Sequence record: OZ035809.1 | Direction: 5' to 3' (one strand) | Length of the DNA: 40,209 nucleotides | From: Kayfunavirus T147P5 | In this document: in pieces, positions 1-40,209 of the stretch | Layout: the number at the start of each line of letters is the position of its first letter | How positions within the stretch are numbered: the first letter of the stretch is position 1 | Made by a program: the position numbers and the translations under genes | The notes under the pieces: generated by a model | Database searches by the model: none | Told to the model about the DNA's origin: nothing | What the model saw: the letters and a program-made list of their open reading frames with translations, nothing else

Positions 1-33
1 TACAAAACGATTAAAGGAGGTGGTAAAACATGA
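1..33 (+). CDS. holin (gene 17.5-like) C-terminal fragment; valid only if the window ends are contiguous (wrap-around)
   Basis: Frame 1 is open from nt 1 to TGA at 31-33 (YKTIKGGGKT*), in the same codon phase as the holin ORF that runs off the window at 40209; stop overlaps the gene 18 ATG (ATGA). Lys-rich tail fits a holin C-terminus. Confidence 0.3.
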   Translation, partial: YKTIKGGGKT

Positions 34-293
34 CGCAGATGGACTTAGAGAAGTTCCTCTTAATGCTAGATACTGAACGTGCTCGACTCATGCTGCAAGA
101 CCTGCGGGATGACTCTAAGCGTTCACCTCAGCTTTACAACGCCATTGAGAAGCTACTGGCTCGTCACAACTTCGTGCTAAGCAAGGTGTCTGTTGACGAG
201 AAGACGCTCGCTGATATGGAGGCCCTGAACGCAGAGTACGATAAGGTGCTCTCAGCGACTGAGGATAATGACACCGGGTATGGTGTTCAATAA
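30..293 (+). CDS. terminase small subunit (T7 gp18-like)
   Basis: RBS AAGGAGG at 14-20; 87 aa; shares LxMLDT...RSPQLYNAI.KLL.RH.F with T7 gp18 (recalled); lies just upstream of spanins and terminase large subunit. Confidence 0.85.
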   Translation: MTQMDLEKFLLMLDTERARLMLQDLRDDSKRSPQLYNAIEKLLARHNFVLSKVSVDEKTLADMEALNAEYDKVLSATEDNDTGYGVQ

Positions 294-295
294 GT

Positions 296-341
296 GTTAG
301 ACTCAAGGTCATTACTATATGTAGTGGCCTTTATGGTTAAC
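296..341 (+). promoter_or_regulatory. RNase III-site-like RNA hairpin (analogous position to T7 R18.5)
   Basis: Inner stem AAGGUCA(305-311)/UGGCCUU(325-331) with one G-U pair, outer stem GUUA(296-299)/UAAC(338-341), 13-nt loop; near-identical element at 16436-16481 and 9519-9565. Confidence 0.5.
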
Positions 342-354
342 ACTAGGAGGATAT

Positions 355-759
355 ATGGAAGGACAATATTTAAGCGGTGGTTACTATAAAGTAACTATCA
401 ATGGTAAGGTTCACGGGGTTCATCGGGTTAAATGGGAGATGGCGCATGGGCCAGTTCCGGCTGGCTACGTCATTGACCATATAGACCGGAACACTCTGAA
501 CAATGAGCTATCAAACCTAAGGGCAATACCTAAAGGCGCTAATGGTGCTAATACCTTATCGTCTAGAGAGTTACCAAAAGGAGTCTACTCACGGTTCGCT
601 AAAAGGCTTAACGCTACAGTGTACTATGGAGACATACGCATTGGTGGCATCAAGAGAACCCATGAGCCTACTACCAATCTACAGAAAGTTGAGGACTGGG
701 CTAAAGAGGCCCACGCAAATCTTCTTAAGGAGGTGTATGGTGTGGTTAACGTTTATTAA
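355..759 (+). CDS. HNH homing endonuclease
   Basis: RBS AGGAGG 345-350; 134 aa with HGVHRVKWEMAHGPVPAGYVIDHIDRNTLNNELSNLR (classic HNH motif); inserted between terminase small subunit and spanin, overlapping the spanin start. Confidence 0.8.
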   Translation: MEGQYLSGGYYKVTINGKVHGVHRVKWEMAHGPVPAGYVIDHIDRNTLNNELSNLRAIPKGANGANTLSSRELPKGVYSRFAKRLNATVYYGDIRIGGIKRTHEPTTNLQKVEDWAKEAHANLLKEVYGVVNVY

Positions 760-1177
760 GAGAGTGGTCCCTTGGCTAGTGGCAGGACTCCTGTTCGCCT
801 CTGGTTACTGGGTAGCTGACAATAAGTGGGAGGCTAAAGTAAATGAAGAATACATCACGAAACTTGAGGCACGAGAGAGTCAACGAACTGCTATCCAAGC
901 ACGAGTCGATGAAGTCTCAGCGGAGTGGCAGGACAAGATGTCCTCGCTGGAAGGCTCTACTGATAGGATTATTAATGACCTTAACCGCGATAACAGGCGG
1001 CTGCTCGTCAAAGTCAAGACCTCAGGTCTCAGCGAGCCAGATTACAGTAGATGCTTCCCTAATGGTCGAGTCGAACTACACCCAGAGACTTCTAAAAGTC
1101 TTATCCGAATAACGCAAGAAGCTGACCTTAAGGAGAAAGCTTTACAGGAAACCATAAGGAGGTTGCGTGGCGAATAA
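737..1177 (+). CDS. i-spanin (Rz-like, T7 gp18.5-like)
   Basis: ATG 737 with RBS AAGGAGG 725-731; N-terminal TM segment ([17 protein letters not shown]); resembles T7 gp18.5; the ORF-track start at 542 is an in-frame upstream extension without RBS. Confidence 0.8.
843..1112 (+). CDS. o-spanin (Rz1-like lipoprotein, T7 gp18.7-like), embedded in +1 frame of i-spanin
   Basis: Signal/lipobox [14 protein letters not shown]; C-terminal VDASLMVE resembles T7 gp18.7 (VDSSLMVE); fully nested within 737-1177 as in T7. Confidence 0.75.
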   Translation: MKNTSRNLRHERVNELLSKHESMKSQRSGRTRCPRWKALLIGLLMTLTAITGGCSSKSRPQVSASQITVDASLMVESNYTQRLLKVLSE

Positions 1178-2936
1178 GAAAACACCTGCTGAAAGACAGG
1201 CAGAAATGACCCAAAGGATGAGGGATGACTTCGTGTTCTTCATATTCGTTCTATGGAAAGCTCTGAGCCTTCCTGTTCCAACACGCTGCCAGATAGATAT
1301 GTGTAAGAAGCTGGCGGCTGGAGATAATCGACGCTTCATCCTTCAAGCATTCCGTGGTATTGGAAAGTCGTTCCTGACCTGTGGTTTCGTGGTCTGGAAG
1401 TTATGGAATAACCCAGACTTGAAGTTCATGATTGTGTCGGCCTCAAAGGAACGAGCCGATGCGAACTCCATCTTCATCAAGCGTATCATCGACCTCATGC
1501 CTCAGCTTCAGGAACTCAAACCTAAACAGGGGCAGCGAGATGCGGTTATCAGCTTCGACGTGGGACCTGCCAAGCCAGACCACTCACCTTCGGTTAAGTC
1601 CGTTGGTATCACTGGTCAGTTGACTGGTAGTCGTGCTGACATCCTGATTGCCGATGACGTTGAGGTTCCGAACAACTCAGCGACTCAGGCTGCACGAGAC
1701 CGTCTATCAGAGCTTGTGAAAGAGTTCGACGCTATCCTGAAGCCGGGAGGTACGATCATCTATCTGGGTACTCCTCAGAACGAGATGACCCTGTACCGTG
1801 AGCTGGAAGGTCGTGGGTACACCACTACTATCTGGCCCGCTCGTTATCCACGCGACAGGAAGGACTGGCAGTCTTACGGCGACCGTCTGGCTCCTATGCT
1901 TCAGGCAGAGCTGGAAGAGGACCCTGAGTCCTTCTACTGGCGTCCGACTGATGAAGTACGCTTCGATGATACGGACCTGAAGGAACGTGAGCTGTCCTAC
2001 GGTAAAGCTGGATTCGCTCTACAGTTCATGCTTAACCCGAACCTGAGTGATGCCGAGAAGTACCCTCTGAAGCTCCGTGACCTTATCGTAGCCGACTTGG
2101 ACCCAGCGTCCAGCCCAATGGTCTACCAATGGTTGCCAAACCCTCAGAACAAGCGTGAGGACGTTCCTAACGTGGGACTCATGGGTGACTCGTACCACAC
2201 GTATCAGACTGTAGGTTCTGCCTTCAGTTCGTACACCCAGAAGATTCTGGTCATAGACCCTAGTGGTCGTGGTAAGGATGAAACTGGCTATGCGGTACTA
2301 TACCAGCTCAACGGCTATATCTTCGCTATGGAAGTTGGCGGTATGCGTGGTGGCTATGAAGACTCTACGCTGGAAGCCTTGGCTAAGATTGGTCGTAAGT
2401 GGAAGGTCAACGAGTACGTCATTGAGGGTAACTTCGGTGATGGTATGTACCTTGAGTTATTCAAGCCTGTAGCTGCCCGTATCCATCCTGCTGCTGTAAC
2501 TGAAGTGAAGAGTAAGGGTCAGAAAGAACTCCGCATCTGTGACGTTCTGGAGCCTATCATGGGGTCTCACCGACTTATCGTTAACGCTGCTGCTATAGTC
2601 CAAGACTACCAGTCTGCCTCTGATAAGGATGGTGTTCGTAACCCTATCTACTCTCTCTTCTACCAGATGACACGTATCTCTCGTGAACGTGGAGCCTTGG
2701 CACACGATGACCGACTTGATGCGCTGGCTATCGGTGTACAGTTCTTCGTTGAGTCTATGGCTAAGGATGCCAACAAAGGCGAACGTGAAGTCACTGAGGA
2801 GTGGCTGGAGGAACAGATGGAGAACCCACGGAAAGGCTTCGAGTCCATCCACACGGAGTTCTGGGACAATGGGGTCCGGGTAACTCACGATACGGACGAC
2901 GAGCTTGGACTAGGGTCCTACGTTACGTTCCACTAG
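1167..2936 (+). CDS. terminase large subunit (T7 gp19-like)
   Basis: 589 aa; long collinear similarity to T7 gp19 ([77 protein letters not shown]). Confidence 0.95.
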
Positions 2937-3030
2937 CTGAATGAATAACTATAGGCGAAAACTGAATTAATACGCGGTTAGTAACCTATAGTTACTACCA
3001 GTCTAACCTACTGTTTTACAAGGAGTTTGG

Positions 3031-3053
3031 ACTTAACTATCACTATAGGGAAG
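3031..3053 (+). promoter_or_regulatory. phage RNAP promoter (phiOR-like)
   Basis: ACTTAACTATCACTATAGGGAAG; matches the 11-copy consensus; +1 G about 3048; between gene 19 and gene 19.5 as in T7. Confidence 0.8.
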
Positions 3054-3232
3054 ACCCCCGGTTACTTATAGTATTACTGTAGTGAATATACATATGCAGA
3101 CTTTATGCAAGACCTTAGGAGGCAGACTCCGAGTTCTTACCTAAGGCTTGCACCGATGGAAGGAGGGTGATATTAATCATAATCCCTCCAATACAGATAG
3201 TAAAGACCATAGATACAGGAGGTATGTAGCAT

Positions 3233-3391
3233 ATGGCAAAGACCAAAGCTGTACTTAAAGCTCTGGCGACCAATCGAGCTACATACAGGTTTCTTGCTGC
3301 TGTTCTACTTGCTGCTGGCGTTACTGCTGGAAGTCAGTGGGTCGGGTGGGTCGAGACTCTCGTATGTTCTCTGGTCTCTCAGTGTAATTAA
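3233..3391 (+). CDS. gp19.5-like small protein
   Basis: Not in ORF track (52 aa); RBS AGGAGG 3216-3221; MAKTKAVLKALATNRATYRFLAAVLLAAG...LVCSLVSQCN resembles T7 gp19.5 (..RVTYRFLVVL...VVCSIL..); same position after gene 19. Confidence 0.6.
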   Translation: MAKTKAVLKALATNRATYRFLAAVLLAAGVTAGSQWVGWVETLVCSLVSQCN

Positions 3392-3460
3392 CGCAATCAT
3401 GGTAACGATTCATGAGCGGAAGACCTAAGGTCAGTACGTGGATAAAGACTCACTCTACTG

Positions 3461-3599
3461 ACCTTAGCTACTGTAGTCAAGGACTTTAGGTAACACCATT
3501 CAGGCTCTCACCTCTGGTCTACCTACTGATTGGTTCACTGGTCGTCATCCGATGGTCTTAGACCTACGGTCCTTGACCTACAGTAGCTGGTTCCTAAGG
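3461..3599. repeat. imperfect inverted repeat (about 24-bp arms, about 85-bp spacer) just left of the presumed terminal repeat
   Basis: Left arm ACCTTAGCTACTGTAGTCAAGGAC (3461-3484) vs right arm GTCCTTGACCTACAGTAGCTGGT (3569-3591), reverse-complementary with one indel and one mismatch. Confidence 0.5.
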
Positions 3600-3637
3600 A
3601 GGGACGATGAGTTTTGGACCAAAAGTTTGAGACCACA

Positions 3638-3826
3638 TCTCACAGTTCAAGAACCTCAAGTCTCCCCATAGGCCATCTTTCAGTCCAGACCAAAGGCCCT
3701 ACCCCAGTCTATCATAAGGTTAGACCGATGGTCAAGACTTCAGGTCAACGATAGGTTGTGGCTATGGCTTAGGGAAGGACGATAGGTAGGGACTATGGGT
3801 CTGTCTTTGAGTCTCTATCTGTATCA
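3638..3826. repeat. probable direct terminal repeat (single collapsed copy) containing the physical genome ends
   Basis: Begins TCTCACAGTTCAAGAACCTCAAGTCTCCCCATAGG, closely resembling the first bases of the T7 genome (recalled); 246 bp downstream of gene 19.5; end near CTATCTGTATCAG is approximate. Confidence 0.45.
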
Positions 3827-3910
3827 GACCATAAGTCACTAACCTACAGTCTCACTAACCTACAGTCTCAACCATAAGACACCAACACCTACAGTCATAG
3901 ACCTACAGTT
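3827..3910. repeat. short direct-repeat array (ACCTACAGT units)
   Basis: ACCTACAGT at 3842, 3858, 3887, 3901 with tandem 16-bp CTCACTAACCTACAGT x2; analogous to the CCTAAAG-type arrays after the T7 terminal repeat. Confidence 0.5.
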
Positions 3911-4020
3911 ACTAGACACAAAGCTATAGACTTAAGGTCTAAGACATGTTAGTCAAAGACTATATCCTCTTACACCATGGGGCCGACGATAGCTTAATCA
4001 ATATTATTTCAAATTACCTA

Positions 4021-4049
4021 TTGACTATAGGTCCAGACTATGGCCTAAT
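4021..4049 (+). promoter_or_regulatory. candidate host sigma70 early promoter (T7 A1-like)
   Basis: -35 TTGACT (4021-4026), 17-bp spacer, -10 CCTAAT/CTAATA (4044-4050); resembles T7 A1 architecture (TTGACT-17-GATACT). Confidence 0.45.
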
Positions 4050-4161
4050 AGCTTACGTCAACACGACACGGCAACAACCGGATAGTGAAGACGCCGGGTC
4101 ATCCCGGTTAAGTAGACAGCCTGATAAGTCATACGAAAAACAGGCAGATGACAGAAAGTAG

Positions 4162-4191
4162 TTGACAAGCAGTAACGATAAGATGTAAGCT
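4162..4191 (+). promoter_or_regulatory. A2/A3-like promoter remnant (TTGACA ... TAAGAT) with non-canonical spacing
   Basis: TTGACA 4162-4167 and TAAGAT 4179-4184 separated by only 11 bp; alternative -10 TAAGCT at 18 bp is weak. Confidence 0.25.
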
Positions 4192-4306
4192 GTACCACAT
4201 CGAAACAACGGTGACGACCGACACTGAAACGGTCTACCTGAAGTCCTCTGACTGAAGGGAATGCTCTTTAACAATCTGGATAAACTCTTAATGTGCGCCG
4301 ATAGCG

Positions 4307-4378
4307 ACTAACTACAGGGTCTTTGAGTCTACATCTGAAGGCCCTGGCTGATAGTCACTAACTTAACGGATGGACACT
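4307..4378 (+). promoter_or_regulatory. conserved early intergenic element E1 (probable RNA processing/regulatory site)
   Basis: GACTAACTACAGGG...GGCCCTGGCTGATAGTCACTAAC; diverged copy of E2/E3; immediately precedes first early ORF. Confidence 0.4.
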
Positions 4379-4624
4379 ATGAAACACTTAAGCACAATCA
4401 CTAATCACAATGAAGTATTCGTGAACACTAAAGGTTATGCGTGGATTCAGCTTAAAGAGATGAGAGGAGCGCGTCACCGTGTGGTAGTTCGCAAGGTATC
4501 AAGCAAGCCGTTCAGCAACTACAGCGTAGATATTGTGCGTATAGACAACGAGACTTACCTGATAGACTCGCAGATAACCGTGAGTCCTACAGCGGGCATC
4601 TCAGCTCCTTATTTCGCTAACTGA
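4370..4624 (+). CDS. hypothetical early protein
   Basis: 84-aa ORF; alternative start ATG 4379 fits the RBS spacing seen for E2/E3; first gene after the host-promoter region. Confidence 0.6.
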   Translation: MDTMKHLSTITNHNEVFVNTKGYAWIQLKEMRGARHRVVVRKVSSKPFSNYSVDIVRIDNETYLIDSQITVSPTAGISAPYFAN

Positions 4625-4627
4625 GAG

Positions 4628-4697
4628 TGATTAACTACAGGTCGTTAGAATCATAGCGGCCTGACTGATAGTCACTAGCAACCTAAGAGGATTCATT
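4628..4697 (+). promoter_or_regulatory. conserved early intergenic element E2
   Basis: TGATTAACTACAGGTCGTTAGAATCATAGCGGCCTGACTGATAGTCACTAGC; about 90 percent identical to E3; fills the intergenic gap; RBS AAGAGGA follows. Confidence 0.4.
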
Positions 4698-4976
4698 ATG
4701 AGACTGAACAAAGCTACAGCAGAAGCCTTCCGCAAGGAGCTTGAATCAAGATTATTGTGTGGAGTGGCGGAAGGAGCCGCTCGATATAAAGAGAATGGTC
4801 TAACGTTCAAGCGCTTTATGTGGGATTGCTATCACGGAGTGGGCCATAAAAAGTCGCAGGAAATAATCACCAGCAACAATGCGGAAGTGCAAGTGATAGG
4901 AGGATACATGGCTAACGTGAAGGATTCACACATAGAGACAATGCTTAAGAATGCACTTAAAGATGTAGCCTACTAG
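4698..4976 (+). CDS. hypothetical early protein
   Basis: 92-aa ORF with RBS AAGAGGA; no recognisable motif. Confidence 0.65.
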   Translation: MRLNKATAEAFRKELESRLLCGVAEGAARYKENGLTFKRFMWDCYHGVGHKKSQEIITSNNAEVQVIGGYMANVKDSHIETMLKNALKDVAY

Positions 4977-5046
4977 TGATTAACTACAGGTCGTTAGACT
5001 GATAGCGGCCTGACTGATAGTCACTAACAACTGAGAGGATATAACT
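4977..5046 (+). promoter_or_regulatory. conserved early intergenic element E3
   Basis: TGATTAACTACAGGTCGTTAGACTGATAGCGGCCTGACTGATAGTCACTAACAAC; contains short hairpin TGACT-GAT-AGTCA; precedes ocr-like gene. Confidence 0.4.
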
Positions 5047-5550
5047 ATGGAACGTAACGCTAACGCATACTATGAGCTGCTGGCTGCAACCGTTGAGGCA
5101 TTTATCGAGCGTATTCAGTACGACCACCTGACTCAAGATGATGACTACAGCGATGCGCTGCATGAGGTCGTAGACGGTCAGGTTCCACACTATTACCACG
5201 AGATTTTTACGGTGATGGCTGCTGATGGTATAGACCACGAGTTCGAAGACTCTGGGCTGATGCCTGAAACCAAGGACGTAACGCGTATACTACAAGCTCG
5301 CATCTATGAGGCGCTTTATAACGATGTGTCTAATAGCTTGGATGTAGTCTGGTTTGAGGCTGAAGAGGCAGACGAAGAGGATGAATATTGGGTAGTTGAC
5401 GCTAAAACAGGCGCAATAATTGTGCAAGCTGTAGCTCTTGAGGTCGCTACTGCATGTGCCAATGTCAACTATGCAACAGGTCGCCACCTGAAGGTGGAAG
5501 ACATCAATGATAACGTAGTGTTCGACCCTGCGGCTGAGGACTGCGAGTGA
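5047..5550 (+). CDS. ocr: Ocr-like DNA-mimic anti-restriction protein (T7 gp0.3-like) with about 54-aa C-terminal extension
   Basis: [43 protein letters not shown] nearly identical to T7 Ocr core; acidic stretch [10 protein letters not shown]; 167 aa versus 117 aa in T7. Confidence 0.8.
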
Positions 5551-5705
5551 TGGTAACTTATGGTATCTGCCAGCACCACGTCGCAAACGCCCGGCTTATG
5601 GTCAAGACCGGGCAATTAAACCACGATGCGACTATGCGTCACCTGAAAGCGGTCTATGAGGGCCGCAAGCGCATACACGACAGTTTGCACGCTGAGGATA
5701 AGTAA
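5550..5705 (+). CDS. small early protein at the position of T7 gene 0.4
   Basis: Not in ORF track (51 aa); ATG overlaps ocr stop (TGATG); ..TMRHLKAVYEGRKRI.. loosely resembles T7 gp0.4 as recalled. Confidence 0.45.
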   Translation: MVTYGICQHHVANARLMVKTGQLNHDATMRHLKAVYEGRKRIHDSLHAEDK

Positions 5706-5818
5706 CGTGTATCATAGCCTGACCATAACGCTGACAGGCGGGTACTGAGTGATAGACGAGAGGTCATCGACTGATAGGTGGCCTCAAAGATTACCACTTG
5801 AATTAATAGGAGTTAACT

Positions 5819-5908
5819 ATGAGTGTGGGATATTGGGTCTGCCTAGCGCCAGTTATCTGGATGATAGGCTATGGGTTATACGACTGTATTAAACGGAAAT
5901 CACTATGA
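5819..5908 (+). CDS. small hydrophobic peptide (29 aa)
   Basis: RBS AGGAG 5808-5812; MSVGYWVCLAPVIWMIGYGLYDCIKRKSL; stop overlaps next ATG. Confidence 0.3.
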   Translation: MSVGYWVCLAPVIWMIGYGLYDCIKRKSL

Positions 5909-6102
5909 GTCTTGCACTATTGATAGCCATAGGCTATGGACTTATCGCCTACGTGCTGATGAGAGACATCTACAAAGCGCGTAAAGTCTACAAATTCAAC
6001 TATGTACGTCTGGGCCGCTGGACTGTACGTCAACCTAACGGACGATTCATGCGCAACCTAGCGAACGTCTGGGATATAGCAACACTTGGGAGCAAACTGT
6101 AA
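5905..6102 (+). CDS. small membrane protein
   Basis: 65-aa ORF with N-terminal TM segment LALLIAIGYGLIAYVLM; translationally coupled to the flanking ORFs. Confidence 0.5.
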   Translation: MSLALLIAIGYGLIAYVLMRDIYKARKVYKFNYVRLGRWTVRQPNGRFMRNLANVWDIATLGSKL

Positions 6103-6428
6103 TGAACAAGTCATACGGGATTAATCTGGTACACTCTATGGACGCAGACATGCAAATGTTAAGCCTACTTGCTACCGGGTATCGTCACGGAACGTCAAGT
6201 CACACCGCACGTCAACAGCAGGAGCGGGACCGGGTACTGCAAGCAAGACTCCGGGCTGAGGGCCATAAGTCCGAGCTGATGTGTCTGGCGTATGGTGGAC
6301 GACCAATCACTGACGATGGTAAACTTTTAGTCTCAGGCTGGAAGGCGATAGACCAACGGTCAACCATCAAGCACACGACTCATGGTGACTTCAGTCATCT
6401 TCACGCTAACCCACTGATATGCAAGTGA
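6102..6428 (+). CDS. hypothetical early protein
   Basis: 108-aa ORF occupying the slot where T7 has gene 0.7; no kinase motifs. Confidence 0.6.
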   Translation: MNKSYGINLVHSMDADMQMLSLLATGYRHGTSSHTARQQQERDRVLQARLRAEGHKSELMCLAYGGRPITDDGKLLVSGWKAIDQRSTIKHTTHGDFSHLHANPLICK

Positions 6429-6433
6429 TTCTG

Positions 6434-6456
6434 ACTTAACTATCACTATAGGACTC
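6434..6456 (+). promoter_or_regulatory. phage RNAP promoter immediately upstream of the RNAP gene
   Basis: ACTTAACTATCACTATAGGACTC; full consensus match; leader 6457-6525 contains direct repeats (AAGTGAAAGAC x2, GACTTTAAGT x2). Confidence 0.75.
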
Positions 6457-6525
6457 AAGGTCTAAGACTCCAAGTGAAAGACCAAAGAGACTTTAAGTGA
6501 AAGACTAATAACAAGGACTTTAAGT

Positions 6526-9207
6526 ATGAGCGTCATCTCTATTGACAAACACGACTTCTCTGATGTGTCGAACGCCATTGAGCCGTTTAACCTGCTGGCT
6601 GACCACTACGGGCAAGACCTTGCAGTCAAACAGCTTCAGCTTGAGCATGAGGCATACACTGAAGGCGAGCGACGTTTCATCAAGAACCTTGAGCGGCAGA
6701 CTGAGCGAGGGGAACTGGCAGACAATCAGGTCGCCAAGCCTTTGATGCAGACTCTGGTTCCTAAGATTGCGCAAGCCGTCAAGGAGTGGCATGAAGGTCC
6801 AGACGGGAAGCTGTCAACCTCTCGTCCGAGCGTAGCGTTCACCATGTTAAGCACTGAAGAGAAGGCCGTCAAGGACCGCTCTCTTCGCATCTCCTGCGAG
6901 TCTGCTGCGGTTATCATACTGAAGGTCATCCTCTCCAAGCTGGTCAAGCCTGAAGGTATACCGATTACACCGATGGCCTCCGCGATAGGTCGCACACTTG
7001 AGGATGAAATCCGATTCGGTCGCATTCGTGACAAGGAGAAGGAGCACTTCAAGAAGGCAATAGCTGATAACCTGAACAAGAGAGCCGGGGCATCATACAA
7101 GAAAGCCTACATGCAAGCGGTCGAGACATCCATGCTGGAGCAAGGCCAACTAGAAGATGCGTGGGGAACTTGGAGTCCGACCGAGGCTGTCCACGTTGGA
7201 ATCAAGATGCTGGAGATTGTCATCCAGTCAACACAACTGGTCGAGCTTAAGCGTTATGGTGCTGGCAATGCAGCGGCTGACGTTGAGATGGTCCACCTGT
7301 CAGACTTCTGGGTCAAGAAGATGGCACAACGCGGCTTCAGCCTTGCGGGCATCGCTCCAGTCTACCAACCTTGCGTAGTTCCACCTAAGCCGTGGACTGG
7401 TGTCGTAGGCGGTGGGTACTGGGCCAAAGGTCGCAGACCATTACCACTGATTCGCTTAGGGTCTAAGTCTGCGGTGGCACGTTACGAAGACGTGTATATG
7501 CCTGAAGTCTATGACGCTGTTAACATCATCCAGAATACACCTTGGAAAGTGAACAAGAAGGTTCTGGACGTGGTGAACATGGTCGAGAAGTTGAACAACA
7601 CGCCTATTGATGACATCCCTCAGATGGAGCCACTGAAGCCTGAAGAATATGCGGGTGAGACTGAAGAGGAACTCAAGGCGTGGAAGAAAGCGGCTGCTGG
7701 TATCTATCGCCGCGAGAAGGCCAGACAGTCACGCAGGTTGTCGCTGAGCTTTATCGTTAACCAAGCGAACAAGTTCTCTCAGTTCAAGGCCATCTGGTTC
7801 CCGTATAACATGGACTGGCGCGGTCGCGTCTACGCTGTGCCGATGTTCAACCCTCAGGGTAACGACATGCAAAAGGGTCTCCTGACTCTGGCAGTCGGTA
7901 AGCCTATTGGTGCTGATGGTTTCAAATGGCTGAAGGTCCACGGTGCAAACTGTGCGGGTGTCGATAAAGTCACCTTCGAGGAGCGCATCAAGTGGGTGGA
8001 AGATAACCACGACAACATCATGGCTACCGCTAAGGCACCGATGGACAGCATTGAGTGGTGGGGTAAGTTAGACTCTCCGTTCTGCTTCCTAGCGTTCTGC
8101 TTCGAGTATGCTGGCGTAATGCACCACGGTTTGTCTTACTCCTGCTCGCTGCCGATAGCTTTCGATGGGTCCTGCTCTGGGATTCAGCACTTCAGCGCGA
8201 TGCTTCGTGATCACATCGGTGGACATGCAGTAAACCTGACGCCTTCCGGTAAGGTCCAAGACATCTACCGCATCGTGTCTGACCGCATTGAGGAGGAGCT
8301 TAAAGTCCTGCTGGTTAATGGCACGGACAACGAGGGGGTCACTAACGAGGATAAGAAAACTGGCGAGATTACCGAACGTATCAAGCTGGGGACACGAGAG
8401 CTGGCCCGCCAGTGGCTGACTTACGGTATGTCACGCAAGGTTACTAAGCGCTCAGTCATGACTCTGGCCTATGGGTCGAAAGAGTACGGCTTTGCAGACC
8501 AAGTTTACGAGGACATCGTGATGCCAGCGATTGACTCAGGGTCTGGCGCTATGTTCACTGAACCAAGCCAAGCGTCTCGCTTCATGGCTAAGATGATTTG
8601 GGAAGCTGTGAGTGTGACCGTAGTTGCTGCAGTTGACGCGATGAAGTGGCTTCAAGGTGCTGCCAAGCTGCTGGCGGCTGAAGTGAAGGACAAGAAGACT
8701 GGAGAAATCCTGAAGCCTTGCCTTCCGGTACACTGGGTCACACCTGATGGGTTCCCGGTCTGGCAGGAATACCGCAAGAAGGATACCACTCGTCTGAACC
8801 TGATGTTCTTAGGGTCATTCAACCTTCAGCCTACCGTCAACAAAGGCACGAAGAAGGAGTTGGATAAGCACAAGCAGGAGTCAGGAATTAGCCCGAACTT
8901 CGTCCACTCACAAGATGGTAGCCATCTCCGCAAGACTGTAGTCCACACTCACCGCAAGTATGGCGTGATGTCATTCGCAGTGATTCACGATAGCTTCGGG
9001 ACCATCCCGGCTGACGCTGAGTATCTGTTCCGGGGTGTCCGTGAGACGATGGTCGAGACCTACCGCGACAACGATGTGCTGCTTGACTTCTACGAGCAGT
9101 TTGAATACCAACTTCATGAGAGCCAGCGCGACAAGTTGCCTGAGCTTCCGAAGAAAGGTAAACTGAATATTGAGGACATTCTATCTTCAGACTTTGCATT
9201 CGCTTAA
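6526..9207 (+). CDS. DNA-directed RNA polymerase, single-subunit (T7 gp1-like)
   Basis: 893 aa; collinear with T7 RNAP (DFSD...PFN.LADHYG, FQPCVVPPKPWTG, WFPYNMDWRGRVYAV, FCFLAFCFEYAG, HDSFGT, C-terminal FAFA). Confidence 0.97.
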   Translation: MSVISIDKHDFSDVSNAIEPFNLLADHYGQDLAVKQLQLEHEAYTEGERRFIKNLERQTERGELADNQVAKPLMQTLVPKIAQAVKEWHEGPDGKLSTSRPSVAFTMLSTEEKAVKDRSLRISCESAAVIILKVILSKLVKPEGIPITPMASAIGRTLEDEIRFGRIRDKEKEHFKKAIADNLNKRAGASYKKAYMQAVETSMLEQGQLEDAWGTWSPTEAVHVGIKMLEIVIQSTQLVELKRYGAGNAAADVEMVHLSDFWVKKMAQRGFSLAGIAPVYQPCVVPPKPWTGVVGGGYWAKGRRPLPLIRLGSKSAVARYEDVYMPEVYDAVNIIQNTPWKVNKKVLDVVNMVEKLNNTPIDDIPQMEPLKPEEYAGETEEELKAWKKAAAGIYRREKARQSRRLSLSFIVNQANKFSQFKAIWFPYNMDWRGRVYAVPMFNPQGNDMQKGLLTLAVGKPIGADGFKWLKVHGANCAGVDKVTFEERIKWVEDNHDNIMATAKAPMDSIEWWGKLDSPFCFLAFCFEYAGVMHHGLSYSCSLPIAFDGSCSGIQHFSAMLRDHIGGHAVNLTPSGKVQDIYRIVSDRIEEELKVLLVNGTDNEGVTNEDKKTGEITERIKLGTRELARQWLTYGMSRKVTKRSVMTLAYGSKEYGFADQVYEDIVMPAIDSGSGAMFTEPSQASRFMAKMIWEAVSVTVVAAVDAMKWLQGAAKLLAAEVKDKKTGEILKPCLPVHWVTPDGFPVWQEYRKKDTTRLNLMFLGSFNLQPTVNKGTKKELDKHKQESGISPNFVHSQDGSHLRKTVVHTHRKYGVMSFAVIHDSFGTIPADAEYLFRGVRETMVETYRDNDVLLDFYEQFEYQLHESQRDKLPELPKKGKLNIEDILSSDFAFA

Positions 9208-9223
9208 TAACAGGAGAGACAAC

Positions 9224-9424
9224 ATGCAATTCGAACACCGTGTATCAAACGTACCTGGTGGTAACAAGGTCGTAACAGTAACAATGGCGGCTGGCAAGGG
9301 TCTATTCAAAGTTACTATGGTCCCGACTGGAACGGCTAAGGCCAAAGGTATCAGCCAGAAGGAGCTGATTCAGGTAATCCAGTGGTCGCACGAGAAGGCC
9401 CTACGGGAAGAGGCAACCAAATGA
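9224..9424 (+). CDS. hypothetical protein
   Basis: RBS CAGGAGAG 9211-9218, ATG 9224; 66 aa; the ORF-track start at 9170 overlaps the RNAP 3' end and lacks RBS. Confidence 0.5.
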   Translation: MQFEHRVSNVPGGNKVVTVTMAAGKGLFKVTMVPTGTAKAKGISQKELIQVIQWSHEKALREEATK

Positions 9425-9500
9425 CAGACCTACAGTTACTGGCCATGTGGCTGGGAGCACTAGCAGTATTCACTTTAATCCAACGCAGAAGAGGTTAACC

Positions 9501-9523
9501 CTAAACTATCACTATAGGATTAG
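9501..9523 (+). promoter_or_regulatory. phage RNAP promoter (phi1.1-like)
   Basis: CTAAACTATCACTATAGGATTAG; +1 about 9518. Confidence 0.8.
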
Positions 9524-9565
9524 ACTAAAGGTCATGACTCAAAGTCGTGGCCTTCATGATTAACC
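9519..9565 (+). promoter_or_regulatory. RNase III-site-like hairpin (analogous position to T7 R1.1)
   Basis: Same inner stem AAGGUCA(9528-9534)/UGGCCUU(9548-9554) as the elements at 296 and 16436. Confidence 0.45.
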
Positions 9566-9595
9566 CTAAATAAACACTACTGGAGATTTAACCGT

Positions 9596-9775
9596 ATGTA
9601 TCAGAACACTATCAACTTCGAGCGCATCCGTGAACGTCAGCAGACTGAAGGTTACATCCCGAAGGGCCGCAAGCTGAACAAGACCAAGCGTGGCGGTGGT
9701 ATCAAAGGCGCTTTCCGAAACGCTGAAGGTAAAGACTCTCTGGTCAACCAAGAGAAATACTTCGTAGGAGCATAA
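9596..9775 (+). CDS. gp1.1-like small basic protein
   Basis: Not in ORF track (59 aa); RBS GGAG 9582-9585; ..KGRKLNKTKRGGG.. resembles T7 gp1.1 (KGRKLNKTKR). Confidence 0.55.
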   Translation: MYQNTINFERIRERQQTEGYIPKGRKLNKTKRGGGIKGAFRNAEGKDSLVNQEKYFVGA

Positions 9776-9779
9776 CTCT

Positions 9780-10043
9780 ATGGGCCGACTTTATAGTGGC
9801 AACCTCAACGCTTTCAGAGCAGCGTGTAACAGGCTTTATCAGTTAGACTTCGCTGTTATATCTCAGGAGTTTCAAGACCATACGTCACGCCAAGAGTGCA
9901 TGAAACTCAGGGTGGAGGACCGAGCTGGTAACATCTTCGCGCTTGAGACCTTCGCACACTACGATGAAGACGTGCTGTATAATACTGCAACAGACTACCT
10001 CAACGGTCTCGCTGACCAACTCGACACATGGAGCAAAGCATAA
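9780..10043 (+). CDS. gp1.2-like protein (dGTPase inhibitor family)
   Basis: 87 aa; MGRLYSGNLNAF.AA.N.L.QLD.AVI...RL.EDR.GN...T.HDEDVL.N..TD.LN closely resembles T7 gp1.2. Confidence 0.8.
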   Translation: MGRLYSGNLNAFRAACNRLYQLDFAVISQEFQDHTSRQECMKLRVEDRAGNIFALETFAHYDEDVLYNTATDYLNGLADQLDTWSKA

Positions 10044-11125
10044 TGACAACTATCAAAACTAACCCGCACCGCGCTGTAGATTACTCTGAGTCTGGCATTA
10101 AAAAGGCACTGGAAGCAGCCGGGTCTCTGGAAGCTGAAGTGAAGTACGATGGTGTCCGGTTGAACCTTCCGGTGCTGCGAGAAGGTGAGACATACTGGTT
10201 AAGCCGTGAGTCTAAACCGCTGCCAGCACTGGAGTGGATGAACTCTGAGTTAGGGAATGCGTGGACTCAAGCTGACTGGCGATGGTTCCTGCGTCAAGCT
10301 GGATACGAAGGCGTAGGCCTGATGATTGACGGAGAGGTAATGGTCAAAGGTGTTGACTTCAACACATCATCGGGTCTCATCCGAACGAAGTGGCTGAAGC
10401 CTAGCAACGAGGAGTTCGCTGAATGCTATCCGGGACGTGGCAAGAAGGTCCCGTTCTGGGTAGCCAGGTCACGACTCAAGGTTGTGGTCTACGGCGTCGT
10501 AGATATGACAACCATTGCTGACCCGAAAGCCGAAGGTCCTATCCATAGCGTCACACGCCTGAAGGCCGAAGCTATCGTCCCTCTCCTCCAGAAATACTTC
10601 CCGGAAATCTACTGGGTTCTGTCTGAGTCACACACGGTCTATGACCTTGAGTCGCTCAACTCCCTGTACGAACAGAAGCGTCTGGAAGGACATGAGGGTC
10701 TGGTAGTCAAGGACCCACTAGGTAAGTACAAGCGTGGCAAGAAGTCTGGCATGTGGAAAATGAAGCCTGAGGAGACCATCGACGGGACCGTGTGTGGCCT
10801 CGTGTGGGGGACTCCTGGTAAGGCTAACGAAGGTAAGGTCATCGGCTTTGAGGTTCTACTGGAGGATGGCATGGTGGTCAACGCCTGTGGTCTGACTGAA
10901 GAACAGAAGGACGAGTTTACGGCTAAGGTCAAGGAGGACACGCTTGCTGCGGTTGGCATCTTTGAGCCGTACGGCATTGGTGGTAACGAACCTTGCTTCA
11001 ATAACCCATACGAAGGCTGGCAGTGTGAAGTCCTCTTCATGGAGAGGTTCCCTGATGGCTCCCTTCGTCACCCCAGCTTCAAGTGCTGGCGTGGAACCGA
11101 AGACAACCCAACGGTGAAGTCATGA
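10043..11125 (+). CDS. ATP-dependent DNA ligase (T7 gp1.3-like)
   Basis: Start chosen at ATG 10043 (TAATG overlap with gp1.2) to match T7 N-terminus (MTTIKTNP..); adenylation motif EVKYDGVR; EGHEGLVVKDP; KSGMWKMKPE; SLRHPSF. Confidence 0.9.
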   Translation: MTTIKTNPHRAVDYSESGIKKALEAAGSLEAEVKYDGVRLNLPVLREGETYWLSRESKPLPALEWMNSELGNAWTQADWRWFLRQAGYEGVGLMIDGEVMVKGVDFNTSSGLIRTKWLKPSNEEFAECYPGRGKKVPFWVARSRLKVVVYGVVDMTTIADPKAEGPIHSVTRLKAEAIVPLLQKYFPEIYWVLSESHTVYDLESLNSLYEQKRLEGHEGLVVKDPLGKYKRGKKSGMWKMKPEETIDGTVCGLVWGTPGKANEGKVIGFEVLLEDGMVVNACGLTEEQKDEFTAKVKEDTLAAVGIFEPYGIGGNEPCFNNPYEGWQCEVLFMERFPDGSLRHPSFKCWRGTEDNPTVKS

Positions 11126-11301
11126 GTACACAACTTTATATCAACATAGCAAGTGGTCAACTCTACGCTGTGGTAAATGGCGAGCTGTGGTATCGTAAAC
11201 TCAAGAAGTGGGCCAAGTCCTACTACGATGAAGAGACAATATCAACCATGAGTCATCGCTACCGTAAGGCTGCTAAGGTGAACAACTTTAAGATGCGTTA
11301 A
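11122..11301 (+). CDS. hypothetical small protein (gene 1.4/1.5 position)
   Basis: ATG 11122 overlaps ligase stop (ATGA); 59 aa. Confidence 0.5.
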   Translation: MSTQLYINIASGQLYAVVNGELWYRKLKKWAKSYYDEETISTMSHRYRKAAKVNNFKMR

Positions 11302-11307
11302 CGTCAA

Positions 11308-11339
11308 CCCAGTGGTCTTAGGACTGCTGGGTTTCTTTG
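11308..11339 (+). terminator. intrinsic terminator candidate (analogous to T7 early terminator TE after gene 1.3)
   Basis: Stem CCCAGUGGUC (11308-11317)/GACUGCUGGG (11322-11331) with two G-U pairs, loop UUAG, followed by UUUCUUUG. Confidence 0.6.
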
Positions 11340-11360
11340 CGTCTGGGCCACCAGCTAGAC

Positions 11361-11383
11361 CCTAAGCTATCACTATAGGACAA
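11361..11383 (+). promoter_or_regulatory. phage RNAP promoter
   Basis: CCTAAGCTATCACTATAGGACAA; +1 about 11378. Confidence 0.75.
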
Positions 11384-11409
11384 CCCTAACCGACCAAAGG
11401 AGAAACCTT

Positions 11410-11664
11410 ATGTCTAAAAACTTAATGTTCAACCGATTTACTCGAAGCTTCCACCTGTCGCATAGCCCATTCAGCTTCCATAAAGCTAATCAACCATTAC
11501 CCCGCTTTGGTAAGACAGTGGCTCTGTCTCCTACAGTTCATGCGCTAGTCACCCGCAAGTCTATGCTGAATGCTATGGATAAAGAACAAGTTGATGTGCC
11601 TGTGGTCATTACAAAATGGCCTCGCATTAAGCTGGCACTTCTGGTAATTAAGGAGGCGCTCTGA
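11410..11664 (+). CDS. hypothetical protein (gene 1.6 position)
   Basis: 84-aa ORF downstream of promoter; RBS AAGGAG 11397-11402. Confidence 0.55.
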   Translation: MSKNLMFNRFTRSFHLSHSPFSFHKANQPLPRFGKTVALSPTVHALVTRKSMLNAMDKEQVDVPVVITKWPRIKLALLVIKEAL

Positions 11665-11996
11665 TGACATACTGTGATAGCACCACATACTGTGAAGCAT
11701 GTAATGGTGACGACCGCTTCCCGCACGTTGGTAAACTTGTAGGTAACAAACTACAAGAAATTGATGACGTCCGCAAGCCGTCCCACTATCAGGTCTTTGA
11801 TAGCGTGGAATCCATTGAGATTATCGCACGGTCAATGACTGTGAGTGAGTTCCGTGGGTTCTGCATGGGTAACGTCCTGAAGTATCGACTCCGGGCTGGT
11901 AAGAAGTCCGAACTGGCTACTATGGAGAAGGACCTGAACAAAGCATCCTTCTATCAGAAGCTGTTCGACTTGCATAAAGGTAAGTGCTATGCTTAA
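11664..11996 (+). CDS. gp1.7-like protein (short form)
   Basis: 110 aa; KPSHYQVFDSVE...GFCMGNVLKYRLRAG resembles a conserved block of T7 gp1.7 as recalled; shorter than T7 gp1.7. Confidence 0.45.
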   Translation: MTYCDSTTYCEACNGDDRFPHVGKLVGNKLQEIDDVRKPSHYQVFDSVESIEIIARSMTVSEFRGFCMGNVLKYRLRAGKKSELATMEKDLNKASFYQKLFDLHKGKCYA

Positions 11997-12075
11997 TGAT
12001 ATTGTGTATTACTGTGTAGTATGCGCCGGAGTTGGAGCACTAATCATTTTAATATATTGGGCCATAGAGGTGTAA
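11989..12075 (+). CDS. small hydrophobic peptide (28 aa)
   Basis: ATG 11989 overlaps preceding stop (ATGCTTAA); MLNDIVYYCVVCAGVGALIILIYWAIEV; stop TAA 12073-12075 directly before next ATG. Confidence 0.25.
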   Translation: MLNDIVYYCVVCAGVGALIILIYWAIEV

Positions 12076-12076
12076 T

Positions 12077-12175
12077 ATGGAAAAGCCGAGTGAGTGGTGC
12101 GAGCATAAATTTGAGGAGACAGGTAACGTCGATTACCTTCAGCTCTACAACTTATGGAAGGAGCGTGGTCTATGA
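12077..12175 (+). CDS. small protein (32 aa)
   Basis: [32 protein letters not shown]; stop overlaps gp2 ATG (ATGA). Confidence 0.3.
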
Positions 12176-12330
12176 CTGACGTAGAGAAGAAATACATCGT
12201 GGAGCTTGAGGGTCGCGTTCAGTCCTTCGAGGTTCCGATGTATGCAAGGTCTCTTGAAGAGGCTACCCTGAAGTCCCAAGAGTATGAGGACGCTGGGTTT
12301 GTGGTCGGACGGATTCGTCCTGAGCCCTAA
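12172..12330 (+). CDS. gp2-like inhibitor of host RNA polymerase
   Basis: Not in ORF track (52 aa); [14 protein letters not shown]......[10 protein letters not shown] matches T7 gp2 core (SFEVPIYAETLDEA...AGFEVTRVRP). Confidence 0.7.
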
Positions 12331-12348
12331 ACTATCACTGTAGGACAG
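12326..12348 (+). promoter_or_regulatory. phage RNAP promoter (variant, phi2.5-like)
   Basis: CCTAAACTATCACTGTAGGACAG; one substitution at -3; overlaps gp2 stop. Confidence 0.6.
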
Positions 12349-12387
12349 ACGTCCAGTTCGTAACTTTAAATTAGGAGATTTACACCA

Positions 12388-13086
12388 ATGGCTAAAGAGC
12401 AACTGAAGACTTTCACCACTCCGGTAGCTGGTATCGTTGAGCCTTACGCATGGCTGAACAAAGCAGACACCAAGTTTAATGAACGTGGTGAGCATAAGGT
12501 TAACCTGACATTCGACCTGAGCAACCCGAAGGTCCGTAAGATGATTGATGTCTTACAGAAGATTCACGACGATGCGTATGCGAAAGCACTCGCAGACCAC
12601 GAGAAGAACCCACCTCAGGTTCAGCGTGGCAAGAAGCCTATTGAACCACGAGAGGGCGACATGCCGTGGATTGAGAATGGTGACGGTACTGTTACCATGA
12701 AGTTTAAATGCTTCGCGTCTTACCTGAAGGATGGTAAGTCAGAGCCTATCGTATTACGGTTCTACGACACCGATGCTAAGTTAATCCGTGACGTCCCGAA
12801 TATTGGCGCTGGCTCAAAACTGAAGGTCAAGTTTAAAGTCCTGCCGTTCAAGTGGAACGCTGCGACTGGTGCAAGCGTTAAGCTACAGCTTGAGTCCTGC
12901 CTTCTGGTAGAACTGAAGGAGTGGAAAGGTGATGGTACTGGTGGCGATGGCGGCTGGGGTGATGATGAAGACCTCGGTACTGGCTACAAAGCATCAACCG
13001 ATGGTGACTTCGGGTCTGATGACTTCGGTGACGATGGTTACGAAGGTGGTGACGACTCCAACTCTGGTGGCGATTACGACTTCTAA
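12388..13086 (+). CDS. single-stranded DNA-binding protein (T7 gp2.5-like)
   Basis: 232 aa; Gly/Asp-rich acidic C-terminus ending GGDYDF as in gp2.5; RBS TTAGGAG. Confidence 0.9.
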   Translation: MAKEQLKTFTTPVAGIVEPYAWLNKADTKFNERGEHKVNLTFDLSNPKVRKMIDVLQKIHDDAYAKALADHEKNPPQVQRGKKPIEPREGDMPWIENGDGTVTMKFKCFASYLKDGKSEPIVLRFYDTDAKLIRDVPNIGAGSKLKVKFKVLPFKWNAATGASVKLQLESCLLVELKEWKGDGTGGDGGWGDDEDLGTGYKASTDGDFGSDDFGDDGYEGGDDSNSGGDYDF

Positions 13087-13538
13087 TGGCCCAATGGTCT
13101 GCAAAACGGGGGCACTCTGTGGGTGCCTACCGCTCTGGACTTGAAGCCAAGAACCAGCAGTGGCTGGAACAGAACGGCGTCAAAGCGGAGTACGAAAGCC
13201 ATTATATCAACTATGTGATTCCGGCTTCCGACCACAAGTACACACCAGATTTTATCCTTCCCAACGGTATCATCGTGGAGACCAAAGGTATCTTTGATAG
13301 TGATGACCGTAAGAAGCACCTTCTGGTACGAGAACAGCACCCAGAGTTAGACATCCGGTTCGTGTTCTCAAGTTCCCGCTCAAAGTTATACAAAGGGTCT
13401 CCGACCACGTATGGAGCATGGTGCGAAAAGAACGGCTATAAGTATGCCGATAAGTTCATCCCGGTTGAGTGGCTGCGAGAGGCGACTGTACGTCTGCCTT
13501 CAGGTATACTCATCCCCAAGAAGAAAGGAGTTAAGTGA
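13086..13538 (+). CDS. endonuclease I, Holliday-junction resolvase (T7 gp3-like)
   Basis: 150 aa; YVIPASDHKYTPDF.LPNGI.VETKG...SDDRKKHLL.REQHPELDIR.VFSSSR.KLYKGSPTTYG near-identical to T7 endo I. Confidence 0.92.
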   Translation: MAQWSAKRGHSVGAYRSGLEAKNQQWLEQNGVKAEYESHYINYVIPASDHKYTPDFILPNGIIVETKGIFDSDDRKKHLLVREQHPELDIRFVFSSSRSKLYKGSPTTYGAWCEKNGYKYADKFIPVEWLREATVRLPSGILIPKKKGVK

Positions 13539-13762
13539 TGACTCAGGAAGTTAAGGTCGTTCGTCAGCGTCTGACCATTGATAAAATCCCGGTAGGCTAT
13601 GCGTTTATCGTCCACGGTAAGCCGGGTGAAGTGTACGTGAAGATTAGTAACTCTCACGTCTTCAACCATAAGTTACTCCAGATGCACACCACGGATGCTA
13701 ACCGCTTCCAACGTCATCTGAACCTCGTAGCTGTAGAGCTGGTGGTGTATGATGGTGAGTAA
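13535..13762 (+). CDS. hypothetical protein
   Basis: 75-aa ORF; RBS AAGGAG; overlaps flanking genes by a few nt; no T7 counterpart between gene 3 and 3.5. Confidence 0.5.
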   Translation: MMTQEVKVVRQRLTIDKIPVGYAFIVHGKPGEVYVKISNSHVFNHKLLQMHTTDANRFQRHLNLVAVELVVYDGE

Positions 13763-14210
13763 GGTGCAATTCAACCCACGGTCACGGACTGACGCTATCT
13801 TCGTTCACTGTTCGGCTACCAAGCCAGAGATGGACATCGGGGTAGAGACCATCCGTATGTGGCACAAGCAGCAAGGCTGGCTGGACGTAGGCTACCACTT
13901 TATCATCAAGCGCGATGGTACTGTGGAAGAGGGTCGCCCTGTCAATGTCGTAGGGTCACACGTTAAGGACTGGAACTCACGGTCTGTAGGAGTCTGCCTT
14001 GTAGGCGGAATTGACGCTAAGGGCAAGTTTGAAGCTAACTTCACTCAGGCCCAGATGAACTCCCTGCGCAACAAGCTGGCTGACCTGAAGGCCCTGTATC
14101 CTCAGGCAGAAATCAAAGCACACCATGACGTAGCACCAAAGGCGTGTCCAAGTTTCGACTTACAACGCTGGCTGTCTACCAATGAGCTGGTCACTTCCGA
14201 CCACGGTTAA
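13749..14210 (+). CDS. lysozyme / N-acetylmuramoyl-L-alanine amidase (T7 gp3.5-like)
   Basis: 153 aa; TDAIFVHCSATKP, WLDVGYHFIIKRDGTVEEGR, VCLVGGIDAKGKF.ANFT.AQM.SL, HHDVAPKACPSFDL match T7 lysozyme. Confidence 0.92.
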   Translation: MMVSKVQFNPRSRTDAIFVHCSATKPEMDIGVETIRMWHKQQGWLDVGYHFIIKRDGTVEEGRPVNVVGSHVKDWNSRSVGVCLVGGIDAKGKFEANFTQAQMNSLRNKLADLKALYPQAEIKAHHDVAPKACPSFDLQRWLSTNELVTSDHG

Positions 14211-14234
14211 TAAACTCTAAAGGAGAATAACTCA

Positions 14235-14450
14235 ATGATTAAACTTATCGAATTTCTTGGTCGTCTGGTGGTGCGTGGCTATCGTCGTGCTGCGGTACTG
14301 GAACGAAAGGTAGAAAAGAAGACTGCCGATGGTGCGGCTGATGCTGCTGCTATGGCTGACAAGCTGACCATCGCGTCACTGGAAGCTGGCATGAAGGCAC
14401 GTCAAGCTGACACCAAAGCTAACCAGTTGGCTAAGTTCTTCAAAGCCTAA
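14235..14450 (+). CDS. hypothetical protein
   Basis: 71-aa ORF with RBS AAGGAG; Ala/Lys-rich. Confidence 0.55.
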   Translation: MIKLIEFLGRLVVRGYRRAAVLERKVEKKTADGAADAAAMADKLTIASLEAGMKARQADTKANQLAKFFKA

Positions 14451-14468
14451 ACTATCACCTTAGGGATG
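14446..14468 (+). promoter_or_regulatory. phage RNAP promoter (degenerate variant)
   Basis: CCTAAACTATCACCTTAGGGATG; two substitutions in the -4 to -2 region; upstream of primase-helicase. Confidence 0.5.
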
Positions 14469-14515
14469 GGACCGTGAGTCCTGTCCCTCTGTTCGCATTT
14501 GTGATTAAGGAGTGA

Positions 14516-16219
<1,704 letters not shown>

Positions 16220-16234
16220 ATGTCAATGCCCTGA

Positions 16235-16435
16235 GTGCGATTGGAAGTCACCATACGGAGGACACCATTAGTGTTTAAGAAACTTAAAGCTCGCTACCAT
16301 CGGTTCATGTACAAATGGTGGAGTGACGAAGCAACCTGCCTGTCCAACATTCTGGGAGACCAAAGGTTCAACTCTGCGGCATGGAAGAAAGCTAACCGGA
16401 AGTTCATGTATCACTTCTTGCGTACAGACTTCTAG
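16235..16435 (+). CDS. hypothetical small protein
   Basis: ORF-track GTG start at 16235; a better-supported start is GTG 16271 (RBS GGAGGA 16255-16260, 10-nt spacer); basic, Trp-rich. Confidence 0.4.
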   Translation: MRLEVTIRRTPLVFKKLKARYHRFMYKWWSDEATCLSNILGDQRFNSAAWKKANRKFMYHFLRTDF

Positions 16436-16481
16436 GTCTAGACTCAAGGTCATTCACATCGAGTGGCCTTTATGATTAGAC
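16436..16481 (+). promoter_or_regulatory. RNase III-site-like hairpin (analogous to T7 R4.7 region)
   Basis: Inner stem AAGGUCA(16446-16452)/UGGCCUU(16464-16470) identical to the copy at 296; outer stem GUCUA/UAGAC differs but stays complementary. Confidence 0.5.
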
Positions 16482-16498
16482 TAAACGGAGGATTAACC

Positions 16499-16900
16499 AT
16501 GTTTGATTGCATTGAGTGGACCGGGTGTCGAGATAGTTTCGGCTATGGTATGCGAAAGGTCAACGGGAAGGTCCGTAGACTACATCTGATAGCCTTCGAG
16601 GAGGCGAATGGTCAGATACCAGAGGGAATGGTCGTGAGGCACAAATGCGACAACCCTGCATGCTACAATCCAGAACACTTGGAGCTGGGGACACGGGCTG
16701 AGAACAATCACGATAGAGATGTTAGAGGTAGAACCGCTAAAGGCGTGAGACATGGAAGCTCTAAGCTTACACCTGAAATAATACAAGAGGCCAAGATGCT
16801 TTACTCAGGAGGTGGCTGGACTCACCGCTCCTTAGGTAAGAAGTATGGAGTGGGTCACCGCACACTGGCTAGAGCAATTGGAGGAGAAACATGGACTTAA
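16499..16900 (+). CDS. HNH homing endonuclease with C-terminal helix-turn-helix
   Basis: Start chosen at ATG 16499 (RBS GGAGGA 16486-16491); VVRHKCDNPACYNPEHLELGTRAENNHDR; paralogous to 22094 and 33145. Confidence 0.8.
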   Translation: MFDCIEWTGCRDSFGYGMRKVNGKVRRLHLIAFEEANGQIPEGMVVRHKCDNPACYNPEHLELGTRAENNHDRDVRGRTAKGVRHGSSKLTPEIIQEAKMLYSGGGWTHRSLGKKYGVGHRTLARAIGGETWT

Positions 16901-19059
16901 GTAACGTATATGGGTCTGATATCGAGACCAACGGTCTCCTTGACACCGTGTCCCAGTTCCATTGTGGGGTCCTGATTAATGCCGAGTCGAATGAGACCCT
17001 TAAGTATGGGGTAGCGCCGATGGTCGGTATCGTCGGTGGCTTCAAAGAGTATGTACAGAAGGTGGAAGAAATTGCTGCAACGCCTACGGGTATGCTTGTC
17101 TTCCATAACGGTATCAACTATGACGTCCCGGCTATTGACAAGCTGAAGCGTTTGTACTTTGGGAAACGATTTAACTTCCCGAAACACAAGATGATTGATA
17201 CCTTGGTGCTGGGCCGCTTGATGTATCCAAACATTAAGTTCTCAGACATGGGCGCAGTGAAAGCTGGTCGTCTGCCCCCTCAGATGATGGGACGACAGTC
17301 TCTTGAGGCTTGGGGCTATCGTCTCGGTGAGATGAAAGGTGAGTACAAACACGATTACGTTGCCAAGTGCAAGGCTGAAGGTATCGAATATAAGGCTGGG
17401 GACGAATGGTTGTTCCCGTCTCAGGAGATGCTGGACTATAACGTTCAAGACGTTGTGGTCACACTGGCGTTGTTCAAGAAGTTCCTGACTGACAAGTATT
17501 ACTTCCAGTCTGAACAGTTCGCTTTCGACCAGATTTATGCGTTGCGTCTGGAACATGATGCTGCGTGGACCTGTGCGAAGATGGAACGTAACGGCTATCC
17601 GATGAACACCGAGATGGTCGAAGGCTTATATCGTGAACTCACCGTCAAACGTGCAGAGCTGCTGGACAAGCTGCGTTCGACTTTCGGTAGCTGGTATGCA
17701 CCGAAGGGAGGCAAGGAGTTCTTCAAGCACCCACGTACAGGCAAGGACCTTCCTAAGTATCCGCGAGTCGTGTATCCTAAGGTCGGTGGCATCTTTAAGA
17801 AGCCGAAGAACAAAGCTCAACGATTAGGTCTTGAGCCTTGCGAGTTCGACTCACGAGACACGATGGAAGGAGCACCATTCACGCCAATAACTTACGTTGA
17901 GTTTAATCCGGGAAGCGGAGACCACTTAGCGAAAGTTCTGATGGAGCGTGGTTGGGAGCCTGTGGACTTCACTGACACCGGGAAACCTGTAGTTGATGAC
18001 GAGACGTTGGAACACGTTAAGTTACCAGACGCAGAGGCTCAGGCTTGCGTAGAGCTGGTCCGTGAGTATCTGGTGGTCCAGAAGCGCATCGGTCAGGCTG
18101 CTGAAGGTAAGAACGCATGGTTGAAACTTGTAGGTCCAGACGGACGTATGCACGGTTCAATCAACCCATGTGGTGCAGTAACCGGACGTGCGACCCATAG
18201 TTCACCAAACATGGCTCAGGTACCGGCTAACGGTGCTCCGTATGGTGAGACTTGCCGTGGTGCTTTTGGTGCAGCGTGGAACAAGAAGGACGGTAAACCA
18301 GACCCTTGGATTCAAGTAGGTGTGGATGCTTCGGGTCTTGAGCTTCGTTGTCTGGGGAATCGAGCGGCTCCGTTTGATGGTGGAGACTATGCGAAGACTG
18401 TGGTCGAAGGTGACATCCACTGGGCCAACGCAGTCAACGCTGGGTTAGCACCTACCGTTCCACGCGATAAGTCGAACCACGACCACGATGCTTTCCGTAA
18501 TAACGCCAAGACGTTCATCTATGCGTTCCTGTATGGTGCAGGGGCCGCGAAGATTGGACTTATAGTTGGAGGTGGTAAGAAGGAAGGTGCGGCCCTGATG
18601 AAGAAATTCATTGAGGGCACACCAGCTATCAAGGACCTGCGAGAGGCTGTGCAGAACACGCTCATCTCAGAGTCGAAGTGGGTAGATGGTGAGAACATCG
18701 TGAAGTGGAAACGTCGCTGGCTGAAAGGTCTGGATGGTCGCCGCATTCACATCCGGTCGCCACACTCAGCACTTAACGCTCTACTTCAGGGTGATGGTGC
18801 GGTTGTCTGTAAGCACTGGATGGTACTGACTGAGAAGAAACTTGAAGAGGCTGGTTACGGTAACGGATGGGACGGTGACTTTGCGCTAATGGCTTGGATT
18901 CACGATGAATTGCAGATAGCGTGCCGTACTCAGGAGATAGCAGAAGATGTCGTCCGTATTGCTCAAGAGGCGATGCGCGAGGTCGGACGCTTCTATAACT
19001 TCAAGTGTGAACTTGATACGGAGGGTAAGATTGGACCAACGTGGAAAGAGTGTCATTGA
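16891..19059 (+). CDS. DNA polymerase (T7 gp5-like, family A)
   Basis: 722 aa; exo motif SDIETNGLL; pol motifs GKPWIQ.G.DASGLELR, RDNAKTFIYAFLYGAG, HDELQ; collinear with T7 gp5. Confidence 0.95.
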   Translation: MDLSNVYGSDIETNGLLDTVSQFHCGVLINAESNETLKYGVAPMVGIVGGFKEYVQKVEEIAATPTGMLVFHNGINYDVPAIDKLKRLYFGKRFNFPKHKMIDTLVLGRLMYPNIKFSDMGAVKAGRLPPQMMGRQSLEAWGYRLGEMKGEYKHDYVAKCKAEGIEYKAGDEWLFPSQEMLDYNVQDVVVTLALFKKFLTDKYYFQSEQFAFDQIYALRLEHDAAWTCAKMERNGYPMNTEMVEGLYRELTVKRAELLDKLRSTFGSWYAPKGGKEFFKHPRTGKDLPKYPRVVYPKVGGIFKKPKNKAQRLGLEPCEFDSRDTMEGAPFTPITYVEFNPGSGDHLAKVLMERGWEPVDFTDTGKPVVDDETLEHVKLPDAEAQACVELVREYLVVQKRIGQAAEGKNAWLKLVGPDGRMHGSINPCGAVTGRATHSSPNMAQVPANGAPYGETCRGAFGAAWNKKDGKPDPWIQVGVDASGLELRCLGNRAAPFDGGDYAKTVVEGDIHWANAVNAGLAPTVPRDKSNHDHDAFRNNAKTFIYAFLYGAGAAKIGLIVGGGKKEGAALMKKFIEGTPAIKDLREAVQNTLISESKWVDGENIVKWKRRWLKGLDGRRIHIRSPHSALNALLQGDGAVVCKHWMVLTEKKLEEAGYGNGWDGDFALMAWIHDELQIACRTQEIAEDVVRIAQEAMREVGRFYNFKCELDTEGKIGPTWKECH

Positions 19060-19090
19060 CCATCGAACCCAGACCCTACGCTTCCATACC

Positions 19091-19366
19091 ATGCCTACCG
19101 GATGTATCGTCTGCGTGTCCCACAAGAGGAACCAAGATGGGTACTTCCGGTACTCCATGGGAAGCTACAGGAAGGGCAACAAGTTCGCCTTCATGTTCCA
19201 CCGATGGGTGTGGGAGCAGAAGCGCGGACCTATACCAAATGGCTACGAGATAGACCATTTATGCTTGAACCGTGGGTGCTGCAACATAGAGCATCTACAG
19301 TGTATTCCAAAACGCGAACACGTCATTAAGACGAACCGTGAGCGCAAACTTGTTAAGAAGGAGTAA
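19091..19366 (+). CDS. HNH endonuclease (T7 gene 5.3 position)
   Basis: Frame open from within the DNAP 3' end; first ATG after DNAP stop at 19091 (no obvious RBS); GYEIDHLCLNRGCCNIEHLQCIPKREH. Confidence 0.6.
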   Translation: MPTGCIVCVSHKRNQDGYFRYSMGSYRKGNKFAFMFHRWVWEQKRGPIPNGYEIDHLCLNRGCCNIEHLQCIPKREHVIKTNRERKLVKKE

Positions 19367-19371
19367 CCACA

Positions 19372-19656
19372 ATGGCTATGACCAAACGTATGCGAGTAAG
19401 TTTTGACCTGAAGATGGTTGTTAGCTCAAAGGAAGAAGAGACCATGTGTTGCCAACTAGCTGAGCTTACTAAAGCCTACGCTGGTGGTGAGAAGCTGGAC
19501 GGACTTCAGTTGGCTATGGTCAAAGCAGCTATTGAGTTAGGACCTGAGTCTGCTCTTGAGCTGGCACTGAAGAAGGCCCTCAAGGAGGTGATTGTGGAGG
19601 GGTTCGATGGAGACCAGTTCAATGTCTCCAACTTCCGCTTCGAGGTGAAACGATGA
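19372..19656 (+). CDS. gp5.5-like protein
   Basis: 94 aa; N-terminus MAMTKRMRVSFD resembles T7 gp5.5 (MAMTKKFKVSFD); position between DNAP and gp5.7. Confidence 0.65.
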   Translation: MAMTKRMRVSFDLKMVVSSKEEETMCCQLAELTKAYAGGEKLDGLQLAMVKAAIELGPESALELALKKALKEVIVEGFDGDQFNVSNFRFEVKR

Positions 19657-19862
19657 GTGAATACTTACGGGTCCTAGCGGCCCTTAAGTCCTGCCCGAAG
19701 ACCTTCCAGTCCAACTATGTGCGCAACAACGCTGCACTTGTGGCTGAGGCTGCGAGTCGTGGACATCTAAGCTGCCTGTCTATGGATGGGCGTAACAACG
19801 GTGCGTGGGAGATTACAGCTGCTGGCACCAAATTCCTGAACCAACACGGAGGATGCCTGTGA
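19653..19862 (+). CDS. gp5.7-like protein
   Basis: 69 aa; LKSCPKTFQSNYVRNNAALVAEAASRGHLSCL...NGAWEITAAGTKFL almost identical to T7 gp5.7. Confidence 0.85.
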   Translation: MSEYLRVLAALKSCPKTFQSNYVRNNAALVAEAASRGHLSCLSMDGRNNGAWEITAAGTKFLNQHGGCL

Positions 19863-20725
19863 GCGAAAAGAAAATAGCTCTGGTGCTAGACGGTGACTAC
19901 TTAGTGTTCTCTTCTATGGCTGCTGCCGAGGACGAGACAGACTGGGGTGATGGCATATGGACCCTTATCTGCGACCATGAGAAGGCTCGTCGTATCCTTG
20001 AGAACACCATCGCTGAAATCGTTAAGAAGCGTAAGGCGTGGAAAGACGCTAAGATTGTGATGTGCTTTACTGACGATAACAACTGGCGTAAGGACGTGCT
20101 ACCTACCTATAAGGCCAATCGTAAAGGTTCCCGCAAGCCTGTAGGTTACAAGAAGTTCGTAGCCGAAGTGATGGCTGACCCACGGTTCAACAGCTTCCTG
20201 CGTCCTACGCTTGAGGGCGATGACTGTATGGGTATCATCGGGACCAGACCTCAGATTGTTGGATGTGACCATGCGGTTCTGGTGTCCTGTGATAAGGACT
20301 TCAAGACCATCCCGAACTGCGAGTTCTTCTGGTTAACCACTGGTGAAATACTAAGTCATACGACTGCTGAGGCAGACTACTGGCACATGGAGCAGACCAT
20401 CAAGGGTGACACTACAGATGGTTATGGCGGGATTCCTGGGATGGGTGAGGACACCACTCGTGCGTTCCTTGACGAGCCGTACTACTTCGTGCAGGAGAGC
20501 CGTGAGCTTAAGACTGGCAAGAACAAAGGCCAGATTAAGACTGAGTGGAAGAAGTACCCTAAGCGTGAAGACATGACGCTGTGGGACTGCATGGTGACTC
20601 TGGCTGCTAAAGCTGGGATGACCGAGGAGGAACTTCTGGTCCAAGCTCAGGTAGCTCGTATTTGCCGAGCCTCTGACTATGACCCTAAGTCAAAGGAGGT
20701 CATCCTATGGACACCATCCATGTAA
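19853..20725 (+). CDS. 5'-3' exonuclease (T7 gp6-like)
   Basis: Start at ATG 19853 (RBS GGAGGA 19847-19852) rather than 19805; LDGDYLVF, NWRK...YKANRK..KPVGY, SCDKDFKTIPNC, IKGD.TDGY.GI.G, AKAGMTEE match T7 gp6. Confidence 0.9.
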   Translation: MPVSEKKIALVLDGDYLVFSSMAAAEDETDWGDGIWTLICDHEKARRILENTIAEIVKKRKAWKDAKIVMCFTDDNNWRKDVLPTYKANRKGSRKPVGYKKFVAEVMADPRFNSFLRPTLEGDDCMGIIGTRPQIVGCDHAVLVSCDKDFKTIPNCEFFWLTTGEILSHTTAEADYWHMEQTIKGDTTDGYGGIPGMGEDTTRAFLDEPYYFVQESRELKTGKNKGQIKTEWKKYPKREDMTLWDCMVTLAAKAGMTEEELLVQAQVARICRASDYDPKSKEVILWTPSM

Positions 20726-20799
20726 TATACTGGGCCGGACTTCTGGCCCTTTACTGCATGTACAAGTGGTTCGGGTCGAACAACCGCCCCAAACACTGA
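20707..20799 (+). CDS. small membrane protein (gene 6.3 position)
   Basis: Not in ORF track (30 aa); MDTIHVIYWAGLLALYCMYKWFGSNNRPKH; overlaps the gp6 3' end in another frame. Confidence 0.3.
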   Translation: MDTIHVIYWAGLLALYCMYKWFGSNNRPKH

Positions 20800-20851
20800 G
20801 TCTAACAGATAGTCATATCCTATCAATCCAATAGTCATCCATAGGTGAAAC

Positions 20852-20874
20852 ACTAAACTATCACTATAGGGACT
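20852..20874 (+). promoter_or_regulatory. phage RNAP promoter (phi6.5-like)
   Basis: CTAAACTATCACTATAGGGACTT; +1 about 20869. Confidence 0.8.
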
Positions 20875-20935
20875 TTAGGACCTAAGATATGACTATAAGA
20901 TAGACTTTAGTCTTAACTTAAAGAGGAGATTCAAG

Positions 20936-21208
20936 ATGGCGATTAATGCTATTGAAAACGTTGTTAAGCAGTTACAGGAAGAAAGACTCGATGTCCCGAA
21001 CATCTCCCAGTCTGCCATCCAGTTCATGCACGTATTGTTTAACGCAAGCTACGCTGAGAAGATGGGAGCTATCAGTCTCCTCAAGCAGCAAGGCTACAGC
21101 GATGCGTTCATTGCCGGATTCATCAAGGGTCTCCAGTATTGTTCTGACACTCTCGACTCTGCGATTGCTATGCGTCGTGAGCTGAAAGATACCGTTCAGT
21201 TCGATTAA
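20936..21208 (+). CDS. gp6.5-like protein
   Basis: 90-aa ORF with RBS AGAGGAG; assigned by position. Confidence 0.6.
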   Translation: MAINAIENVVKQLQEERLDVPNISQSAIQFMHVLFNASYAEKMGAISLLKQQGYSDAFIAGFIKGLQYCSDTLDSAIAMRRELKDTVQFD

Positions 21209-21222
21209 CTGTAGGAGGGACT

Positions 21223-21447
21223 ATGTGTTTCAGTCCAAAGATTAGCACTCCGAAGCCTTCGGTCCAAGCACCTGAACCAGCACCTCTGAGTGAGGAAGTT
21301 GCGTCAGTTGACATCGGGGCTGAATCGGATGTGGACACCAATGAGACCAAAGGTATCAAAGACCTTAAGGTTAAGAAGGAGTCTGCGCCTAAAGATAAAT
21401 CGTCAGTGAGTCGCGCTATGCGAGCCTCTGGCGTCAACATGGGGTAA
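21223..21447 (+). CDS. gp6.7-like virion protein
   Basis: 74 aa; MCFSPKISTPK...EPAPL..EV.SV resembles T7 gp6.7 N-terminus. Confidence 0.75.
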   Translation: MCFSPKISTPKPSVQAPEPAPLSEEVASVDIGAESDVDTNETKGIKDLKVKKESAPKDKSSVSRAMRASGVNMG

Positions 21448-21451
21448 GACA

Positions 21452-21856
21452 ATGCTACCATATCTCAACTCACGCGAAGGTCGCCACATGTGCGCCTGTC
21501 GCCTCTGGGAAGACGGGCAGTCTAACTTCAAGTCATTCGAGGACTTCAAGGCTCATACTTACCGTATGGCTGACGAGTTCGACGGTGAAGAGTACACAAT
21601 CTACGATGTCTCAGGTCAACCAGTAGCGTATCTCTACATGCTGGCTACCGCATCATGGCACCGACCGACTCCCGGTCTTGACCTTTCAATCGTCGCTATT
21701 CGTCGTGACTCGCAGTCCTCCCGCAAGGTTCTTGAGACTGTCAGACACATCATAGACGAAGAGTGCAAGCGTTGGGGTCTTGGCTGGTATTCTCGTGTCA
21801 AGCATGTTTCCGGGTCGGTAGACATCGTAACAACTAAGGAGATTAATCGTGGGTAA
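21452..21856 (+). CDS. gp7-like protein (host-range/virion assembly, by position)
   Basis: 134-aa ORF between 6.7 and 7.3 homologs; assigned by synteny only. Confidence 0.55.
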   Translation: MLPYLNSREGRHMCACRLWEDGQSNFKSFEDFKAHTYRMADEFDGEEYTIYDVSGQPVAYLYMLATASWHRPTPGLDLSIVAIRRDSQSSRKVLETVRHIIDEECKRWGLGWYSRVKHVSGSVDIVTTKEINRG

Positions 21857-22097
21857 ATCAATCAGTAAGGCTTTCAAGAAAGTGGTGAACAATGCGTTGG
21901 GGACCGTTGGTCTTGGCTCTGATGACGCACCTAAGGTTGTTGAGGCTAAGACCCCAGCAGCACCAGTGGAAGTACCGAACGACAAAGTGGAGGATGTGGA
22001 TACTGAAACAACCGCATCTGACGAGAAGAAAGTGAAGCGTTCCGGTAAGCGTAGCCTTCAGGTCTCTCGTACCTCTGGTGGCGGTATTTCTATATGA
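21849..22097 (+). CDS. gp7.3-like tail-associated protein
   Basis: 82 aa; N-terminus MGKSISKAFKK and C-terminal SGKRSLQVSRTSGGGISI resemble T7 gp7.3. Confidence 0.75.
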   Translation: MGKSISKAFKKVVNNALGTVGLGSDDAPKVVEAKTPAAPVEVPNDKVEDVDTETTASDEKKVKRSGKRSLQVSRTSGGGISI

Positions 22098-22486
22098 CAC
22101 CATGTCATGAATGGGGTGGATACTGCACCAAGGATGGCTACGGTGAAACTAGGGTAGATGGGCGCAAGGTTCGCGTTCATCGCCTAGAGTGGACGAAACA
22201 CTACGGACCCATTCCGCATGACAAAGTGGTTCGCCACAAGTGTGACAACCCTAAGTGTTTTAATATTGAACACCTAGAGTTAGGAACAACACAGGATAAC
22301 ACGGCTGACAGAGTGTCTCGTGGTCGAAGCGCCAAAGGAGAGGATAACGGTAACGCCATCCTCACTATTGATATTGTTAATGAGATTCGCGAAAGTAGCA
22401 TGTCTCAGCGCAAAATAGCGAAGACCTATGGAGTGTCACAGTCTACCGTATCTAAAATCAAACGCAATGTAACGTGGAGGTCATAA
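22094..22486 (+). CDS. HNH homing endonuclease with C-terminal helix-turn-helix (T7 gene 7.7 position)
   Basis: VVRHKCDNPKCFNIEHLELGTTQDNTADRVSRGRSAKG; C-terminal QRKIAKTYGVSQSTVSKI HTH-like; paralog of 16499 and 33145. Confidence 0.85.
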   Translation: MTPCHEWGGYCTKDGYGETRVDGRKVRVHRLEWTKHYGPIPHDKVVRHKCDNPKCFNIEHLELGTTQDNTADRVSRGRSAKGEDNGNAILTIDIVNEIRESSMSQRKIAKTYGVSQSTVSKIKRNVTWRS

Positions 22487-22487
22487 C

Positions 22488-24056
22488 ATGGCAGAACGTG
22501 AAGGATTTGCCGCTGAAGGCGCGAAGTCAGTTTATGATAGATTGAAGAACGGACGACAGCCTTACGAGACCCGCGCACAGAACTGCGCTGCCGTGACCAT
22601 CCCCTCGCTATTTCCCAAGGAGTCCGACAACTCCTCTACGGAATACGTGACGCCGTGGCAAGCTGTAGGTGCTCGCTGCTTGAACAACTTGGCTGCAAAG
22701 CTGATGTTGGCGTTATTCCCTCAGTCACCGTGGATGCGACTGACAGTCTCCGAATATGAGGCAAAGACCTTGAGTCAGGACTCAGAGGCGGCTGCGCGTG
22801 TTGACGAAGGGCTGGCTATGGTAGAGCGTGTGTTGATGGCCTACATGGAGACTAACAGTTTCCGTGTCCCATTGTTCGAGGCTCTGAAGCAGCTTATCGT
22901 CTCCGGTAACTGTCTGCTCTACATTCCAGAGCCTGAACAGGGAACCTACAGTCCCATGCGAATGTACCGCTTAGTGTCCTACGTTGTTCAACGTGATGCG
23001 TTCGGTAACATCTTGCAGATTGTGACTCTCGACAAGGTAGCGTTTAGTGCTCTACCGGAAGACGTGAAGTCTCAACTCAACGCAGACGACTATGAGCCTG
23101 ACACCGAGCTGGAAGTGTATACGCACATCTACCGTCAGGACGACGAGTATCTGCGCTACGAGGAAGTGGAAGGCATTGAGGTAACAGGGACCGATGGTTC
23201 ATATCCTCTGACTGCCTGTCCGTACATCCCTGTACGAATGGTTCGACTGGATGGTGAAGACTATGGTCGTTCTTACTGCGAGGAGTATCTTGGAGACCTG
23301 AACTCGCTGGAGACGATTACAGAAGCTATTACCAAAATGGCTAAGGTAGCCTCCAAGGTGGTGGGCCTCGTTAACCCGAACGGTATCACGCAACCTCGTC
23401 GTCTGAACAAGGCGGCTACAGGTGAGTTCGTGGCTGGTCGCGTTGAGGACATCAACTTCCTGCAACTGACGAAGGGTCAGGACTTTACGATTGCCAAGTC
23501 GGTGGCTGACGCTATCGAGCAACGTTTAGGATGGGCCTTCCTTCTTAATAGTGCTGTTCAGCGTAATGCCGAGCGAGTCACTGCTGAAGAGATTCGTTAT
23601 GTTGCTGGCGAACTGGAGGCGACCTTAGGTGGCGTGTACTCAGTACAGTCACAAGAGCTTCAGTTACCTATCGTCCGTGTGCTGATGAACCAGCTTCAGT
23701 CTGCTGGAATGATTCCTGACCTTCCGAAAGAAGCGGTAGAGCCTACTGTCTCCACTGGTCTGGAAGCGTTAGGTCGTGGTCAGGACTTAGAGAAGCTGAC
23801 TCAGGCAGTCAACATGATGACCGGGCTACAGCCTCTACAACAGGACCCAGACATTAACTTGCCTACACTGAAGCTGCGACTGCTGAATGCCTTAGGCATT
23901 GACACCGCTGGTCTGCTACTGACTCAGGACGAGAAGTTGCAACGCATGGCTGAACAATCCGCTCAAGGAGCTGTGGTCAACGGTGCGTCTGCTGCTGGTG
24001 CTAACATGGGTGCTGCTGTAGGTCAGGGAGCTGGTGAGGACATGGCTCAAGCCTAA
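22488..24056 (+). CDS. portal (head-tail connector) protein (T7 gp8-like)
   Basis: 522-aa ORF directly upstream of scaffold and capsid genes; size and position as T7 gp8. Confidence 0.9.
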   Translation: MAEREGFAAEGAKSVYDRLKNGRQPYETRAQNCAAVTIPSLFPKESDNSSTEYVTPWQAVGARCLNNLAAKLMLALFPQSPWMRLTVSEYEAKTLSQDSEAAARVDEGLAMVERVLMAYMETNSFRVPLFEALKQLIVSGNCLLYIPEPEQGTYSPMRMYRLVSYVVQRDAFGNILQIVTLDKVAFSALPEDVKSQLNADDYEPDTELEVYTHIYRQDDEYLRYEEVEGIEVTGTDGSYPLTACPYIPVRMVRLDGEDYGRSYCEEYLGDLNSLETITEAITKMAKVASKVVGLVNPNGITQPRRLNKAATGEFVAGRVEDINFLQLTKGQDFTIAKSVADAIEQRLGWAFLLNSAVQRNAERVTAEEIRYVAGELEATLGGVYSVQSQELQLPIVRVLMNQLQSAGMIPDLPKEAVEPTVSTGLEALGRGQDLEKLTQAVNMMTGLQPLQQDPDINLPTLKLRLLNALGIDTAGLLLTQDEKLQRMAEQSAQGAVVNGASAAGANMGAAVGQGAGEDMAQA

Positions 24057-24074
24057 ACTATCACTATAGGAACA
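24052..24074 (+). promoter_or_regulatory. phage RNAP promoter (phi9-like)
   Basis: CCTAAACTATCACTATAGGAACA; overlaps portal stop. Confidence 0.8.
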
Positions 24075-24145
24075 ACGTCTGGTCTACAATTTGTAGGTTT
24101 CTAGTCCAGTTGTTCCTACCATTTCAATCAAAGGAGAATGACTCA

Positions 24146-25069
24146 ATGTCCCAATCAGTTTATGCCGAGTTCGGCGTTAGCCCTAATGCAATCACTGGCT
24201 CCGTTGAGGACCTTAACGAACACCAGAAGTCTATGCTTGAACAGGACGTAGCTGTTCGCGATGGCGATGACGCTATTACCTTCAAGCAACTGGAAGCCGA
24301 AAACGAAGAGGCGACCGAAGAAGACGAGAACGTCGAAGAGGCTGAGGGTGAAGAAGACCACGAGTCCGATGACGAAGAGTCTGAGACCGATGGTGAGCAG
24401 CCTGAGTTCATCGAACTAGGTGATGCACCGAAAGAGCAGCCTGAGTTCATCGAACTAGGTGATGCACCGAAAGAGCTGACTGAAAGTGTCACCGCTCTGG
24501 ATGAAAACGAAGCTGCATTTGACGACATGGTGTCTTCTGCTGTAGAAGCTGGCAAGGTCACTGCTGATGAAATTACCGCTATCAAGGCTGAATACGCCAA
24601 GGACGGTAAGCTGTCTGACGCATCCTACGCTAAGTTGCAGGAAGCAGGTTACACCAAGCGCTTCGTAGATTCGTTTGTCCGTGGTCAGGAAGCTCTGGCT
24701 GAACAGTATGCCGCTGGTGTGGTTCGCTACGCTGGTGGTGCTGAACAGTTTAATCGCATCCTGTCACACCTTGAGTCCAACGACCCGTCAACTCGTGAAG
24801 CACTGGAAGCTGCTATCGTTCGTAAGGACATTGCGACTACCAAAGCTCTGCTGAATCTGGCTGGCAAGACTCTTGGTAAAGCTGTAGGCGTTAAACCTCA
24901 GCGTACCATCACCAATCAGGCTAAACCTGTGGTAGCACCTAAGGCTACTAAGACCGAAGCATTCAGCTCTAAGGCTGACATGATTAAGGCTATGAGTGAC
25001 CCGCGATACCTGCGTGACGCTAAGTACACGATGGAAGTGCGCGCTAAGGTAGCTGCATCGAGCCTGTAG
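24146..25069 (+). CDS. capsid assembly scaffolding protein (T7 gp9-like)
   Basis: Start at ATG 24146 (RBS AAGGAG 24131-24136) rather than 24110; acidic; VRDGDDAI, SYAKL.E.GYTK.FVDSFVRGQEALAEQY, IKAMSDPRY match T7 gp9. Confidence 0.85.
   Translation: MSQSVYAEFGVSPNAITGSVEDLNEHQKSMLEQDVAVRDGDDAITFKQLEAENEEATEEDENVEEAEGEEDHESDDEESETDGEQPEFIELGDAPKEQPEFIELGDAPKELTESVTALDENEAAFDDMVSSAVEAGKVTADEITAIKAEYAKDGKLSDASYAKLQEAGYTKRFVDSFVRGQEALAEQYAAGVVRYAGGAEQFNRILSHLESNDPSTREALEAAIVRKDIATTKALLNLAGKTLGKAVGVKPQRTITNQAKPVVAPKATKTEAFSSKADMIKAMSDPRYLRDAKYTMEVRAKVAASSL
24395..24472 (+). repeat. perfect 39-bp tandem duplication inside the scaffold gene
   Basis: GAGCAGCCTGAGTTCATCGAACTAGGTGATGCACCGAAA occurs twice back to back (24395-24433, 24434-24472), encoding EQPEFIELGDAPK x2 in frame. 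Confidence 0.9.
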
Positions 25070-25070
25070 G

Positions 25071-25093
25071 ACTAAACTATCACTATAGGGAGA
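25071..25093 (+). promoter_or_regulatory. phage RNAP promoter (phi10-like, strongest consensus match)
   Basis: TAAACTATCACTATAGGGAGACC with GGGAGA initiating sequence; about 100-nt leader before capsid gene. Confidence 0.85.
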
Positions 25094-25195
25094 CCAAGAG
25101 ACAGACTCAAGGTTTCCCTATTACTTCAGTCCATACGGATTGGGCGTACAGTAAGTAATAAACTTTATCTTTCAATTGAATAGGAGAATTATCAT

Positions 25196-26245
25196 ATGGC
25201 AAACGTTCCGGGTCAGAAAGTTGGTACAGACCAAGGTAAGGGCAAATCTGGTTCCGACGCTCTGGCGTTGTTCCTGAAGGTCTTTGCTGGCGAAGTCCTG
25301 ACCGCATTCACTCGCCGCTCTGTAACTGCTGACAAGCATATTGTCCGTACCATTCAGAACGGTAAGTCTGCTCAGTTCCCGGTCATGGGTCGCACCTCTG
25401 GTGTGTATCTAGCTCCTGGTGAGCGACTGTCCGATAAGCGTAAAGGTATCAAACATACCGAGAAAGTGATTACCATTGATGGTCTGCTGACTGCCGATGT
25501 GATGATTTTCGACATTGAAGACGCGATGAACCACTATGACGTGGCTGGCGAGTACTCCAACCAGTTAGGTGAAGCTCTGGCTATCGCTGCCGATGGTGCG
25601 GTACTGGCTGAGATGGCCATTCTGTGTAACCTACCGGCTGCATCTGATGAAAACATCGCTGGTCTTGGCAAAGCGTCTGTGCTGGAAGTTGGTACTAAAA
25701 CCGACCTGAACACCCCTGCTAAACTGGGTGAAGCAATCATCGGTCAACTTACCATCGCTCGTGCGAAACTGACCTCCAACTACGTACCTGCTGGCGACCG
25801 TTACTTCTACACCACGCCTGACAACTACTCTGCGATTCTGGCTGCTTTGATGCCTAACGCTGCTAACTACGCTGCTCTGATTGACCCTGAGACGGGCAAC
25901 ATCCGTAACGTAATGGGCTTCGTTGTGGTTGAGGTTCCGCACCTGACTCAGGGTGGTGCTGGTGAGACTCGTGGTGACGATGGTATCACTATCGCTTCCG
26001 GTCAGAAGCACGCCTTCCCAGCTACTGCCACTGGTGATGTTAAAGTTGCTCTGGACAACGTTGTGGGTATGTTCTCTCACCGTTCTGCGGTGGGTACCGT
26101 TAAACTGCGTGACTTGGCGCTGGAACGTGACCGTGACGTCGATGCTCAGGGCGACCTGATTGTTGGTAAGTACGCTATGGGTCACGGTGGTCTGCGTCCT
26201 GAAGCAGCGGGCGCACTGGTTTTCACAGCAGCGTCAGCGGGTTAA
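25196..26245 (+). CDS. major capsid protein (T7 gp10A-like)
   Basis: 349 aa; GTDQGKG, LALFLKVF.GEVLTAF, DKRKGIKHTEKVITIDGLLTADV, NHYDV, ALMPNAANYAALIDPE, MGHGGLRPEAAGA nearly identical to T7 gp10A. Confidence 0.96.
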   Translation: MANVPGQKVGTDQGKGKSGSDALALFLKVFAGEVLTAFTRRSVTADKHIVRTIQNGKSAQFPVMGRTSGVYLAPGERLSDKRKGIKHTEKVITIDGLLTADVMIFDIEDAMNHYDVAGEYSNQLGEALAIAADGAVLAEMAILCNLPAASDENIAGLGKASVLEVGTKTDLNTPAKLGEAIIGQLTIARAKLTSNYVPAGDRYFYTTPDNYSAILAALMPNAANYAALIDPETGNIRNVMGFVVVEVPHLTQGGAGETRGDDGITIASGQKHAFPATATGDVKVALDNVVGMFSHRSAVGTVKLRDLALERDRDVDAQGDLIVGKYAMGHGGLRPEAAGALVFTAASAG

Positions 26246-26508
26246 CGACCTTTAAGGCCCTCTCTACCGAGGGTCCTACCTTAGAGACGTATAGTTCTAC
26301 GGTGGGAACCAGCTTGAAGGTTGACTTCCCGGAGCTTTCAGATGTGACCGACTGGTCGCTGCTTGATGTTACTACGCCTGATGGTGTTAGTTACTCCCGT
26401 AGAACCAACAGTCTCTACTTCAAGGCCACCTCTGGCGTGGAAGGTCTAGTGATTGTTGAGTATGACGGTTCGCCTGTGCGTTCCTTCAACGTATCTTTCA
26501 CAAACTAA
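25196..26508 (+). CDS. minor capsid protein 10B-like; product of putative programmed -1 frameshift near 26218-26224
   Basis: Heptamer G GTT TTC lies 7 codons before the gp10 stop; the -1 frame is open from 26224 to TAA 26506-26508 and contains ORF 26302-26508. Confidence 0.5.
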
Positions 26509-26512
26509 TTGA

Positions 26513-26550
26513 AACCCCTTGGGTGCCTTCGGGTGCTTGAGGGGTTTTTT
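26513..26550 (+). terminator. T-phi-like intrinsic terminator after the capsid gene
   Basis: AACCCCTTGGGTGCCTTCGGGTGCTTGAGGGGTTTTTT: long GC-rich stem with UUCG loop and U-tract; very similar to T7 T-phi as recalled. Confidence 0.85.
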
Positions 26551-26568
26551 GCTTAAGGAGTAAAACCT

Positions 26569-27135
26569 ATGGCTCAATACGTTCCACTGAATGCTAACGA
26601 TGACTTAGATGCCATCAACGATATGTTAGCAGCTATCGGTGAACCAGCAGTCCTACAACTTGACGAAGGCAACGCTGACGTCTCGAACGCTCAACGTATC
26701 CTGCATCGTGTCAATCGTCAGGTCCAAGCTAAAGGCTGGAACTTTAACATCAACGAAGCTGCTGTCCTGACGCCTGATGTCCAAGACAACAGGATTCGAT
26801 TCCTGCCGTCTTACCTTCGGGTCATGACTGCTGGGGCCACCAGCTACTACAGCAACATGGGTGGATACCTATACGACCTGTCAACTCAGTCAACCACTTT
26901 TACCGACCCTATAACGGTAGAGCTTGTTGAGATGAAACCGTTCTCTGAGATGCCTGTGGTATTCAGGGACTACATCGTTACCAAGGCCAGCCGTGAGTTC
27001 AACGCTAAGTTCTTCGGTAGCCCAGAGTCTGAACTGTACCTTCGTGAGCAGGAAGCAGAACTCTATCAGCAGGTCATGGAATACGAGATGGACACTGGTC
27101 GCTACAACATGATGTCCGACATCGGGAGGGACTAA
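26569..27135 (+). CDS. tail tubular protein A (T7 gp11-like)
   Basis: 188-aa ORF immediately after the T-phi-like terminator; RBS AAGGAG; size and position as T7 gp11. Confidence 0.88.
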   Translation: MAQYVPLNANDDLDAINDMLAAIGEPAVLQLDEGNADVSNAQRILHRVNRQVQAKGWNFNINEAAVLTPDVQDNRIRFLPSYLRVMTAGATSYYSNMGGYLYDLSTQSTTFTDPITVELVEMKPFSEMPVVFRDYIVTKASREFNAKFFGSPESELYLREQEAELYQQVMEYEMDTGRYNMMSDIGRD

Positions 27136-27362
27136 TGGCTAGTCACAACCTGAAGATTCACCGCCAGCACTTTGGGCCGGTACAACTAGGTCTAAAGACA
27201 GCAGAGCTGAGACTTAACGACCGGGACTTTAAGGTTGGCGACTGGCTTATCCTGAATGAGTGGGACAACGGGTATACTGGACAGCAGGTAGCACGTAAGG
27301 TTGTCCACATTGCTGACGTTGGTAACATCGCTGAGGGATACGTCCTAATGAGTATGATTTAA
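27135..27362 (+). CDS. hypothetical small protein inserted between tail tubular genes (possible ASCH/PUA-like fold)
   Basis: 75-aa ORF, ATG overlaps gp11 stop; no T7 counterpart; the fold suggestion is from general appearance only. Confidence 0.5.
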   Translation: MASHNLKIHRQHFGPVQLGLKTAELRLNDRDFKVGDWLILNEWDNGYTGQQVARKVVHIADVGNIAEGYVLMSMI

Positions 27363-27371
27363 GGAGGGCAT

Positions 27372-29729
27372 ATGCCGCTTATTACGCAAAGCATAAAAAA
27401 TCTTAAGGGTGGCATTAGCCAACAGCCTGACATCCTGAGGTTCTCAGACCAAGGCGAGGCTCAAGTTAACTGCTGGTCATCCGAGAGTGATGGCCTCCAG
27501 AAGCGTCCACCTACAGTCTTCAAGCGACGTCTTAACATCGACGTTGGGAGTAACCCTAAGTTCCACCTGATTAACCGTGACGAGCATGAGCAGTATTACA
27601 TCGTGTTCAATGGGTCCAACATTCAGGTAGTTGACTTGAGTGGTAATCAATACTCAGTTTCAGGTGCGGTAGATTACGTTAAGTCGTCCAACCCGCGAGA
27701 TGACATCCGTGTCGTTACCGTTGCAGACTATACGTTCATCGTGAACCGTAAGGTCGTCGTTAAAGGTGGAAGCGAGAAGTCACACTCTGGTTATAATCGT
27801 AAAGCTCGTGCTTTAATCAACCTGCGTGGTGGACAGTATGGTCGCACCCTTAAGGTAGGAATCAACGGAGGCGTTAAGGTTTCGCATAAGCTGCCAGCAG
27901 GTAATGATGCCGAGAATGACCCACCTAAGGTGGATGCTCAGGCCATCGGTGCAGCTCTGAGAGACCTTCTTGTTGCTGCTTACCCTACCTTCACGTTCGA
28001 CCTTGGGTCTGGATTCCTGTTAATCACTGCCCCTTCAGGGACTGACATTAACTCAGTGGAGACGGAGGATGGCTACGCTAACCAGCTAATCAGCCCAGTC
28101 CTAGACACGGTGCAAACAATCTCTAAGTTGCCTCTTGCGGCTCCAAATGGGTACATCATTAAGATTCAAGGTGAGACCAACAGTAGCGCCGATGAATATT
28201 ACGTGATGTATGACTCCAATACTAAGACGTGGAAGGAGACAGTAGAGCCGGGAGTGGTCACTGGGTTCGATAGCACCACAATGCCACATGCTCTGGTGAG
28301 ACAATCTGACGGATCCTTTGAGTTCAAGACTCTGGACTGGTCTAAGCGAGGTGCTGGTAATGATGACACAAACCCTATGCCTAGCTTCGTGGATGCTACG
28401 ATTAACGATGTGTTCTTCTACAGGAACAGGCTAGGGTTCTTGTCAGGAGAGAACGTAATCATGAGCCGTTCAGCCAGCTACTTTGCGTTCTTCCCTAAGA
28501 GTGCTGCGACACTGAGTGATGATGATCCTATTGACGTAGCTGTAAGTCACCCTCGAATCTCAATCCTTAAGTATGCCGTTCCGTTTAGCGAGCAGCTACT
28601 ACTTTGGTCGGATGAGGTTCAGTTCGTGATGACAAGCTCTGGGGTACTTACCTCGAAGTCTATCCAGCTTGATGTAGGCTCAGAGTTTGCCTTAGGCGAT
28701 AATGCCAGACCGTTCGCTGTAGGACGCTCAGTCTTCTTCTCAGCGCCTCGTGGGTCATTCACCAGTATTAAGCGATACTTCGCTGTAGCAGATGTGTCTG
28801 ACGTGAAGGATGCTGATGATACCACTGGCCACGTGCTGTCCTATATCCCTAACGGGGTGTTTGACATTCAAGGTACAGGGACTGAGAACTACATCTGCGT
28901 CAACTCTACAGGTGCATACAACCGAATCTACATCTACAAGTTCTTGTTTAAGGACGGCGTACAGCTCCAAGCATCTTGGTCGCACTGGGAGTTCCCTAAA
29001 GCTGATAAGATTCTGGCGTCTGCGTCGATTGGCTCAACCATGTTCATTGTTCGACAGCATCAAGGCGGCGTGGACCTTGAGCATCTTAAGTTCATCAAGG
29101 AGGCAACTGACTTACCATTAGAGCCGTATAGACTCCACGTTGACTCCAAGGTGTCTATGGTAATACCAATTGGCTCATACAACGCTGACACCTATAAGAC
29201 TACGGTTGACATTGGTTCTGCTTATGGTGGAAACGCACCGTCTCCCGGTCGGTACTATCTTATTGATAGTCAGGGTGCCTACGTGGACATTGGTGAATTG
29301 ACCGACATCTCAACTGTGGCTATACTCAATGGCGATTGGTCAGGACGTACAGTGTTCATCGGGCGGCCTTATCTGATGTCCTACAAGTTCTCACGGTTCC
29401 TGATTAAGATTGAAGACGAGAGTGGCACTCAGTCTGAAGACACTGGTCGTCTACAGCTTCGTCGGGCTTGGGTCAACTACAAAGACACTGGCGCTCTGAG
29501 ACTCATTGTCAGAAACGGTGAGCTGGAGTTCGTGAATACCTTCAACGGGTACACCATTGGTCAGCAAACCATCGGGACTACCAACATTGGGGATGGACAG
29601 TATCGCTTCGCTATGAATGGTAACGCATTAACCACGAGTCTAACCTTAGAGTCAGATTATCCTACCCCAGTGTCCATCGTTGGCTGTGGCTGGGAGGCGT
29701 CATACGCTAAGAAAGCTCGTTCCGTCTAA
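27372..29729 (+). CDS. tail tubular protein B (T7 gp12-like)
   Basis: 785-aa ORF; RBS AAGGAGG; size and position as T7 gp12. Confidence 0.9.
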   Translation: MPLITQSIKNLKGGISQQPDILRFSDQGEAQVNCWSSESDGLQKRPPTVFKRRLNIDVGSNPKFHLINRDEHEQYYIVFNGSNIQVVDLSGNQYSVSGAVDYVKSSNPRDDIRVVTVADYTFIVNRKVVVKGGSEKSHSGYNRKARALINLRGGQYGRTLKVGINGGVKVSHKLPAGNDAENDPPKVDAQAIGAALRDLLVAAYPTFTFDLGSGFLLITAPSGTDINSVETEDGYANQLISPVLDTVQTISKLPLAAPNGYIIKIQGETNSSADEYYVMYDSNTKTWKETVEPGVVTGFDSTTMPHALVRQSDGSFEFKTLDWSKRGAGNDDTNPMPSFVDATINDVFFYRNRLGFLSGENVIMSRSASYFAFFPKSAATLSDDDPIDVAVSHPRISILKYAVPFSEQLLLWSDEVQFVMTSSGVLTSKSIQLDVGSEFALGDNARPFAVGRSVFFSAPRGSFTSIKRYFAVADVSDVKDADDTTGHVLSYIPNGVFDIQGTGTENYICVNSTGAYNRIYIYKFLFKDGVQLQASWSHWEFPKADKILASASIGSTMFIVRQHQGGVDLEHLKFIKEATDLPLEPYRLHVDSKVSMVIPIGSYNADTYKTTVDIGSAYGGNAPSPGRYYLIDSQGAYVDIGELTDISTVAILNGDWSGRTVFIGRPYLMSYKFSRFLIKIEDESGTQSEDTGRLQLRRAWVNYKDTGALRLIVRNGELEFVNTFNGYTIGQQTIGTTNIGDGQYRFAMNGNALTTSLTLESDYPTPVSIVGCGWEASYAKKARSV

Positions 29730-29736
29730 CTTATTG

Positions 29737-29786
29737 AAGGGCCTATAGATTTACCTTAACTATCACTATAGGGACTATAGGCCCTT
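29737..29786 (+). promoter_or_regulatory. 12-bp perfect inverted repeat (RNA hairpin, R13-like) enclosing the phi13 promoter
   Basis: AAGGGCCTATAG (29737-29748) and CTATAGGCCCTT (29775-29786) are exact reverse complements; the promoter lies in the loop. Confidence 0.5.
29754..29776 (+). promoter_or_regulatory. phage RNAP promoter (phi13-like)
   Basis: CCTTAACTATCACTATAGGGACT; +1 about 29771. Confidence 0.8.
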
Positions 29787-29805
29787 AAGGTTATAAGGAG
29801 ACTTT

Positions 29806-30276
29806 ATGTATATTCGCAAGGCTACGGAACCAGATGTCCACTACTTTCTGTGGCATCTTTCAGCAGATGATGTTAATGAATGCAAAGCAAACTACGGGTC
29901 AACCGTGGGTCTCTCTGAGAGACTGCTTAAGCACCTATCTCCATCATCTGTGGTTTTAACGAACGGTGTAGGTGAAGTGTTTGCCTATGGTGGAAACCAA
30001 GGGGATAACGTATGGTTCTTGACTTCTGGTCTGGTCTACAAGCTGGGGACTAAAGAGAAGCGAGAGTTCATAAAGTGTATCTCTGAGTACAGGGACTTAA
30101 TGTTAGACCAATACGGGACCATCTGGAACTACGTGTGGTCAGGCAATAAGTCTCACATTAAATTCTTGAAGTTGCTTGGCGCTAAATTCCATGATGATTG
30201 GACTGTAAGCCCGGTAACTGGTGAGAGTTTTCAACTATTCACTATCTCTAAGGAGGACGTATGTGCGAGCCAGTAA
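29806..30276 (+). CDS. internal virion protein A (T7 gp13-like, by position)
   Basis: 156-aa ORF with RBS AAGGAG between gp12 and gp14 homologs. Confidence 0.65.
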   Translation: MYIRKATEPDVHYFLWHLSADDVNECKANYGSTVGLSERLLKHLSPSSVVLTNGVGEVFAYGGNQGDNVWFLTSGLVYKLGTKEKREFIKCISEYRDLMLDQYGTIWNYVWSGNKSHIKFLKLLGAKFHDDWTVSPVTGESFQLFTISKEDVCASQ

Positions 30277-30848
30277 GTATCGGCATGGGTATTATGGCTG
30301 TAGCTGGTGCCGCTATGTCCGCTTCTAGTCAGGCCAAAGCTGAGGGTGCTGCTATCGACGCTCAGAACCGTCAGGCTCAGGAGATGGTTAAGCAGATGAA
30401 CTACTCTGACGCCAACCTGAAGATGCAGGAGCGAGACCTGAAGGAGCAGCAGATGGCTGAACTGACAGAGACCACGTTAAACGGTATCCGCAATCAGGGT
30501 ATGGTCCGAGCTGCGGTAGCTGAGTCAGGTCTGGAAGGTAACTCTATGGACAGGATTGAACGTCAAGTCGCGGGAGACACAGTCAAGGAGAGAGCCGGGA
30601 TTACCGAAAGCTACAACCGTGACTATGCGGCTATCTTCGGGAACCGTATCGCCAACATTGAGAACACCAAGTCTGCTATCCGTGGTCAAGGTAAAATCAT
30701 CAAGACCAGCCCACTAGCTCATGCACTTAATGTTGCTAACGCCGGGATGCAGGGGTACGCTGCTGGTAAGTCAATATCTGGGGCATCAAGCTCTGGTGGT
30801 TCTGCACCGATTAGTGCTGCTAAAGGCACACCTACAGGTCATAGCTAA
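30261..30848 (+). CDS. internal virion protein B (T7 gp14-like)
   Basis: 195 aa; N-terminus MCEPVSIGMGIMAVAG, NYSDANLKMQERDLKE, LEGNSMDRIER, YNRDYAAIFG resemble T7 gp14. Confidence 0.8.
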   Translation: MCEPVSIGMGIMAVAGAAMSASSQAKAEGAAIDAQNRQAQEMVKQMNYSDANLKMQERDLKEQQMAELTETTLNGIRNQGMVRAAVAESGLEGNSMDRIERQVAGDTVKERAGITESYNRDYAAIFGNRIANIENTKSAIRGQGKIIKTSPLAHALNVANAGMQGYAAGKSISGASSSGGSAPISAAKGTPTGHS

Positions 30849-30859
30849 GAGGAGGACTA

Positions 30860-33142
30860 ATGGCTAGTAATATTGAATCAGCTCTGGCTAATCGGACTAT
30901 GGGTCGTGGCAGAGCGCCGGGTAAAACTATAGCCGTCAACTATCAAGCAGCCAGCGTTCAGGCTCCAACTGGTGACTCCGGTCTGGCTCGTGCGTTAACC
31001 AACTTCGTTGAGTCTGGAACTGGATTGTACAAGCAGTTCAAAGATGATGAGAAGACACGGGCTGACGAGCGGTCTAACGAGATTATCCGTAAGCTGACTC
31101 CTCAGCAGAGACGAGAGGCTATCCAGAACGGGACACTGCTGTATCAGGACGACCCGTATGCTATGGAAGCACTTCGAGTCAAGACTGGTCGTAATGCTGC
31201 CTTTGCTGTAGACGACGAGATTAACGTTAAGATTCAGAACGGTGAGTTCCGTACACGTCAGGACATGGAAGAGTATCGCCACCAGCGACTTCAGGACGCC
31301 GCTAAGTCCTATGCTGAAGAGGCGGGTATTAACCCTACAGACGAGTTCTTCCAGCGAGGGTTCAACGATAGCATCACAGACCGCAACATCGCTATCTATG
31401 GGTCCTTCAATAAGTATTTCAGTAAGCAGTCTGAAGAGACAGCAATGTTGAATACTCGTATTGAGATGAACTCATTCCTGAACGATGGCGACCTGATGCG
31501 TTCACCTGAGTCTGGCAAGACCTTCATGGCCTACCTTCGTGATGGACTAACTACTGCTGCTATCCCTTCGGACCAGCGAGCACGGGAGGTAATTACCCAG
31601 ACGGTCCGTGACGCAATCCAGAAGTCAGGCGGCTCCAACTTCCTACAGCAAGTACGAGGCGAGCGAATCACCCTTAACGGTGTGGATGCTACAGTCGAAG
31701 AGATTGTAGGACCTGATGTCTTCAACGCTGCTATTGTTGAGGCGCAAGGAACTGAGTACAAGCTGGTGGCTAAGTATCAGGAGGACTTAGCGTTAGGCGT
31801 TCAGTCTGCGATTCTTCAGGACGACCCAACCATCGGTCTGGACCAGATTCAGAAACTCAAGGAGCAGAACAACCTGCTTCAACCGGGTGAAGAACTCACG
31901 CCTCAGCGTCAGATGCTTATTAATGCCGAAGCCAGCTTGCTTGAAGCGGTAAAGCGTAAGTCTGCTGAACAGGCGAAGGAGAACACTAAGTTAATCCAGA
32001 CTCAGAACAAGCAACTGGTCATTGACCAAGTGTATCAGCGACGTCTGGCTGGGGACAACGTGTCCACCAACTATGAGGACCTTCCAGTCTCAGATGCTAC
32101 AGGCGAGTTCAAGCGTTCTGACATGAACAACTATGCGTCTGCCAAGCTACAGCAGATTGACCAGATGGACATACCTGAGGCTGCTAAAGACGCTCAGAAG
32201 GTGGCATTGTTAAGAGCTGACACTAACAACGGTCCGTTCCGTAATGCCTTCCAGACTCTAACTCAGGACGCTGCTGGCGAGTGGCAAGCTGCGGTCATCC
32301 GTGGGCAGTACGACCCAGACAAGATGCAACGCTTCGAGTCTCTTCGTCGTGCCTACACTCAGGACCCTTCAAGTTTTGCAGCTCTGTATCCTGACCAAGC
32401 TCAGTTGTTCTCTACGTTCGACCAGATGGACAAGATGGGTCTGGACCCTCAGACGATGATTGAAGCTGATAAGCAAGCTGCAAGTCAAAGCCGTGAGATG
32501 CGCATGGAGTCAGACAAGGCGTGGCAGGAGTTGAAGAACGACTCTCGGAATAAGGACCTTTCGCGTCTTCCTACGTCTCTGGACTCAAGTGCTCGTAAGG
32601 TCTGGGACTCATGGTACTATCGTACAGGTAACGCTGACGCTGCAACTCAGCAGACTCAACGCTGGCTGAATGAGAACACCGTAACGTTCCAGTCTGAGGG
32701 TTCTGACGGTAAGTCCATCGGCATGGTGTCGAAGCACCAGCTTATGGTCGGGGATAACCCAGAGTCTTGGCAGGTGGGTCGAGATATTATAGACACCGCT
32801 CGTCAGCAGCTCATTAAGGCTAACCCTTGGGTAGTGAACTCTCAGTTGTCCGTTGTTGAACAGAACGGCTCTATCTTCCTCCAAGACGCTACAGGGACTA
32901 TTCGTATTCGCTACGATAAAGAACTTGTAGGTAAACTCTACCGCGAACAACAGCAGAAGGCACAAGATGCCGCATACGATCAGGCAGAACGTGACGCTAA
33001 CAAGCGAGCGCGTATCGTCGGGACTAAAGCTGCTGGTGACAAACGTCGAGCTGACCGAGAGGCCAACATCGAGAAGCGCGGTGGGATGTACAATGACGTC
33101 TCACTGGAGGGTATCGCAAACGCACTAATCGGTAAGGAGTAA
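30860..33142 (+). CDS. internal virion protein C (T7 gp15-like)
   Basis: 760-aa ORF with RBS GAGGAGG; size and position as T7 gp15. Confidence 0.8.
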   Translation: MASNIESALANRTMGRGRAPGKTIAVNYQAASVQAPTGDSGLARALTNFVESGTGLYKQFKDDEKTRADERSNEIIRKLTPQQRREAIQNGTLLYQDDPYAMEALRVKTGRNAAFAVDDEINVKIQNGEFRTRQDMEEYRHQRLQDAAKSYAEEAGINPTDEFFQRGFNDSITDRNIAIYGSFNKYFSKQSEETAMLNTRIEMNSFLNDGDLMRSPESGKTFMAYLRDGLTTAAIPSDQRAREVITQTVRDAIQKSGGSNFLQQVRGERITLNGVDATVEEIVGPDVFNAAIVEAQGTEYKLVAKYQEDLALGVQSAILQDDPTIGLDQIQKLKEQNNLLQPGEELTPQRQMLINAEASLLEAVKRKSAEQAKENTKLIQTQNKQLVIDQVYQRRLAGDNVSTNYEDLPVSDATGEFKRSDMNNYASAKLQQIDQMDIPEAAKDAQKVALLRADTNNGPFRNAFQTLTQDAAGEWQAAVIRGQYDPDKMQRFESLRRAYTQDPSSFAALYPDQAQLFSTFDQMDKMGLDPQTMIEADKQAASQSREMRMESDKAWQELKNDSRNKDLSRLPTSLDSSARKVWDSWYYRTGNADAATQQTQRWLNENTVTFQSEGSDGKSIGMVSKHQLMVGDNPESWQVGRDIIDTARQQLIKANPWVVNSQLSVVEQNGSIFLQDATGTIRIRYDKELVGKLYREQQQKAQDAAYDQAERDANKRARIVGTKAAGDKRRADREANIEKRGGMYNDVSLEGIANALIGKE

Positions 33143-33144
33143 AC

Positions 33145-33594
33145 ATGAAGAACGGGACAGCCAGTGAGAGACTGGCAGAACTGTCAGTAACGGAAGAGTC
33201 TGGCTGTATCCGATTCACAGGCCACTTAGACGGAGAAGGATACGGAAGGATAATGGTGGCTAGGGTTAAGTATATGGCACATCGTCTCTCCTACTCCCTA
33301 AATAAGGGGCCAATACCAGATGGCTATGTTGTTAGGCATAAATGTGATAATCCATCATGCATAAATCCTGAACACCTTGAAGTAGGAACTCAGGCTGACA
33401 ACATTGCAGATAAGGTTTCCAGAGGCCGACAGGCAAGAGGGAGTGGAGCAGGAAGAGCTATACTGACAGAGGAATCTGTTAGGGAAATACGCTCCAGTCC
33501 ATTAAAAGTATCTGAGCTTTCCACCTTATACGGGGTAAGCGTCGTTTCCATACGAAATATATTGAGGAGAAAGACATGGCAACACGTGGTGTAA
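33145..33594 (+). CDS. HNH homing endonuclease with C-terminal helix-turn-helix, inserted between gp15 and gp16
   Basis: YVVRHKCDNPSCINPEHLEVGTQADNIADKVSRGRQARG; paralog of 16499 and 22094; overlaps gp16 start by 19 nt. Confidence 0.85.
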   Translation: MKNGTASERLAELSVTEESGCIRFTGHLDGEGYGRIMVARVKYMAHRLSYSLNKGPIPDGYVVRHKCDNPSCINPEHLEVGTQADNIADKVSRGRQARGSGAGRAILTEESVREIRSSPLKVSELSTLYGVSVVSIRNILRRKTWQHVV

Positions 33595-36500
33595 GGAACG
33601 CAAATCCGGGTAATATCCGTAAGTCCAAAGACCAGTGGGAAGGTGCTATAGGCGATGATGGTGCATTCGTTATCTTCGACAGTCCTGAATCTGGGGTACG
33701 AGCATTAGCGAAAAACCTTCAAAGCTACGGTCGCCAAGGTTATGACTCTATCGAGAAGATTATCAACAGATGGGCACCTCCGAGCGAGAACGACACTCAG
33801 TCCTACATCGACTCGGTTGTATCTGCGACTGGTATTCCTGCAACTCAAAGTCTCGACCTATCGGACCCTGACACCCTGTCTTCTCTGGCACAAGCTATCG
33901 GCTTCCATGAGACAGGCTCCCGGTACGACCCTGAAGTCTACAAACAGGGAGTTGCACGAGCACTCAATGGCATTAGCCCAAAGACTCCACCAGTAAGCGC
34001 TAACGTATTTGACGCACTCACGGAAGGATTAAAGTCGAAACCTAAAGTATCTCTGGGTGAGAACCTTCCGACCGCTGCTGGTTTGAACATTGAGGGTCAA
34101 GCACCTGAAGCTCCCAACGAATCGTTCGGTGAGATGTTCTATAAGGCTACTGGAGAGACCATGCAGGAGCGAGAGGAGCGCTCTACGTGGTTCGGTTTTG
34201 GTTCTGCTACAGAAGCTGAAGTGAAGAACTCTATGGTAGGCGTGGCTATCCGCGCTGGTCAGACTGAGGACTCACTGGATGTCATTGGCGACGTGTTCAA
34301 CCCGACCCGCTGGAACAACCATAAGTGGTCTCGTGAGGAGCTGGACCAGATTCGTAACGCTGGGGTTCTGCCTCAGTATTATGGGGTAATTACTGGTGGG
34401 TCTCCTCAGAACCTGACCGAGCTTATTAACTTGGCTCTTGAGAACCAGAAGTTGGACCAAGAGAAGGCCAAGGCTGGGACTGGTGCTCAGTTAACTGCTG
34501 GTGTGATTGGTGCTGGTGTAGACCCTCTGACATACGTTCCTATCGCTGGACAGGTTGGTAAAGGTGGTAAGCTGGTCAATAAGATGTTCACCGTGGCTGC
34601 TCAATCTGGAGCACTGGCTGGTGTGTCCGAGATGGCCCGTACCTCAGTGGCTGGTGGTGATGCTCATGTGGCTGAAGCTATCCTTGGTGGTGCTCTCTTC
34701 GGTGGTGGTATGACTGCTATCGCCGATGGGTTAGGCAGAGCCTTAGGCCGCAACACTAATGAGTTCGCTGGCCCAGCTACACGTCTGGAAGCTCGTGAGA
34801 CCGCTCGTAATGTTGATGGTCAGGACCTGTCTCGTCTCCCTATTCAGGAAGGTGAGCATACCTTTAGTCATCAAGGCGTTAAGTTCGCTGACGTTCCTAA
34901 CGAGCCGGGTAGTGTACGACTTGAAGATGGTTCAATCCTGATTGGTGAGAACCCTCTGAACCCTAAGACACGTCAGGTCTTTGACGAAGTGATTGAGCCT
35001 GAACGTGCCGCTGCTGGTGTGAACCTTGGTGGTCTTACTGAGATTGGCCTGAAGCTGCTTCGGTCTGAGAACCCTGAGATTCGTGGAGTAGCTGCTGACT
35101 TAGTGCGTTCACCGACTGGTATGCAGTCTGGGGCCTCAGGTAAAATCGGGACAACTGCGTCAGACGTGTTCGAGAGACTTCGTGCTGTGGACCATCGGTT
35201 CTACAACGACATCGACGATGCGGTTACTGAGGCGCTCAAGGACCCATACTTCCAGACAGCATTCTGGCGAGACTCTGGCGCATTCCGTCAGGACATCTAC
35301 CAGCGTGTGTCTATGGCTATCGAAGATGGTAGTGGGAACCTGAAGGCTGAACTAACTCCGGGAGAACTGAAAGTCTACGACCTGCTGAAGAACCAGTTTG
35401 ACGCCAAGCGTGAGATGATGGAGAACCCAGCTATGTTTGGTCGGCCAGACGCTCAGTCTATCTTTCCGGGTAGCCGCTTCAAGGGGACCTACGTCCCGCA
35501 TGTGTATAGCAACCAGATGAAGGAGCTGTACATCAAGGAGCTTGGAAGCCCAGAAGCGCTACAGGAGGCCATCAAGAAGTCATGGTTGACAAGCTATGCG
35601 TCTCGACCTGATGTCAAGAAACGCGTGGACGAGGCACTCTTAGAGGCTGACCCTACGTTGACTCCAGAGGGACTTGCTGCTGCGGTCGATAAGTACGCCA
35701 ACGATAAGGCTTACGGTATCTCTCACACCGAGCAGTTCGAACGCTCATCCGTAATGGAAGAGAATATCAACGGTCTGGTGGGTCTGGAGAACAACAGCTT
35801 CCTTGAGGCTCGTAACCTGTTCGATAGCGATATGTCAATCGTCCTGCCTAACGGTCAGACCTTCAGTGTCAACAACCTGCGTGAGTGGGACATGGACAAG
35901 ATTGTCCCGGCCTACAACCGTCGAGTTAATGGCGATATTGCTATCATGGCTGGTACAGGCAAAACCACGAAGGACATGAAGGACTTGGTTGAGACCATGA
36001 TGAACAAGGCCGGGGATGACGGTAAGTTGAAAGGTGAGGTATCTACCTTACGTGACACCTTGAAGATTCTCACTGGTCGTGCTCGACGTGATGGGGCTGA
36101 TGATGCAGCCTTCGCTACAGTGATGCGTACAATGACAGACCTATCGTTCTTCACTAAGAATGCCTATATGGGTGTTCAGAACTTGACGGAGATTGGTGGT
36201 ATGCTGGCTCGCGGCAACGTTCGTGCTCTGCTGCATGGAGTCCCGATGTTCCGTGACCTAGCCTTCCGTAACAAGAAGGTAGGGGCTTCAGAGATTAAGG
36301 ACCTGCACAATGTTATCTTCGGTAAGGAACTGGATGACTCAATCCGTCCGTCTAAACAGGATGTCATTGACCGTCTGCGGTCTTACAGTGACCTAGGTCG
36401 TGGTGCAGCTACAGCTCTGGGGACTGCCAAGTATTACACTGGTGAACTTGCAGTACGCTCTCCGTTCACTAAAGTCCTCAATGGTACGACCAACTACCTG

Positions 36501-37463
36501 TTAGATGCTGGACGTCAAGGATTCCTGTCTGACATCGTGGAGCATAGCTTGACTGGTAGTAAGCGTAAGTTCGATGACCGCTGGCTGAAGACAGCTGGTA
36601 TCTCAGACGAGCAGTGGAAGGGCATTAAGTCCCTAATCCGTGAGTCAGTGACTCGTGGTCCAGACGGGAAGTACACCATCAAGGATAAGAAGGCGTTCAG
36701 TCAGGACCCAAGGGCTATGGACCTGTGGCGTATGGGTGACACCATCGCTGACGAAACGTTACTCCGTCCTCATAAGCTGTCCAACATGGACGCCAAGGCT
36801 TATGGTCCTATCGCTAAGACTGTCCTTCAGTTTAAGAACTTCGTCATCAAGTCCATCAATGGGCGAACCATGCGTACCTTCTATAACGCCACGAAGAACA
36901 ACCGAGCGATTGACGCTGCACTATCGACCGTGATGTCTATGGGTCTGGCTGGTATCTACTACATGGCTCAGGCGCACATCAAGGCTTATGCTATGCAGGA
37001 TGGTCGAGACCGTGACTACCTTAAGCAAGCTCTGGACCCGACGATGATTGGTTATGCGGCTCTGTCCCGTAGTTCACATCTGGGTGGCCCACTTGGGGTA
37101 GCTAACATTCTAGGAGGCATCGCTGGGTATGAGGACACTAAGATGCTCCGTTCGTCTATCCTACCTCGTTCGCCTACAGAGAAGCCTGAACGTGCCATCA
37201 CGTTTGGTGCAGCTACAAGTGACCCTGTGATGAATGTTGTTGGTAACTTCTTGGAGCAGGTTCCAGCTTTCGGATATGCTGCTAACGTTGGCGTTTCTGC
37301 TTACAACTTGGCTGGCTACCTCAAGGCTGATACTCGTGTCAACGAGCGAGACTACATGACCGGGATGTATAACACCTTCCGTGAACTGGTTCCGAACGAC
37401 CCGATTACTCAGAAGCTGTTGCTTGGAACGTTTGAGGAGCAAGGCATCCACATCAAGGACTAA
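33576..37463 (+). CDS. internal virion protein D (T7 gp16-like ejection protein)
   Basis: 1295-aa ORF; internal blocks FGF..A.EAE..NS.VG.A.RAG, TRWN.H.W..EELD.IRN, ITGGSPQNL..LI.LA.EN, AGVIGAGVDPLTYVP, SVAGGDA match T7 gp16 as recalled; N-terminal 150 aa may differ from T7. Confidence 0.85.
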   Translation: MATRGVRNANPGNIRKSKDQWEGAIGDDGAFVIFDSPESGVRALAKNLQSYGRQGYDSIEKIINRWAPPSENDTQSYIDSVVSATGIPATQSLDLSDPDTLSSLAQAIGFHETGSRYDPEVYKQGVARALNGISPKTPPVSANVFDALTEGLKSKPKVSLGENLPTAAGLNIEGQAPEAPNESFGEMFYKATGETMQEREERSTWFGFGSATEAEVKNSMVGVAIRAGQTEDSLDVIGDVFNPTRWNNHKWSREELDQIRNAGVLPQYYGVITGGSPQNLTELINLALENQKLDQEKAKAGTGAQLTAGVIGAGVDPLTYVPIAGQVGKGGKLVNKMFTVAAQSGALAGVSEMARTSVAGGDAHVAEAILGGALFGGGMTAIADGLGRALGRNTNEFAGPATRLEARETARNVDGQDLSRLPIQEGEHTFSHQGVKFADVPNEPGSVRLEDGSILIGENPLNPKTRQVFDEVIEPERAAAGVNLGGLTEIGLKLLRSENPEIRGVAADLVRSPTGMQSGASGKIGTTASDVFERLRAVDHRFYNDIDDAVTEALKDPYFQTAFWRDSGAFRQDIYQRVSMAIEDGSGNLKAELTPGELKVYDLLKNQFDAKREMMENPAMFGRPDAQSIFPGSRFKGTYVPHVYSNQMKELYIKELGSPEALQEAIKKSWLTSYASRPDVKKRVDEALLEADPTLTPEGLAAAVDKYANDKAYGISHTEQFERSSVMEENINGLVGLENNSFLEARNLFDSDMSIVLPNGQTFSVNNLREWDMDKIVPAYNRRVNGDIAIMAGTGKTTKDMKDLVETMMNKAGDDGKLKGEVSTLRDTLKILTGRARRDGADDAAFATVMRTMTDLSFFTKNAYMGVQNLTEIGGMLARGNVRALLHGVPMFRDLAFRNKKVGASEIKDLHNVIFGKELDDSIRPSKQDVIDRLRSYSDLGRGAATALGTAKYYTGELAVRSPFTKVLNGTTNYLLDAGRQGFLSDIVEHSLTGSKRKFDDRWLKTAGISDEQWKGIKSLIRESVTRGPDGKYTIKDKKAFSQDPRAMDLWRMGDTIADETLLRPHKLSNMDAKAYGPIAKTVLQFKNFVIKSINGRTMRTFYNATKNNRAIDAALSTVMSMGLAGIYYMAQAHIKAYAMQDGRDRDYLKQALDPTMIGYAALSRSSHLGGPLGVANILGGIAGYEDTKMLRSSILPRSPTEKPERAITFGAATSDPVMNVVGNFLEQVPAFGYAANVGVSAYNLAGYLKADTRVNERDYMTGMYNTFRELVPNDPITQKLLLGTFEEQGIHIKD

Positions 37464-37482
37464 ACTATCACTATAGGAAACG
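37460..37482 (+). promoter_or_regulatory. phage RNAP promoter (phi17-like)
   Basis: CTAAACTATCACTATAGGAAACG; overlaps gp16 stop; upstream of tail spike gene. Confidence 0.8.
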
Positions 37483-37528
37483 GGACGCTACCATAGGTCC
37501 CATTTAATTCAACACTTAAGGAGGCCCA

Positions 37529-40003
37529 ATGGCTGCAACATTCAATGACTATCCAATACAAGGCACTCAGTACCGAGTAGAGTTCCCATACTTAGCACGA
37601 CCATTCGTCCTTGTATACCTAACGTCCTCAGACCCTCTGGTAGCTCCTCTCCTACTTAGACTTAACTCAGAGTACACTTTCATGTCACCATATCTGATTA
37701 ATATCAGTGTTGCTATGGCTGGATATAATGGAGTACGTTTAGTCCGACAGACATCCTCAACACCGTTAGTAAACTTTGTAGATAGCTCAGCACTAACCGC
37801 TGGAGACCTCACAGTTGCCGAGGTTCAATCTATCCATATTGCAGAGGAGGCAAGGGACCAAACCTTCTCAATGACCAAGGAGATGGTAGACGCAGCACGG
37901 GCTTATCTTGATGAGATTGAGAAAGCGCTAGAGGAGATAAACAAGATTCTGGCAAACGGCTTCAATCCTGTAGGGTCGTTCGAGTCTGGTGCTGAAGTAA
38001 CGATTCGAAATGACACGGTTAGCTTAGGGTTCGGTTCATCCATTCAGTATTTCCAGTGGTGGGGTCAATTACCAAAAACTGTACCAGCGGGTTCAACACC
38101 AGAGTCAACTGGTGGATTAGGTAAAGGTAAATGGGTCCCAGTAGGTGATGGTCAGTTGCGCTCTGAGATTACTGTTCTGGACAGTATTAAGGACCTATTG
38201 TCATCTGCACAGGGTCTTGGTACTGTGCGTTCTGTAAAGGGGTACATCTCAGGTACAGACTTCGGTGGTGGTGACTTCTTGTGGGACCCAACATGTCCAC
38301 GGTCTAAACATAACGGCATCACAATATTCAGCCCAACGGTTCCATTCAGCGGCCTGTACGCAGACGTTCCGAGTTTCCACGCAGGGGTAGGAGAAACAGC
38401 ACCTGCCGAGACTGGCTGCTGGAGACGTAAGGATTGTGGACGTAAGCTATTACTGGCTTGGGGTGGAGTGGATGTATCTGGTACTCAACCAGTTGACGCT
38501 ATCTTGACTAGCATGTGTTCGTATGCACACAACACACGTCAGATTCTTGACGCAGAACCTAATGATGAACTTCAGGCTGGATTCTCGACAGGGACTCAAA
38601 CAAAGGATAAGTTCAACGGCTTCACCCAAGCGTCTGTCGTGCTAGAGAATAAGTACGTCACCCTTAGAGGTAACGGAGCTAAGATTAAGACCTATCACCC
38701 AATCCACAAGGAGCGCTCTGTGTTTGTCCTACGAAATGGTGGATATAACATCTCAGGGTTCAAATGGAACGATGGGTATACTGATTTCAGCATAGCACCG
38801 TCTGATACGCAGCATAAGCAGGGTGAATGGTGGCTTGGAATAGTTGCGGATGGCGGTGTAACTCTTGTGGCTGAAGACAACGAAGTAACTGCTGCGCAAT
38901 ACTTTGTCAGGGCTGATGTATTCAATGGTACGTCATGGAATGAGCGTGTATCGGTGCGCAAGAATAAATTCGCATATGTAACGAACTACTGCTTCCTTAG
39001 CCGCAAGCTTCGTCACTATGAGTTTAGTTACAACGAGGTTAGACACAATGGTAGGGAGTGGCATACCTATGGTGAAGCCTGTGCTCCTACTACCTATACC
39101 ACACACTCTGTTATCAGGAGTAATAACTTCTACAATCAGATTGCAATCCAATCGTGTATAACACCCGGTTCATACCACGAGTCGTGTTTAATCGTGAACA
39201 ATCACTGCGAGAGATATCAGGGTATCTTTGTAGAGATTGGGTCATCTAGCAATATTAGCATCCTAAATAACAGCTCCTATTCAACTGGAGAACGTAACGG
39301 GGCGCACATATTGTTGGTATCAGGAGATGTTGATGATGAACCTGCTGGAGGACTGAGTAACCTAATCATCAATGGTAACGTGTTTAAAGGTGGTGGTATG
39401 GTCGTGCGCGAGTATAACACTGGTACGCCAAAACGGTGGGGTATTTCGATTACCAATAACCACATGATTGACTGCCCTCTACCCACAATGACCAACTCTG
39501 CCTACAACTGCATAACTTTCTCAGGAAACTACTGTGAGCCGCCAGCGGACTTCCCGTTCCTTGCGATTGGTGGTAGGAATCCAATTATCGAGAATAACGT
39601 CCTACGAGGAGTGTCTATTAAGATGAGGGACTTAGGGTATCACATCGTAGGACTAACAGTTAGGAACAATAAGTTTGTGGACGGCGCTACTGTGCAGAAC
39701 TTCACTGCTGCAATCGACATGAACTATTACTCCAGACTTGTGGCTGAAGGTAACGACTTCACGGAATACACCTGTCAGTCAATCTTAGCACTTCCTATTA
39801 ACTCAGTTGAGGTGGGCTTCCACAGACTTGGCTCGGCAGAAGGACTTAAGGATACTCCTACTGCGTTATTTGGTGCAAAACTTACTGACGCATTTGCTGG
39901 AGATTTTGTGGCATGTTCCGACCCGCTGTCAAAAGGCGCATATGGATGGGTTATGATGAATGAACCTAATAAAACTTGGGGCAAGATTAACCTAACAACG
40001 TAA
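37529..40003 (+). CDS. tail spike: T7 gp17-like N-terminal adaptor domain fused to a large beta-helix (putative polysaccharide depolymerase) C-terminal domain
   Basis: 824 aa; N-terminal about 150 aa (RVEFPYLARPFV, DLTVAEVQSIHIAEEARD) resemble T7 gp17 N-terminus; remainder has repeated IxxNN/GN strands (LIINGNVFKGG, ISITNNHMIDC, IIENNVLRGVSI, LTVRNNKFVDG). Confidence 0.85.
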   Translation: MAATFNDYPIQGTQYRVEFPYLARPFVLVYLTSSDPLVAPLLLRLNSEYTFMSPYLINISVAMAGYNGVRLVRQTSSTPLVNFVDSSALTAGDLTVAEVQSIHIAEEARDQTFSMTKEMVDAARAYLDEIEKALEEINKILANGFNPVGSFESGAEVTIRNDTVSLGFGSSIQYFQWWGQLPKTVPAGSTPESTGGLGKGKWVPVGDGQLRSEITVLDSIKDLLSSAQGLGTVRSVKGYISGTDFGGGDFLWDPTCPRSKHNGITIFSPTVPFSGLYADVPSFHAGVGETAPAETGCWRRKDCGRKLLLAWGGVDVSGTQPVDAILTSMCSYAHNTRQILDAEPNDELQAGFSTGTQTKDKFNGFTQASVVLENKYVTLRGNGAKIKTYHPIHKERSVFVLRNGGYNISGFKWNDGYTDFSIAPSDTQHKQGEWWLGIVADGGVTLVAEDNEVTAAQYFVRADVFNGTSWNERVSVRKNKFAYVTNYCFLSRKLRHYEFSYNEVRHNGREWHTYGEACAPTTYTTHSVIRSNNFYNQIAIQSCITPGSYHESCLIVNNHCERYQGIFVEIGSSSNISILNNSSYSTGERNGAHILLVSGDVDDEPAGGLSNLIINGNVFKGGGMVVREYNTGTPKRWGISITNNHMIDCPLPTMTNSAYNCITFSGNYCEPPADFPFLAIGGRNPIIENNVLRGVSIKMRDLGYHIVGLTVRNNKFVDGATVQNFTAAIDMNYYSRLVAEGNDFTEYTCQSILALPINSVEVGFHRLGSAEGLKDTPTALFGAKLTDAFAGDFVACSDPLSKGAYGWVMMNEPNKTWGKINLTT

Positions 40004-40047
40004 TATAACTTTGGGTCACGGACGACCCGCTTTAAACTGGAGGTTTT

Positions 40048-40209
40048 ATGATTGAGTTAGACTTCAAGAATGAGGTCCTTAAAGCCTCTCCTATCGTCGG
40101 GACCGCTGCGGCTGATGGTGCCAGTCGGTTCTTCTTCGGACTTACACTGAACGAATGGTTCTACGTTGCAGCTATCGCGTACACCGTTGTCCAGATTGGT
40201 GTTCTAGTC
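40048..40209 (+). CDS. class II holin (T7 gp17.5-like), 3'-truncated by window end
   Basis: RBS CTGGAGG 40037-40043; MIELDFKNEVLKASPIVGTAAADGASRFFFGLTLNEWFYVAAIAYTVVQIG nearly identical to T7 gp17.5; ORF runs off the window in frame. Confidence 0.8.
   Translation, partial: MIELDFKNEVLKASPIVGTAAADGASRFFFGLTLNEWFYVAAIAYTVVQIGVLV

Follow-up and report, generated by a model that had tools for sequence, protein, structure and literature searches.

The closest described counterparts of the elements analyzed here are the RNase cleavage sites of phage T7, of which the published T7 literature gives ten, among them R3.8, R4.7, R6.5, R13 and R18.5. Internal loops in such hairpins limit RNase III to one phosphodiester, and the hairpin left over at the 3' end shields the upstream RNA from 3'-5' exonucleases (PMC1540722). 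Whereas the T7 sites have been mapped experimentally, cleavage in the phage studied here is predicted from homology. For reference sequences we used T7 site coordinates attributed to Dunn & Studier 1983. The sequences at these coordinates fold as canonical sites, and seven of the ten share their arrangement of lower stem, loop and upper stem with the hairpins described below.

The DNA that we examined (here the window; 40,209 nt, record OZ035809.1, Kayfunavirus T147P5) belongs to the K1F-like phages (Autographiviridae, Studiervirinae), and its first 20 kb is 93 to 96% identical to Kayfunavirus genomes over 85 to 94% of their length. Its large open reading frames (ORFs) are all encoded on the + strand and follow the T7 gene order, the record begins near gene 18, and a K1F-type phage promoter (CTAAACTATCACTATAGGA) is dispersed across the genome in 12 copies. 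These features mark the window as an essentially complete genome of a T7-group (K1F-like) phage that is circularly permuted. One ORF within it (24110-25069), which judged by gene order is probably the scaffolding gene 9, contains a perfect 39-bp in-frame tandem duplication of 13 codons (24395-24472; repeat family D15).

An earlier sequence-only reading of this genome had placed three RNase III site-like hairpins at 296-341, 9519-9565 and 16436-16481, two of them immediately 5' of HNH endonuclease genes. All three are present where it put them, but the full hairpins are slightly longer, and the count of three was too low, as a covariance model (described below) adds four members in the early region. 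The three lie on the + strand at 293-345 (R18.5 type), 9516-9568 (R1.1 type; repeat family D1) and 16434-16484 (R4.7 type). The inner stem that they were said to have in common is borne out: the pattern AAGGTC-N(8-24)-GGCCTT has exactly three matches in the window, all on the + strand, where shuffled sequences predict 0.07. So is the related 5' flank, which reads AGACTCAAGGTCA at 299 and 16440 and AGACTAAAGGTCA at 9522. In each element, 8 base pairs make up the lower stem and 9 to 12 the upper one, and between them lies an asymmetric internal loop with 4 nt on its 5' side and 5 nt on its 3' side. Minimum free energy and centroid folds agree on this arrangement, with the hairpin extending over about two helical turns, and the three fold more stably than dinucleotide shuffles (-23.4, -19.4 and -20.2 kcal/mol; z-scores of -5.0, -3.9 and -5.2). 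The outer stems differ in sequence and remain complementary, as had been claimed, with three distinct versions (GUGUUA/UAACAC, GGUCUA/UAGACU and AGG.AUUA/UAA.CCU).

The hairpins are fitted closely into their gene junctions, which we annotated with Pfam and PHROGs. The R18.5-type hairpin overlaps the stop codon (291-293) of gene 18, the small terminase subunit (30-293, +), and is followed by an HNH_3 gene (355-759, +) and by gene 18.5, an Rz-like spanin (737-1177, +); its 3' end lies 1 nt ahead of the Shine-Dalgarno sequence of the HNH gene (AGGAGG). The R4.7-type hairpin overlaps the stop codon (16433-16435) of one of the small ORFs that follow gene 4 and precedes a second HNH_3 gene (16499-16900, +) and gene 5, encoding DNA polymerase (16891-19059, +). 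Both of these hairpins start on an upstream stop codon and finish 1 to 3 nt ahead of the next Shine-Dalgarno sequence, and the HNH genes start 10 to 15 nt downstream, directly behind the hairpins as originally noted. The R1.1-type hairpin is flanked by a phage promoter (9495-9519) on its 5' side and a degenerate copy of the promoter (9560-9584) on its 3' side; gene 1.1 (9596-9775) and gene 1.2 lie downstream.

Comparison with T7 identifies what these elements most likely are. The three hairpins align column by column, almost unambiguously, with T7 R0.3, R0.5, R1, R1.1, R1.3, R4.7 and R18.5. The window and T7 sites have a common core (ACUCAAGGUC-loop-GUGGCCUUUAUGAUU) in which AAGG...GUGGCCUU and the AUGAUU 3' loop are near-invariant, and the box region AAGGUC/GGCCUU is the same as in the cleaved T7 sites. 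Rules on inhibitory (antideterminant) base pairs in the proximal and distal boxes of RNase III substrates are set out in PMC1540722. Their positions are syntenic as well, at the gene 18/18.5 junction, the gene 4 region/gene 5 junction and the phi1.1A/hairpin/phi1.1B-1.1 arrangement. Together with the alignment to R0.5, R1.1, R4.7 and R18.5, this supports the earlier proposal that the positions match known T7 RNase III sites. A covariance model trained on the three window sequences and seven T7 sequences scored the R18.5-, R1.1- and R4.7-type hairpins at 62.4, 56.1 and 59.5 bits, within a range shared with the T7 sites, and it recovered T7 R6.5, which lay outside the training set, at 42 bits. 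Antisense matches reached at most 13 bits. Like the T7 sites, then, the window hairpins combine the sequence core and stem-loop-stem architecture with a place on the coding strand at gene junctions, including the promoter-hairpin-promoter order before gene 1.1. Unlike them, they have lower stems and apical loops that diverge in sequence, with pairing kept. A second difference lies in what follows: T7 has gene 4.7, without an HNH domain, behind R4.7 and gene 18.5 directly behind R18.5, whereas here HNH genes lie between.

We put the probability at roughly 0.9 that, on this comparative evidence, the three hairpins are orthologues of T7 R18.5, R1.1 and R4.7, that the early region holds at least four further copies, and that the HNH genes are separate mobile elements. 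Judged by homology, the hairpins are textbook T7-group RNase III processing signals, already known as a class and essentially unchanged in K1F and its relatives. No Rfam family matched them at the gathering threshold or at E values up to 1, so there is no independent curated model for these signals. Our literature searches returned no relevant account of RNase III site annotation in K1F-like phages, and likewise none that connects HNH genes with RNase III sites.

Stable, GC-containing intergenic stem-loops followed by a U-rich CCUUUAU might also be transcription terminators or pause sites for the host or phage RNA polymerase. In these hairpins, however, the U-rich stretch sits inside the internal loop and the lower stem comes after it, leaving no free U tail. 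A terminator scan of positions 1 to 20000 called none of the seven hairpins, genuine U-tract terminator-like hairpins were found elsewhere (around 11306-11340 and 26541-26580), and the T7 homologues of these hairpins are established sites of cleavage. A terminator or pause function is, in our estimate, very improbable.

If the hairpins are RNase III sites, they would be transcribed on the + strand within long polycistronic mRNAs, each presenting about two helical turns of double-stranded RNA broken by the asymmetric internal loop. Host RNase III would bind and make a single cut on the loop's 3' side, at a predicted CCUU(U/C)AU|G(A/G)UU. The hairpin would be left at the 3' end of the upstream message (that of gene 18, in the case of the R18.5-type copy), blocking 3' exonucleases, and a new 5'-monophosphate end would lie 20 to 38 nt ahead of the next start codon. 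Alignment to T7 R1.1 predicts cuts at U334|G335, U9557|G9558 and U16473|G16474, the first of which is also predicted by alignment to R18.5; the corresponding 5' leaders would be 20, 38 and 25 nt long. The reference for these cuts is T7 R1.1 coordinate 5887, which presumably lies in CCUUUAU|GAUUG. From these alignments we infer both RNase III cleavage and the exact scissile bond.

We also considered that cleavage activates translation of the downstream gene. The predicted probability that the region from Shine-Dalgarno sequence to AUG is unpaired went from 0.42 to 0.41, from 0.68 to 0.45 and from 0.58 to 0.52 upon cutting. Predicted accessibility being unchanged or lower, no unmasking of the Shine-Dalgarno sequence is indicated; the idea was dropped, and a translational consequence for the HNH genes is unsupported.

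The additional family members found by the covariance model are four hairpins in the early region, all on the + strand, which also fold as RNase III-type hairpins and resemble T7 R1 (ACAGGUCG...CGGCCUGA). They lie at 4303-4360 (26.6 bits, E about 4e-4, the weakest match), 4626-4677 (44.5 bits; R1-like and 95% identical to the next copy), 4975-5026 (45.4 bits; directly upstream of the ocr-like gene 0.3 at 5047-5550) and 5748-5799 (36.6 bits). This brings the window to seven matches, and K1F has six. Three candidate atypical sites, missed by the covariance model, came from folding of other intergenic regions: an R3.8-like hairpin at about 14459-14500 with a T7-like 3' flank (CUGUUCGCAUU / CTGTTCGCATT), and long promoter-enclosing hairpins at about 20798-20907 (R6.5-like) and 29737-29786 (R13-like).

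Small early genes, together with the ocr-like gene 0.3, are enclosed by the early hairpins. The stretch 4303-5031 contains near-identical hairpins (57 nt, 95% identical, 349 bp apart; repeat family D8), and the ORFs that they bracket (4370-4624 and 4698-4976) are mutually unrelated. A tandem duplication of an early gene with its hairpin is thereby out, and the arrangement suggests instead that cassettes were exchanged through recombination between the hairpin repeats. The window has one more hairpin-bounded early unit than K1F or AN17P1.

The hairpin DNA is among the most conserved noncoding sequence in T7-like genomes, being more than 92% identical across genera. For more than 300 records of Klebsiella phages, the hairpin element of about 50 nt is the only part of the window that matches. 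In its upper stem and loop (305-331, AAGGTCATTACTATATGTAGTGGCCTT), the R18.5-type hairpin is identical to the R4.7 hairpin found in K11/KP32-like Klebsiella phages, with different lower stems, and the T7-like IMG/VR contig L141 carries a matching upper stem and loop on its minus strand near position 8999.

Similarity of this kind might reflect a DNA-level repeat, for example a recombination linker between gene modules, with no function as RNA. The near-identical hairpins around interchangeable early genes, the extra early unit and the apical stem-loop shared between an R18.5 and an R4.7 copy would all fit such a reading. What it fails to account for is the maintenance of pairing. The RNAalifold consensus has 17 pairs (8 + 9), nine of them with compensatory changes. 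We extended the comparison to 33 covariance-model matches from 15 sources (the window, T7, K1F and twelve other relatives). Standard pairs fill 95.4% of the pair cells in this set and 78% in shuffles, and 10 of the 17 pairs show two-sided changes; since the alignment was fitted to the model, these pairing figures are somewhat inflated toward structure. None of 500 shuffles had a covariation score as high as that of the real set, and pairing fell to between 21 and 50% when the 3' partner was shifted by 1 to 3 columns. Sense folds are more stable than antisense folds by 1.5 to 13 kcal/mol, and the weaker antisense folds together with conserved G-U pairs argue for a structure formed by the coding-strand RNA. 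Service as a linker might come in addition and would leave the structure itself unexplained, so that we consider a purely DNA-level explanation quite improbable. The earlier argument for a selected RNA structure is upheld by the compensatory changes in both the consensus fold and the 33-sequence test.

We next turn to the HNH genes. The two hairpin-adjacent proteins match PF13392 (HNH_3) with E values of 2e-17 and 5e-17, and PHROG HNH families as well. Small HNH_3 ORFs, precise presence/absence polymorphism between close relatives, a place between conserved genes and overlap onto the downstream start are features that they share with the free-standing HNH genes of the T7 gp3.8/gp7.7 type. The protein encoded at 355-759, the first cistron past the R18.5-type hairpin, belongs to the T7 gp3.8/YZ1 subfamily and the one at 16499-16900 to the T7 gp7.7 subfamily; the two show 42% identity over only 36 residues. 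Altogether the window has five HNH_3 genes, starting at 355, 16499, about 18947, 22094 and 33145.

Four of the five are clean presence/absence cassettes of 394 to 433 bp with sharp boundaries in whole-genome comparison with AN17P1 and K1F. They occupy 344-767 (approximate; inserted or replaced), 16507-16905, 22094-22487 (between genes 7.3 and 8) and 33143-33575 (between genes 15 and 16). Each sits at the ribosome-binding site (RBS) or start codon of the downstream gene, whose Shine-Dalgarno sequence and ATG are replaced by ones in the last codons of the cassette itself. For gene 18.5, the RBS (AAGGAGG, 727-733) and first codons lie within the 3' end of the cassette. The latter two cassettes have the same design and no hairpin; a hairpin is found at two of the four cassette junctions, and of all five HNH genes three are without one.

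The gene 5 site shows the rearrangement in detail. At the start of gene 5, K1F, EcoDS1 and AN17P1 read hairpin-GGAGGATTAACC-ATGTTTGAC, that is, hairpin-ACTAAA(G)CGGAGGATTAACC-ATGTTTGAC. The window is identical to the HNH-less relatives up to ATGTTTGA and then enters the HNH ORF (MFDCIEW...), which takes its Shine-Dalgarno sequence, and ATG TTT GA, from the ancestral start of gene 5. Gene 5 restarts at 16891 from an RBS (GGAGGAGAAAC) inside the 3' end of the HNH gene, so that both its new RBS and its ATG (GGAGGAGAAACATG) come from the cassette. Here the putative homing endonuclease goes beyond the T7-type HNH genes, in that its ORF captures the Shine-Dalgarno sequence and first codons of gene 5 itself. 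Downstream, gene 5 of the window is uninterrupted, and within 16891-19366 it is followed by an HNH ORF that overlaps its end and is 47% identical to that of K1F; in K1F (12921-15690), the annotation splits the DNA polymerase gene and places an HNH gene within it.

The sequence-only reading had left two possibilities for the adjacency, namely that the HNH cassettes landed next to processing sites or that they carry the hairpin with them, for instance as their own expression or processing signal. In favor of the latter, two of the three hairpins first listed lie 10 to 15 nt upstream of HNH starts, and in T7 an HNH gene, 3.8, comes after R3.8. The HNH-less relatives speak against it. K1F, which lacks both hairpin-adjacent HNH genes of the window, has an identical R18.5 copy (36448-36500) and near-identical R4.7 (12855-12905) and R1.1 (5568-5620) copies. 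The R18.5-type hairpin is identical or near-identical in K1F, AN24P4, AN17P1 and ST10, and the R4.7 type is present in K1F, EcoDS1, CLB_P1, CR44b, SH3, Bas105 and SFP21B. Hairpins are intact in K1F, AN17P1, EcoDS1, ST10, PRF-SP11 and IMM-002, which have no adjacent HNH gene, and homology breaks only on the 3' side. Every relative that we examined with the flanking genes has kept the hairpin, HNH gene or not; the loss from such relatives that the sequence-only reading had named as grounds for refutation was not observed.

At the gene 18 site, K1F, ST10, PRF-SP11, IMM-002 and AN17P1 have the hairpin, a spacer of about 60 nt and gene 18.5. The whole gp18-HNH-gp18.5 stretch is shared with a single record, AN24P4, and most Kayfunavirus matches stop at 345, the last base of the hairpin. 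Query coverage of at least 80% across the HNH site was found in one of 597 records for the gene 18 site and in 12 of 210 for the gene 5 site, where those 12 records carry the HNH gene. In whole-genome comparison with HNH-less AN17P1 and K1F, homology runs through the hairpins and breaks at 343/345-768 and 16506-16906, that is, 3' of both, which supports landing beside existing processing sites.

Among 81 IMG/VR loci with homologues of the two HNH proteins, a hairpin lies within 1.5 kb at only two, both orthologous Kayfunavirus loci; the first HNH protein (355-759) retrieved a single distant locus as a query, too few for context analysis. Given also that the two HNH proteins come from different subfamilies and that most HNH genes in the window have no hairpin, we find it barely credible that the hairpin travels with the cassette, a reading that the boundary mapping already refutes.

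PRF-SP11 has an HNH_3 gene (2312-2749) between genes 18.5 and 19 in place of one behind the hairpin, ST10 a hypothetical ORF of the same size at the same place (1700-2137), and AN17P1 about 440 bp of extra sequence there (815-1256).

The preferred reading is that the HNH genes are free-standing mobile cassettes of the homing-endonuclease type, about 400 bp long, which would insert at the RBS or start of a conserved gene and bring a replacement RBS in their own 3' end. Homing activity of the window proteins is something we infer from their family and cassette anatomy. Genes 5 and 18.5 are each the first gene past a processing site, so cassettes inserting at their starts come to lie directly behind pre-existing hairpins. 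On this comparative evidence, the adjacency of HNH genes and hairpins is incidental. More broadly, nuclease genes are described at boundaries of genetic exchange between phages (PMC10055350).

A further possibility is that RNase III sites are preferred landing pads, either because the hairpin DNA is an endonuclease target or because the first position in a processed mRNA favors expression. Several junctions are suggestive. Behind the R18.5-type hairpin, an HNH_3 gene is found in the window, in AN24P4 and in YZ1 (74% identical), and in Escherichia phage vB_EcoP-Ro103C3lw an unrelated Endonuclease_7-family gene (PF02945; 1764-2192) occupies the same place and is an independent nuclease insertion at this junction. 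Behind R4.7, Kayfunavirus has one HNH gene and the T7/K11-like contig L214 a different one, which encodes 143 amino acids, replaces gene 4.7 and is followed by gene 5. In other genera, the IMG/VR contigs L172 and L209 have an R1.3 hairpin, a 142-aa HNH gene and ligase, with the HNH gene truncated in L141. T7 gp3.8 follows R3.8, and hairpin DNA more than 92% identical across genera is as usual for homing targets. We also considered T7 gp4.7 as a degenerate HNH protein; it has no Pfam match, so the R4.7-then-4.7 order of T7 is no precedent.

A census gave these cases no statistical weight. A pattern scan of IMG/VR yielded 120 T7-like stretches (959 kb) with 214 hairpin matches, whose usual contexts are before genes 1.3, 1.1, 4.7, 1, 5, 18.5 and 0.5. 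An HNH gene was the first downstream ORF for 5 of the 214 hairpins. Conversely, 6 of 34 HNH ORFs (18%) lay behind a hairpin, against about 16% of junctions (binomial p = 0.46); the census is rough, with gene number estimated from T7 gene density and with redundant contigs that were chosen for containing hairpins. The special link between HNH genes and processing sites implied by the sequence-only reading thus found no enrichment behind it. Within the window alone, two of five HNH genes lie behind a hairpin (p about 0.12 to 0.22). Cassettes at hairpin-free junctions share the same architecture, cleavage brings no predicted change in Shine-Dalgarno accessibility, and preferential landing at RNase III sites is on balance unlikely. 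The conserved hairpin DNA might serve as a target for unrelated nucleases (two HNH_3 subfamilies and an Endonuclease VII type), and perhaps also as a recombination linker, a prospect that we hold to be doubtful. Were it true, an RNA-processing signal would double as a hotspot of phage genome mosaicism.

The significance of these findings beyond annotation is small, and start-codon capture with RBS replacement is an anatomical detail and no new phenomenon. The hairpins mark the likeliest points at which the polycistronic mRNAs of this phage are cut, which helps in interpreting its transcriptome. In the engineering of K1F-type therapeutic phages, inserts placed at hairpin junctions would be separated from upstream genes. 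For the compact T7-like genomes, the comparison suggests that HNH cassettes seize the site where translation of an essential gene begins and provide a replacement for it, with the processing sites as bystanders.

Follow-up and report, generated by a model that had tools for sequence, protein, structure and literature searches.

A probable free-standing HNH homing endonuclease gene at the gene 18/18.5 junction of a T7-like phage

Background

Homing endonucleases that join an HNH domain to an AP2 domain are said to have been described by Magnani et al. in 2004. An HNH domain followed by a C-terminal AP2 domain is a recognised architecture of phage homing endonucleases, and homing endonuclease genes cluster beside essential genes, terminase genes included (PMC10448857). 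In this work we compare such systems with an ORF that lies between the gene 18 and gene 18.5 homologues of Kayfunavirus T147P5 (sequence record OZ035809.1). The whole stretch of 40,209 nt is referred to as the window, and positions are counted from its first nucleotide. The 'IPA-HNH' genes of ICP1 encode an N-terminal HNH and a C-terminal AP2 domain (Barth et al. 2023, PMC10448857), as does the window gene, and both are free-standing beside essential phage genes, among them terminase genes (PMC10448857). The window gene is a canonical match to Pfam HNH_3, a profile from which the ICP1 genes have diverged too far to be recognised. The AP2-like domain of the window protein, on the other hand, is visible by fold only, unlike domains that match the Pfam AP2 profile.

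I-HmuI of Bacillus phage SPO1 (PDB 1U3E) shares the beta-beta-alpha-metal HNH core with the window protein, with an aligned D-H...N...N pattern. I-HmuI is encoded in an intron and has 174 aa with helical and HTH DNA-binding modules, whereas the window protein is free-standing and has 134 aa with an AP2-like C-terminus. I-HmuI nicks one strand.

T7 gene 3.8 belongs to the same HNH_3 family (66% identity over residues 27-60 by tblastn), and T7 genes 5.3 and 7.7 are presumably HNH_3 genes at other inter-gene positions. The T7 HNH_3 genes and the collaborative-homing endonucleases of T3 and PhiI also lie between essential genes, but they have different insertion sites and targets, and the 18/18.5 site of T7 is empty. 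That homing occurs among T7-like phages has been documented (PMC10448857; PMC3428280).

At this very junction, orthologues are already labelled 'homing endonuclease' or 'HNH endonuclease' in GenBank/RefSeq. Those of YZ1 (gp38), BUCT788, TM1, IME321 (gp45), P509 (Klebsiella) and vB_EclP_26 have 133-134 aa, the same site and the same spanin overlap, and they are 67-74% identical to the window protein in amino acids. The window allele is a separate lineage, with about 72% nucleotide identity to the annotated orthologues at the same junction.

Results

Genome context

The genome in the window is that of a T7-like phage from the K1F group, and the best matches listed are mostly Kayfunavirus-type. 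Kayfunavirus AN24P4 is 97.2% identical to its first 3 kb, and the AN24P4 record (OZ035739.1) begins at the same base. The window looks like a complete genome that was opened arbitrarily just upstream of gene 18, in which case the physical ends and terminal repeats would be inside the window or collapsed. The features of the locus are collected in Table 1. The original prediction of a classic 134-aa HNH ORF in the 18/18.5 gap, with its last 23 nt overlapping an i-spanin start at 737, was confirmed. The ATG of the HNH ORF sits four bases past its TAGGAGG. The ORF is not borne by an intron or intein: it is intergenic, has its own ribosome binding site (RBS), and both flanking genes are intact. 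An Rfam scan of positions 1-1300 at E<=1 gave no intron and no known RNA family. The window gp18 is 99% identical in amino acids to gp18 of pO2, YZ1 and BUCT788, and the window i-spanin is 91% identical to the pO2 'endopeptidase Rz'. The spanin frame also shows a long ORF, 542-1177; it was rejected, being an artefact of taking the first ATG in frame, since homologues begin at the position of 737.

Table 1 Features of the window at the gene 18/18.5 junction, and further HNH_3 ORFs
Feature	Position (nt)	Strand	Basis or context
Gene 18 homologue (gp18, TerS; left flank of insertion)	30-293	+	Pfam DNA_Packaging_2, E=4.7e-12
R18.5-type imperfect hairpin	293-344	+	Fold, and sequence blocks common with T7
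RBS of HNH gene, TAGGAGG, at left junction of cassette	344-350	+	Read from sequence
Probable free-standing HNH homing endonuclease gene, 134 aa	355-759	+	ATG 355, TAA 757-759
HNH (beta-beta-alpha-metal) domain, residues 1-65	355-549	+	Model
AP2-like DNA-binding domain, residues 77-128	583-738	+	Predicted fold
i-spanin RBS AAGGAGGT (727-734) and ATG (737-739), within 3' end of HNH ORF	727-739	+	Sequence, alignments
i-spanin (gp18.5 homologue)	737-1177	+	Weak Pfam Phage_lysis match, E=0.0038
Probable co-conversion tract, spanin 5' coding sequence	757-830	+	Identity to pO2
o-spanin (gp18.7 homologue), embedded in i-spanin gene	843-1112	+	Pfam O_Spanin_T7, E=6.8e-16
TerL (gp19), T7-type	1167-2936	+	Pfam Terminase-T7_RNaseH-like, E=6.3e-38
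HNH_3 ORF	16463-16900		Between primase-helicase and DNA polymerase; overlaps DNA polymerase start
HNH_3 ORF	18947-19366		At DNA polymerase 3' end
HNH_3 ORF	22094-22486		Just before portal gene; HTH-like C-terminus instead of AP2-like
HNH_3 ORF	33145-33594		Overlaps start of 1295-aa ORF at 33576

Domain composition of the protein

Pfam HNH_3 (PF13392) covers residues 21-64 of the protein with E=2e-17 (63 bits compared to a cut-off of 24.8), and PHROG 99, 'HNH endonuclease', matches at 4e-23; both matches are far beyond chance. An AlphaFold model was built from a family alignment of 23 sequences. The model has a pLDDT of 91 and two domains. In the second domain a three-stranded sheet is packed on a long helix, and this predicted fold is AP2-like; the Pfam AP2 profile did not match the C-terminal domain. 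The single sequence found no match in the PDB with phmmer. The family profile found I-HmuI (1u3e) as its sole PDB relative, with E=1.8e-7, and in the profile alignment D41, H42, N50 and N63 align with D74, H75, N83 and N96 of I-HmuI. These four residues are invariant in the alignment (23/23 sequences). The HNH motif, with its catalytic Asp-His, structural Asn and metal-binding Asn, is thus present.

Insertion junction and spanin start

As originally noted, the 18/18.5 gap of T7 is without an HNH gene: it has 94 bp and no ORF, and it contains the R18.5 hairpin. The corresponding gap of pO2 has 101 bp. Directly after the stop codon of gene 18, every aligned phage, T7 included, has a conserved imperfect hairpin. 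In the window it has an MFE of -23.4 kcal/mol (z=-3.68), and none of 200 shuffles folds as well. Its blocks ACTCAAGG...CTTTATG are invariant across T7 and the phages with and without the HNH gene, and its internal loop is in the same position as that of T7 R18.5. We take this hairpin to be the homologue of the T7 R18.5 RNase III site attributed to Dunn and Studier (1983), and consider it a putative processing site.

In alignments of occupied with empty sites, homology ends immediately 3' of the hairpin and is back about six codons into the spanin gene. Approximately 65 bp are replaced by the cassette, among them the native spanin RBS (GGGAGG), the ATG and the first 4-5 codons, and the last 33 nt of the cassette supply a new spanin RBS, ATG and first codons. 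As judged from these alignments, the cassette has swapped out the native spanin initiation region and is not a simple insertion into the gap. Relative to the HNH ORF, the spanin ATG is in frame +1 and precedes the stop of that ORF by 23 nt. Spanin translation might alternatively start from a GTG at 740, with which the overlap would be 20 nt. The 23-nt overlap would be explained by the cassette carrying the replacement spanin RBS and ATG in its own 3' end, and their position inside the cassette by the tight packing of T7-like genomes. An overlap of 20-23 nt is also found in YZ1, BUCT788, IME321, vB_EclP_26 and pO111, and the arrangement of spanin RBS and ATG is the same in every occupied locus and decayed remnant examined. 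As a consequence, any deletion of the HNH gene must spare its last ~35 nt, where the spanin RBS and start codon are.

It had been proposed from the overlap that spanin translation depends on the context of the HNH reading frame. This holds insofar as the initiation signals are inside the HNH ORF; we saw no sign of obligatory coupling. A strong RBS lies directly upstream of the spanin ATG. Folding gave no significant RNA structure masking this RBS (z = -0.07, -0.74 and +0.71); only IME321 reached a z of -2.2, and its structure is not conserved. RNA structure that forces translational coupling was therefore rejected as a candidate. Moreover, the spanin start is unchanged in the isolated phages fPS-53, fPS-9, PcCB251 and PP74, whose HNH ORF is broken. 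Because these phages retain the same start, coupling does not appear to be required, and obligatory HNH-spanin translational coupling is unlikely.

Occurrence in related phages

HNH orthologues of 60-80% amino acid identity were found in approximately 170 records, at the same junction in every case in which the locus was examined or a DNA match spanned the junction. The occupied genera are Kayfunavirus, Przondovirus and Teseptimavirus, and many of the carriers are Klebsiella phages of the genus Przondovirus. Distinct E. coli carriers of Kayfunavirus type number about five (AN24P4, BUCT788, TM1, YZ1 and PDP351P3). Sekstaphage-1, to which no genus was assigned in the survey, also has the gene, and so does one Enterobacter phage, vB_EclP_26. 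In Teseptimavirus, the genus of T7, pO111 (OR204652.1, locus 767-1171) carries an intact, unannotated 134-aa orthologue inside a 444-bp gene 18/18.5 'gap', with a 23-nt overlap with the spanin start. An IMG/VR scan returned two orthologues, one of them apparently IME321; its other matches were paralogues of 30-56% identity from unrelated contexts, and the scan left the picture of the distribution unchanged. The copies closest to the window allele are those of AN24P4 (unannotated) and of one Logan contig (P0001), both near-identical (98.5-99%), and the next match is at 74%. Beyond these two, no close donor of the allele was found in the databases.

The same junction is empty in at least 217 phage records, including K1F, EcoDS1 and LM33_P1. 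Two phages with about 97% identity to the window in those parts of the first 3 kb that align, pO2 and IME177, also lack the gene. The insertion is therefore sporadic among relatives, a pattern that the original prediction had named as telling against its own reading.

Decayed copies occupy the same site in Helsettvirus and Berlinvirus. In Yersinia phage fPS-53 and four related fPS phages the HNH gene has a 1-nt frameshift. In fPS-9 and nine related fPS phages it has an internal deletion between two copies of ATGGGAGG (columns ~164-371 of the alignment of fPS-9 to fPS-53), which suggests a loss by microhomology-mediated deletion. In Pectobacterium phages PcCB251 and PP74 just the last ~40 HNH codons are left. 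All decayed copies keep the 3' ~120 bp with the spanin start. We give about even chances to an entrenchment of the cassette, in which its last ~30-120 bp would now be part of the spanin expression signals, such that the nuclease can be lost and the tail cannot. Entrenchment would explain why the same 3' segment is kept in three lineages in which the gene decayed independently (fPS-53 type, fPS-9 type and PcCB251/PP74).

Relation to the terminase

The HNH gene is placed between the two terminase genes. In HK97-like cos phages, HNH proteins encoded beside terminase genes are packaging cofactors, as far as the accounts in PMC8861465 (citing Kala 2014) and PMC10448857 go. By analogy, the window protein might be a terminase cofactor like HK97 gp74, needed for or stimulating concatemer cutting and DNA packaging, and the paper on Hafnia phage Ca speculates similarly about another homing endonuclease gene, located at 18.5/19 (PMC8861465). 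A packaging role, which the original prediction had kept open, was not borne out, and we regard it as very improbable. The gene is missing from pO2 and IME177, which have been isolated and propagated, as well as from T7 and the at least 217 records of empty sites, K1F among them; in the fPS phages of Yersinia and in Pectobacterium phages it has become a pseudogene or has been deleted.

The comparison to HK97 gp74 points in the same direction. gp74 is likewise an HNH-superfamily nuclease encoded beside terminase genes, but it belongs to PF01844 and is without an AP2 domain, whereas the window protein matches PF13392 only and is AP2-like. The hhalign probability between the gp74 family and the HNH family described here was 2%, with no detectable relationship past the core motif. 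According to the summary of Kala 2014 in PMC8861465, the partners of packaging HNH proteins are Terminase_1 enzymes, and they act together at cos sites. gp74 is conserved and essential and acts with Terminase_1 at cos, whereas the window gene is sporadic, apparently dispensable, and beside a T7-type terminase. A Pfam search of this TerL gave no match to Terminase_1, and its one further match, to Terminase_6N, was weak and sub-threshold. The HNH gene is also downstream of terS, not upstream beside a cos site. Given the natural presence and absence of the gene among viable relatives, the packaging cofactor reading appears largely refuted.

Divergence, selection and co-conversion

In order to compare the history of the gene with that of its neighbours, we considered amino acid identities to the window. 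For YZ1 (Kayfunavirus) they are 99% in gp18, 74% in the HNH protein and 56% in the spanin; for the Klebsiella phage IME321 (Przondovirus) they are 50%, 71% and 54%, respectively. The divergence of the HNH gene is uncoupled from that of the flanking genes, and such an incongruent history points to horizontal spread. Beyond ~1400, in TerL, YZ1 and BUCT788 have 90-100% nucleotide identity to the window, with the spanin at just 56%.

Around the insertion, the identity of the window to pO2 is mostly 95-100% on both sides (~88-91% around 121-180). It falls to 66-71% at 751-830, is back to 91% at 811 and reaches 100% at 841. It is probable that ~75 bp of spanin 5' coding sequence came along with the cassette by co-conversion, although this reading is drawn from the single comparison of the window to pO2 and ordinary mosaic recombination could look alike. 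The divergent right flank at 757-830 was also considered as an immunity determinant and was rejected, since YZ1 and BUCT788 have the HNH gene with a pO2-type right flank.

The orthologues are under purifying selection, with pN of ~0.18 compared to pS of ~0.8. The dN/dS is ~0.08 for YZ1 and BUCT788, the sole pair with unsaturated dS, which does not include the window copy. These values bear on two other interpretations. The first is that the gene is no longer active and is heading for loss as the relic of a homing endonuclease gene, comparable to the dead copies that other genera have at this site. We consider this extremely improbable, because the window copy is full-length with all catalytic and near-invariant residues intact, its fold is predicted with high confidence, and the non-synonymous rate of the orthologues is very low.

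The second is that the nuclease has been domesticated, i.e. that it is no longer purely selfish and is kept for the benefit of the phage, which might use it for cutting competitors (marker exclusion) or for tuning the spanin by coupling. The dN/dS value of YZ1 and BUCT788 would agree with such a role, as would the spanin overlap conserved in every intact copy examined and the 3' end kept in all decayed copies. Purifying selection, however, cannot separate 'purely selfish' from 'useful', because it is also expected if the nuclease benefits the phage. Exclusion of competitors is mechanistically the same act as homing and not really separable from it. With regard to the spanin, coupling is unnecessary given the same start in phages with a broken HNH ORF, and the RBS is masked by no RNA structure. 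Finally, if the gene were generally useful, one would expect it more often in E. coli Kayfunavirus-type genomes, in which the few distinct carriers named above compare to well over 100 empty-site records. Domestication is therefore an unlikely interpretation.

Further HNH genes

Four further HNH_3 ORFs are in the window (Table 1), with Pfam E-values between 4e-14 and 3e-19. Each abuts or overlaps a large neighbour gene, and they bring the homing-type nuclease genes in this genome to five in total. A second hot spot, gene 18.5/19, holds a different HNH gene in PRF-SP1 (locus piece 1141-1578), BUCT788 (locus piece 1484-1867) and Hafnia phage Ca. The PRF-SP1 protein from this site is 44% identical to the window HNH protein over residues 9-77. 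In the window the 18.5/19 site (1112-1167) is empty. For Hafnia phage Ca, spontaneous loss of its 18.5/19 endonuclease gene through a 397-bp deletion has been reported (PMC8861465).

Discussion

The comparisons above indicate that the ORF at 355-759 is very probably a free-standing, homing-type selfish endonuclease gene of the HNH_3/I-HmuI type with an AP2-like domain, located at the 18/18.5 junction. Taken together, its presence and absence, its uncoupling from the flanking genes, the co-converted flank and the series of decayed copies look like the classic signatures of invasion, maintenance and decay of a free-standing homing endonuclease.

Under this interpretation the gene would be transcribed with the late genes and translated as the first cistron past the R18.5-type RNase III hairpin. 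In a co-infection with a related phage whose junction is empty, the enzyme would nick or cut the genome of that phage. Recombinational repair from the HNH-carrying genome would then copy the gene and some of the flank into the recipient. The gene itself would be dispensable for packaging and growth. In this scheme, the target, the kind of cleavage (a nick or a double-strand break) and homing itself are what we infer from the comparative data.

The cleavage site would most likely be in or near the ~65-bp segment that is missing from all genomes with the HNH gene, with CTACGTGAAATCTGA as its core. This 15-mer is identical in the empty sites of T7 (locus piece ~581-595) and pO2 (locus piece 664-678) and is conserved from T7 to K1F-like phages. 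Its sequence does not differ between T7 and K1F-like phages, although gp18 of T7 and of the window are only 45% identical. It is absent from the window, even with 3 mismatches allowed, and from all genomes that carry the gene. Based on this loss, we regard the 15-mer as the best candidate target of the endonuclease, and its loss may likewise be what makes a genome with the HNH gene immune to its own enzyme. The target could also lie elsewhere, since free-standing endonucleases often cut at some distance from the gene that encodes them.

Conclusions

The gene would properly be annotated as encoding a free-standing HNH-AP2 homing endonuclease rather than an accessory factor of the terminase, and beyond that the assignment has little significance. 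The takeover of the spanin initiation region by the cassette and the survival of the 3' end of the cassette through decay are only mildly new details. The empty-site 15-mer offers a testable candidate target of an uncharacterised endonuclease specificity. The 18/18.5 and 18.5/19 junctions are hot spots of recombination in therapeutic phages of the genera Kayfunavirus and Przondovirus, and phages combined in cocktails could swap these modules. If entrenchment is true, this locus would be a modest, concrete example in which a selfish gene has permanently rewritten the site where translation of a lysis gene begins.

Follow-up and report, generated by a model that had tools for sequence, protein, structure and literature searches.

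An inverted repeat beside the terminal repeat of Kayfunavirus genomes and its plausible role in the maturation of genome ends

Each concatemer junction of the T7-type phages holds a single terminal repeat (TR) whereas each packaged genome needs two, so that maturation requires a second copy of the TR and a cut at the right end. The models of TR duplication outlined in one account include nicking, strand displacement and primed synthesis, and the same account mentions hairpin-ended DNA containing the TR that was seen in T7 infection (PMC4281155). A preceding sequence-only reading of the DNA analyzed here took the maturation of the T7 right end as known to depend on a hairpin-forming sequence immediately to the left of the concatemer junction, which overstates the case: for the T7 hairpin, the title of the original report goes no further than "may be an intermediate" (Chung, Nardone & Hinkle 1990, J Mol Biol 216:939).

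The ends of the T7 genome also carry copies of a short motif, CCTAARG, namely four to the left of the right TR, four inside the TR and eight to the right of the left TR, with all 16 located within ~350 bp of the ends and on the plus strand. The short repeats that flank the T7 TR are said to have been named SRL and SRR by Dunn and Studier in 1983, and the T7 hairpin end was reportedly mapped, in the 1990 work, at an inverted repeat about 190 bp to the left of the TR.

Genome context and the non-coding module next to the terminal repeat

The window, that is, the entire stretch of 40,209 nt that was analyzed, is a circularly permuted Kayfunavirus genome (K1F-like, T7 family; Autographiviridae, Studiervirinae). 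Its region 3000-4400 matches 393 phage records in a megablast search, and the best matches are Escherichia and Salmonella phages of Kayfunavirus. The homologs of gene 19.5, the final gene before the genome end (Table 1), are annotated as gp19.5 in LS2, Dev2 and EcoDS1, and a Pfam search with the gene 19.5 product yielded no match. A phiOR promoter is annotated in T7, T3 and K11 at the relative position equivalent to that of the phiOR-like promoter of the window, from which transcription would be expected to run through the inverted repeat (IR) described below. Upstream of the terminase gene, a 134-aa ORF (355-759, plus strand) encodes an HNH endonuclease (Pfam HNH_3, E = 2e-17), probably a homing enzyme whose gene was inserted into the late region. 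In genomes of the K1F type, one more small ORF, MDEESYGSFSEEDYKTEWEYAH, follows gene 19.5 and precedes hairpin 1 (in K1F, L002 351-419), and its stop codon marks the start of the conserved non-coding module.

The sequence-only reading had presumed a terminal repeat at this place, rightly so because the annotated repeats and record ends of the relatives coincide at 3638. The sequence TCTCACAG at this position is the annotated or implied TR start of K1F, EPr2, GA2A, SH4, EcoDS1 and MopsHU1, the records of LS2, YZ1 and Kc166A stop one base before it, and the left ends of K1F and of T7-like genomes generally read TCTCACAGTTCAAG, as does the window at 3638; the terminal repeat of SH4 was determined by sequencing off the ends (PMC4925675). 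The right boundary of the TR probably lies at ~3815, as judged from the right end of K1F. The sequence ATCTGTA (3816-3822) adjoins the TR end, and T7 has ATCTGTT after its own repeat (161-167), the class II pause signal at its concatemer junctions.

Table 1. Features around the right end of the window
Feature	Position	Strand	Remarks
Gene 19 (terminase large subunit)	1167-2936		ORF list
phiOR-like phage RNA polymerase promoter	3031-3053	+	ACTTAACTATCACTATAGGGAAG; similar to the consensus of K1F promoters given in the ASO2B record
Gene 19.5	3233-3391	+	52 aa; final gene before the genome end; ORF list
Hairpin 1	3425-3467		perfect 12-bp stem (3425-3436 / 3456-3467), 19-nt loop; positional counterpart of the T7/T3/K11 palindrome
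IR arm 1	3466-3491		self-comparison; two inverted short-motif copies and a linker
AGTCAA anchor, inside IR arm 1	3475-3480	+	invariant in Kayfunavirus (alignment A1) and in T7, T3 and K11 (alignment A3)
IR spacer	3492-3561		variable in sequence and length; indels and substitutions in the alignment of relatives
IR arm 2	3562-3588		two direct motif copies, ACCTACGGT and ACCTACAGT
Variable segment, arm 2 to pre-TR box	3589-3605		small local hairpin (3590-3605) in the lineage of the window only
Pre-TR box	3606-3637		CGATGAGTTTTGGACCAAAAGTTTGAGACCACA; palindrome TTTTGG-A-CCAAAA at 3612-3624; identity 0.96
Direct terminal repeat	3638-3815		one collapsed copy in the circular permutation; start from annotated repeats of relatives, end from the K1F right terminus
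Direct motif-copy array right of TR	3836-3910	+	ACCTACAGT at 3842, 3858, 3887 and 3901; counterpart of the T7 short repeats

To the left of the TR, the elements are arranged in the order hairpin 1, AGTCAA, long IR, pre-TR box and TR. Two neighboring elements of this conserved non-coding module, which extends from gene 19.5 to the TR, can fold back, and the long IR is the second of them. Homologous stretches were collected from 25 phage records, IMG/VR and metagenomes, being anchored on conserved sequence outside the arms; many of the metagenome matches to the pre-TR box were chance or unrelated ones and were taken out of the alignment by eye, and the conservation statistics of the genus refer to the resulting alignment A1 of 43 distinct Kayfunavirus sequences.

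Hairpin 1 ties for the second place among the inverted repeats of the whole genome and folds as DNA with -11.3 kcal/mol (z = -5.7). Eleven of its 12 pairs are invariant in all 43 relatives, with mean pairwise identities of 0.96 for the 5' arm and 1.00 for the 3' arm, and the loop comes in three unrelated variants, each with its own apical mini-stem. It is the 5' half of the loop that exists in three unrelated versions; the 3' half, ACTCTAC (site 3450-3455), is invariant in the genus, which pairing does not explain. The center of hairpin 1 is 192 bp away from the TR in the window (range in the genus 154-194, mode 184).

The pre-TR box, with counterparts directly to the left of the TR in T7, T3, K11, gh-1 and Berlin, is a candidate for the cleavage or recognition sequence of the right end. 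Nearly identical copies of 30 nt of this box were also detected in metagenome contigs from a different phage group (L110; L121, about 2085-2125, minus strand; L126), where they come right after a small hydrophobic ORF and are followed by unrelated sequence. The local helix 3590-3605, between arm 2 and the box, is paired in just 43% of the alignment cells, and the small hairpins at 3590-3605 and 3612-3624 yielded no covariation signal among the 43 relatives.

Several other readings of this stretch were rejected. An intrinsic terminator was discounted because neither hairpin 1 nor arm 2 is followed by a T run; the sole terminator-like site (3590-3605) sits in the non-conserved segment, and the count of such sites is no higher than in shuffled sequences. 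The curated records of T7, T3, K11, K1F and EcoDS1 contain no CDS between gene 19.5 and the TR, and the spacer has non-triplet indels, so that a coding function was rejected. At 3596-3631, a strong Shine-Dalgarno-like sequence, AAGGAGG, precedes a 7-codon ORF (MSFGPKV*) that runs over the pre-TR box; this Shine-Dalgarno sequence is restricted to the lineage of the window rather than conserved, so that the ORF is probably no gene. In GenBank records such as MF630921 (phage IMM-002), PP856720 and PQ336914, automatic annotation has put 'hypothetical protein' calls on the homologous non-coding stretch, and calls of '50S ribosomal protein L31' and 'AC4 protein' occur there as well. A search of 2900-4400 against Rfam (E <= 1) yielded no match.

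Structure and conservation of the long inverted repeat

Gapped self-comparison joins the two arms into a single IR in which 24 of the 27 aligned columns are complementary, with one 1-nt bulge (C3577). The structure comprises a perfect outer stem of 11 bp (3466-3476 / 3578-3588), a second stem of 8 bp past the bulge (3477-3484 / 3569-3576) and, after a T.G pair and a mismatch, 5 bp in the inner part (3487-3491 / 3562-3566); the spacer of the full arms is 70 nt, and the distance from the end of arm 2 to the TR start, 50 nt. The reverse complementarity had been recognized in the sequence-only reading, which placed the arms at 3461-3484 and 3569-3591, thus capturing the outer two-thirds of the IR, together with three more pairs (ACC/GGT) across a 2-nt bulge beyond the full IR, but leaving out the inner pairs. 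The separation of about 85 bp that it gave is accurate for those arms, and the position to the left of the TR stands as well; the distance, given there as ~40 bp, is 46 nt from 3591 and 50 nt from 3588.

Among the inverted repeats with a span of up to 250 nt in the whole window, this one has the top score, 16, compared to genome-wide maxima of 10 to 14 in 40 dinucleotide-preserving shuffles of the genome. Folding of 3440-3640 as DNA, the check suggested in the sequence-only reading, gives z = -2.45, and the 123 nt of 3466-3588, folded as single-stranded DNA, reach -23.2 kcal/mol (z = -4.6, with none of the 200 shuffles as good). The IR is accordingly non-random and stable as a fold-back, and in folding back as single-stranded DNA beyond chance, it behaves as a T7-type processing hairpin should.

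The arms are made of short motifs. The CCTAMRG motif flanks the TR in the window, as it does in T7; the extended form ACCTAMRGT has 16 matches in the window against 1.2 expected, and 8 of these are located within 3423-3909, four on each side of the TR. In its excess and in its clustering to the left and right of the TR, the motif resembles the T7 short-repeat arrays. Unlike those arrays, in which all copies are direct, arm 1 carries inverted copies, namely a clean minus-strand copy at 3483-3491 and a degenerate one (degenerate inverted copies fall within 3456-3479), and these inverted copies create the IR. The complementarity also spans the linker CTT and the flank AGCT, which are outside the motif, and the two internal mismatches coincide with the variable core of the motif. 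Because the linker and the flank are included, the IR is an inverted duplication of a 27-nt unit that holds two CCTAMRG copies, rather than a mere coincidence of motifs.

The mean pairwise identity among the 43 relatives is 0.96 for arm 1 and 0.91 for arm 2, compared to 0.78 for the spacer (0.51 when the relatives are compared to the window) and 0.67 for the segment 3589-3605. Given the high identity of the arms while the spacer drifts, the arms are subject to purifying selection. In 40 relatives, arm 2 ends 49-53 nt short of the TR.

The pairs of the IR are formed in 97% of the alignment cells, almost only because the columns are invariant. No compensatory variation was detected in the IR among the 43 relatives, with a covariation score barely above that of shuffles, and the sole cell that changed on both sides belongs to a lineage that lacks the IR (contig L108). 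All 15 types of substitutions in the arms are uncompensated and comprise 4 G.T, 3 A.C and 8 transversion mismatches; at the pair 3469/3585, T.G is the commonest state in the genus (27 of the 43 sequences). In the absence of compensatory changes, pairing is inseparable from a constraint on the sequence itself.

Conservation is not universal in the genus. Escherichia phage IMM-002 (L008) and contig L108 have lost the IR, with 11-12 Watson-Crick pairs out of 25, and IMM-002 is an isolated lytic phage that is viable without it. In EcoDS1, the CR44b-like phages and MopsHU1, the IR is reduced to a 10-bp outer stem, and a 12-nt deletion in arm 2 shortens it in L099; in L128, a 1-nt insertion abolishes the bulge, resulting in a perfect 20-bp stem. 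Beyond the genus, the more distant Autographiviridae loci (L009-L022) contain only genus-specific inverted repeats of 11-16 nt that cannot be aligned with the IR of the window. The sequence-only reading had named two observations that would speak against its proposal, lack of conservation in relatives and termini far from the repeat. Most of the genus retains both arms, but the losses, erosion and deletion just described go part of the way towards the former, whereas the latter does not apply, with the TR only 50 nt away from arm 2.

Comparison with T7, T3, K11 and other phages

We aligned the spacers between gene 19.5 and the TR of the window, K1F, T7, T3 and K11 using MAFFT (alignment A3). 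In this alignment, hairpin 1 is placed over the palindrome AGGGATTC..CATCCCT of T7, T3 and K11, and the other anchors are the invariant AGTCAA just past hairpin 1 and the pre-TR box together with the start of the TR. The T7 palindrome (39,568-39,608) has 19-nt arms and a 3-nt loop, with the center 190 bp to the left of the TR, and the structure predicted for T3 matches that of T7. The eight differences between the T7 and T3 stems make up four compensatory pairs; because four pairs changed on both sides and none was broken, the palindrome is a selected structure.

The long IR begins only past the palindrome of T7, T3 and K11 and does not correspond in position to T7 39,568-39,608. The parallel with the T7 hairpin that the sequence-only reading drew for the IR thus goes to a different element, and hairpin 1, not the long IR, is the closer counterpart of the T7 palindrome. 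The same would hold for the T7 hairpin end, if its reported mapping is right. Both phages belong to the same virus subfamily and share the same architecture, with an inverted repeat located in the non-coding DNA that separates gene 19.5 from the right TR, and in both cases extension of the fold-back would copy the TR. The long IR of the window differs in that it has a 70-nt spacer, is specific to the genus and is much stronger than what is found at the equivalent position of T7.

A second inverted repeat downstream of AGTCAA is present in every genus examined, with 10 of 12 positions complementary and a 35-nt spacer in T7, where the arms are at 39,620-39,631 and 39,667-39,678, 12 of 16 and 30 nt in T3, 12 of 15 and 89 nt in Berlin, and 20 of 23 and 45 nt in K11 (L102 588-610 / 656-678). 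Only those of K11 and Kayfunavirus are clearly beyond chance; T7 has no comparable long-range IR, and the inverted repeats of T7 and T3 at the equivalent place are weak. Klebsiella phage K11 (Przondovirus) shares with the window the palindrome, AGTCAA, an arm 1 directly after it and an arm 2 that abuts the pre-TR box, and the K11 arms are nearly invariant in 11 K11-like relatives. The two differ in the outer arm sequences and in the distance from the end of arm 2 to the TR, 24 nt in K11 versus 50 nt in the window. The innermost pairs, AGGT/ACCT, look homologous between K11 and Kayfunavirus while the outer stems differ, and this is the sole hint of compensation, at the between-genus level only. 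To our knowledge, the long-range IR of K11 has not been described.

The spacers between gene 19.5 and the TR of six genera fold better than shuffled sequences on both strands, as expected of an inverted repeat that functions at the DNA level; the z values are approximate because they come from 40 shuffles by swapping, a weaker procedure. With the same approximation, the IMM-002 spacer folds least well (z about -1.4 as RNA).

Possible functions of the inverted repeat

Because an inverted repeat anywhere to the left of the TR is geometrically suited to the task, we favor, tentatively and at somewhat less than an even chance, a function of the IR at the DNA level, in concatemer maturation, over any other single explanation; involvement of the IR in cutting and copying the genome ends is plausible. 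Under this explanation, the bottom strand to the left of the TR would become single-stranded through a nick and strand displacement or, alternatively, through transcription or replication from phiOR, and the exposed IR could form a fold-back stem of about 25 bp. Either the 3' end or the folded structure as such would be directed to the right, across the pre-TR box and the TR, and could serve as a primer or a landmark for the copying of the TR and for the terminase cut 50 nt downstream. Hairpin 1 might be the conserved core of this arrangement, and the long IR, no longer present in some members, might reinforce it at the genus level. The conserved arms, the maintained distance to the TR and the topology shared with K11 are compatible with this role; the lack of compensation, the loss or erosion of the IR in several lineages and the weakness of the T7 and T3 counterparts count against it. 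Furthermore, a 70-nt spacer is unfavorable to cruciform extrusion from duplex DNA. In PhageMaP, most of the insertion sites at the T7 genome ends are non-essential, which also weighs against this role. The concatemer-processing hairpin of the sequence-only reading is thus favored by the location, stability and conservation in most of the genus, but not by the lack of covariation, the losses or the better match of hairpin 1 to T7.

The near-invariance of the arms, their uncompensated changes and the viability of IMM-002, which has a direct copy in place of the inner inverted one, best fit a different possibility, namely that the motif array is bound as duplex DNA by a packaging or replication protein, for example, the terminase small subunit, with the pairing being incidental. 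Here, the CCTAMRG copies and the AGTCAA anchor would be recognized, and the inverted orientation would give rise to a symmetric or looped complex. The clustering of the over-represented motif around the TR and the presence of members of this motif family within the T7 TR and on either side of it are in line with such binding. Complementarity that continues through the non-motif linker and flank, with two mismatches in the motif cores, is hard to reconcile with it, as is the retention of the IR topology in K11 with a different outer sequence; all T7 copies are direct, so that inversion is needless for the function of the motif, and we are aware of no protein that binds the motif. On the whole, we consider recognition of this kind unlikely, though worth serious attention. 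Alternatively, the IR might act in RNA, in late transcripts that would reach it from the phiOR-like promoter and from promoters farther upstream, hairpin 1 and the ~25-bp IR stem being cut by host RNase III or blocking 3' exonucleases and thereby defining or stabilizing the 3' end of the last late mRNAs. As RNA, 3395-3640 folds with -92 kcal/mol (z = -5.05) into the adjacent helices of hairpin 1 and the IR, the near-perfect 11+8-bp stem amounts to about two helical turns with 5 bp more inward, the most frequent variant of the genus, a U.G wobble, is tolerated in RNA, and no terminator separates the phiOR-like promoter from the IR, the transcription itself being inferred. In gh-1, a stem-loop that follows the last gene and precedes the TR carries the annotation of a putative RNase III site, and the RNase III sites of T7-group late mRNAs, of which this would be an example, resemble the IR in being long irregular helices in transcribed intergenic regions. 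The IR differs from these sites in showing neither covariation nor strand asymmetry and in matching no curated RNA family: the minus strand folds equally well in all genera, and the wobble test of RNA versus DNA function was uninformative, with plus-strand wobbles in no excess over A.C mismatches (4 versus 3 event types). Near-invariance of both arms would be unusual for an RNA helix at such divergence, and, as far as we know, none of the ten mapped T7 RNase III sites is located after gene 19.5. We consider a function in RNA about as likely as the protein-bound array, that is, unlikely but worth serious attention as well.

The invariant block formed by the 3' part of hairpin 1 and arm 1 could also contain a leftward sigma-70 host promoter similar to T7 A0, with the IR as a by-product. 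On the minus strand, TTGACT (3480-3475) is followed, after 17 nt, by TAGAGT (3457-3452), resembling the TTGACT-N17-TAGGCT of A0, the annotated leftward E. coli promoter at nt 224 of T7, and such a promoter would account for the invariant ACTCTAC in the loop of hairpin 1. We regard this as improbable: only 9 of the 12 consensus positions match, 5 such sites occur in the region against 3.2 expected, T7 and T3 lack a usable -10 element at the homologous place, the conservation of arm 2 is left unexplained, and the leftward transcript, antisense to gene 19.5, would have no obvious use. Complementarity that arose by chance and has no function is very improbable indeed. By simple arithmetic, a 40-kb genome should contain about two perfect 11-bp inverted repeats within 200 nt, but the full IR beats all 40 shuffled genomes and is kept in most of the 43 distinct relatives while the flanks drift, which disfavors chance.

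Extending the preferred maturation role to the T7 family at large, one could envisage a fold-back module of two hairpins to the left of the TR, with an invariant palindrome and a long IR built of inverted short-motif copies, the outer sequence of which turned over between genera (Kayfunavirus versus the K11-like phages) while the topology was kept; this module would prime or position TR duplication in displaced single-stranded DNA. This generalization is speculative, and we consider it rather doubtful. If it is true, the loss of the IR in IMM-002 and its perfection in L128 would be ready-made variants for the hairpin model of 1990.

An inverted repeat at this place is in itself unsurprising within a well-known genome architecture. 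The hairpin intermediate of 1990, however, remains a model of how T7-family phages regenerate two TRs from a single junction copy. The K1F-like phages have two fold-back elements beside the TR and the K11-like phages have an analogous pair; one element is deeply conserved and covaries between T7 and T3, and the second is restricted to the genus and, among sequenced isolates, occurs naturally in an intact, perfect or eroded form or is missing. For annotators, there is a caution: many records carry calls of small 'hypothetical proteins' at this place, and these lie on non-coding, putatively end-processing sequence. Concrete coordinates and natural variants are now at hand for a packaging or snap-back DNA assay.

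Follow-up and report, generated by a model that had tools for sequence, protein, structure and literature searches.

A candidate 179-bp direct terminal repeat, present in single copy in the genome of Kayfunavirus T147P5

The sequence analyzed here is one stretch of 40,209 bp from Kayfunavirus T147P5 (OZ035809.1), hereafter referred to as the window. Our main finding is that the window very probably represents a complete genome of a Kayfunavirus (K1F-like, T7 family), which was circularized by the assembler and cut open 29 nt ahead of gene 18, and that the block at 3638-3816 would be its 179-bp direct terminal repeat, present in a single copy. From the homology with relatives that carry the repeat twice, we infer that the physical ends of the virion DNA lie at 3638 (left) and at 3816 (right). 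The virion DNA should therefore be linear and 40,388 bp long (40,209 + 179). It should begin at 3638, continue across the end of the window into positions 1-3637, and terminate in another copy of 3638-3816. With such a linear map the database record could be oriented and annotated correctly, and ORF calls in the junction, such as that at 3946-4161, could be dropped. The repeat itself is an ordinary, well-known T7-family terminal repeat, and adds nothing new to the biology of T7-type packaging. Wider relevance, if any, is confined to a side observation, namely that the short repeats of the junction are part of a palindrome conserved throughout the genome.

The predicted terminal repeat and its boundaries

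As a reference set we used relatives with the repeat at both ends of their records, and we measured the exact length shared between the prefix and the suffix of each record. For T3 and EPr2, the repeat lengths are those annotated in their records. Nine records have the repeat at both ends (T7, T3, K1F, EcoDS1, EPr2, SH5, MopsHU1, Ro45lw and yong1), and in all of them nucleotide 1 aligns to position 3638 of the window (TCTCACAGTTCAAG...). The original prediction had placed the left physical end at this position, and it is supported as the probable end by nine two-copy relatives beginning at exactly this aligned base. All nine reference repeats begin with TCTCA(C/T)AGT, and both the start (TCTCACAGT) and the end (...GAGTCTCT) of the block in the window match the references. 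The length of the repeat is 160 bp in T7, 178 bp in K1F and EcoDS1, 179 bp in EPr2, 183 bp in yong1, 190 bp in Ro45lw, 191 bp in SH5, 195 bp in MopsHU1 and 231 bp in T3, with the Kayfunavirus references ranging from 178 to 195 bp. The similarity extends to the other side of the cut: the 16-20 nt upstream of the right-end copy of the references are identical to those within window positions 3618-3637, and in every Kayfunavirus reference this copy is preceded by AAAGTTTGAGACCACA, which is the sequence at 3622-3637.

The percentage of identity across the repeat alignment is 96.1% with EcoDS1, 93.3% with K1F and 58.5% with T7; the repeats of yong1, EPr2, MopsHU1, SH5 and Ro45lw were also aligned. 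A BLAST search with 3638-3815 returned 226 phage records, with E-values down to 2e-83. In IMG/VR, an exact match to the left-end 30-mer is found twice in seven genomes, first at contig position 1-3 and then 179-196 nt before the end of the contig. Within the window, no second copy of the block was detectable down to 12-mer runs, and the repeat is thus present only once, as anticipated when it was proposed to be collapsed. A repeat that occurs once, with gene 19.5 on one side and the early promoters on the other, has the configuration of a concatemer junction, and is also what any assembly that merges the virion ends returns. The features of the window that are discussed below are collected in Table 1.

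Table 1. Coordinates of the putative terminal repeat, of the surrounding junction elements and of selected genes in the window
Feature	Position	Strand	Remarks
Predicted terminal repeat, 179 bp, single collapsed copy	3638-3816	+	End-to-end alignment with the two-copy repeats of relatives
Perfect 12-bp inverted repeat (CTAAGGTCAGTA / TACTGACCTTAG), 19-nt loop	3425-3467 (arms 3425-3436 and 3456-3467)	+	Centred 192 nt before position 3638
Left short-repeat array (T7 'SRR' counterpart), GACCTACGGTC and ACCTACAGT	3555-3585	+	
Invariant right-end unique block (CGATGAGTTTTGGACCAAAAGTTTGAGACCACA)	3604-3637	+	Directly left of the predicted left-end cut
ATCTGTA, putative counterpart of the T7 class II pause signal ATCTGTT	3817-3823	+	Directly after the repeat
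Right short-repeat array (T7 'SRL' counterpart), GACCATAAGTC, 4 x ACCTACAGT, GACTTAAGGTC	3827-3939	+	
phiOR-type phage RNA polymerase promoter	3034-3051	+	Identical to the core sequence of the phiOR annotated in EcoDS1
A1-type host RNA polymerase promoter (TTGACT...)	4021-4057	+	Aligns to the first EcoDS1 'host RNAP promoter', 469-505
Second host-type promoter (TTGACA-18-TAAGCT)	4162-4191	+	Equivalent to EcoDS1 promoters 2 and 3 fused together
Gene 17.5 (holin), 5' part	40048-40209	+	Open frame continues into window 1-33
Gene 18, small terminase subunit	30-293	+	PHROG 1351, E 1e-34; Pfam PF11123
Gene 19, T7-type large terminase subunit	1167-2936	+	PHROG 38, E 1e-131; Pfam PF22530 Terminase-T7_RNaseH-like, E 6e-38
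Gene 19.5, 52 aa, predicted last gene of the physical genome	3233-3391	+	PHROG 2193, E 6e-25
ocr-like gene	5047-5550		T7-like gene content
Single-subunit RNA polymerase	6526-9207		T7-like gene content

The right boundary was located in the same alignments. Eight of the nine references (T7, T3, EcoDS1, EPr2, SH5, MopsHU1, Ro45lw and yong1) end with ...C(T/C/A)CT directly before ATCTGT, which sets the right boundary of the window at 3816|3817 (GAGTCTCT|ATCTGTATCAG). Since the K1F record falls short of this boundary by 1 nt and the ends of the CR44b record are offset by 1-2 nt, this position can be considered good to about +/-1 nt. The block had originally been predicted to span 3638-3826: its start stands, whereas its end overshoots by 10 nt the one indicated by homology, and the string taken as the end marker (CTATCTGTATCAG) straddles the 3816|3817 boundary. 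A real repeat with a right boundary other than 3816, either at 3826 or at 3815 as in the K1F record, is unlikely in our opinion. Such a shift could be read in the two copies of K1F, which share 178 nt and hence one fewer, and in the offset of CR44b, all the more as a collapsed single copy cannot show where it ends; however, the eight concordant references stop at one aligned base, including ends that were determined by run-off sequencing or by read analysis, no reference extends into ATCTGTATCA, and the K1F repeat is itself quoted as 179 bp (PMC4925675).

The ends of the reference records are more than an assembly convention, because some of them derive from the direct analysis of phage DNA or from reads. 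The termini of SH5 were read by run-off Sanger sequencing of phage DNA, with sharp signal drops at both ends (PMC4925675), the 179-bp repeat of EPr2 was called from reads with PhageTerm (PMC9026810), and the termini of MopsHU1 are likewise stated in its record as derived from reads. The sharp drops in SH5 also weigh against headful packaging, in which the ends would be permuted or variable and 3638-3816 would only be a conserved sequence of the pac region. This type of packaging was read from the PhageTerm output of a Kayfunavirus isolate, together with a 212-bp repeat (PMC13298934), and a circular window with a single copy fits both models. However, the large terminase is of the T7 type (PF22530), and independent records from several laboratories share the same start and end bases, which is not expected under headful packaging, so that we consider this explanation very improbable. 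We thus retain a direct terminal repeat with fixed ends at 3638 and 3816 as the preferred reading.

The record of EPr2 (OM256482.1) annotates the 179-bp repeat at 1-179 and at 501-679, with the 3' portion of gene 19.5 and the spacer of the right end between them. A different architecture of the EPr2 genome was evaluated and rejected: the first copy is followed by sequence from within gene 19.5, and the record was apparently mis-rearranged at its left end.

When compared to K1F (NC_007456) and EcoDS1 (EU734172), the window shows the same start (TCTCACAGTTCAAGAACC...) and end (...GAGTCTCT) of a repeat of 178-179 bp with 93-96% identity, an identical sequence in the preceding 34 nt, the CTATCTGT 'concatemeric junction' motif, and gene 19.5. 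In particular, the first 35 bases of K1F are identical to the 35-mer of the window at 3638, and the annotated A1-type promoter of EcoDS1 aligns with that of the window. The differences from these two phages include about 7-12 substitutions within the repeat, two extra small ORFs before ocr in the window, and the presence of the repeat only once, due to the circularized assembly.

The terminal repeat and the concatemer junction of T7 were reportedly described by Dunn and Studier in 1983. The T7 genome (NC_001604) begins with TCTCACAGTGTACGGACCTAAAGTTCCCCCATAGG, and the window shares with it 28 of 35 bases, including all of the first nine, which confirms the resemblance between position 3638 and the T7 start that had been the initial clue. 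Also the T7-like spacing that accompanied this clue was found, with 246 nt between the end of gene 19.5 and the repeat in the window and 239 nt in T7. The two junctions have in common the location of the repeat between gene 19.5 and the early promoters, an inverted repeat on the left at a distance of around 190 nt, arrays of short repeats on either side, ATCTGT directly after the repeat, and a phiOR upstream. T7 differs from the window in its shorter and diverged repeat (160 bp versus 179 bp, 58.5% identity), in the unit of the short repeats (CCTAAAG versus ACCTACAGT, or GAC-N5-GTC), and in the heptamer (ATCTGTT versus ATCTGTA). The repeat of T3 (NC_003298) starts with TCTCATAGTTCAAGAACC, where 17 of 18 bases are as in the window, and ends with ...GTCCCT|ATCTGTT, but it is 231 bp long, and T3 has three annotated A promoters. 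Finally, phiOL is annotated in both T7 and T3, whereas the window has no phiOL.

Closure and gene content of the genome

The first 25 kb of the window are 93-96% identical to Kayfunavirus (K1F-like, Studiervirinae) records over 84-94% of their length, with the best match in OZ035755.1 (Kayfunavirus AN17P1; 95.9% identity over 93%). On the genus criteria of nucleotide similarity, here measured on these 25 kb, and of T7-like gene order, the window falls within Kayfunavirus.

The description of the window as a permuted complete genome, which was part of the original prediction, is borne out by the sequence across its two ends. The holin gene spans the join, from 40048-40209 into 1-33, and the frame that crosses from 40209 to 1 encodes an intact holin of 64 aa. 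In addition, the join falls inside an ungapped block of 548 bp, 97% identical to MZ234021 and located within the annotated class II holin of that record. The intact frame and the gap-free block indicate that the window ends are contiguous, and therefore that the assembly is closed into a circle. No overlap was found between the two ends of the window, its 40,209 bp fall in the usual size range of the genus (39.0-41.3 kb), and the sister records of the OZ0357xx series share its starting base. All of these observations are at odds with a closure produced by the assembly, in which the genome would be incomplete and sequence would be missing or duplicated at the window ends; this explanation was considered since the window is a linear string with arbitrary ends, but nothing specific speaks for it and we regard it as barely credible.

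Besides the terminase subunits, the T7-like gene content includes an ocr-like gene and a single-subunit RNA polymerase (Table 1). Gene 19.5 has the same length and position as gp19.5 in EcoDS1, CR44b and T7. Two small ORFs on the plus strand (4370-4624 and 4698-4976, PHROG 10124 and 9817, respectively) lie upstream of the ocr-like gene. Due to their presence, gene 0.3 is not the first early gene of the window, whereas it is in K1F, EcoDS1 and T7.

The end of gene 19.5 at 3391 and the next ORF with family support at 4370 are separated by 978 bp of non-coding DNA, in agreement with the approximately 1 kb without credible coding that had been noticed from the sequence. The only ORF of any size within this interval, at 3946-4161 on the plus strand (71 aa), has a full-length match to PHROG 30192 (E 4e-47). 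We nevertheless rejected it as a gene, because its frame is broken by frameshifts or stops in five relatives (EPr2, PE3-1, EcoDS1, yong1 and CR44b) at 94-97% DNA identity, and its substitutions show no third-position bias, being more frequent at codon positions 1 and 2 than at position 3. The stretch at 3946-4161 is better described as conserved non-coding DNA of a promoter region, and PHROG 30192 was probably built from spurious ORF calls over this conserved region.

Sequence elements around the repeat

To describe the conservation of the junction, we built a profile of 10 Kayfunavirus junctions and read it by column. Positions 3604-3667, which correspond to the 34 nt before the cut and to the first 30 nt of the repeat, are essentially invariant. 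Conservation reaches 0.99-1.0 in the windows of the profile covering 3612-3651, and drops to 0.36-0.7 in the flanking ones. A wider set of phages, with Klebsiella, Enterobacter, Shigella and Pectobacterium as hosts, shares only the first 70 nt or so of the repeat, with 79-99% identity (mostly 88-99%). As judged from this pattern of conservation, the block at 3604-3637 and the first 30 nt or so of the repeat are likely to form the region of recognition and cleavage by the terminase.

On the left of this block, the inverted repeat at 3425-3467 folds as DNA with an energy of -11.3 kcal/mol (z -2.9). Its arms are invariant across Kayfunavirus, whereas its loop is variable. An inverted repeat is also present in T7, where it aligns with that of the window and is centred at 39588, 190 nt left of the T7 repeat. 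Chung, Nardone and Hinkle reportedly located the T7 hairpin at about 39,587 in 1990. A hairpin containing the repeat is reported in T7 infection (PMC4281155, with reference to the Chung/Hinkle 1990 papers on T7 packaging).

On the right of the repeat, ATCTGTA matches six of the seven bases of ATCTGTT and is present in all Kayfunavirus junctions examined. T7 and T3 have ...CCCT|ATCTGTT at the same aligned position, and CTATCTGT is annotated as 'concatemeric junction' in EcoDS1 and PE3-1. The concatemer junction of T7 carries the class II pause and termination signal ATCTGTT, and any base change in this signal is reported to abolish termination by the T7 RNA polymerase (bioRxiv 10.1101/2021.01.11.426313). 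The complex of polymerase and lysozyme pauses at the signal and engages gp18/gp19, and maturation starts (PMC3276506). The single changed base of ATCTGTA would disable the signal for the T7 polymerase, so that pausing at this motif in the phage analyzed here is no more than plausible.

The short repeats that had been predicted to follow the block are copies of ACCTACAGT, which occurs nine times in the window, while 0.5 occurrences are expected; five of these copies fall at 3576-3909. The right array also contains a 16-nt unit (TCACTAACCTACAGTC) repeated 2.2 times.

The phiOR-type promoter at 3034-3051 is directed rightward, and its transcripts would run through gene 19.5 and over the junction. 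Overall, nine sites with the phiOR core are detectable in the window, all on the plus strand, as compared to 0.02 expected. No match to a phiOL-type phage promoter was found between 3816 and 6437 with up to three mismatches, and the first phage-promoter match after phiOR is at 6437, just upstream of gene 1. The TTGACTATAGG element at 4021 was evaluated as a possible phiOL and rejected, since its counterpart in the alignment with EcoDS1 is annotated as a promoter of the host RNA polymerase.

Host promoters were placed by alignment to the EcoDS1 annotation; a scan of 2900-4700 for sigma-70 promoters and terminators returned counts no better than shuffles and did not recover the A promoters of the T7 type. 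Two host-type promoters are present in the window and three in EcoDS1. When the two sequences are aligned, about 150 bp between the two TTGACAAG elements are missing from the window. The single TTGACAAG-type promoter near 4160-4215, as opposed to two in EcoDS1 at a distance of about 155 bp, looks like the outcome of a deletion between similar promoters. Further downstream, the sequence at 4255-4365 on the plus strand, just upstream of the first gene, is approximately 99% identical to EcoDS1 amid diverged surroundings. The RNA from 4301-4361 folds into a long imperfect hairpin at the position of the RNase III site R0.3 of T7 and T3, with a z of only -1.6 and no Rfam match; the Rfam search covered 2900-4800 with E-values up to 1 and returned no match.

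Polymerase pausing, a hairpin intermediate and terminase cleavage may be combined, by analogy with T7 and T3, into a scheme for the formation of the ends. Replication would join genomes head to tail into concatemers, each junction of which holds one repeat. The phage RNA polymerase would start at the phiOR-type promoter, cross the junction and pause at ATCTGT on the right of the repeat. The paused polymerase would recruit the terminase gp18/gp19, which would cut at the invariant block spanning 3604-3667 and generate the left end. The repeat would be duplicated by new synthesis, possibly through a fold-back at 3425-3467, leaving one copy at both ends of the packaged genome.

A palindrome enriched throughout the genome

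The ACCTACAGT repeats of the junction are copies of an 11-bp palindrome, GAC-N5-GTC, with the fuller form GACY-NNN-RGTC. The window contains 74 sites, in comparison with 13.7 +/- 4.1 in dinucleotide shuffles, which corresponds to an approximately five-fold excess, and Kayfunavirus genomes contain about 75-80 copies each. Within genes, 56 sites were counted and 16 were expected. The count depends on the spacing: when k varies from 2 to 8, GAC-Nk-GTC is found in genes 8, 1, 15, 56, 22, 19 and 7 times, respectively. Also the inner part of the motif is enriched, with 345 occurrences of AC-N5-GT in genes versus 169 in per-gene synonymous-codon shuffles (z about 18). This excess is detectable in all three frames, and the spacings N2-N4 are at the null. 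In an unbiased scan of 64 x 64 trinucleotide pairs with spacings from 0 to 8, GAC-N5-GTC ranked top in both the window and K1F, and in the distant SH5 a count directed at GAC-Nk-GTC gave 57 sites versus 15, an equally strong enrichment. No enrichment of GAC-N5-GTC was found in T7, T3, SP6 and lambda.

It is close to certain that the enrichment is real. Codon usage and amino acid content are ruled out as its cause by the per-gene synonymous shuffles, by the neighboring spacings, and by the lambda and SP6 controls. Paired GTC sites of the primase were also considered, but they leave the fixed spacing of 5 nt unexplained.

We then compared the sites between the window and K1F. The motif is kept in 61 of the 67 orthologous sites. 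Changes affect 6 of 402 specified positions, that is, the six defined bases of each site, and 21 of 335 spacer positions (p = 6e-4), so that the specified bases are four-fold better conserved. In the same comparison, control patterns show no such difference between specified bases and spacers.

Nine sites lie in the 978-bp junction, at 3422, 3561, 3723, 3736, 3791, 3827, 3929, 4023 and 4090. They occur in the left arm of the hairpin, in both short-repeat arrays, in the A1 promoter and, in three cases, inside the repeat. Every Kayfunavirus junction has 6-11 sites, even when the middle of the repeat is diverged. Along the chromosome, GAC-N5-GTC is densest at the two ends of the genome, with a further peak at 17.5-20 kb, and this holds for all three full genomes.

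A search of the literature for ACNNNNNGT and GACNNNNNGTC returned nothing on this motif in phages. The simplest idea is a dimeric protein that binds or nicks DNA. We tentatively propose, as a possibility with the odds somewhat against it, that a dimeric, sequence-specific phage protein binds or nicks the GAC-N5-GTC sites, and ties the processing of the genome ends or packaging to sites distributed along the whole chromosome. If GAC-N5-GTC were indeed a protein binding site, it would give a new way into the handling of DNA ends by K1F-like phages.

A weaker excess of AC-N5-GT is detectable genome-wide in T7 (231 versus 148) and T3 (200 versus 137), with z about 7 and without the GAC...GTC flanks, and the heptamer repeats of the T7 junction (ACCTAAAGT) fit the AC-N5-GT pattern. 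No AC-N5-GT excess was found in SP6 and lambda.

GAC-N5-GTC coincides with the AhdI/EclHKI restriction site, and despite this it is enriched rather than avoided. Other short palindromes are strongly avoided in the coding regions of the window when compared to synonymous-codon shuffles, namely GATC (5 versus 130), ACCGGT (0 versus 12), GGTACC (2 versus 12), GGTNACC (1 versus 12) and GAC-N3-GTC (1 versus 12). The avoidance of GAC-N3-GTC is shared by K1F, SH5, T7, T3, SP6 and lambda.

Follow-up and report, generated by a model that had tools for sequence, protein, structure and literature searches.

Two predicted host promoters in the early region of a K1F-like Kayfunavirus: an A1 orthologue and an apparent A2/A3 fusion

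Introduction

How many promoters does a K1F-like phage present to the RNA polymerase of its host, and which hexamers make them up? T7 and T3 carry three early E. coli promoters, A1, A2 and A3 (in T7 the transcripts start at nucleotides 498, 626 and 750), and entry of T7 DNA initially takes in about the first 850 bp of the genome. The corresponding region of Kayfunavirus T147P5 (sequence record OZ035809.1; 40,209 nucleotides, the whole of which is here called the window) had been described in an earlier note, made from the letters alone, as holding one strong A1-like promoter and, downstream, an A2/A3-like element whose hexamers TTGACA and TAAGAT stand too close together to work. The phage would then depend for early expression on a single host promoter, together with a phage promoter at 6434.

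Comparison with the mapped promoters of T7 and T3 and with the leaders of close relatives leads us to a different account. We consider it likely that positions 4021-4199 of this K1F-like member of the T7 group carry two sigma-70 promoters, both reading rightward: P1, the orthologue of A1, and P2, a fusion of A2 and A3 in which TTGACA and TAAGCT are separated by 18 bp. Early host promoters of the T7 group are textbook elements, those described here are ordinary ones of an already known kind, annotated at the same sites in the sister genome EcoDS1, and their import goes little beyond correct annotation. K1F-type phages would have two host promoters owing to the fusion of A2 and A3; in the engineering of K1F-type therapeutic phages, 4162-4199 is best treated as a live promoter; and, as a lesson of method, promoters should be registered by aligning orthologues rather than by choosing the best-looking hexamer.

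Methods

Relatives were gathered with anchors lying outside the hexamers, yielding 30 distinct K1F-like leaders; these are phylogenetically related, and counts among them overstate the number of independent observations. A metagenome scan with 15-mer anchors returned mostly chance matches and few homologous loci. Because a MAFFT alignment of the whole leader did not place the transcribed region of the window under A3, flanks were compared pairwise, one at a time. A literature search on K1F-like phages found no mapping of transcription starts, the K1F genome paper (PMC1317022) being outside its reach.

Candidate promoters were scored with a crude weight matrix, in which textbook frequencies for the hexamers are joined to a spacer term, and which takes no account of UP elements or of the discriminator. 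As a control, T7 A1 (12.44), A2 (14.1), A3 (15.4) and C came out as the top sites of the T7 leader, and A1, A2, A3 and C likewise as those of the T3 leader. Promoter prediction, one of the checks that the earlier note had proposed, was carried out in two ways. The matrix assigns 12.53 to TTGACA-18-TAAGCT and 9.69 to P1. A consensus sigma-70 scan of positions 1-10000 lists neither element, since it demands A at the second position of the -10 and at least four of six matches in each hexamer. That scan found 9 sites, against 10.1 expected from shuffles. With no excess of promoter-like sites, and with neither element statistically remarkable as an isolated consensus match, the functional case must rest on the relatives; the elements are judged real from their orthology with mapped T7 and T3 promoters and their conservation.

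Results and Discussion

Genome setting of the early region

The 501 bases around the early region matched 596 phage records, of which the best, with 96-98% identity, are K1F-like coliphages; over its first 20 kb the window shares 92-96% identity with Kayfunavirus genomes. It holds a genome of this genus, K1F-like and of the T7 group, in circularly permuted form. The terminase gene ends at 2936, and the physical left end is placed at 3638 by a match to the opening 30 bases of EcoDS1 (TCTCACAGTTCAAG...). The two host-promoter elements are found 384-554 bp from that end, the distance at which T7 and T3 place A1, A2 and A3. With the left end at 3638, the predicted starts of P1 and P2 become genome nucleotides 420 and 562, so that both promoters lie within the first ~850 bp and point rightward, as in the T7 group. 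Since their flanks are orthologous to those of T7 and T3 and they stand near the left end, the earlier assignment of this stretch to the early host-promoter region of a T7-like phage holds, and the four hexamers on which it was based (TTGACT, CCTAAT, TTGACA and TAAGAT) occupy exactly the positions then given (Table 1).

The likeness to T7 and T3 extends to orientation, to the -35 hexamers (TTGACT in A1, TTGACA in A2 and A3), to the A+T-rich stretch upstream of A1, and to the conserved leader blocks, the downstream GTACCAC+A, the boxA-like sequence and the RNase III-type hairpin described below. In this setting, host RNA polymerase would start at P1 and P2 once the leading kilobase or so of DNA is inside the cell, and would then transcribe the shared leader and the early genes as far as the phage RNA polymerase gene.

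Table 1. Features of the early region, in window coordinates.
Feature	Position	Strand	Remarks
A+T-rich stretch upstream of P1, UP-element-like	3998..4020	+	23 nt, 83% A+T
P1 -35, TTGACT	4021..4026	+	same hexamer in T7 A1 and T3 A1
P1 extended -10 TG (-15/-14)	4041..4042	+	one base upstream of CCTAAT
P1 -10, CCTAAT	4044..4049	+	non-canonical (C at -12 and -11); 17-bp spacer, 4027-4043
P1 predicted start, G	4057	+	7 nt after the hexamer; by homology to T7 A1 start A498
Small conserved hairpin in P1 leader, GCCGGG-tcat-CCCGGT	4093..4108	+	fold, -10.9 kcal/mol
Invariant 21-nt block AAGTAGACAGCCTGATAAGTC	4110..4130	+	identical in T7, T3, K1F and 45 IMG/VR contigs
ATGACA, apparent relic of the A2 -35	4148..4153	+	CAGGCAGATGACA aligns with CAGG[CT]ATTGACA of T7/T3 A2
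P2 -35, TTGACA	4162..4167	+	six of six consensus positions
TAAGAT in P2 spacer	4179..4184	+	-10 of the earlier note; 11 bp (4168-4178) after the -35
P2 -10, TAAGCT	4186..4191	+	18-bp spacer; T-12, A-11 and T-7 kept
P2 predicted start, A	4199	+	7 nt downstream of the -10; by homology to T7 A3
boxA-like GCTCTTTAACAA (then TCTGG), common leader	4263..4274	+	identical in T7, T3 and EcoDS1
Long imperfect hairpin before first early gene, RNase III-site-like	4302..4360	+	fold; position of annotated T3 site R0.3
First early ORF downstream of P1/P2, 84 aa	4370..4624	+	gp0.2 in K1F record AM084414
Phage-RNAP promoter upstream of RNA polymerase gene (6526-9207)	6434..6456	+	consensus copy; 'phi' in EcoDS1

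Several further elements lie to the left of P1. Short repeats of the type CCTACAGT (for example taacctacagtctcac, which occurs twice) lie at 3840-3915, between the terminal repeat and the early promoters, and resemble the short repeat arrays of the T7 left end. A leftward sigma-70-like site at 3735-3706 on the minus strand (TTGACC-18-TAGACT, with an extended TG; score 14.9) stands ~98 nt from the left end, the position of the leftward A0 promoter in T3 and T7; another leftward site, at 3480-3452 on the minus strand (TTGACT-17-TAGAGT; score 14.7), belongs to the right-end region.

Register of the downstream promoter

TTGACA, a perfect -35 hexamer, serves every downstream promoter recovered in the 30 leaders. 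The TAAGAT paired with it in the earlier note falls short of the 16-18 bp spacing of a sigma-70 promoter, whereas TAAGCT lies within it. The latter carries all three key bases, yet it matches the consensus at only three of six positions, one fewer than any major T7 or T3 promoter, where the corresponding hexamers of A2 and A3 are TAAGAT or TACGAT. It is followed by GTACCAC+A (4192-4199), which likewise follows TACGAT in T7 A3 (start A750) and TAAGAT in T3 A2; the predicted start is thereby a purine, with the early ORFs lying beyond it on the same strand.

The relatives keep the same register. All 34 distinct TTGACA sites downstream of P1 have TAnnnT at 17 or 18 bp, although no constraint was placed on the -10; tallied per leader, the spacer is 18 bp in 27 cases and 17 bp in 8, and the -10 is TAGTAT in 20, TAAGCT in 8, TAACTT in 3, TAGCAT in 2 and TAATAT in 2. 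At the position of the window's TAAGCT one leader outside the tally (L164) has TAAGAT and another (L052) TAATAT. Relatives such as L047, which reads TTGACA-AGCAGTAACGACTTAAAG-TAATAT-GTACCACA, differ from the window by no change in length, and in relatives the columns of 4179-4184 hold CTTAAA or TATGAT. Judged by these alignments, the downstream element is mis-registered in the earlier note, not collapsed: its TAAGAT is spacer, and the orthologous -10 stands 18 bp from TTGACA.

The matrix score of P2 is on a par with that of T7 A1. In dinucleotide shuffles of 3900-4400, 8.7% attain as much; among all sites of the window on both strands P2 ranks 12th, and it is the best on the + strand in 3900-4400. 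The picture of one strong promoter and one dead one is accordingly not sustained, and by sequence criteria the ranking of the two would be reversed, P1 lacking A-11. With three consensus matches in its -10, P2 is probably somewhat weaker than A2 or A3.

Other -35 partners for TAAGAT at 4179 were sought and rejected: ATGACA at 4148 is 25 bp off, the range of 14-20 bp holds no -35-like hexamer, and TAAGAT has no TG in front of it. Tandem 7-mers, TAAGATG and TAAGCTG (4179-4192), run from the end of the P2 spacer through the -10; most relatives have CTTAAAGTAGTAT here, and the difference, at 8 of 13 positions, suggests mosaic replacement rather than point mutation.

Origin of the downstream promoter

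The two flanks of P2 point to different ancestors. The 45 nt upstream of its TTGACA match T3 A2 at 30 of 30 positions, P2 of EcoDS1 at 44 of 44 and P2 of L010 at 44 of 45, and the 50 nt from the discriminator onward match T7 A3 at 38 of 42 and P3 of L010 at 40 of 49. With an A2-like flank upstream and an A3-like flank downstream, P2 appears to be a fusion of an ancestral A2, which would have supplied the upstream half, and an ancestral A3, which would have supplied the downstream half; the label A2/A3-like in the earlier note was apt. Most likely, recombination between the similar A2 and A3 deleted the interval between them. The ATGACA at 4148, an apparent trace of the A2 -35, was considered as an active element and rejected: it has no usable -10 and scores below zero at both 17 and 18 bp.

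EcoDS1 (NC_011042) has three annotated host RNA polymerase promoters (469-505, 609-647 and 764-800). Its P1 is nearly identical to that of the window (TTGACT-17-CTTAAT), and its P2, annotated as TTGACA-18-TAGCAT, shares with P2 of the window the -35, the 18-bp spacer and the upstream flank. The third promoter that EcoDS1 retains, TTGACA-17-TAACTT, lies in a ~150-bp segment missing from the window, and it is the downstream half of this third type that P2 of the window carries. A single downstream promoter occurs in 23 of the 30 distinct relatives; six, EcoDS1 included, have two, the members of the pair being ~150 bp apart.

Where the clusters of T7 and T3 hold three strong promoters, the window has two, since A2 and A3 are fused. 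The earlier expectation of fewer host promoters than in T7 was in this sense correct; reliance on a single promoter, however, does not follow, given TAAGCT at 18 bp. Members of the T7 group differ in how many early host promoters they have: the Kluyvera phage Kvp1, a T3/Berlin-like member, is reported to possess a single consensus one (PMC2579914).

The A1 orthologue and its unusual -10

P1 is solidly identified, from its position and alignment, as the orthologue of A1, the parallel that the earlier note had drawn. It has the TTGACT hexamer and an A+T-rich stretch upstream (83% A+T; T7 A1 has 87%, and the window averages 50%), which may act as an UP element, and its -10 lies 7 nt before a conserved transcribed block. 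The block begins GTCAAC... in the window and T3 and ATCGAG... in T7, this A being the mapped start. In other T7-group lineages the place of CCTAAT, at the same distance of 7 nt from the conserved GTCAAC or ATCGA, is taken by TATTAT, GATACT, TACTAT, CACTAT, TAGTAT or TATAGT, all with A at -11, and the promoter feature annotated in EcoDS1 ends on the base equivalent to 4057, our predicted start.

The 30 leaders are uniform in architecture. As their -35, 19 have TTGACT and 11 TTGACA; 28 have a 17-bp spacer, and of the other two one has 16 bp and one 18 bp; TGG, which supplies the extended -10 TG, directly precedes the hexamer in every leader; and the hexamer itself (CTTAAT in 13, TTTAAT in 10, CCTAAT in 6 and TGTAAT in 1) invariably ends in TAAT. 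The -10 module of P1 also occurs in an otherwise different lineage (L031). Conservation extends over the whole block between TGG and about +30, and so does not single out the -10 hexamer. Of the bases in a -10 element, the A at -11 matters most. P1 keeps T-7 and has C at -11, where the relatives have C, T or G and none of the 30 has A; in T7 A1 and T3 A1 the hexamers are GATACT and TATTAT.

By sequence P1 is thus less canonical than P2. With moderate confidence we take it for an active extended -10 promoter whose -10 hexamer is weak, a reading that draws on its conserved architecture, on the EcoDS1 annotation and on the precedent of Pr of Pseudomonas putida CF600, a sigma-70 promoter that lacks a recognisable -10 and cannot do without its -15 element (PMC3526299). 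Pr and P1, between which there is no evolutionary relationship, have in common a poor -10 and a TG at -15/-14, the activity of P1 being a prediction; P1 differs in its near-consensus -35 and its four of six -10 matches, whereas Pr has a single -10 match and requires the non-consensus bases themselves.

The consistent absence of A-11 from the A1 orthologue of the genus is a small remaining puzzle, the more so as in the TTTAAT genomes, a third of the 30, a single T-to-A change would give a perfect TATAAT. There is a slim chance that the element, with its near-consensus -35, UP-like stretch and TG, is deliberately non-canonical. If so, selection would have favoured tight polymerase binding with unusual opening kinetics, possibly serving timed DNA entry, tolerance of the phage's Gp2-type inhibitor, or activity without the canonical flipped-out adenine.

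Alternative readings

The same base raises the question of whether P1 initiates at all, since P2 might be the sole active host promoter and the A1-like element a decayed relic, or a site that binds polymerase and rarely opens. This would account for the lack of A-11 in 30 of 30 relatives; the P1 score is, moreover, reached by 57% of dinucleotide shuffles of 3900-4400, the consensus scan rejects the site, and Kvp1 offers the example of a T7-group phage with a single consensus host promoter. In a relic, however, one would not expect TTGAC, TGG, TAAT and a spacer of 16-18 bp to persist in all 30 leaders while the spacer sequence and the first two bases of the hexamer vary, and the A+T-rich stretch is retained as well; Pr is a verified sigma-70 promoter in which a poor -10 depends on a -15 element, and the annotators of EcoDS1 accepted the site. 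We regard loss of P1 function as unlikely. The converse proposal of the earlier note, in which P2 is inactive and the phage lives on the A1-like promoter alone, can point to the fact that TAAGAT is the -10 of A2 in both T7 and T3 and truly lies 11 bp after TTGACA; it is very improbable in view of TAAGCT at 18 bp with an A3-type discriminator and start base, of relatives that show good -10 hexamers in the 18-bp register and no indel, of the concordant EcoDS1 annotation, and of the standing of P2 as the best + strand sigma-70 site of the early region.

Two other readings concern what the conserved letters around P1 stand for. P1 could be active through TAATAG (4046-4051), behind a 19-bp spacer, a hexamer that is kept in 29 of the 30 relatives and regains T-12 and A-11 at the cost of T-7. 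We give this little credence: the register scores 4.65 against 9.69 for CCTAAT, turns the relatives' spacers of 16, 17 and 18 bp into 18, 19 and 20 (L057 having TAATGC at 20 bp), and puts the invariant TG at -17/-16, where we know of no role for it, while the orthologous -10 hexamers of other lineages align with CCTAAT and not with TAATAG. Nor is it credible, except at the very margin, that conservation reflects a protein-coding gene instead of regulatory DNA. An ATG-started ORF of 71 codons does span 3946-4161 and is annotated as 'gp0.1' in one K1F record (AM084414), but among 29 distinct relatives it is full length in 4, shortened in 6 and absent from 19, the other K1F record does without it, and it starts upstream of every candidate promoter; 'gp0.1', an ORF across both promoters, is probably a spurious annotation.

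Elements of the early leader

Between the two promoters, the stem of the small hairpin at 4093-4108 is kept by compensatory changes across T7-group lineages (CCAG/CTGG, CCTGG/CCAGG, CCAC/GTGG and CCCG/CGGG), and the conservation of the 21-nt block that follows exceeds that of the promoters themselves. An Rfam search of 3500-6600 gave no match at E<=1.

Downstream of P2, the leader common to both predicted transcripts holds a boxA-like sequence, so named for its likeness to the boxA of rrn operons and of lambda; its presence suggests Nus-factor-dependent antitermination of the early transcripts. The hairpin at 4302-4360 may be processed by an RNase III-type cleavage. Long imperfect hairpins containing CTAACTACAGG precede each early ORF (4302-4360, with similar ones near 4630 and 4980) and stand where the T3 annotation places its RNase III sites.

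Phage-polymerase promoters

The phage promoter at 6434, to which the earlier note had given a part in early expression, is a genuine one: the consensus T[TA]A[AG]CTATCACT[AG]TAGG occurs 10 times in the window, against 0.01 expected by chance. It cannot, however, start early expression, because the polymerase gene must first be transcribed by the host enzyme; it would only amplify expression of that gene once host-driven transcription from P1 and P2 has yielded polymerase. Its place directly upstream of the gene for its own polymerase implies positive feedback. EcoDS1 and the window share this arrangement, whereas the T7 annotation has no phage promoter directly upstream of the RNA polymerase gene.

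T7 and T3 have a phiOL-type phage promoter upstream of A1; in the window it is absent, the scan for the phage consensus finding none between 3051 and 6436. The core ACTATAGG at 4024 raised the possibility of such a promoter over P1 itself, which we rejected as functional: its agreement with the phage consensus is limited to 13 of 23 positions, as much as 84 sites of the window attain, and a one-base deletion is needed to bring it to 16 of 23.

In total the window has 13 copies of the core ACTATAGG, against 1.15 expected. Four extra cores lie outside the ten consensus promoters, at 2948, 2985 (minus strand), 4024 and 29774; the one at 4024 falls within the -35 and spacer of P1, and an extra core forms a tandem, ACTATAGGGACTATAGG, with the promoter at 29756.

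Follow-up and report, generated by a model that had tools for sequence, protein, structure and literature searches.

T7-type hairpins upstream of ocr in Kayfunavirus T147P5: predicted RNase III processing signals of the early mRNA that may double as joints between early-gene cassettes

Early-region deletions of bacteriophage T7 that end in short repeats, RNase III sites among them, were described in the late 1970s, and T7 deletions and hybrid RNase III sites were reportedly the subject of work by Studier et al. in 1979. In T4-type phages, Arbiol et al. reportedly described in 2010 a set of mobile regulatory cassettes named PeSL (promoter-early stem-loop), each made up of a sigma-70 early promoter and a small stem-loop. 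The early precursor RNA of T7, ~7 kb in length, is processed while it is being transcribed: host RNase III cleaves it at five sites to yield mono- and dicistronic mRNAs, a step that matters for the optimal translation of some messages (PMC4858673). T7 has ten RNase III sites (PMC6938266). Internal loops confine the enzyme to a single cut, after which the product retains a protective 3′ hairpin, and the proximal and distal boxes, in which inhibitory (antideterminant) base pairs can lie, have been defined on variants of the T7 site R1.1 (PMC1540722). RNase III is in turn stimulated by the T7 gp0.7 kinase (PMC4858673). Other Autographiviridae also contain T7-like RNase III sites, which are capable of forming hairpins in single-stranded DNA, and the RNase III-site palindromes of T7 have been reported as triggers of the Lamassu DdmABC defense in Vibrio cholerae, which makes them a liability at the DNA level (PMC11707656).

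The window that we analyzed is a whole Kayfunavirus genome, that of T147P5, in circularly permuted form (40,209 nt). A ~1.9-kb stretch round the three elements considered here (E1, E2, and E3) matched many K1F-like Escherichia phages (genus Kayfunavirus; Studiervirinae, T7 group) at ~95% identity. The terminase gene was located at 1167 to 2936, genome-end-type repeats at ~3400 to 3900, a 0.4-like ORF at 5547 to 5705, and the T7-type RNA polymerase gene at 6526 to 9207. The conserved gene behind E3 is ocr (5047 to 5550, plus strand), a gene 0.3 homolog of the long, 167-aa K1F type, which matched Pfam PF08684 over residues 8 to 94 (E = 3.5e-30; 104.9 bits against a cutoff of 25) and phrog_2568 (3.4e-54). 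All three elements are intergenic on the plus strand, flanked by plus-strand ORFs, and fall between the early promoter region and ocr; given the layout of terminase, end repeats, ocr, and RNA polymerase, they belong to the host-transcribed early region, 5′ of gene 0.3 (ocr). None of the Kayfunavirus records that we inspected annotates hairpins of this type, which could therefore be added to the annotation with their predicted cut sites.

An 18-nt core, CCTGRCTGATAGTCACTA, occurs in the window three times, always on the plus strand (4343, 4660, and 5009), where 0.06 copies are expected by chance, and three copies were reached in none of 100 shuffles. A repeat search recovered the same positions as a three-member family, CCTG[GA]CTGATAGTCACTA[AG]C. 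Both results bear out the original prediction of three related elements at 4307 to 4378, 4628 to 4697, and 4977 to 5046, and the ~90% identity it gave for the second and third proved slightly low, at 95% over 57 nt (4626 to 4682 versus 4975 to 5031). E1 has both arms, TAACTACAGG and CCTGGCTGATAGTCACTAAC, in common with E2 and E3 and differs in its upper stem and loop, which are 6 nt longer. The hairpins themselves, all on the plus strand, span 4302 to 4360 (E1; −25 kcal/mol), 4626 to 4676 (E2; −25.5 kcal/mol), and 4974 to 5026 (E3; −24.5 kcal/mol); what is left of the earlier intervals outside the hairpin cores holds the leader of the following gene and its Shine-Dalgarno sequence. E1 is the first hairpin of RNase III type in the early transcript, E2 is of the internal type and separates two small early genes, ORF84 and ORF92, and E3, also internal, separates ORF92 from ocr, with the ORF92 stop codon (TAG, 4974 to 4976) in its base. 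The Shine-Dalgarno sequence AGAGGA precedes ATG 4698 and ATG 5047, as had been predicted for the starts of ORF92 and ocr. The third predicted start, ATG 4370 of ORF84, sits inside a Shine-Dalgarno sequence, GGATGG, and 4379 is the likelier one.

As plus-strand RNA, each element folds into a hairpin of ~51 to 59 nt whose two stems are split by an asymmetric internal loop (ACUA/ACUGA). The lower stem has 8 to 9 bp (AGUGAUUA/UAGUCACU), and the upper stem has 10 to 12 bp (CAGGUCGUUA/UAGCGGCCUG) under a loop of 6 to 7 nt, with the same CAGG/CCUG base as in the T7 R1 site. In single-sequence folds compared with shuffles, the plus strand had z scores of −2.8 (E1), −4.3 (E2), and −3.4 (E3) and the minus strand −2.1, +0.6, and −0.2, so that for E2 and E3 the reverse strand folds no better than shuffled sequence. 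RNAalifold, run on six sequences (E1 to E3 and T7 R0.3, R0.5, and R1), gave 19 pairs and showed compensatory changes at 10. Over 57 sites from 17 relatives, in an alignment of related sequences that was fitted to the covariance model and hence favors the structure, standard pairs filled 95.7% of cells (31 to 44% when the partners were slid), 15 of the 19 pairs had double-sided changes, and none of 500 shuffles reached the observed values. The original prediction had named folding and covariation with relatives as its check and loss of the elements from related phages as part of what would speak against it; the two-helix hairpin, its covariation, and its presence across these relatives all fall on the side of conservation. 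At many positions the pair alternates with G-U, a change that would leave a C-A mismatch on the other strand; selection therefore acts on the plus-strand RNA.

The same G-U positions bear on a reading in which the elements are DNA binding sites of a regulator (operators), promoters, or terminators, the first of which had been offered as the alternative to RNase III sites. Inverted repeats lie 5′ of genes, as that reading would have it, and there is a loose likeness between their 3′ arm (GATAGTCACTAAC) and the core of the phage promoter (ATCACTATAGG). However, the imperfections of the DNA palindrome fall at just those positions that pair as G-U in the plus-strand RNA, and at E1 to E3 the minus strand scored 9 to 14 bits with our covariance model versus 64 to 74 bits for the plus strand. 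The phage promoter consensus TTAACTATCACTATAGGAC (ending TATAGGA) matched 10 sites in the window, none of them at 4300 to 5050. Scans for sigma-70 promoters and terminators at E1 to E3 likewise gave nothing beyond shuffle expectation: no sigma-70-like promoter lies within the elements (regional count, 6; shuffles, 4.9 ± 2.0), and no intrinsic terminator was found there, the hairpins being followed by CACUAAC... with no U-tract. We regard DNA binding sites, promoters, or terminators as extremely improbable here, and the operator half of the original prediction finds no support in the folding of the two strands.

The likeness to RNase III sites of T7 extends from position to sequence. The T7 sites R0.3, R0.5, R1, and R1.1 also lie in host-transcribed early mRNA, just before gene 0.3 (ocr) and small genes and on the same strand, and they share with E1 to E3 the order of lower stem, asymmetric internal loop, and upper stem as well as the blocks ACUxAxGGUC, GGCCUx, and UGAUxxUCACU. 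E1 aligns with T7 848 to 908 (R0.3), of which it is the homolog in position and sequence: R0.3 reads GACTAGCGGATAACTCAAGGG...CCCTTTATGATATTCACTAATAAC and E1 reads CGATAGCGACTAACTACAGGG...CCCTGGCTGATAGTCACTAAC, and the upstream leader CTCTTTAACAATCTGG precedes both and is included in the alignment. For E2 and E3, the T7 counterparts in the alignment are R0.5 and R1 (ACU[AC]A[AG]GGUC...GGCCU[GU]...UGAU..UCACU). Differences from T7 are of several kinds. T147P5 has three copies 5′ of ocr where T7 has one; E2 and E3 form a nearly identical pair, in contrast to the mutually divergent T7 sites; and the 3′ strand of the internal loop is (A/G)CUGA in T147P5 versus UUAUGA in T7.

Cut positions were predicted by register with the T7 sites R0.3, R0.5, and R1, at coordinates (890, 1468, and 3138) that the RefSeq T7 record does not list and that were reportedly given by Dunn and Studier in 1983. 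On that register (UUUAU^GAU), the single cut would fall after U4349 in E1 (CCCUGGCU^GAUAG), after U4666 in E2 (GGCCUGACU^GAUAG), and after U5015 in E3. The distance from the loop to the predicted cut is 13 nt in E2 and E3 (UAGCGGCCUGACU^G), and a count of 13 nt is also obtained for T7 R1.1 from what we take to be its sequence, GAGUGGCCUUUAU^G. Leaders 3′ of the predicted cuts had folding energies of −3.8, −3.2, and −1.7 kcal/mol (z = −0.5, +1.3, and +1.5), no more stable than shuffled controls; in RNA not yet cut, the hairpin base would reach toward the Shine-Dalgarno sequence.

A covariance model, R1, was built with E1 to E3 and T7 R0.3, R0.5, and R1 as seeds, and the high scores of the three elements (64.5, 72, and 74 bits for E1, E2, and E3) are thus by construction. 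In the window the model gave seven matches, all on the plus strand, namely, the three seeds and four nonseed intergenic sites at T7-like positions. The first of the four (5745 to 5803; 38.2 bits; E = 2.3e-6) is a fourth hairpin of the early region, behind the 0.4-like ORF at the position of T7 R0.5. The second (9511 to 9572; 43 bits; E = 1.8e-7) lies behind the RNA polymerase gene, with a phage promoter (9502 to 9520) directly ahead of it and a 59-aa ORF after it, as in the phi1.1A/R1.1 arrangement of T7. The third (16429 to 16487; 40.3 bits; E = 7.6e-7) is 3′ of a 566-aa gp4-like ORF, in a position like that of R4.7, and the fourth (290 to 349; 46.5 bits; E = 3e-8) is behind a gp18-like ORF (30 to 293), in a position like that of R18.5. 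On T7 itself, the model recovered the nonseed site R1.1 (45 bits; E = 1e-7), and all 57 sites that it found in the early regions of the 17 relatives were on the transcribed (plus) strand. A search of Rfam with 3400 to 6600 returned no family at E values up to 1, and hence no independent curated model for such sites, and a scan of IMG/VR with the hairpin 3′ arm matched five contigs. With the T7 homology, the strand-specific hairpin, the covariation, and the recovery of R1.1 and four further sites, the RNase III half of the original prediction is supported.

By position, structure, sequence, and covariation, E1 to E3 belong to the RNase III site family of the T7 group, in which they would be cleaved by analogy with the T7 sites. 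They very probably act as RNase III processing signals of the early mRNA, cleavage being predicted from homology to T7, with hairpins that would double as patches of homology for recombination. The early polycistronic mRNA would be made by host RNA polymerase from the left genome end, and host RNase III would cut it once at each element. As at the mapped T7 sites, these cuts would fall 3′ in the internal loop, behind U4349, U4666, and U5015. Each upstream message would then end in its hairpin, which would bar the way to 3′ exonucleases, and each downstream message would begin GAUAGUCACUAAC... with an unstructured leader of ~30 nt bearing the Shine-Dalgarno sequence, followed by AUG. We propose that a cut at each hairpin would let ORF84, ORF92, and ocr be expressed as separate, stable monocistronic mRNAs.

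Several observations count against a processing role. No gp0.7 kinase gene was found in the T147P5 window, unlike in T7, and the model found no R1-type hairpin immediately before gene 1. In Hafnia phage yong1, the 5′ arm of the first hairpin is deleted, which implies that sites of this type are not strictly essential. Growth of T7 does not require RNase III (PMC6938266), a point that also fits an alternative in which the hairpins stay uncut and work as RNA stabilizers or translational controls, that is, as barriers to 3′ exonucleases or as structures that sequester the ribosome binding site. Every hairpin adjoins or overlaps the stop codon of the ORF before it, and in uncut RNA the base of the hairpin is weakly predicted to reach into the Shine-Dalgarno region. 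Against this alternative, E1 to E3 are base-for-base homologs of T7 sites with experimentally established cleavage, including the sequence of the internal loop at the cut, and what is conserved is the geometry and length of two helices and an internal loop, beyond mere hairpin stability. We therefore judge stabilization or translational control without RNase III to be unlikely and retain processing as the preferred role of the hairpins.

The gene content between the hairpins varies among relatives. T147P5 and 22664UKE3-2 have the order HP-ORF84-HP-ORF92-HP-ocr (HP, hairpin), and Vec13 has the reverse, HP-ORF92-HP-ORF84-HP-ocr. Only ORF84 is present in K1F (where it is unannotated), LM33_P1, and 1RS, only ORF92 in yong1, and neither in CR44b; GA2A and EcL30g have a different, 58-aa ORF instead, and a 174-aa protein takes the place of ocr in U8 and GA2A. 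Coverage of at least 80% of positions 4250 to 5100 was found in only 10 of 412 matching phage records. Outside the genus, ORF92 is located between two hairpins 3′ of genes 0.3 to 0.4 in EG1 (Teseptimavirus) and phiYe-F10 (Teetrevirus) and, again between hairpins, 5′ of a SAM lyase gene in a metagenomic contig (L027), while in Klebsiella phage Kpn16-P3 it is ORF84 that lies between hairpins, 5′ of a SAM lyase-type gene.

All internal junctions in these relatives carry an E2-type hairpin. Its 5′ flank always goes with the upstream gene (e.g., ...ttatttcgctaaCTGAGAGTGATTAAC behind ORF84) and its 3′ flank and ribosome binding site with the downstream gene (e.g., CACTAACTTaacggatggacactATG before ORF84 and CACTAACAAcctaagaggattcattATG before ORF92), a pattern that places the crossovers inside the hairpin. 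In phiYe-F10, ORF92 has on its 3′ side a Kayfunavirus internal-type hairpin, with a ribosome binding site of the Kayfunavirus ocr type behind it, and on its 5′ side a hairpin of the T3/T7 type, which indicates that the ORF92 cassette was transferred along with its 3′ hairpin. Between T147P5 and Vec13, dS was 0.039 for ORF84 but 0.231 for ORF92, and neighboring cassettes thus differ in their histories. From the junction patterns in ~20 genomes, we infer that the hairpin serves as a recombination joint for early-gene cassettes. Being near-identical at each junction, its sequence would offer a patch of homology for recombination. The comparison shows early genes as units bounded by hairpins, which T7-like phages gain, lose, put in a different order, and pass from genus to genus.

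It could be argued from the same junctions that the repeats are chiefly DNA-level signals for recombination or mobility that bound mobile cassettes, with an RNA structure that is incidental. Gain, loss, order swap, and transfer between genera all have their junctions in the repeats, and the maintenance of 95% identity between E2 and E3 in one genome is expected under gene conversion. Incidental structure is, however, at odds with compensatory changes that keep the pairing and with many G-U pairs that are valid on one strand only, both of which point to selection at the RNA level. The hairpin family also occurs at nonvariable places (behind gp18, RNA polymerase, and gp4), and the repeats have no associated recombinase or integrase. 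Moreover, an ORF84 homolog is found without such hairpins in the 150-kb genomes of Phapecoctavirus, where model R1 had no match and no T7-type hairpin was found, so the gene is able to move without one. In one of these, phiWec181, the homolog is behind its own sigma-70-like promoter (TTGACA...TAAGAT) and a small GC hairpin. Repeats that serve chiefly as DNA signals are thus a very unlikely explanation, and recombination at the hairpins is better seen as a second role of processing signals.

The two genes introduced by E1 and E2 had been taken for orphans, which they are not: ORF84 (plus strand; 4379 to 4624; 81 aa from ATG 4379 or 84 aa from ATG 4370) belongs to phrog_10124 (1.6e-39) and ORF92 (plus strand; 4698 to 4976; 92 aa) to phrog_9817 (7.5e-27), PHROG families that have no assigned function, with 42 and 31 homolog clusters, respectively, mainly on phage contigs of ~40 kb. 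ORF84 more probably starts at ATG 4379 (MKHL...), with GGATGG at 4367 to 4372 as its Shine-Dalgarno sequence, since ATG 4370 is within that sequence, 20 of the 42 homolog clusters listed are 81 aa long, and the phiWec181 homolog starts with MKHL. The dN/dS of ORF92 was 0.10 to 0.22; for ORF84, dN was 0.25 to 0.28, with saturated dS, in comparison with homologs from Klebsiella phages and Phapecoctavirus. Both are under purifying selection and are real early genes. As originally predicted, neither has a recognizable motif (no match to Pfam, NCBIfam, or PDB sequences), and their position 5′ of ocr does put them in the early neighborhood of anti-defense and host-takeover genes. Structure prediction, proposed at the same time as a route to function, yielded AlphaFold2 models of an all-beta, six-stranded ORF84 (pLDDT 77) and a mostly helical ORF92 (pLDDT 90.8, in only one of five models), but Foldseek against the PDB returned nothing below an E value of 0.7 for either, and no function was assigned. 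A literature search with the peptide strings of both proteins returned no paper. A profile search with ORF92 found only ~30 small proteins, all without annotation. One distant relative of ORF92 had a weak match to Pfam S-AdoMet_lyase (E = 8.5e-4); the reading of ORF92 as a SAM lyase was rejected because its probability was 0.6% when profiles were compared with those of three phage SAM lyases.

Taken by themselves, E1 to E3 would represent textbook early mRNA processing of the T7 type, with cleavage predicted by analogy; what is added to this is the pattern of cassette joints and a pair of conserved early proteins. Like PeSL cassettes, the hairpins are repeated intergenic regulatory sequences beside small early genes that coincide with junctions of modular shuffling between related phages. 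Unlike PeSL cassettes, they carry no promoter and are RNA-processing hairpins within one long transcript, while a PeSL-like arrangement (TTGACA...TAAGAT and GC hairpin) does flank the ORF84 homolog of phiWec181. The palindromes that trigger Lamassu DdmABC are of the same sequence family as E1 to E3, although they were reported in V. cholerae, whereas the host setting here is E. coli; given that trigger activity, three tandem copies could possibly carry a cost (PMC11707656). A broader view, toward which we lean less than halfway, is that the hairpins are crossover points shared across Studiervirinae that move units of leader, ribosome binding site, ORF, and hairpin, that ORF84 and ORF92 are circulating host-takeover or anti-defense proteins, and that the uniformity of the hairpins in part promotes acquisition. 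The hairpins mark out the variable early-gene slots 5′ of ocr where T7-like phages keep accessory genes, and a covariance-model scan is a simple means to list such cassettes across genomes, which would supply candidates such as ORF84 and ORF92 for anti-defense and host-takeover screens. They also offer a concrete, testable case of a regulatory RNA element that may serve as a recombination joint as well.

Close to the left end of the genome, window positions 3541 to 3909 hold a CCTACAGT-type repeat family, and the same interval includes a perfect 16-bp tandem repeat (two copies of TCACTAACCTACAGTC, 3836 to 3867). Two words, TCACTAAC and CTACAG, are common to these left-end repeats and the two arms of the RNase III hairpins. 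A putative 71-aa ORF on the plus strand (3946 to 4161; phrog_30192), named 'gp0.1 of K1F' in the relative LM33_P1, lies 5′ of E1, the first of three predicted RNase III-type hairpins upstream of ocr, and overlaps the presumed early promoter region. The ocr gene itself (5047 to 5550) has the long, K1F-type form of 167 aa. Its Pfam ocr domain covers residues 8 to 94 only, leaving a C-terminal extension of ~60 aa outside the domain and without assignment. In Vec13, LS2, and CR44b, ocr is short (110 to 114 aa) and is preceded by the same hairpin. The stretch that separates ocr from the RNA polymerase gene (5550 to 6526) encodes no gp0.7-type protein kinase, and immediately 5′ of gene 1 it has a phage promoter (6436 to 6454) in place of a hairpin like that of the T7 RNase III site R1.

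Elsewhere in the window, an RNase III-type hairpin (290 to 349) is followed immediately 3′ by a plus-strand ORF of 134 aa (355 to 759) with an HNH-like motif, VIDHIDRNTLNNELSNLR. Flanked by a gp18-like ORF and an 18.5-like region, this ORF looks like an inserted homing endonuclease.

Among relatives, the K1F reference record (NC_007456) leaves unannotated a homologue of ORF84, the first small early ORF after E1, at 776 to 1030; hairpins lie on either side (704 to 770 and 1027 to 1087). In Escherichia virus LS2 (MN518894.2), the hairpin joining ORF84 and ORF92, the second small ORF, carries many G-to-C changes that destroy its pairing (1016 to 1080), and it had no match to the covariance model of RNase III-type hairpins. 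These changes look like errors in the deposited sequence, not like a biological feature. Phage phiWec181, a Phapecoctavirus of 150 kb, has a repeated unit 5′ of each small gene around its ORF84 homologue (1400 to 1830). The unit consists of TTGACA-N17/18-TAAGAT/TATAGT plus a GGGCGGC...GCCGCC hairpin, and this array of promoter/stem-loop cassettes resembles the promoter-early stem-loop (PeSL) cassettes of T4-type phages.

Follow-up and report, generated by a model that had tools for sequence, protein, structure and literature searches.

The gene at positions 5047..5550 (+ strand) of the 40.2-kb window (the whole stretch of DNA that was analyzed) encodes a 167-aa long-form homolog of Ocr, the gene 0.3 product, in which a folded module of about 48 residues is inserted within the acidic C-terminal tail. 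Taken as a description of anatomy and evolution, it is highly likely that Ocr has long contained this module in several lineages of the Studiervirinae and that the module is under selection. The best explanation of the observations as a whole, to which we assign a probability of roughly 0.45, is that the protein consists of an Ocr core, a linker and the inserted module, which would serve as a tethered binding domain and would have been lost on repeated occasions. The long form is found well beyond the window, as most alleles in Kayfunavirus are of this form, that of phage K1F included.

The initial annotation, made from the sequence of the window, had proposed an Ocr homolog with a genuinely encoded extra module, which is borne out by the Pfam match, the match to the T7 Ocr structure 1s7z and the conservation of the long frame. 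The extension of about 54 residues that it delineated (YWVVD...EDCE) indeed starts at Tyr114 (nt 5386) and runs to 5547 in an open frame. However, the extension is not the C-terminal add-on it was taken for: the module sits inside the acidic tail, and the EDCE end is common to the short alleles of Ocr that lack the module.

Genomic context of the ocr gene

The window is the complete, circularly permuted genome of a K1F-type coliphage of the T7 family (genus Kayfunavirus), with the large ORFs on the + strand and the early region just upstream of the RNA polymerase gene. A 589-aa ORF at 1167-2936, near the start of the window, is presumably the large terminase, and the 824-aa ORF at 37529-40003, at its end, is probably the tailspike. 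Given the circular permutation, the canonical left end and the early region begin near 3-4 kb. The window contains no terminal direct repeat of at least 60 bp, no long direct repeats were found in it, and a scan of the early region for promoters and terminators returned no more sites than shuffled sequence.

In the ORF list, the ocr gene starts with ATG and ends with the TGA stop at 5548-5550; a Shine-Dalgarno-like GAGAGGA, read from the sequence, is located at 5033..5039 (+), 7 nt before the ATG. The phage RNA polymerase is encoded downstream of ocr, at 6526..9207, and the gene order is the same in K1F (0.3, 0.35 ... 1). Adjacent to ocr is a 51-aa gene (5550..5705, +) of the K1F gp0.35/T7 gp0.4 family (phrog_5058, E 4.7e-28), homologs of which carry the PF26807 (Phage_T7_GP04) domain. 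The ATG of this gene overlaps the ocr stop codon (TGATG), an arrangement that is shared by K1F and its relatives and through which the gene appears to be translationally coupled to ocr.

The Ocr core

Ocr is the textbook example of a DNA-mimic anti-restriction protein and also inhibits BREX. Residues 1-103 of the protein (5047..5355, +) comprise the region that corresponds to this DNA mimic. The Pfam family PF08684 (DNA mimic ocr) matches residues 8-94 with a score of 104.9 bits against a cut-off of 25 (E 3.5e-30), and the PHROG 2568 profile ('ocr-like anti-restriction') is matched with E 3.4e-54, residues 1-143 corresponding to profile positions 1-151 of 161. With the alignment running through residue 143, part of the extension is already inside the family profile. 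A phmmer search of the PDB recovered T7 Ocr (1s7z_A, E 1.2e-25), with query residues 11-111 aligned to chain residues 11-115 and an overall identity of about 50%. A close alignment with T7 Ocr over residues 1-113 had been claimed initially; residues 11-111 do align, but past residue ~95 the likeness is one of acidic composition only.

When the homologs are aligned with T7 Ocr, the columns of three residues, I53, F54 and L82, show no variation. In T7 Ocr, F54 and L82 belong to the dimer interface and also serve as contacts for AriA, the sensor of the PARIS system (PMC10802264). The net charge, counted from the sequence, is -17 for residues 1-103, -8 for the linker and -3 for the module. The AF2 model contains three helices in the core (7-26, 35-59 and 75-92), which are predicted with only moderate confidence because Ocr is dimeric and the alignment is shallow. 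Judging by the sequence, the core formed by residues 1-103 is that of a genuine Ocr DNA mimic, strongly negative and with the dimer-interface residues retained. By homology with T7 Ocr, this core should form a dimer that mimics bent B-DNA and blocks type I restriction-modification enzymes and the BREX protein PglX.

The resemblance to T7 Ocr (gp0.3, 1s7z) extends from the strongly acidic, helical DNA-mimic core and the acidic C-terminal tail to the gene position, ocr being in both cases the first early gene of appreciable size and preceding the gene for the RNA polymerase. The two proteins differ in length (117 aa in T7 compared to 167 aa here) and in the module of about 48 aa in the tail, which is present only in the protein encoded in the window. 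In addition, the latter has diverged in the distal half of the last helix and has a tail that ends in EDCE with a conserved cysteine. Given that the protein has 167 aa and an inserted folded module, against a canonical single-domain size of about 110-120 aa, we classify it as an architectural variant of Ocr rather than the canonical form.

The cysteine in the acidic tail, Cys166 (5542-5544), is conserved in 104 of the 114 sequences that have a residue at this position, in long and short alleles of this clade alike. The counterpart of this tail in the Ocr of Klebsiella phages, EDCDD, also contains a cysteine; T7 Ocr has no such residue.

The long form is widespread and maintained by selection

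A search of 5.8 billion proteins produced 501 matches, among which we examined the best 120 clusters (90% identity). The lengths fall between 162 and 179 aa in 119 of these best 120 clusters, and the extension is complete in 118, the exception being a fusion protein (P0095) that is discussed below. When the extension alone was used as the query in a tblastn search, it was found in 71 phage records, every time within the ocr gene. Among these is the type phage K1F, where gene 0.3 (record DQ111067) encodes a 169-aa protein annotated as an antirestriction protein. The proteins of K1F and other members of Kayfunavirus in PHROG 2568 share the same long architecture, the K1F module being 66% identical to that of the window. 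Compared to this group, the allele in the window differs in nothing essential: its tail (AAEDCE) is somewhat shorter, and a few residues of the helix (N139, V140 and N141) are unusual. At the DNA level, the full-length ocr gene shares 99% identity with those of Escherichia phages PhiNW-B1, MirsaeidiM_Esher2, UFJF_EcSW4 and others, its closest relatives, so that the gene is an ordinary member of the group.

Long-form ocr genes are misannotated in several records, including OR594182.1, OM937123.1, LT594300.1 and MZ398247.1, where they appear under such names as 'protein kinase', 'N4-like RNA polymerase' or 'NinH protein'.

The ratio of nonsynonymous to synonymous substitution rates (dN/dS; pooled Nei-Gojobori estimates for 13 long alleles) is 0.33 for the extension, compared to 0.17 for the core. 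The nonsynonymous divergence (dN) is 0.140 in the extension and 0.052 in the core, that is, 2.7 times as high in the module as in the core. Together, the conservation of the frame and the bias of divergence toward synonymous changes indicate that the reading frame is maintained by selection. These data also bear on the possibility that the extension is an artefact, produced by a sequencing frameshift or by read-through into a separate downstream gene; the initial annotation had advised a check for a frameshift. A few metagenome assemblies do carry frameshifted versions of the gene (P0122), but about 70 phage genomes that were sequenced independently and at least 118 protein clusters have the intact frame, and dN/dS is below 1, so that an artefact of either kind is ruled out for practical purposes.

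Structure and conservation of the module

The core is followed by an acidic linker (residues 104-113; 5356..5385, +), the inserted module of about 48 aa (residues 114-161, YWVVD...VVFDP; 5386..5529, +) and the terminal acidic tail AAEDCE (residues 162-167; 5530..5547, +), the final EDCE of which is common to the short-form alleles. The AF2 model predicts a beta-beta-alpha-beta-beta arrangement, with beta1 at 114-118, beta2 at 124-129, a helix at 131-143, beta3 at 148-152 and beta4 at 157-159. The module has pLDDT values of 81-86 in the full-length model, and residues 93-110 form a low-pLDDT segment. The structure prediction for the extension that had been suggested initially yields a folded domain: when residues 111-167 are modeled alone, the topology is the same, with a mean pLDDT of 90.7 and a pTM of 0.74. 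The pLDDT of 90.7 rules out a disordered extension. The pTM of the full-length model is 0.42, so that the placement of the module relative to the core is of low confidence. As modeled, the extension is a compact, small alpha/beta domain on a flexible acidic linker. With a net charge of only -3, the module does not simply add more DNA mimic.

Conservation is distributed unevenly along the protein. The column entropy, averaged over 118 sequences, is 0.31 for the core (residues 1-103), 0.88 for the linker (104-113) and 0.63 for the module as a whole (114-161). Within the module, the beta2-helix part (123-149) is as variable as the linker (0.88), whereas the hairpin (150-161) has a mean entropy of 0.27. 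The hairpin, V150-E-D-I-N-D-x-V-V-F-D-P161, and the first strand, YWVVD..TG, are conserved as highly as the Ocr core, and the variation in the module falls on the more exposed positions of beta2 and the helix.

The linker varies in both length (from about 2 to about 20 residues among the homologs) and sequence across phages. It also appears unstable: Escherichia phage Mt1B1_P3 (L072) carries the tandem duplication AEEEDEK AEEEDEK, one cluster (P0092) contains an 11-residue non-acidic insertion, and CLB_P1 has nearly no linker (WFEGEYW).

Short alleles and probable repeated loss of the module

Viral contigs with Ocr cores that are 88-90% identical split into long and short forms. The short forms are 110-114 aa long and end in ...WFEAEE(SDE)EDCE, that is, they retain the same EEDCE tail and are followed by the same downstream gene as the long form. 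In the DNA alignment of long and short alleles, the two differ by a clean in-frame segment of 153-165 nt with two types of junctions; depending on the junction, the short alleles lack a few linker or tail residues in addition to the module. The ends of the indel lie in short repeats. One pair consists of GAGGA copies, the left one beside the module at 5377..5381 (+) and the right one at 5536..5540 (+), within GCTGAGGAC at 5533-5541. The other is GCTGA(A)GAGG at 5359-5368 and 5533-5539, with GCTGAAGAGG as the longer left repeat (5359-5368, +).

Named phages with short alleles include vB_EcoP_F, CR44b, Vec13 and the BASEL phage Bas105 (ElsieAttenhofer). With Ocr cores 88-90% identical to that of the window, the same neighbor gene and the EEDCE end but no module, these phages amount to natural 'deletion mutants' suitable for experimental work. 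In an unbootstrapped neighbor-joining tree of the 103-residue core, the short alleles are interspersed among the long ones within the Kayfunavirus clade. Repeated loss by microhomology-mediated deletion would be the simplest reading of these observations, although recombination could give a similar pattern, the tree being unbootstrapped. Long forms are also found in the group that includes Stenotrophomonas phage IME15 and the Aeromonas phages and Escherichia phage Ebrios as well as in Kosakonia phage Kc166A. In the IME15 group and Kc166A, the module is only about 30% identical and keeps the pattern aromatic-W/Y-V-[VI] ... L-E-x-A ... G ... V-E-D ... P.

Two further variants disrupt the module in other ways. 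P0095 (167 aa; 7 contigs, the longest of 38.9 kb) is an in-frame fusion of the Ocr core and the first two-thirds of the module (...GRHLK) with the last 18 residues of the neighboring gp0.4-family protein, AVYEGHKRIHDSLHAEDK. Apparently, this fusion arose by deletion between two RHLK-coding stretches, and the deletion destroys the conserved hairpin of the module together with most of the neighboring gene. In the other variant, an additional G in the Trp115 region turns TGGG into TGGGG, with the result that core and module are encoded by two overlapping ORFs, of 117 aa (Ocr core) and 59 aa (the module alone; P0122). This insertion was found in three runs of a single study (L078:567-1080, L079 and L080; Logan SRR33193082-84), and both a genuine variant and a systematic error are possible.

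The short alleles, the frameshift split and the fusion-deletion show that, in some hosts at least, phages do not need the module for growth. In the initial annotation, a disordered and dispensable extension had been named as the outcome that would speak against a functional module; disorder does not apply, whereas dispensability for phage viability in nature does, given the short alleles.

A second, different fusion involving the Ocr tail was noticed in L050 (IMGVR_UViG_638277131_000001, a 37,555-bp contig), where the ORF at 906 encodes a 140-aa T7-type Ocr with the acidic tail swapped for an unrelated 33-residue end. Apparently, a deletion joined gene 0.3 to one of the early genes that follow it.

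The module is an orphan

The module has no match to a Pfam family (E <= 1) and no separate PHROG family. The word-indexed search of 5.8 billion proteins yielded only two fragment ORFs, P0121 and P0122. A profile built from 40 module sequences had four matches among 1.84 billion representative sequences, all of them repeat proteins with a partial motif; against the PDB sequences, the best match of the module profile was a botulinum neurotoxin fragment (E 0.05), followed by TFIIH p8 (E 0.6-1.2). Foldseek comparison of the modeled module with the PDB gave no significant match (best E 0.75). In BFVD, the best Foldseek matches were small uncharacterized phage proteins (E 0.013-0.03, TM up to 0.78). 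We treat these fold similarities of the model as a generic resemblance among minimal alpha/beta structures and not as indications of family membership.

Several specific origins and affinities of the module were considered. With respect to the fold shared by ClpS and the C-terminal domain of ribosomal protein L7/L12, the likeness is at the level of a sub-fold, the module being about half the size of the ClpS chains (71-97 residues). It does not form a complete ClpS core, aligning to 42-43 residues, about half, of ClpS chains of 79-97 residues. Nor does it belong to the ClpS family (PF02617): there is no Pfam match, ClpS is absent from the list of PDB profile matches, and hhalign against E. coli ClpS gives a probability of 0.2%. 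The T4 antitoxin Dmd and AcrIF9, small inhibitor proteins of phages with a minimal alpha/beta fold, show a likeness to the module that seems generic (Foldseek E 2.7, probability 0.12) and no sequence similarity to it. An origin by duplication of the gp0.4-family neighbor (PF26807) is rejected on the strength of a BLASTP comparison that gave no alignment at E <= 100, the only common element being the short RHLK-coding microhomology. Recent horizontal acquisition would be expected to leave a compositional trace, and there is no GC anomaly (0.472 for the module, 0.482 for the core and 0.499 for the genome, with a standard deviation of 0.040). On inspection, an intein or a mobile mini-element is also rejected, considering that the module is too small, lacks splice-junction residues and is conserved at the protein level across lineages at about 30% identity.

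In the literature that we searched on Ocr, Kayfunavirus and K1F, Ocr homologs and PARIS, the extra domain of Ocr is not mentioned. With respect to this literature, the insertion-in-tail architecture, the orphan status and the repeated loss of the module are undescribed, although the long-form sequence itself is already in GenBank.

Possible roles of the module

T7 Ocr that lacks the last 7 or 17 residues still inhibits DNA cleavage by EcoKI (PMC3439906). Because the T7 tail is dispensable for this inhibition, a domain placed in the tail should not disturb the DNA mimicry. We propose that the module is a tethered protein-protein interaction domain, present in two copies per Ocr dimer. The modules would presumably point toward the outer ends of the dimer. 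The candidate binding site is the invariant acidic hairpin V150-P161 together with the YWVVD strand.

Ocr is known to trigger PARIS, Ronin and the type III enzyme EcoR22I (10.1101/2023.04.06.535777), and it is plausible that being sensed by these systems selects for accessory changes in Ocr. A tethered binding domain might either extend the inhibition by Ocr to a second host factor or defense system, or mask Ocr from the sensing systems, possibly PARIS, Ronin or enzymes similar to the type III EcoR22I. The fast-evolving beta2-helix face and the presence/absence polymorphism would fit an accessory involved in an arms race. Also in line with such a role are the fold neighbors of the module, which include small alpha/beta proteins resembling phage inhibitors as well as small uncharacterized proteins of phages. 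An anti-defense or sensor-evasion role of the module is a tentative proposal to which we give somewhat less than even odds. The suggestion of the initial annotation that the extra module could add to or alter the anti-defense specificity is plausible. Still more tentatively, the module may be an independent effector that is tethered to Ocr and binds a host immune protein, which could belong to a second defense system or be AriA of PARIS, the HsdMS decoy of Ronin or an EcoR22I-like enzyme; this we regard as possible but clearly short of an even chance. If this is the case, long-form Ocr would inhibit restriction without tripping the back-up immunity, and the polymorphism of the module would mirror the sensors that circulate among the hosts.

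A binding role has to be weighed against several readings that assign the module a different function or none. The module could be a structural accessory of Ocr without a separate target, one that caps or stabilizes the tail, contributes to solubility or protease resistance, or alters the oligomeric state by linking dimers, in which case it would only tune the amount or the half-life of an otherwise ordinary Ocr. This would agree with the fact that the module is always fused to Ocr and never stands alone except in the frameshift variant, as well as with its location in a tail that is dispensable in T7 and with the concentration of much of its conservation at hydrophobic core positions. We nevertheless consider a purely structural role rather unlikely. 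The invariant positions of the hairpin include polar and acidic residues of the surface type (E151, D152, N154, D155 and D160), as is more usual for a binding site, and the variability of the helix face suggests change driven by interactions. Ocr proteins of the T7 type and many of those from Klebsiella phages function, or persist, in the absence of the module, and the similarity to ClpS is unsupported by either hhalign (probability 0.2%) or Foldseek. Many host-takeover factors are encoded in the early region of T7-like phages, and a non-defense function of this kind, such as binding RNA polymerase or a housekeeping protein early in infection, could be performed by a module carried on the early protein that is made first and in the largest amount. 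Gene 0.3 is indeed the first sizeable early gene and is adjacent to a gene of the T7 gp0.4 family, and K1F-type phages have no gp0.7 gene in the annotated early region; T7 Ocr itself is reported to bind RNA polymerase as well (PMC7064336). Against these observations stand the lack of similarity between the module and any known takeover factor in the Pfam, PHROG, fold and profile searches, the presence of gp0.7 in at least one long-form phage (SAKp10309) and the repeated loss of the module, which argues against a core takeover role, so that host takeover seems to us an unlikely function.

As a remaining alternative, the module could be close to neutral, a passenger that goes back to an ancient in-frame insertion (perhaps of a lost small gene), is tolerated because the tail is dispensable, and is slowly being lost. 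The case against any functional reading is that the independent disruptions of the module, namely the two deletion junctions of the short alleles, the +1 frameshift and the gp0.4 fusion-deletion, are also what a near-neutral passenger would look like, and that the module is an orphan without homologs. However, a passenger would hardly evolve with a dN/dS of 0.33 and a hairpin conserved like the Ocr core, or persist in three lineages, at identities as low as about 30%, with its secondary-structure pattern and the VED...P motif preserved, and the long form is the majority allele in Kayfunavirus. Accordingly, we deem a passenger improbable. The tethered binding domain that is repeatedly lost remains our preferred interpretation of the long-form Ocr.

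Implications

Most members of Kayfunavirus, including K1- and O-antigen-specific coliphages that are therapeutic candidates, carry an orphan folded domain on Ocr. The natural short alleles, in near-identical backgrounds, make the function of the module directly and easily testable. Should the module prove to do nothing measurable, it would be an unremarked architectural variant of a protein that annotation pipelines already label 'Ocr'. If, on the other hand, it changes the defense specificity of Ocr or its evasion of sensors, the module would represent a new small anti-defense domain and a useful part for phage engineering.

Follow-up and report, generated by a model that had tools for sequence, protein, structure and literature searches.

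The genes between ocr and the RNA polymerase gene of this phage are best explained as ordinary Kayfunavirus early genes, which are neighbours of a protein kinase in some relatives rather than substitutes for it, in a genome that has probably retained host shut-off through gp2 and gp5.7; we put the probability of this reading as a whole at roughly 0.8. The arrangement is an ordinary one, already visible in public annotations, and is not new. On nucleotide similarity and gene order, the window (the whole stretch of 40,209 nucleotides analyzed here) is identified as a circularly permuted genome of a Kayfunavirus (K1F-like, Studiervirinae): its early region shows 91-96% DNA identity to records classified as Kayfunavirus, and about 95% to deposited phages with which it shares gene order, while the T7-like gene order extends genome-wide. 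This assignment is drawn from early-region identity and gene order and is made at the level of the genus.

Absence of a kinase from the window

An earlier note on this DNA had reported four ORFs in place of a gp0.7-type kinase, and this description was borne out. Open reading frames of 51, 29, 65, and 108 aa follow ocr (5047-5550) and precede the RNA polymerase gene (6526-9207), and their start and stop positions, including the overlapping start/stop codons, were read directly from the sequence. The length and position of each are kept in relatives, and comparison with these relatives gave pN/pS values of 0.32 (51-aa), 0.25 (29-aa), 0.33 (65-aa), and 0.23 (108-aa). Given this conservation and the range of 0.23-0.33, which indicates purifying selection on all four, the ORFs are taken to be more than chance occurrences.

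Using T7 gp0.7 and the Kayfunavirus-type kinase of phage GW1 as tblastn queries, the best matches in the whole window had E-values of 2.9 and 0.22, respectively, and a kinase HMM built from the T7, T3, and GW1 proteins reached at best an E-value of 0.49 on all 435 six-frame segments. The profile searches of the four ORFs that had been proposed as a check returned matches to phrog_5058, phrog_2385, and phrog_7066, and none of the four matched a PHROG kinase (PHROGs 2828, 15752, and 18305, with a DPV motif and a domain of about 220 aa). All large + strand ORFs could be assigned to a T7 homologue, an HNH domain, or a tailspike, and the unassigned ORFs in the window are all too short to hold a kinase domain. 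Pfam scans covering the four ORFs together with every unassigned one likewise detected no kinase, but are uninformative: the Pfam copy used recognises neither T7 gp0.7 nor T7 gp0.4, and its negative results were discarded, so that the absence rests on the PHROGs, tblastn, and the custom HMM. By these measures a gp0.7-type kinase is undetectable anywhere in the window; both a kinase fold in the 108-aa ORF and a kinase elsewhere in the genome were looked for, and neither was found.

Early genes, hairpin, and promoter

The interval 5550-6428 is best read as the portion of the early (class I) gene block that lies farthest from the promoter, in the order of a gp0.4-family peptide coupled to ocr, a hairpin, a translationally coupled trio (29-aa, gp0.6, and 108-aa), a phage promoter, and gene 1. 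A simple scan of positions 2900-6600 revealed no strong sigma-70 promoter (7 found, 5.4 expected), and we therefore infer only by analogy with T7 and T3 that the host RNA polymerase transcribes the interval from its left end. By the same analogy, the early transcript would probably be processed at RNase III hairpins, including one within the interval. The four proteins are most simply viewed as non-essential host-takeover or accessory proteins; no PADLOC match was obtained for five proteins of the early region, and no Rfam family was detected in 2900-6700. All features of the interval and its two boundaries lie on the + strand.

The left boundary is an ocr (gene 0.3) homologue of 167 aa (5047..5550; Pfam ocr 3.5e-30, phrog_2568 3.4e-54), with 64% identity to T7 gp0.3 and a T7-like Ocr core followed by a C-terminal extension of about 55 aa that is found in some relatives and missing from others. 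Its stop codon overlaps the ATG of the 51-aa ORF (5550..5705; TGATG), which an ORF lister instead reports as 52 aa from a GTG at 5547. This ORF belongs to the T7 gp0.4 family (Pfam Phage_T7_GP04, PF26807): it matches phrog_5058 at 5e-28 and cross-matches phrog_7202 and phrog_25044, the same three PHROGs matched by T7 gp0.4; tblastn of T7 gp0.4 places it as the best site in the window (E 0.011, 37% identity over 41 residues); and PF26807 is recorded for an identical protein encoded on a second contig (L043). Its length of about 50 aa and its overlapping start directly after gene 0.3 also fit the family, T7 gene 0.4 similarly beginning at the last base of gene 0.3. Profile similarity and position thus identify the 51-aa ORF as a distant homologue of T7 gp0.4, a member of the FtsZ-inhibitor family. 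T7 gp0.4 prevents assembly of the Z ring by binding to FtsZ (Kiro et al., 2013, as cited in PMC9372555), and infection by K1F, like that by T7, leads to mislocalised FtsZ, no responsible gene being named in that study (PMC9372555). The homologue would most likely block FtsZ ring formation, but with only 37% identity to T7 gp0.4 the binding of FtsZ may not be conserved.

Downstream of this gene lies a deletion scar (5710..5748), detected by tblastn: the final 12 codons, with the stop (..YHSLTITLTGGY*), of a 41-aa ORF (phrog_33188), of which 10 of 12 residues are identical to the GW1 protein (E 0.005). The 41-aa ORF is intact in EPr2, GW1, and many other loci, and in GW1-type phages it is followed by a 115-aa HTH gene and then by the kinase. 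The scar adjoins a putative T3/T7-type RNase III-like processing hairpin at the position of site R0.5 (5745..5800), with a lower stem, an asymmetric internal loop, and an upper stem AGGUC...GGCCU (-18.9 kcal/mol, z -3.4). It has the irregular form of roughly 50-60 nt, with two stems and an asymmetric loop, that is typical of the early intergenic RNase III sites of T7 and T3; its architecture and motifs match the annotated T3 sites R0.3, R0.5, and R1; and three paralogous hairpins precede the genes at 4370, 4698, and 5047. Among 13 relatives 99.1% of cells are paired, as opposed to 29-48% in slid controls, with one compensatory pair. The hairpin is probably a cut site for host RNase III. Where kinase-bearing relatives have their kinase, the present genome holds this small deletion scar and the hairpin.

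The trio begins with a 29-aa single-pass membrane peptide (5819..5908), preceded by a strong ribosome-binding site (AGGAG 8 nt upstream). In 16 relatives it is always 29 codons long, with 14 distinct proteins and a pN/pS of 0.25 at a pS of 0.57, and it has no family in Pfam, PHROGs, or PADLOC; membrane ORFs of 41, 55, or 81 aa take its place in other relatives. Its stop overlaps the ATG of the 65-aa ORF (5905..6102; ATGA), and the coupled and hydrophobic character that the earlier note had ascribed to the pair is evident, with one hydrophobic N-terminal segment each (maximum Kyte-Doolittle over 19 residues 1.47 for the 29-aa and 2.19 for the 65-aa protein). The 65-aa protein, with an N-terminal transmembrane helix, a basic tail, and a pI of 10.7, shares 41% identity with T3 gp0.6 in BLASTP (E 1e-10), and phrog_2385 matches both (9.4e-32 and 9.1e-30, respectively). 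It also has the size, the N-terminal hydrophobic helix, and the MRD...TVR..NGRF motifs of T3-type gp0.6, and the K1F annotation names the corresponding gene "0.6"; we accordingly assign it to T3-type gp0.6 on similarity and motifs.

The stop of the 65-aa ORF overlaps in turn the ATG of the 108-aa ORF (6102..6428; TAATG), which immediately precedes gene 1 in each of the 32 loci examined. It belongs to phrog_7066 (3.3e-46), a family nearly restricted to the genus that includes gp0.38 of EcoDS1, and alignments reveal the family core ERD.VL..R..AEG...AYGG.P..DGKLL...QR..I.HT..GDFSHL. The protein is basic (pI 9.3); its N-terminus varies, its core has three helices, and its C-terminal tail, T-x-x-GDF-x-HL, is invariant. 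The AlphaFold2 model of the full length was poor (pLDDT 63.6) and that of the core alone better (78.9), predicting a three-helix bundle of about 55 residues rather than a kinase fold; together with the lack of PHROG, tblastn, and HMM similarity, this agrees with the earlier remark that the ORF contains no kinase motifs. A sequence search of solved structures gave no match. Kinship with T3 gp0.65 was rejected (3.9 bits), as was zinc binding, suggested by His and Cys residues, since distant members of the family do not always have His101 and Cys107. The K1F copy of the gene contains an in-frame stop and frameshifted copies occur elsewhere; the gene may be dispensable at least in some isolates, or these records may hold sequencing errors. 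Going by architecture and conservation, the protein would most likely serve as an adaptor whose invariant tail engages a host partner.

Between the 108-aa gene and gene 1 stands a phage-RNA-polymerase promoter (gacttaactaTCACTATAGGact, 6433..6455), the right end of the cassette. The TCACTATAGG core has nine exact + strand occurrences, and allowing one mismatch gives 14 matches vs. 2.6 expected; the flanks at 6433..6455 agree with the promoter consensus of the genome. Kayfunavirus relatives conserve the promoter before gene 1, one subgroup having a CACTAAAGG variant. Gene 1 itself (6526..9207), the right boundary, encodes a single-subunit RNA polymerase with 62% identity to T7 gp1 over 883 aa.

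The kinase as an accessory gene

Among relatives, GW1 and ST37, together with eight distinct loci, encode a 244-aa kinase (phrog_15752, 4.5e-114), whose gene directly precedes the small membrane ORF, followed by the gp0.6-like and 108-aa genes. The same order is published for Enterobacter phage B1 (PMC12785254). GenBank holds 42 records with this kinase at an identity of at least 80%, and 221 records with the 108-aa gene; some 19% of deposited phage genomes with the 108-aa gene, nearly all of them Kayfunavirus, carry a short T7K-type kinase, so that about four in five Kayfunavirus phages are without the T7 protein kinase, like the present one. The kinase-positive loci examined all have a SAMase-type gene 0.3 and in no case ocr or gp0.4, and the genomes with ocr and gp0.4, including the present one, lack the kinase. 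In two ocr-type loci (L024 and L029) the 41-aa and 115-aa genes are followed directly by the 29-aa ORF, the kinase being precisely missing. The kinase is thus best described, from these gene contents, as an accessory gene that varies between genomes of the genus; either its loss from genomes of the ocr type or its gain by those of the SAMase type would fit the pattern of presence and absence taken alone.

Two details concern the source records. The kinase given in the literature as JSS1_004 was rejected as a product of KX689784, being a full-length gp0.7 homologue without correspondence to the early genes annotated there; that record (Escherichia phage JSS1, Kayfunavirus PE31) has 65- and 130-aa genes and no kinase. 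The literature covered, which did not include the K1F genome paper, gave no explicit statement that gene 0.7 is missing from K1F, and for K1F the claim draws on GenBank annotations.

The gp0.6-like and 108-aa genes adjoin gene 1 in nearly every relative examined, and several roles can be envisaged for this pair. It might constitute a Kayfunavirus-specific host-takeover or anti-defence module, in which the tail of the 108-aa protein docks onto a host nucleic-acid-handling or defence protein and supplies, independently of phosphorylation, what the shut-off domain gives T7K in other T7-like genera; we regard this as speculative and unlikely. Also unlikely is the proposal that the pair substitutes functionally for the shut-off (DNA-binding) domain at the C-terminus of T7K and is kept with or without the kinase. 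The 244-aa kinase ends about 20 residues past the DPV motif and comprises a kinase domain only, the pair lies just downstream of it, where T7 has the shut-off domain, and both proteins are basic. However, the 108-aa family compared with an alignment of seven shut-off domains gave a profile-profile probability of 0.2% (hhalign) and 3.1 bits (hmmsearch), which led us to reject the 108-aa protein as a T7K shut-off domain; that alignment was built from phage records, a search with the T7 shut-off domain having given only eight close proteins. Nor are there PHROG cross-matches, one of the pair is membrane-anchored, and T3 combines a gp0.6 homologue with a full-length kinase that has the shut-off domain, so that gp0.6 at least is no substitute.

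The earlier note went further: in its view the kinase slot has passed to small membrane ORFs and the 108-aa protein, and the shut-off strategy likely differs from that of T7. These genes do sit between ocr and gene 1, the place of gp0.7 in T7, and the 108-aa protein is basic and of no known function. Yet kinase-bearing Kayfunaviruses such as GW1, ST37, and B1 (PMC12785254) have the kinase upstream of the same 64/65-aa and 108-aa genes, in the same order beside gene 1, and this co-occurrence largely refutes the takeover. T7 itself has genes 0.4, 0.5, and 0.6A/B between ocr and 0.7, and T3 has 0.6 and 0.65; in T7 and T3, homologues of the 51- and 65-aa genes thus occur alongside a kinase. The claim of a different shut-off strategy is overstated, since a gp2 homologue (host RNA polymerase inhibitor; 12169..12321, + strand) was identified by tblastn of T7 gp2 (44% identity, E 1.3e-9) and is annotated as host RNA polymerase inhibitor in the closest relative, and a homologue of gp5.7, likewise a T7 host-RNA-polymerase inhibitor, lies at 19653-19859; a gp5.5 homologue is present as well. 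We consider takeover of the slot very improbable. The notion that the 108-aa ORF is a degenerate or divergent gp0.7-type kinase fragment, or that a kinase lies elsewhere in the genome, can be dismissed at the available sensitivity, as it is favoured only by the position of the ORF beside gene 1 and is contradicted by the lack of similarity to T7, T3, or Kayfunavirus kinases (tblastn, HMM, PHROGs), the small helical fold predicted, the purifying selection on a family that coexists with an intact kinase in relatives, and the shortness of the unassigned ORFs.

We therefore return to the small genes as companions of the kinase: because kinase-bearing relatives keep the same 65-aa and 108-aa genes, these accompany it and do not replace it. 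As gp2 and gp5.7 homologues are present, the main T7-type shut-off of host transcription is probably retained, and the real difference from T7 is more likely to lie in the anti-defence repertoire than in shut-off. In the form in which it was posed, the finding is of little consequence: that K1F-type phages lack gene 0.7, and how their genes are ordered, is evident in over 200 deposited genomes, K1F (2005) being the first. Of greater use is the natural contrast between kinase-positive (SAMase-type) and kinase-negative (ocr and gp0.4-type) genomes with an otherwise common early region, which makes the value of the kinase testable, as the T7 kinase (T7K) is now seen as a broad anti-defence weapon, recent work assigning it mainly such a role (PMC13645617). 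The 108-aa family provides a compact, conserved candidate for a host-interacting protein, in a genus widely used in phage therapy of E. coli, Salmonella, and Enterobacter.

Comparison with other T7-like phages

The closest arrangement is that of K1F and other Kayfunavirus genomes such as LM33_P1, vB_EcoP-22664UKE3-2, and EPr2, which share the order of ocr, a 49-51-aa gp0.4-like gene, variable small ORFs, 0.6 (65 aa), the 108-aa family, the phage promoter, and gene 1. Like the window, to which they show 91-96% DNA identity, K1F-type genomes have no gene 0.7 annotated. The differences are as follows: LM33_P1 and 22664UKE3-2 have a 75-aa Cys-rich ORF that the window lacks, EPr2 has the intact 41-aa ORF of which the window keeps only the 12-codon remnant, and K1F has a 55-aa membrane ORF where the window has the 29-aa ORF, in addition to the in-frame stop in its 108-family gene. 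In the kinase-bearing Kayfunaviruses (Cronobacter phages GW1 and Dev2, Shigella phage SFPH2, Enterobacter phage B1, and Salmonella phage ST37) the right half is the same as in the window, with a small membrane ORF, a 64-aa gp0.6-like gene, a 108-aa gene (88-89% identical), the promoter, and gene 1, whereas the left half differs, with a SAMase for ocr, no gp0.4-like gene, and the 244-aa kinase, often preceded by the 115-aa HTH gene.

In T7, as in the window, a gp0.4-family gene comes directly after ocr and is followed by the gene of a small membrane peptide (in T7, the 47-aa gp0.5), which is coupled to its downstream neighbour; RNase III sites lie between blocks, and gene 1 is last. Unlike the window, T7 encodes the 359-aa gp0.7, comprising a kinase and a shut-off domain; its gp0.6A is unrelated to the 65-aa protein, and it has no member of the 108-aa family. 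T3 (0.3 SAMase, 0.6, 0.65, 0.7, 1) has a gp0.6 of 65 aa homologous to the 65-aa ORF, and its RNase III sites have architecture and sequence motifs in common with the window's hairpins, but it carries a full-length kinase, and its gp0.65 does not significantly resemble the 108-aa family. Upstream of gene 1, T7 has the E. coli promoter C and the window a phage promoter; that Kayfunavirus gene 1 is preceded by a phage promoter, in place of the host promoter and RNase III site found there in T7 and T3, is a modestly useful point.

A kinase-less early region in a complete Kayfunavirus genome

The window, 40.2 kb long, comprises an entire T7-like genome in circularly permuted form; the terminase large subunit gene (1167-2936) is followed, near 2950-3050, by the genome ends together with the first phage promoter, and then by the early genes. 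A tblastn search with all T7 proteins recovered 40 homologues in T7 order. By megablast, 5000-6600 matched 240 phage records. At the top are records of about 95% identity that are assigned to the K1F-like genus Kayfunavirus (Studiervirinae); these Kayfunavirus records hold the same set of genes from ocr to the RNA polymerase, annotated as 'hypothetical protein'.

Between ocr (5047-5550, 167 aa, Pfam ocr 3.5e-30) and gene 1 (6526-9207), all four short ORFs described in the earlier note are present: 51 aa (5550-5705, its ATG overlapping the ocr stop), 29 aa (5819-5908, with an AGGAG ribosome-binding site), 65 aa (5905-6102, joined to the 29-aa ORF by an ATGA overlap) and 108 aa (6102-6428, joined to the 65-aa ORF by a TAATG overlap). 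Their low pN/pS (0.32, 0.25, 0.33 and 0.23, respectively), together with a frame, length and position that are constant among relatives, shows them to be genes rather than chance ORFs. The hydrophobic character ascribed to the 29- and 65-aa products was also seen, as one N-terminal segment in each. In the window's Ocr, about 55 aa are added at the C-terminus (residues ~113-167, ending FDPAAEDCE); this extension includes a hydrophobic stretch of 19 residues and is missing in T7 Ocr as well as in some Kayfunaviruses (Ocr is 110 aa in KX689784).

That the window lacks a gp0.7-type kinase was upheld by tblastn, a custom HMM and PHROGs. Six-frame searches with T7 gp0.7 (best E 2.9) and with the Kayfunavirus-type kinase (best E 0.22) gave no match in the window, nor did an HMM of the T7, T3 and GW1 kinases that was applied, with every filter disabled, to 435 six-frame segments (best E 0.49). 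PHROGs, which is able to detect these kinases, was used for the profile searches proposed earlier and returned none among the four ORFs; Pfam negatives were given no weight because the copy used misses T7 gp0.7 and gp0.4 altogether. Neither a kinase fold in the 108-aa ORF nor a kinase gene elsewhere in the window was found. ORFs with no homologue in T7 encode three further HNH endonucleases, an ASCH/DUF3850 protein and the tailspike, apart from a few that are short; none could accommodate a kinase domain. The four HNH homing-endonuclease ORFs lie at 355-759, 16463-16900, 18947-19366 and 33145-33594, one of them separating genes 15 and 16 and another at the end of the DNA polymerase gene. Three match Pfam HNH_3 (4e-14 to 3e-19); the first is similar to T7 gp3.8. 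The ASCH/DUF3850 protein (27135-27362, 75 aa, 1.5e-19) is encoded between tail tubular genes 11 and 12, where T7 has no gene.

Distribution of the kinase within the genus

Homologues of gp0.7 do occur inside Kayfunavirus. Cronobacter phage GW1 has the order SAMase, 67 aa, 41 aa, 115-aa HTH protein, 244-aa kinase, 64-aa gp0.6-like, 108 aa and gene 1, while Salmonella phage ST37 has a SAMase-kinase fusion (an in-frame ORF of 309 aa), a 41-aa membrane ORF, a 64-aa gene, a 108-aa gene and gene 1. This kinase (phrog_15752, 4.5e-114) aligns to T7 gp0.7 residues 27-219 and stops shortly past the DPV motif, and is therefore without the shut-off domain.

Mapping 16 marker proteins on 32 loci (the window, 9 loci and 22 IMG/VR contigs) placed the kinase in eight distinct loci (L009, L010, L025, L031-L033, L035 and L040). 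Each of these has SAMase, with neither ocr nor the gp0.4-like gene, whereas kinase-negative loci have the gp0.4-like gene, mostly with ocr. Within Kayfunavirus the kinase is strictly linked to a SAMase-type gene 0.3, and ocr with gp0.4 to its absence, which looks like two alternative left-arm cassettes on a common right arm (gp0.6-like gene, 108-aa gene and gene 1). The 108-aa gene adjoins gene 1 in 32/32 loci, and the gp0.6-like gene is found in all but one. In GenBank the kinase is found at >=80% identity in 42 records against 221 for the 108-aa gene, or about 19%; the same gene order appears in the published gene table of Enterobacter phage B1 (PMC12785254).

Two ocr-type loci (L024 and L029) have the 41-aa and 115-aa genes followed by the 29-aa ORF, the kinase being precisely absent. 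In the window, 113 bases separate the gp0.4-like gene from the 29-aa ORF, and within them 5710-5748 encodes the last 12 residues and stop of GW1's 41-aa ORF preceding the kinase block (10/12 residues identical), a deletion scar. The proposal that the small ORFs occupy the kinase slot was not borne out: since the 64/65- and 108-aa genes adjoin the kinase in relatives, they are its neighbours, not its replacement. The kinase-less arrangement is typical of the genus and has been visible in public annotations since K1F, and is therefore already known.

A search by name could mislead here: the GenBank record of 'Escherichia phage JSS1' (L008, KX689784, Kayfunavirus PE31) lacks a kinase in the interval from ocr to gene 1, and does not fit the JSS1_004 kinase of the literature, a full-length gp0.7 homologue.

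Family membership of the four early proteins

The 51-aa protein is a member of the T7 gp0.4 family: the two match the same three PHROGs reciprocally, the ORF is the best tblastn match of T7 gp0.4 in the window (37% identity over 41 residues), and an identical protein on a metagenomic contig has a recorded match to Pfam PF26807 Phage_T7_GP04. As in T7, the gene begins at the last base of gene 0.3. T7 gp0.4 inhibits FtsZ, and FtsZ rings are also disturbed in K1F infection (PMC9372555). The 65-aa protein is a T3-type gp0.6 (41% identity, BLASTP E 1e-10, both in phrog_2385), and the K1F authors named its gene 0.6. The 29-aa peptide falls in no family and parallels T7 gp0.5 in position and type; it has exactly 29 codons in 16 relatives, others having a membrane ORF of 41, 55 or 81 aa in its place.

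The 108-aa protein is a member of phrog_7066 with 144 close homologues, almost all of them from ~40-kb contigs. When 1.84 billion representative proteins were searched exhaustively by profile, only 14 clusters emerged, and even the most distant members have a gp0.6-like gene on one side and, on the other, gene 1 of a T7-like phage. A variable N-terminus yields forms of 83-86, 108 and 130-139 aa; the core is predicted as three helices (pLDDT above 90), and the sole invariant motif, T-x-x-GDF-x-HL, lies in the low-confidence tail that follows. Comparison with solved structures by sequence and fold gave no match, and BFVD none outside the family. Kinship with the kinase or its shut-off domain was rejected on sequence and profile comparison. 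The unannotated K1F copy (L005/L041, 2208-2566) has an in-frame stop (MKTVYINRPSIR*QCRAIQRD...), either a true pseudogene, making the gene dispensable, or an old sequencing error; two metagenomic copies (P0128 and P0132) are frameshifted. A joint role of gp0.6 and the 108-aa protein as a takeover or anti-defence module specific to the genus, with the invariant C-terminal tail as its means of action, seems improbable.

Host takeover and early transcription

The earlier note was right in its observation and only partly so in its interpretation, namely a host shut-off strategy unlike that of T7. This is less likely given that homologues of gp2 (12169-12321), gp5.5 and gp5.7 are present; in T7, inhibition of host RNA polymerase is mainly the work of gp2, and gp0.7 is non-essential. 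T7 gp0.7 has been described as a hyper-promiscuous anti-defence kinase with a DNA-binding C-terminal domain (PMC13645617; PMC12345140). For these reasons, lack of the kinase is more likely to narrow the anti-defence repertoire than to change the shut-off strategy. The Ser+Thr+Tyr fraction is 0.147 in early proteins (3946-11301) against 0.126 in T7, and 0.165 against 0.156 in late proteins, a difference that, in a small sample with crude gene calls, agrees weakly with the early-protein depletion reported for kinase-bearing phages.

Four paralogous hairpins (4296-4362, 4616-4682, 4972-5034 and 5745-5800; z -2.9 to -5.2), each of two stems with an internal loop, lie upstream of early genes, three of them preceding genes at 4370, 4698 and 5047. 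All four are very similar to the annotated T3 RNase III sites, and Rfam holds no family for them. The one at 5745-5800 (z -3.4) resembles the T3 sites R0.3, R0.5 and R1 in architecture and sequence. Relatives keep it: 99.1% of cells are paired, and one pair is compensatory. The early transcript would be processed here, leaving the 29-, 65- and 108-aa genes as one translationally coupled unit.

A promoter with the phage-polymerase consensus (gacttaactaTCACTATAGGact) lies within 6433-6525, immediately before gene 1; the Kayfunavirus relatives checked keep it, one subgroup as a CACTAAAGG variant. The 70-nt gene 1 leader is almost invariant, repeats AAGTGAAAGAC and GACTTTAAGT twice each, and has no stable fold (z -0.72). 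Such a promoter suggests that the phage polymerase may transcribe its own gene, whereas in its place T7 and T3 have the E. coli promoter C, and T3 also the annotated RNase III site R1.
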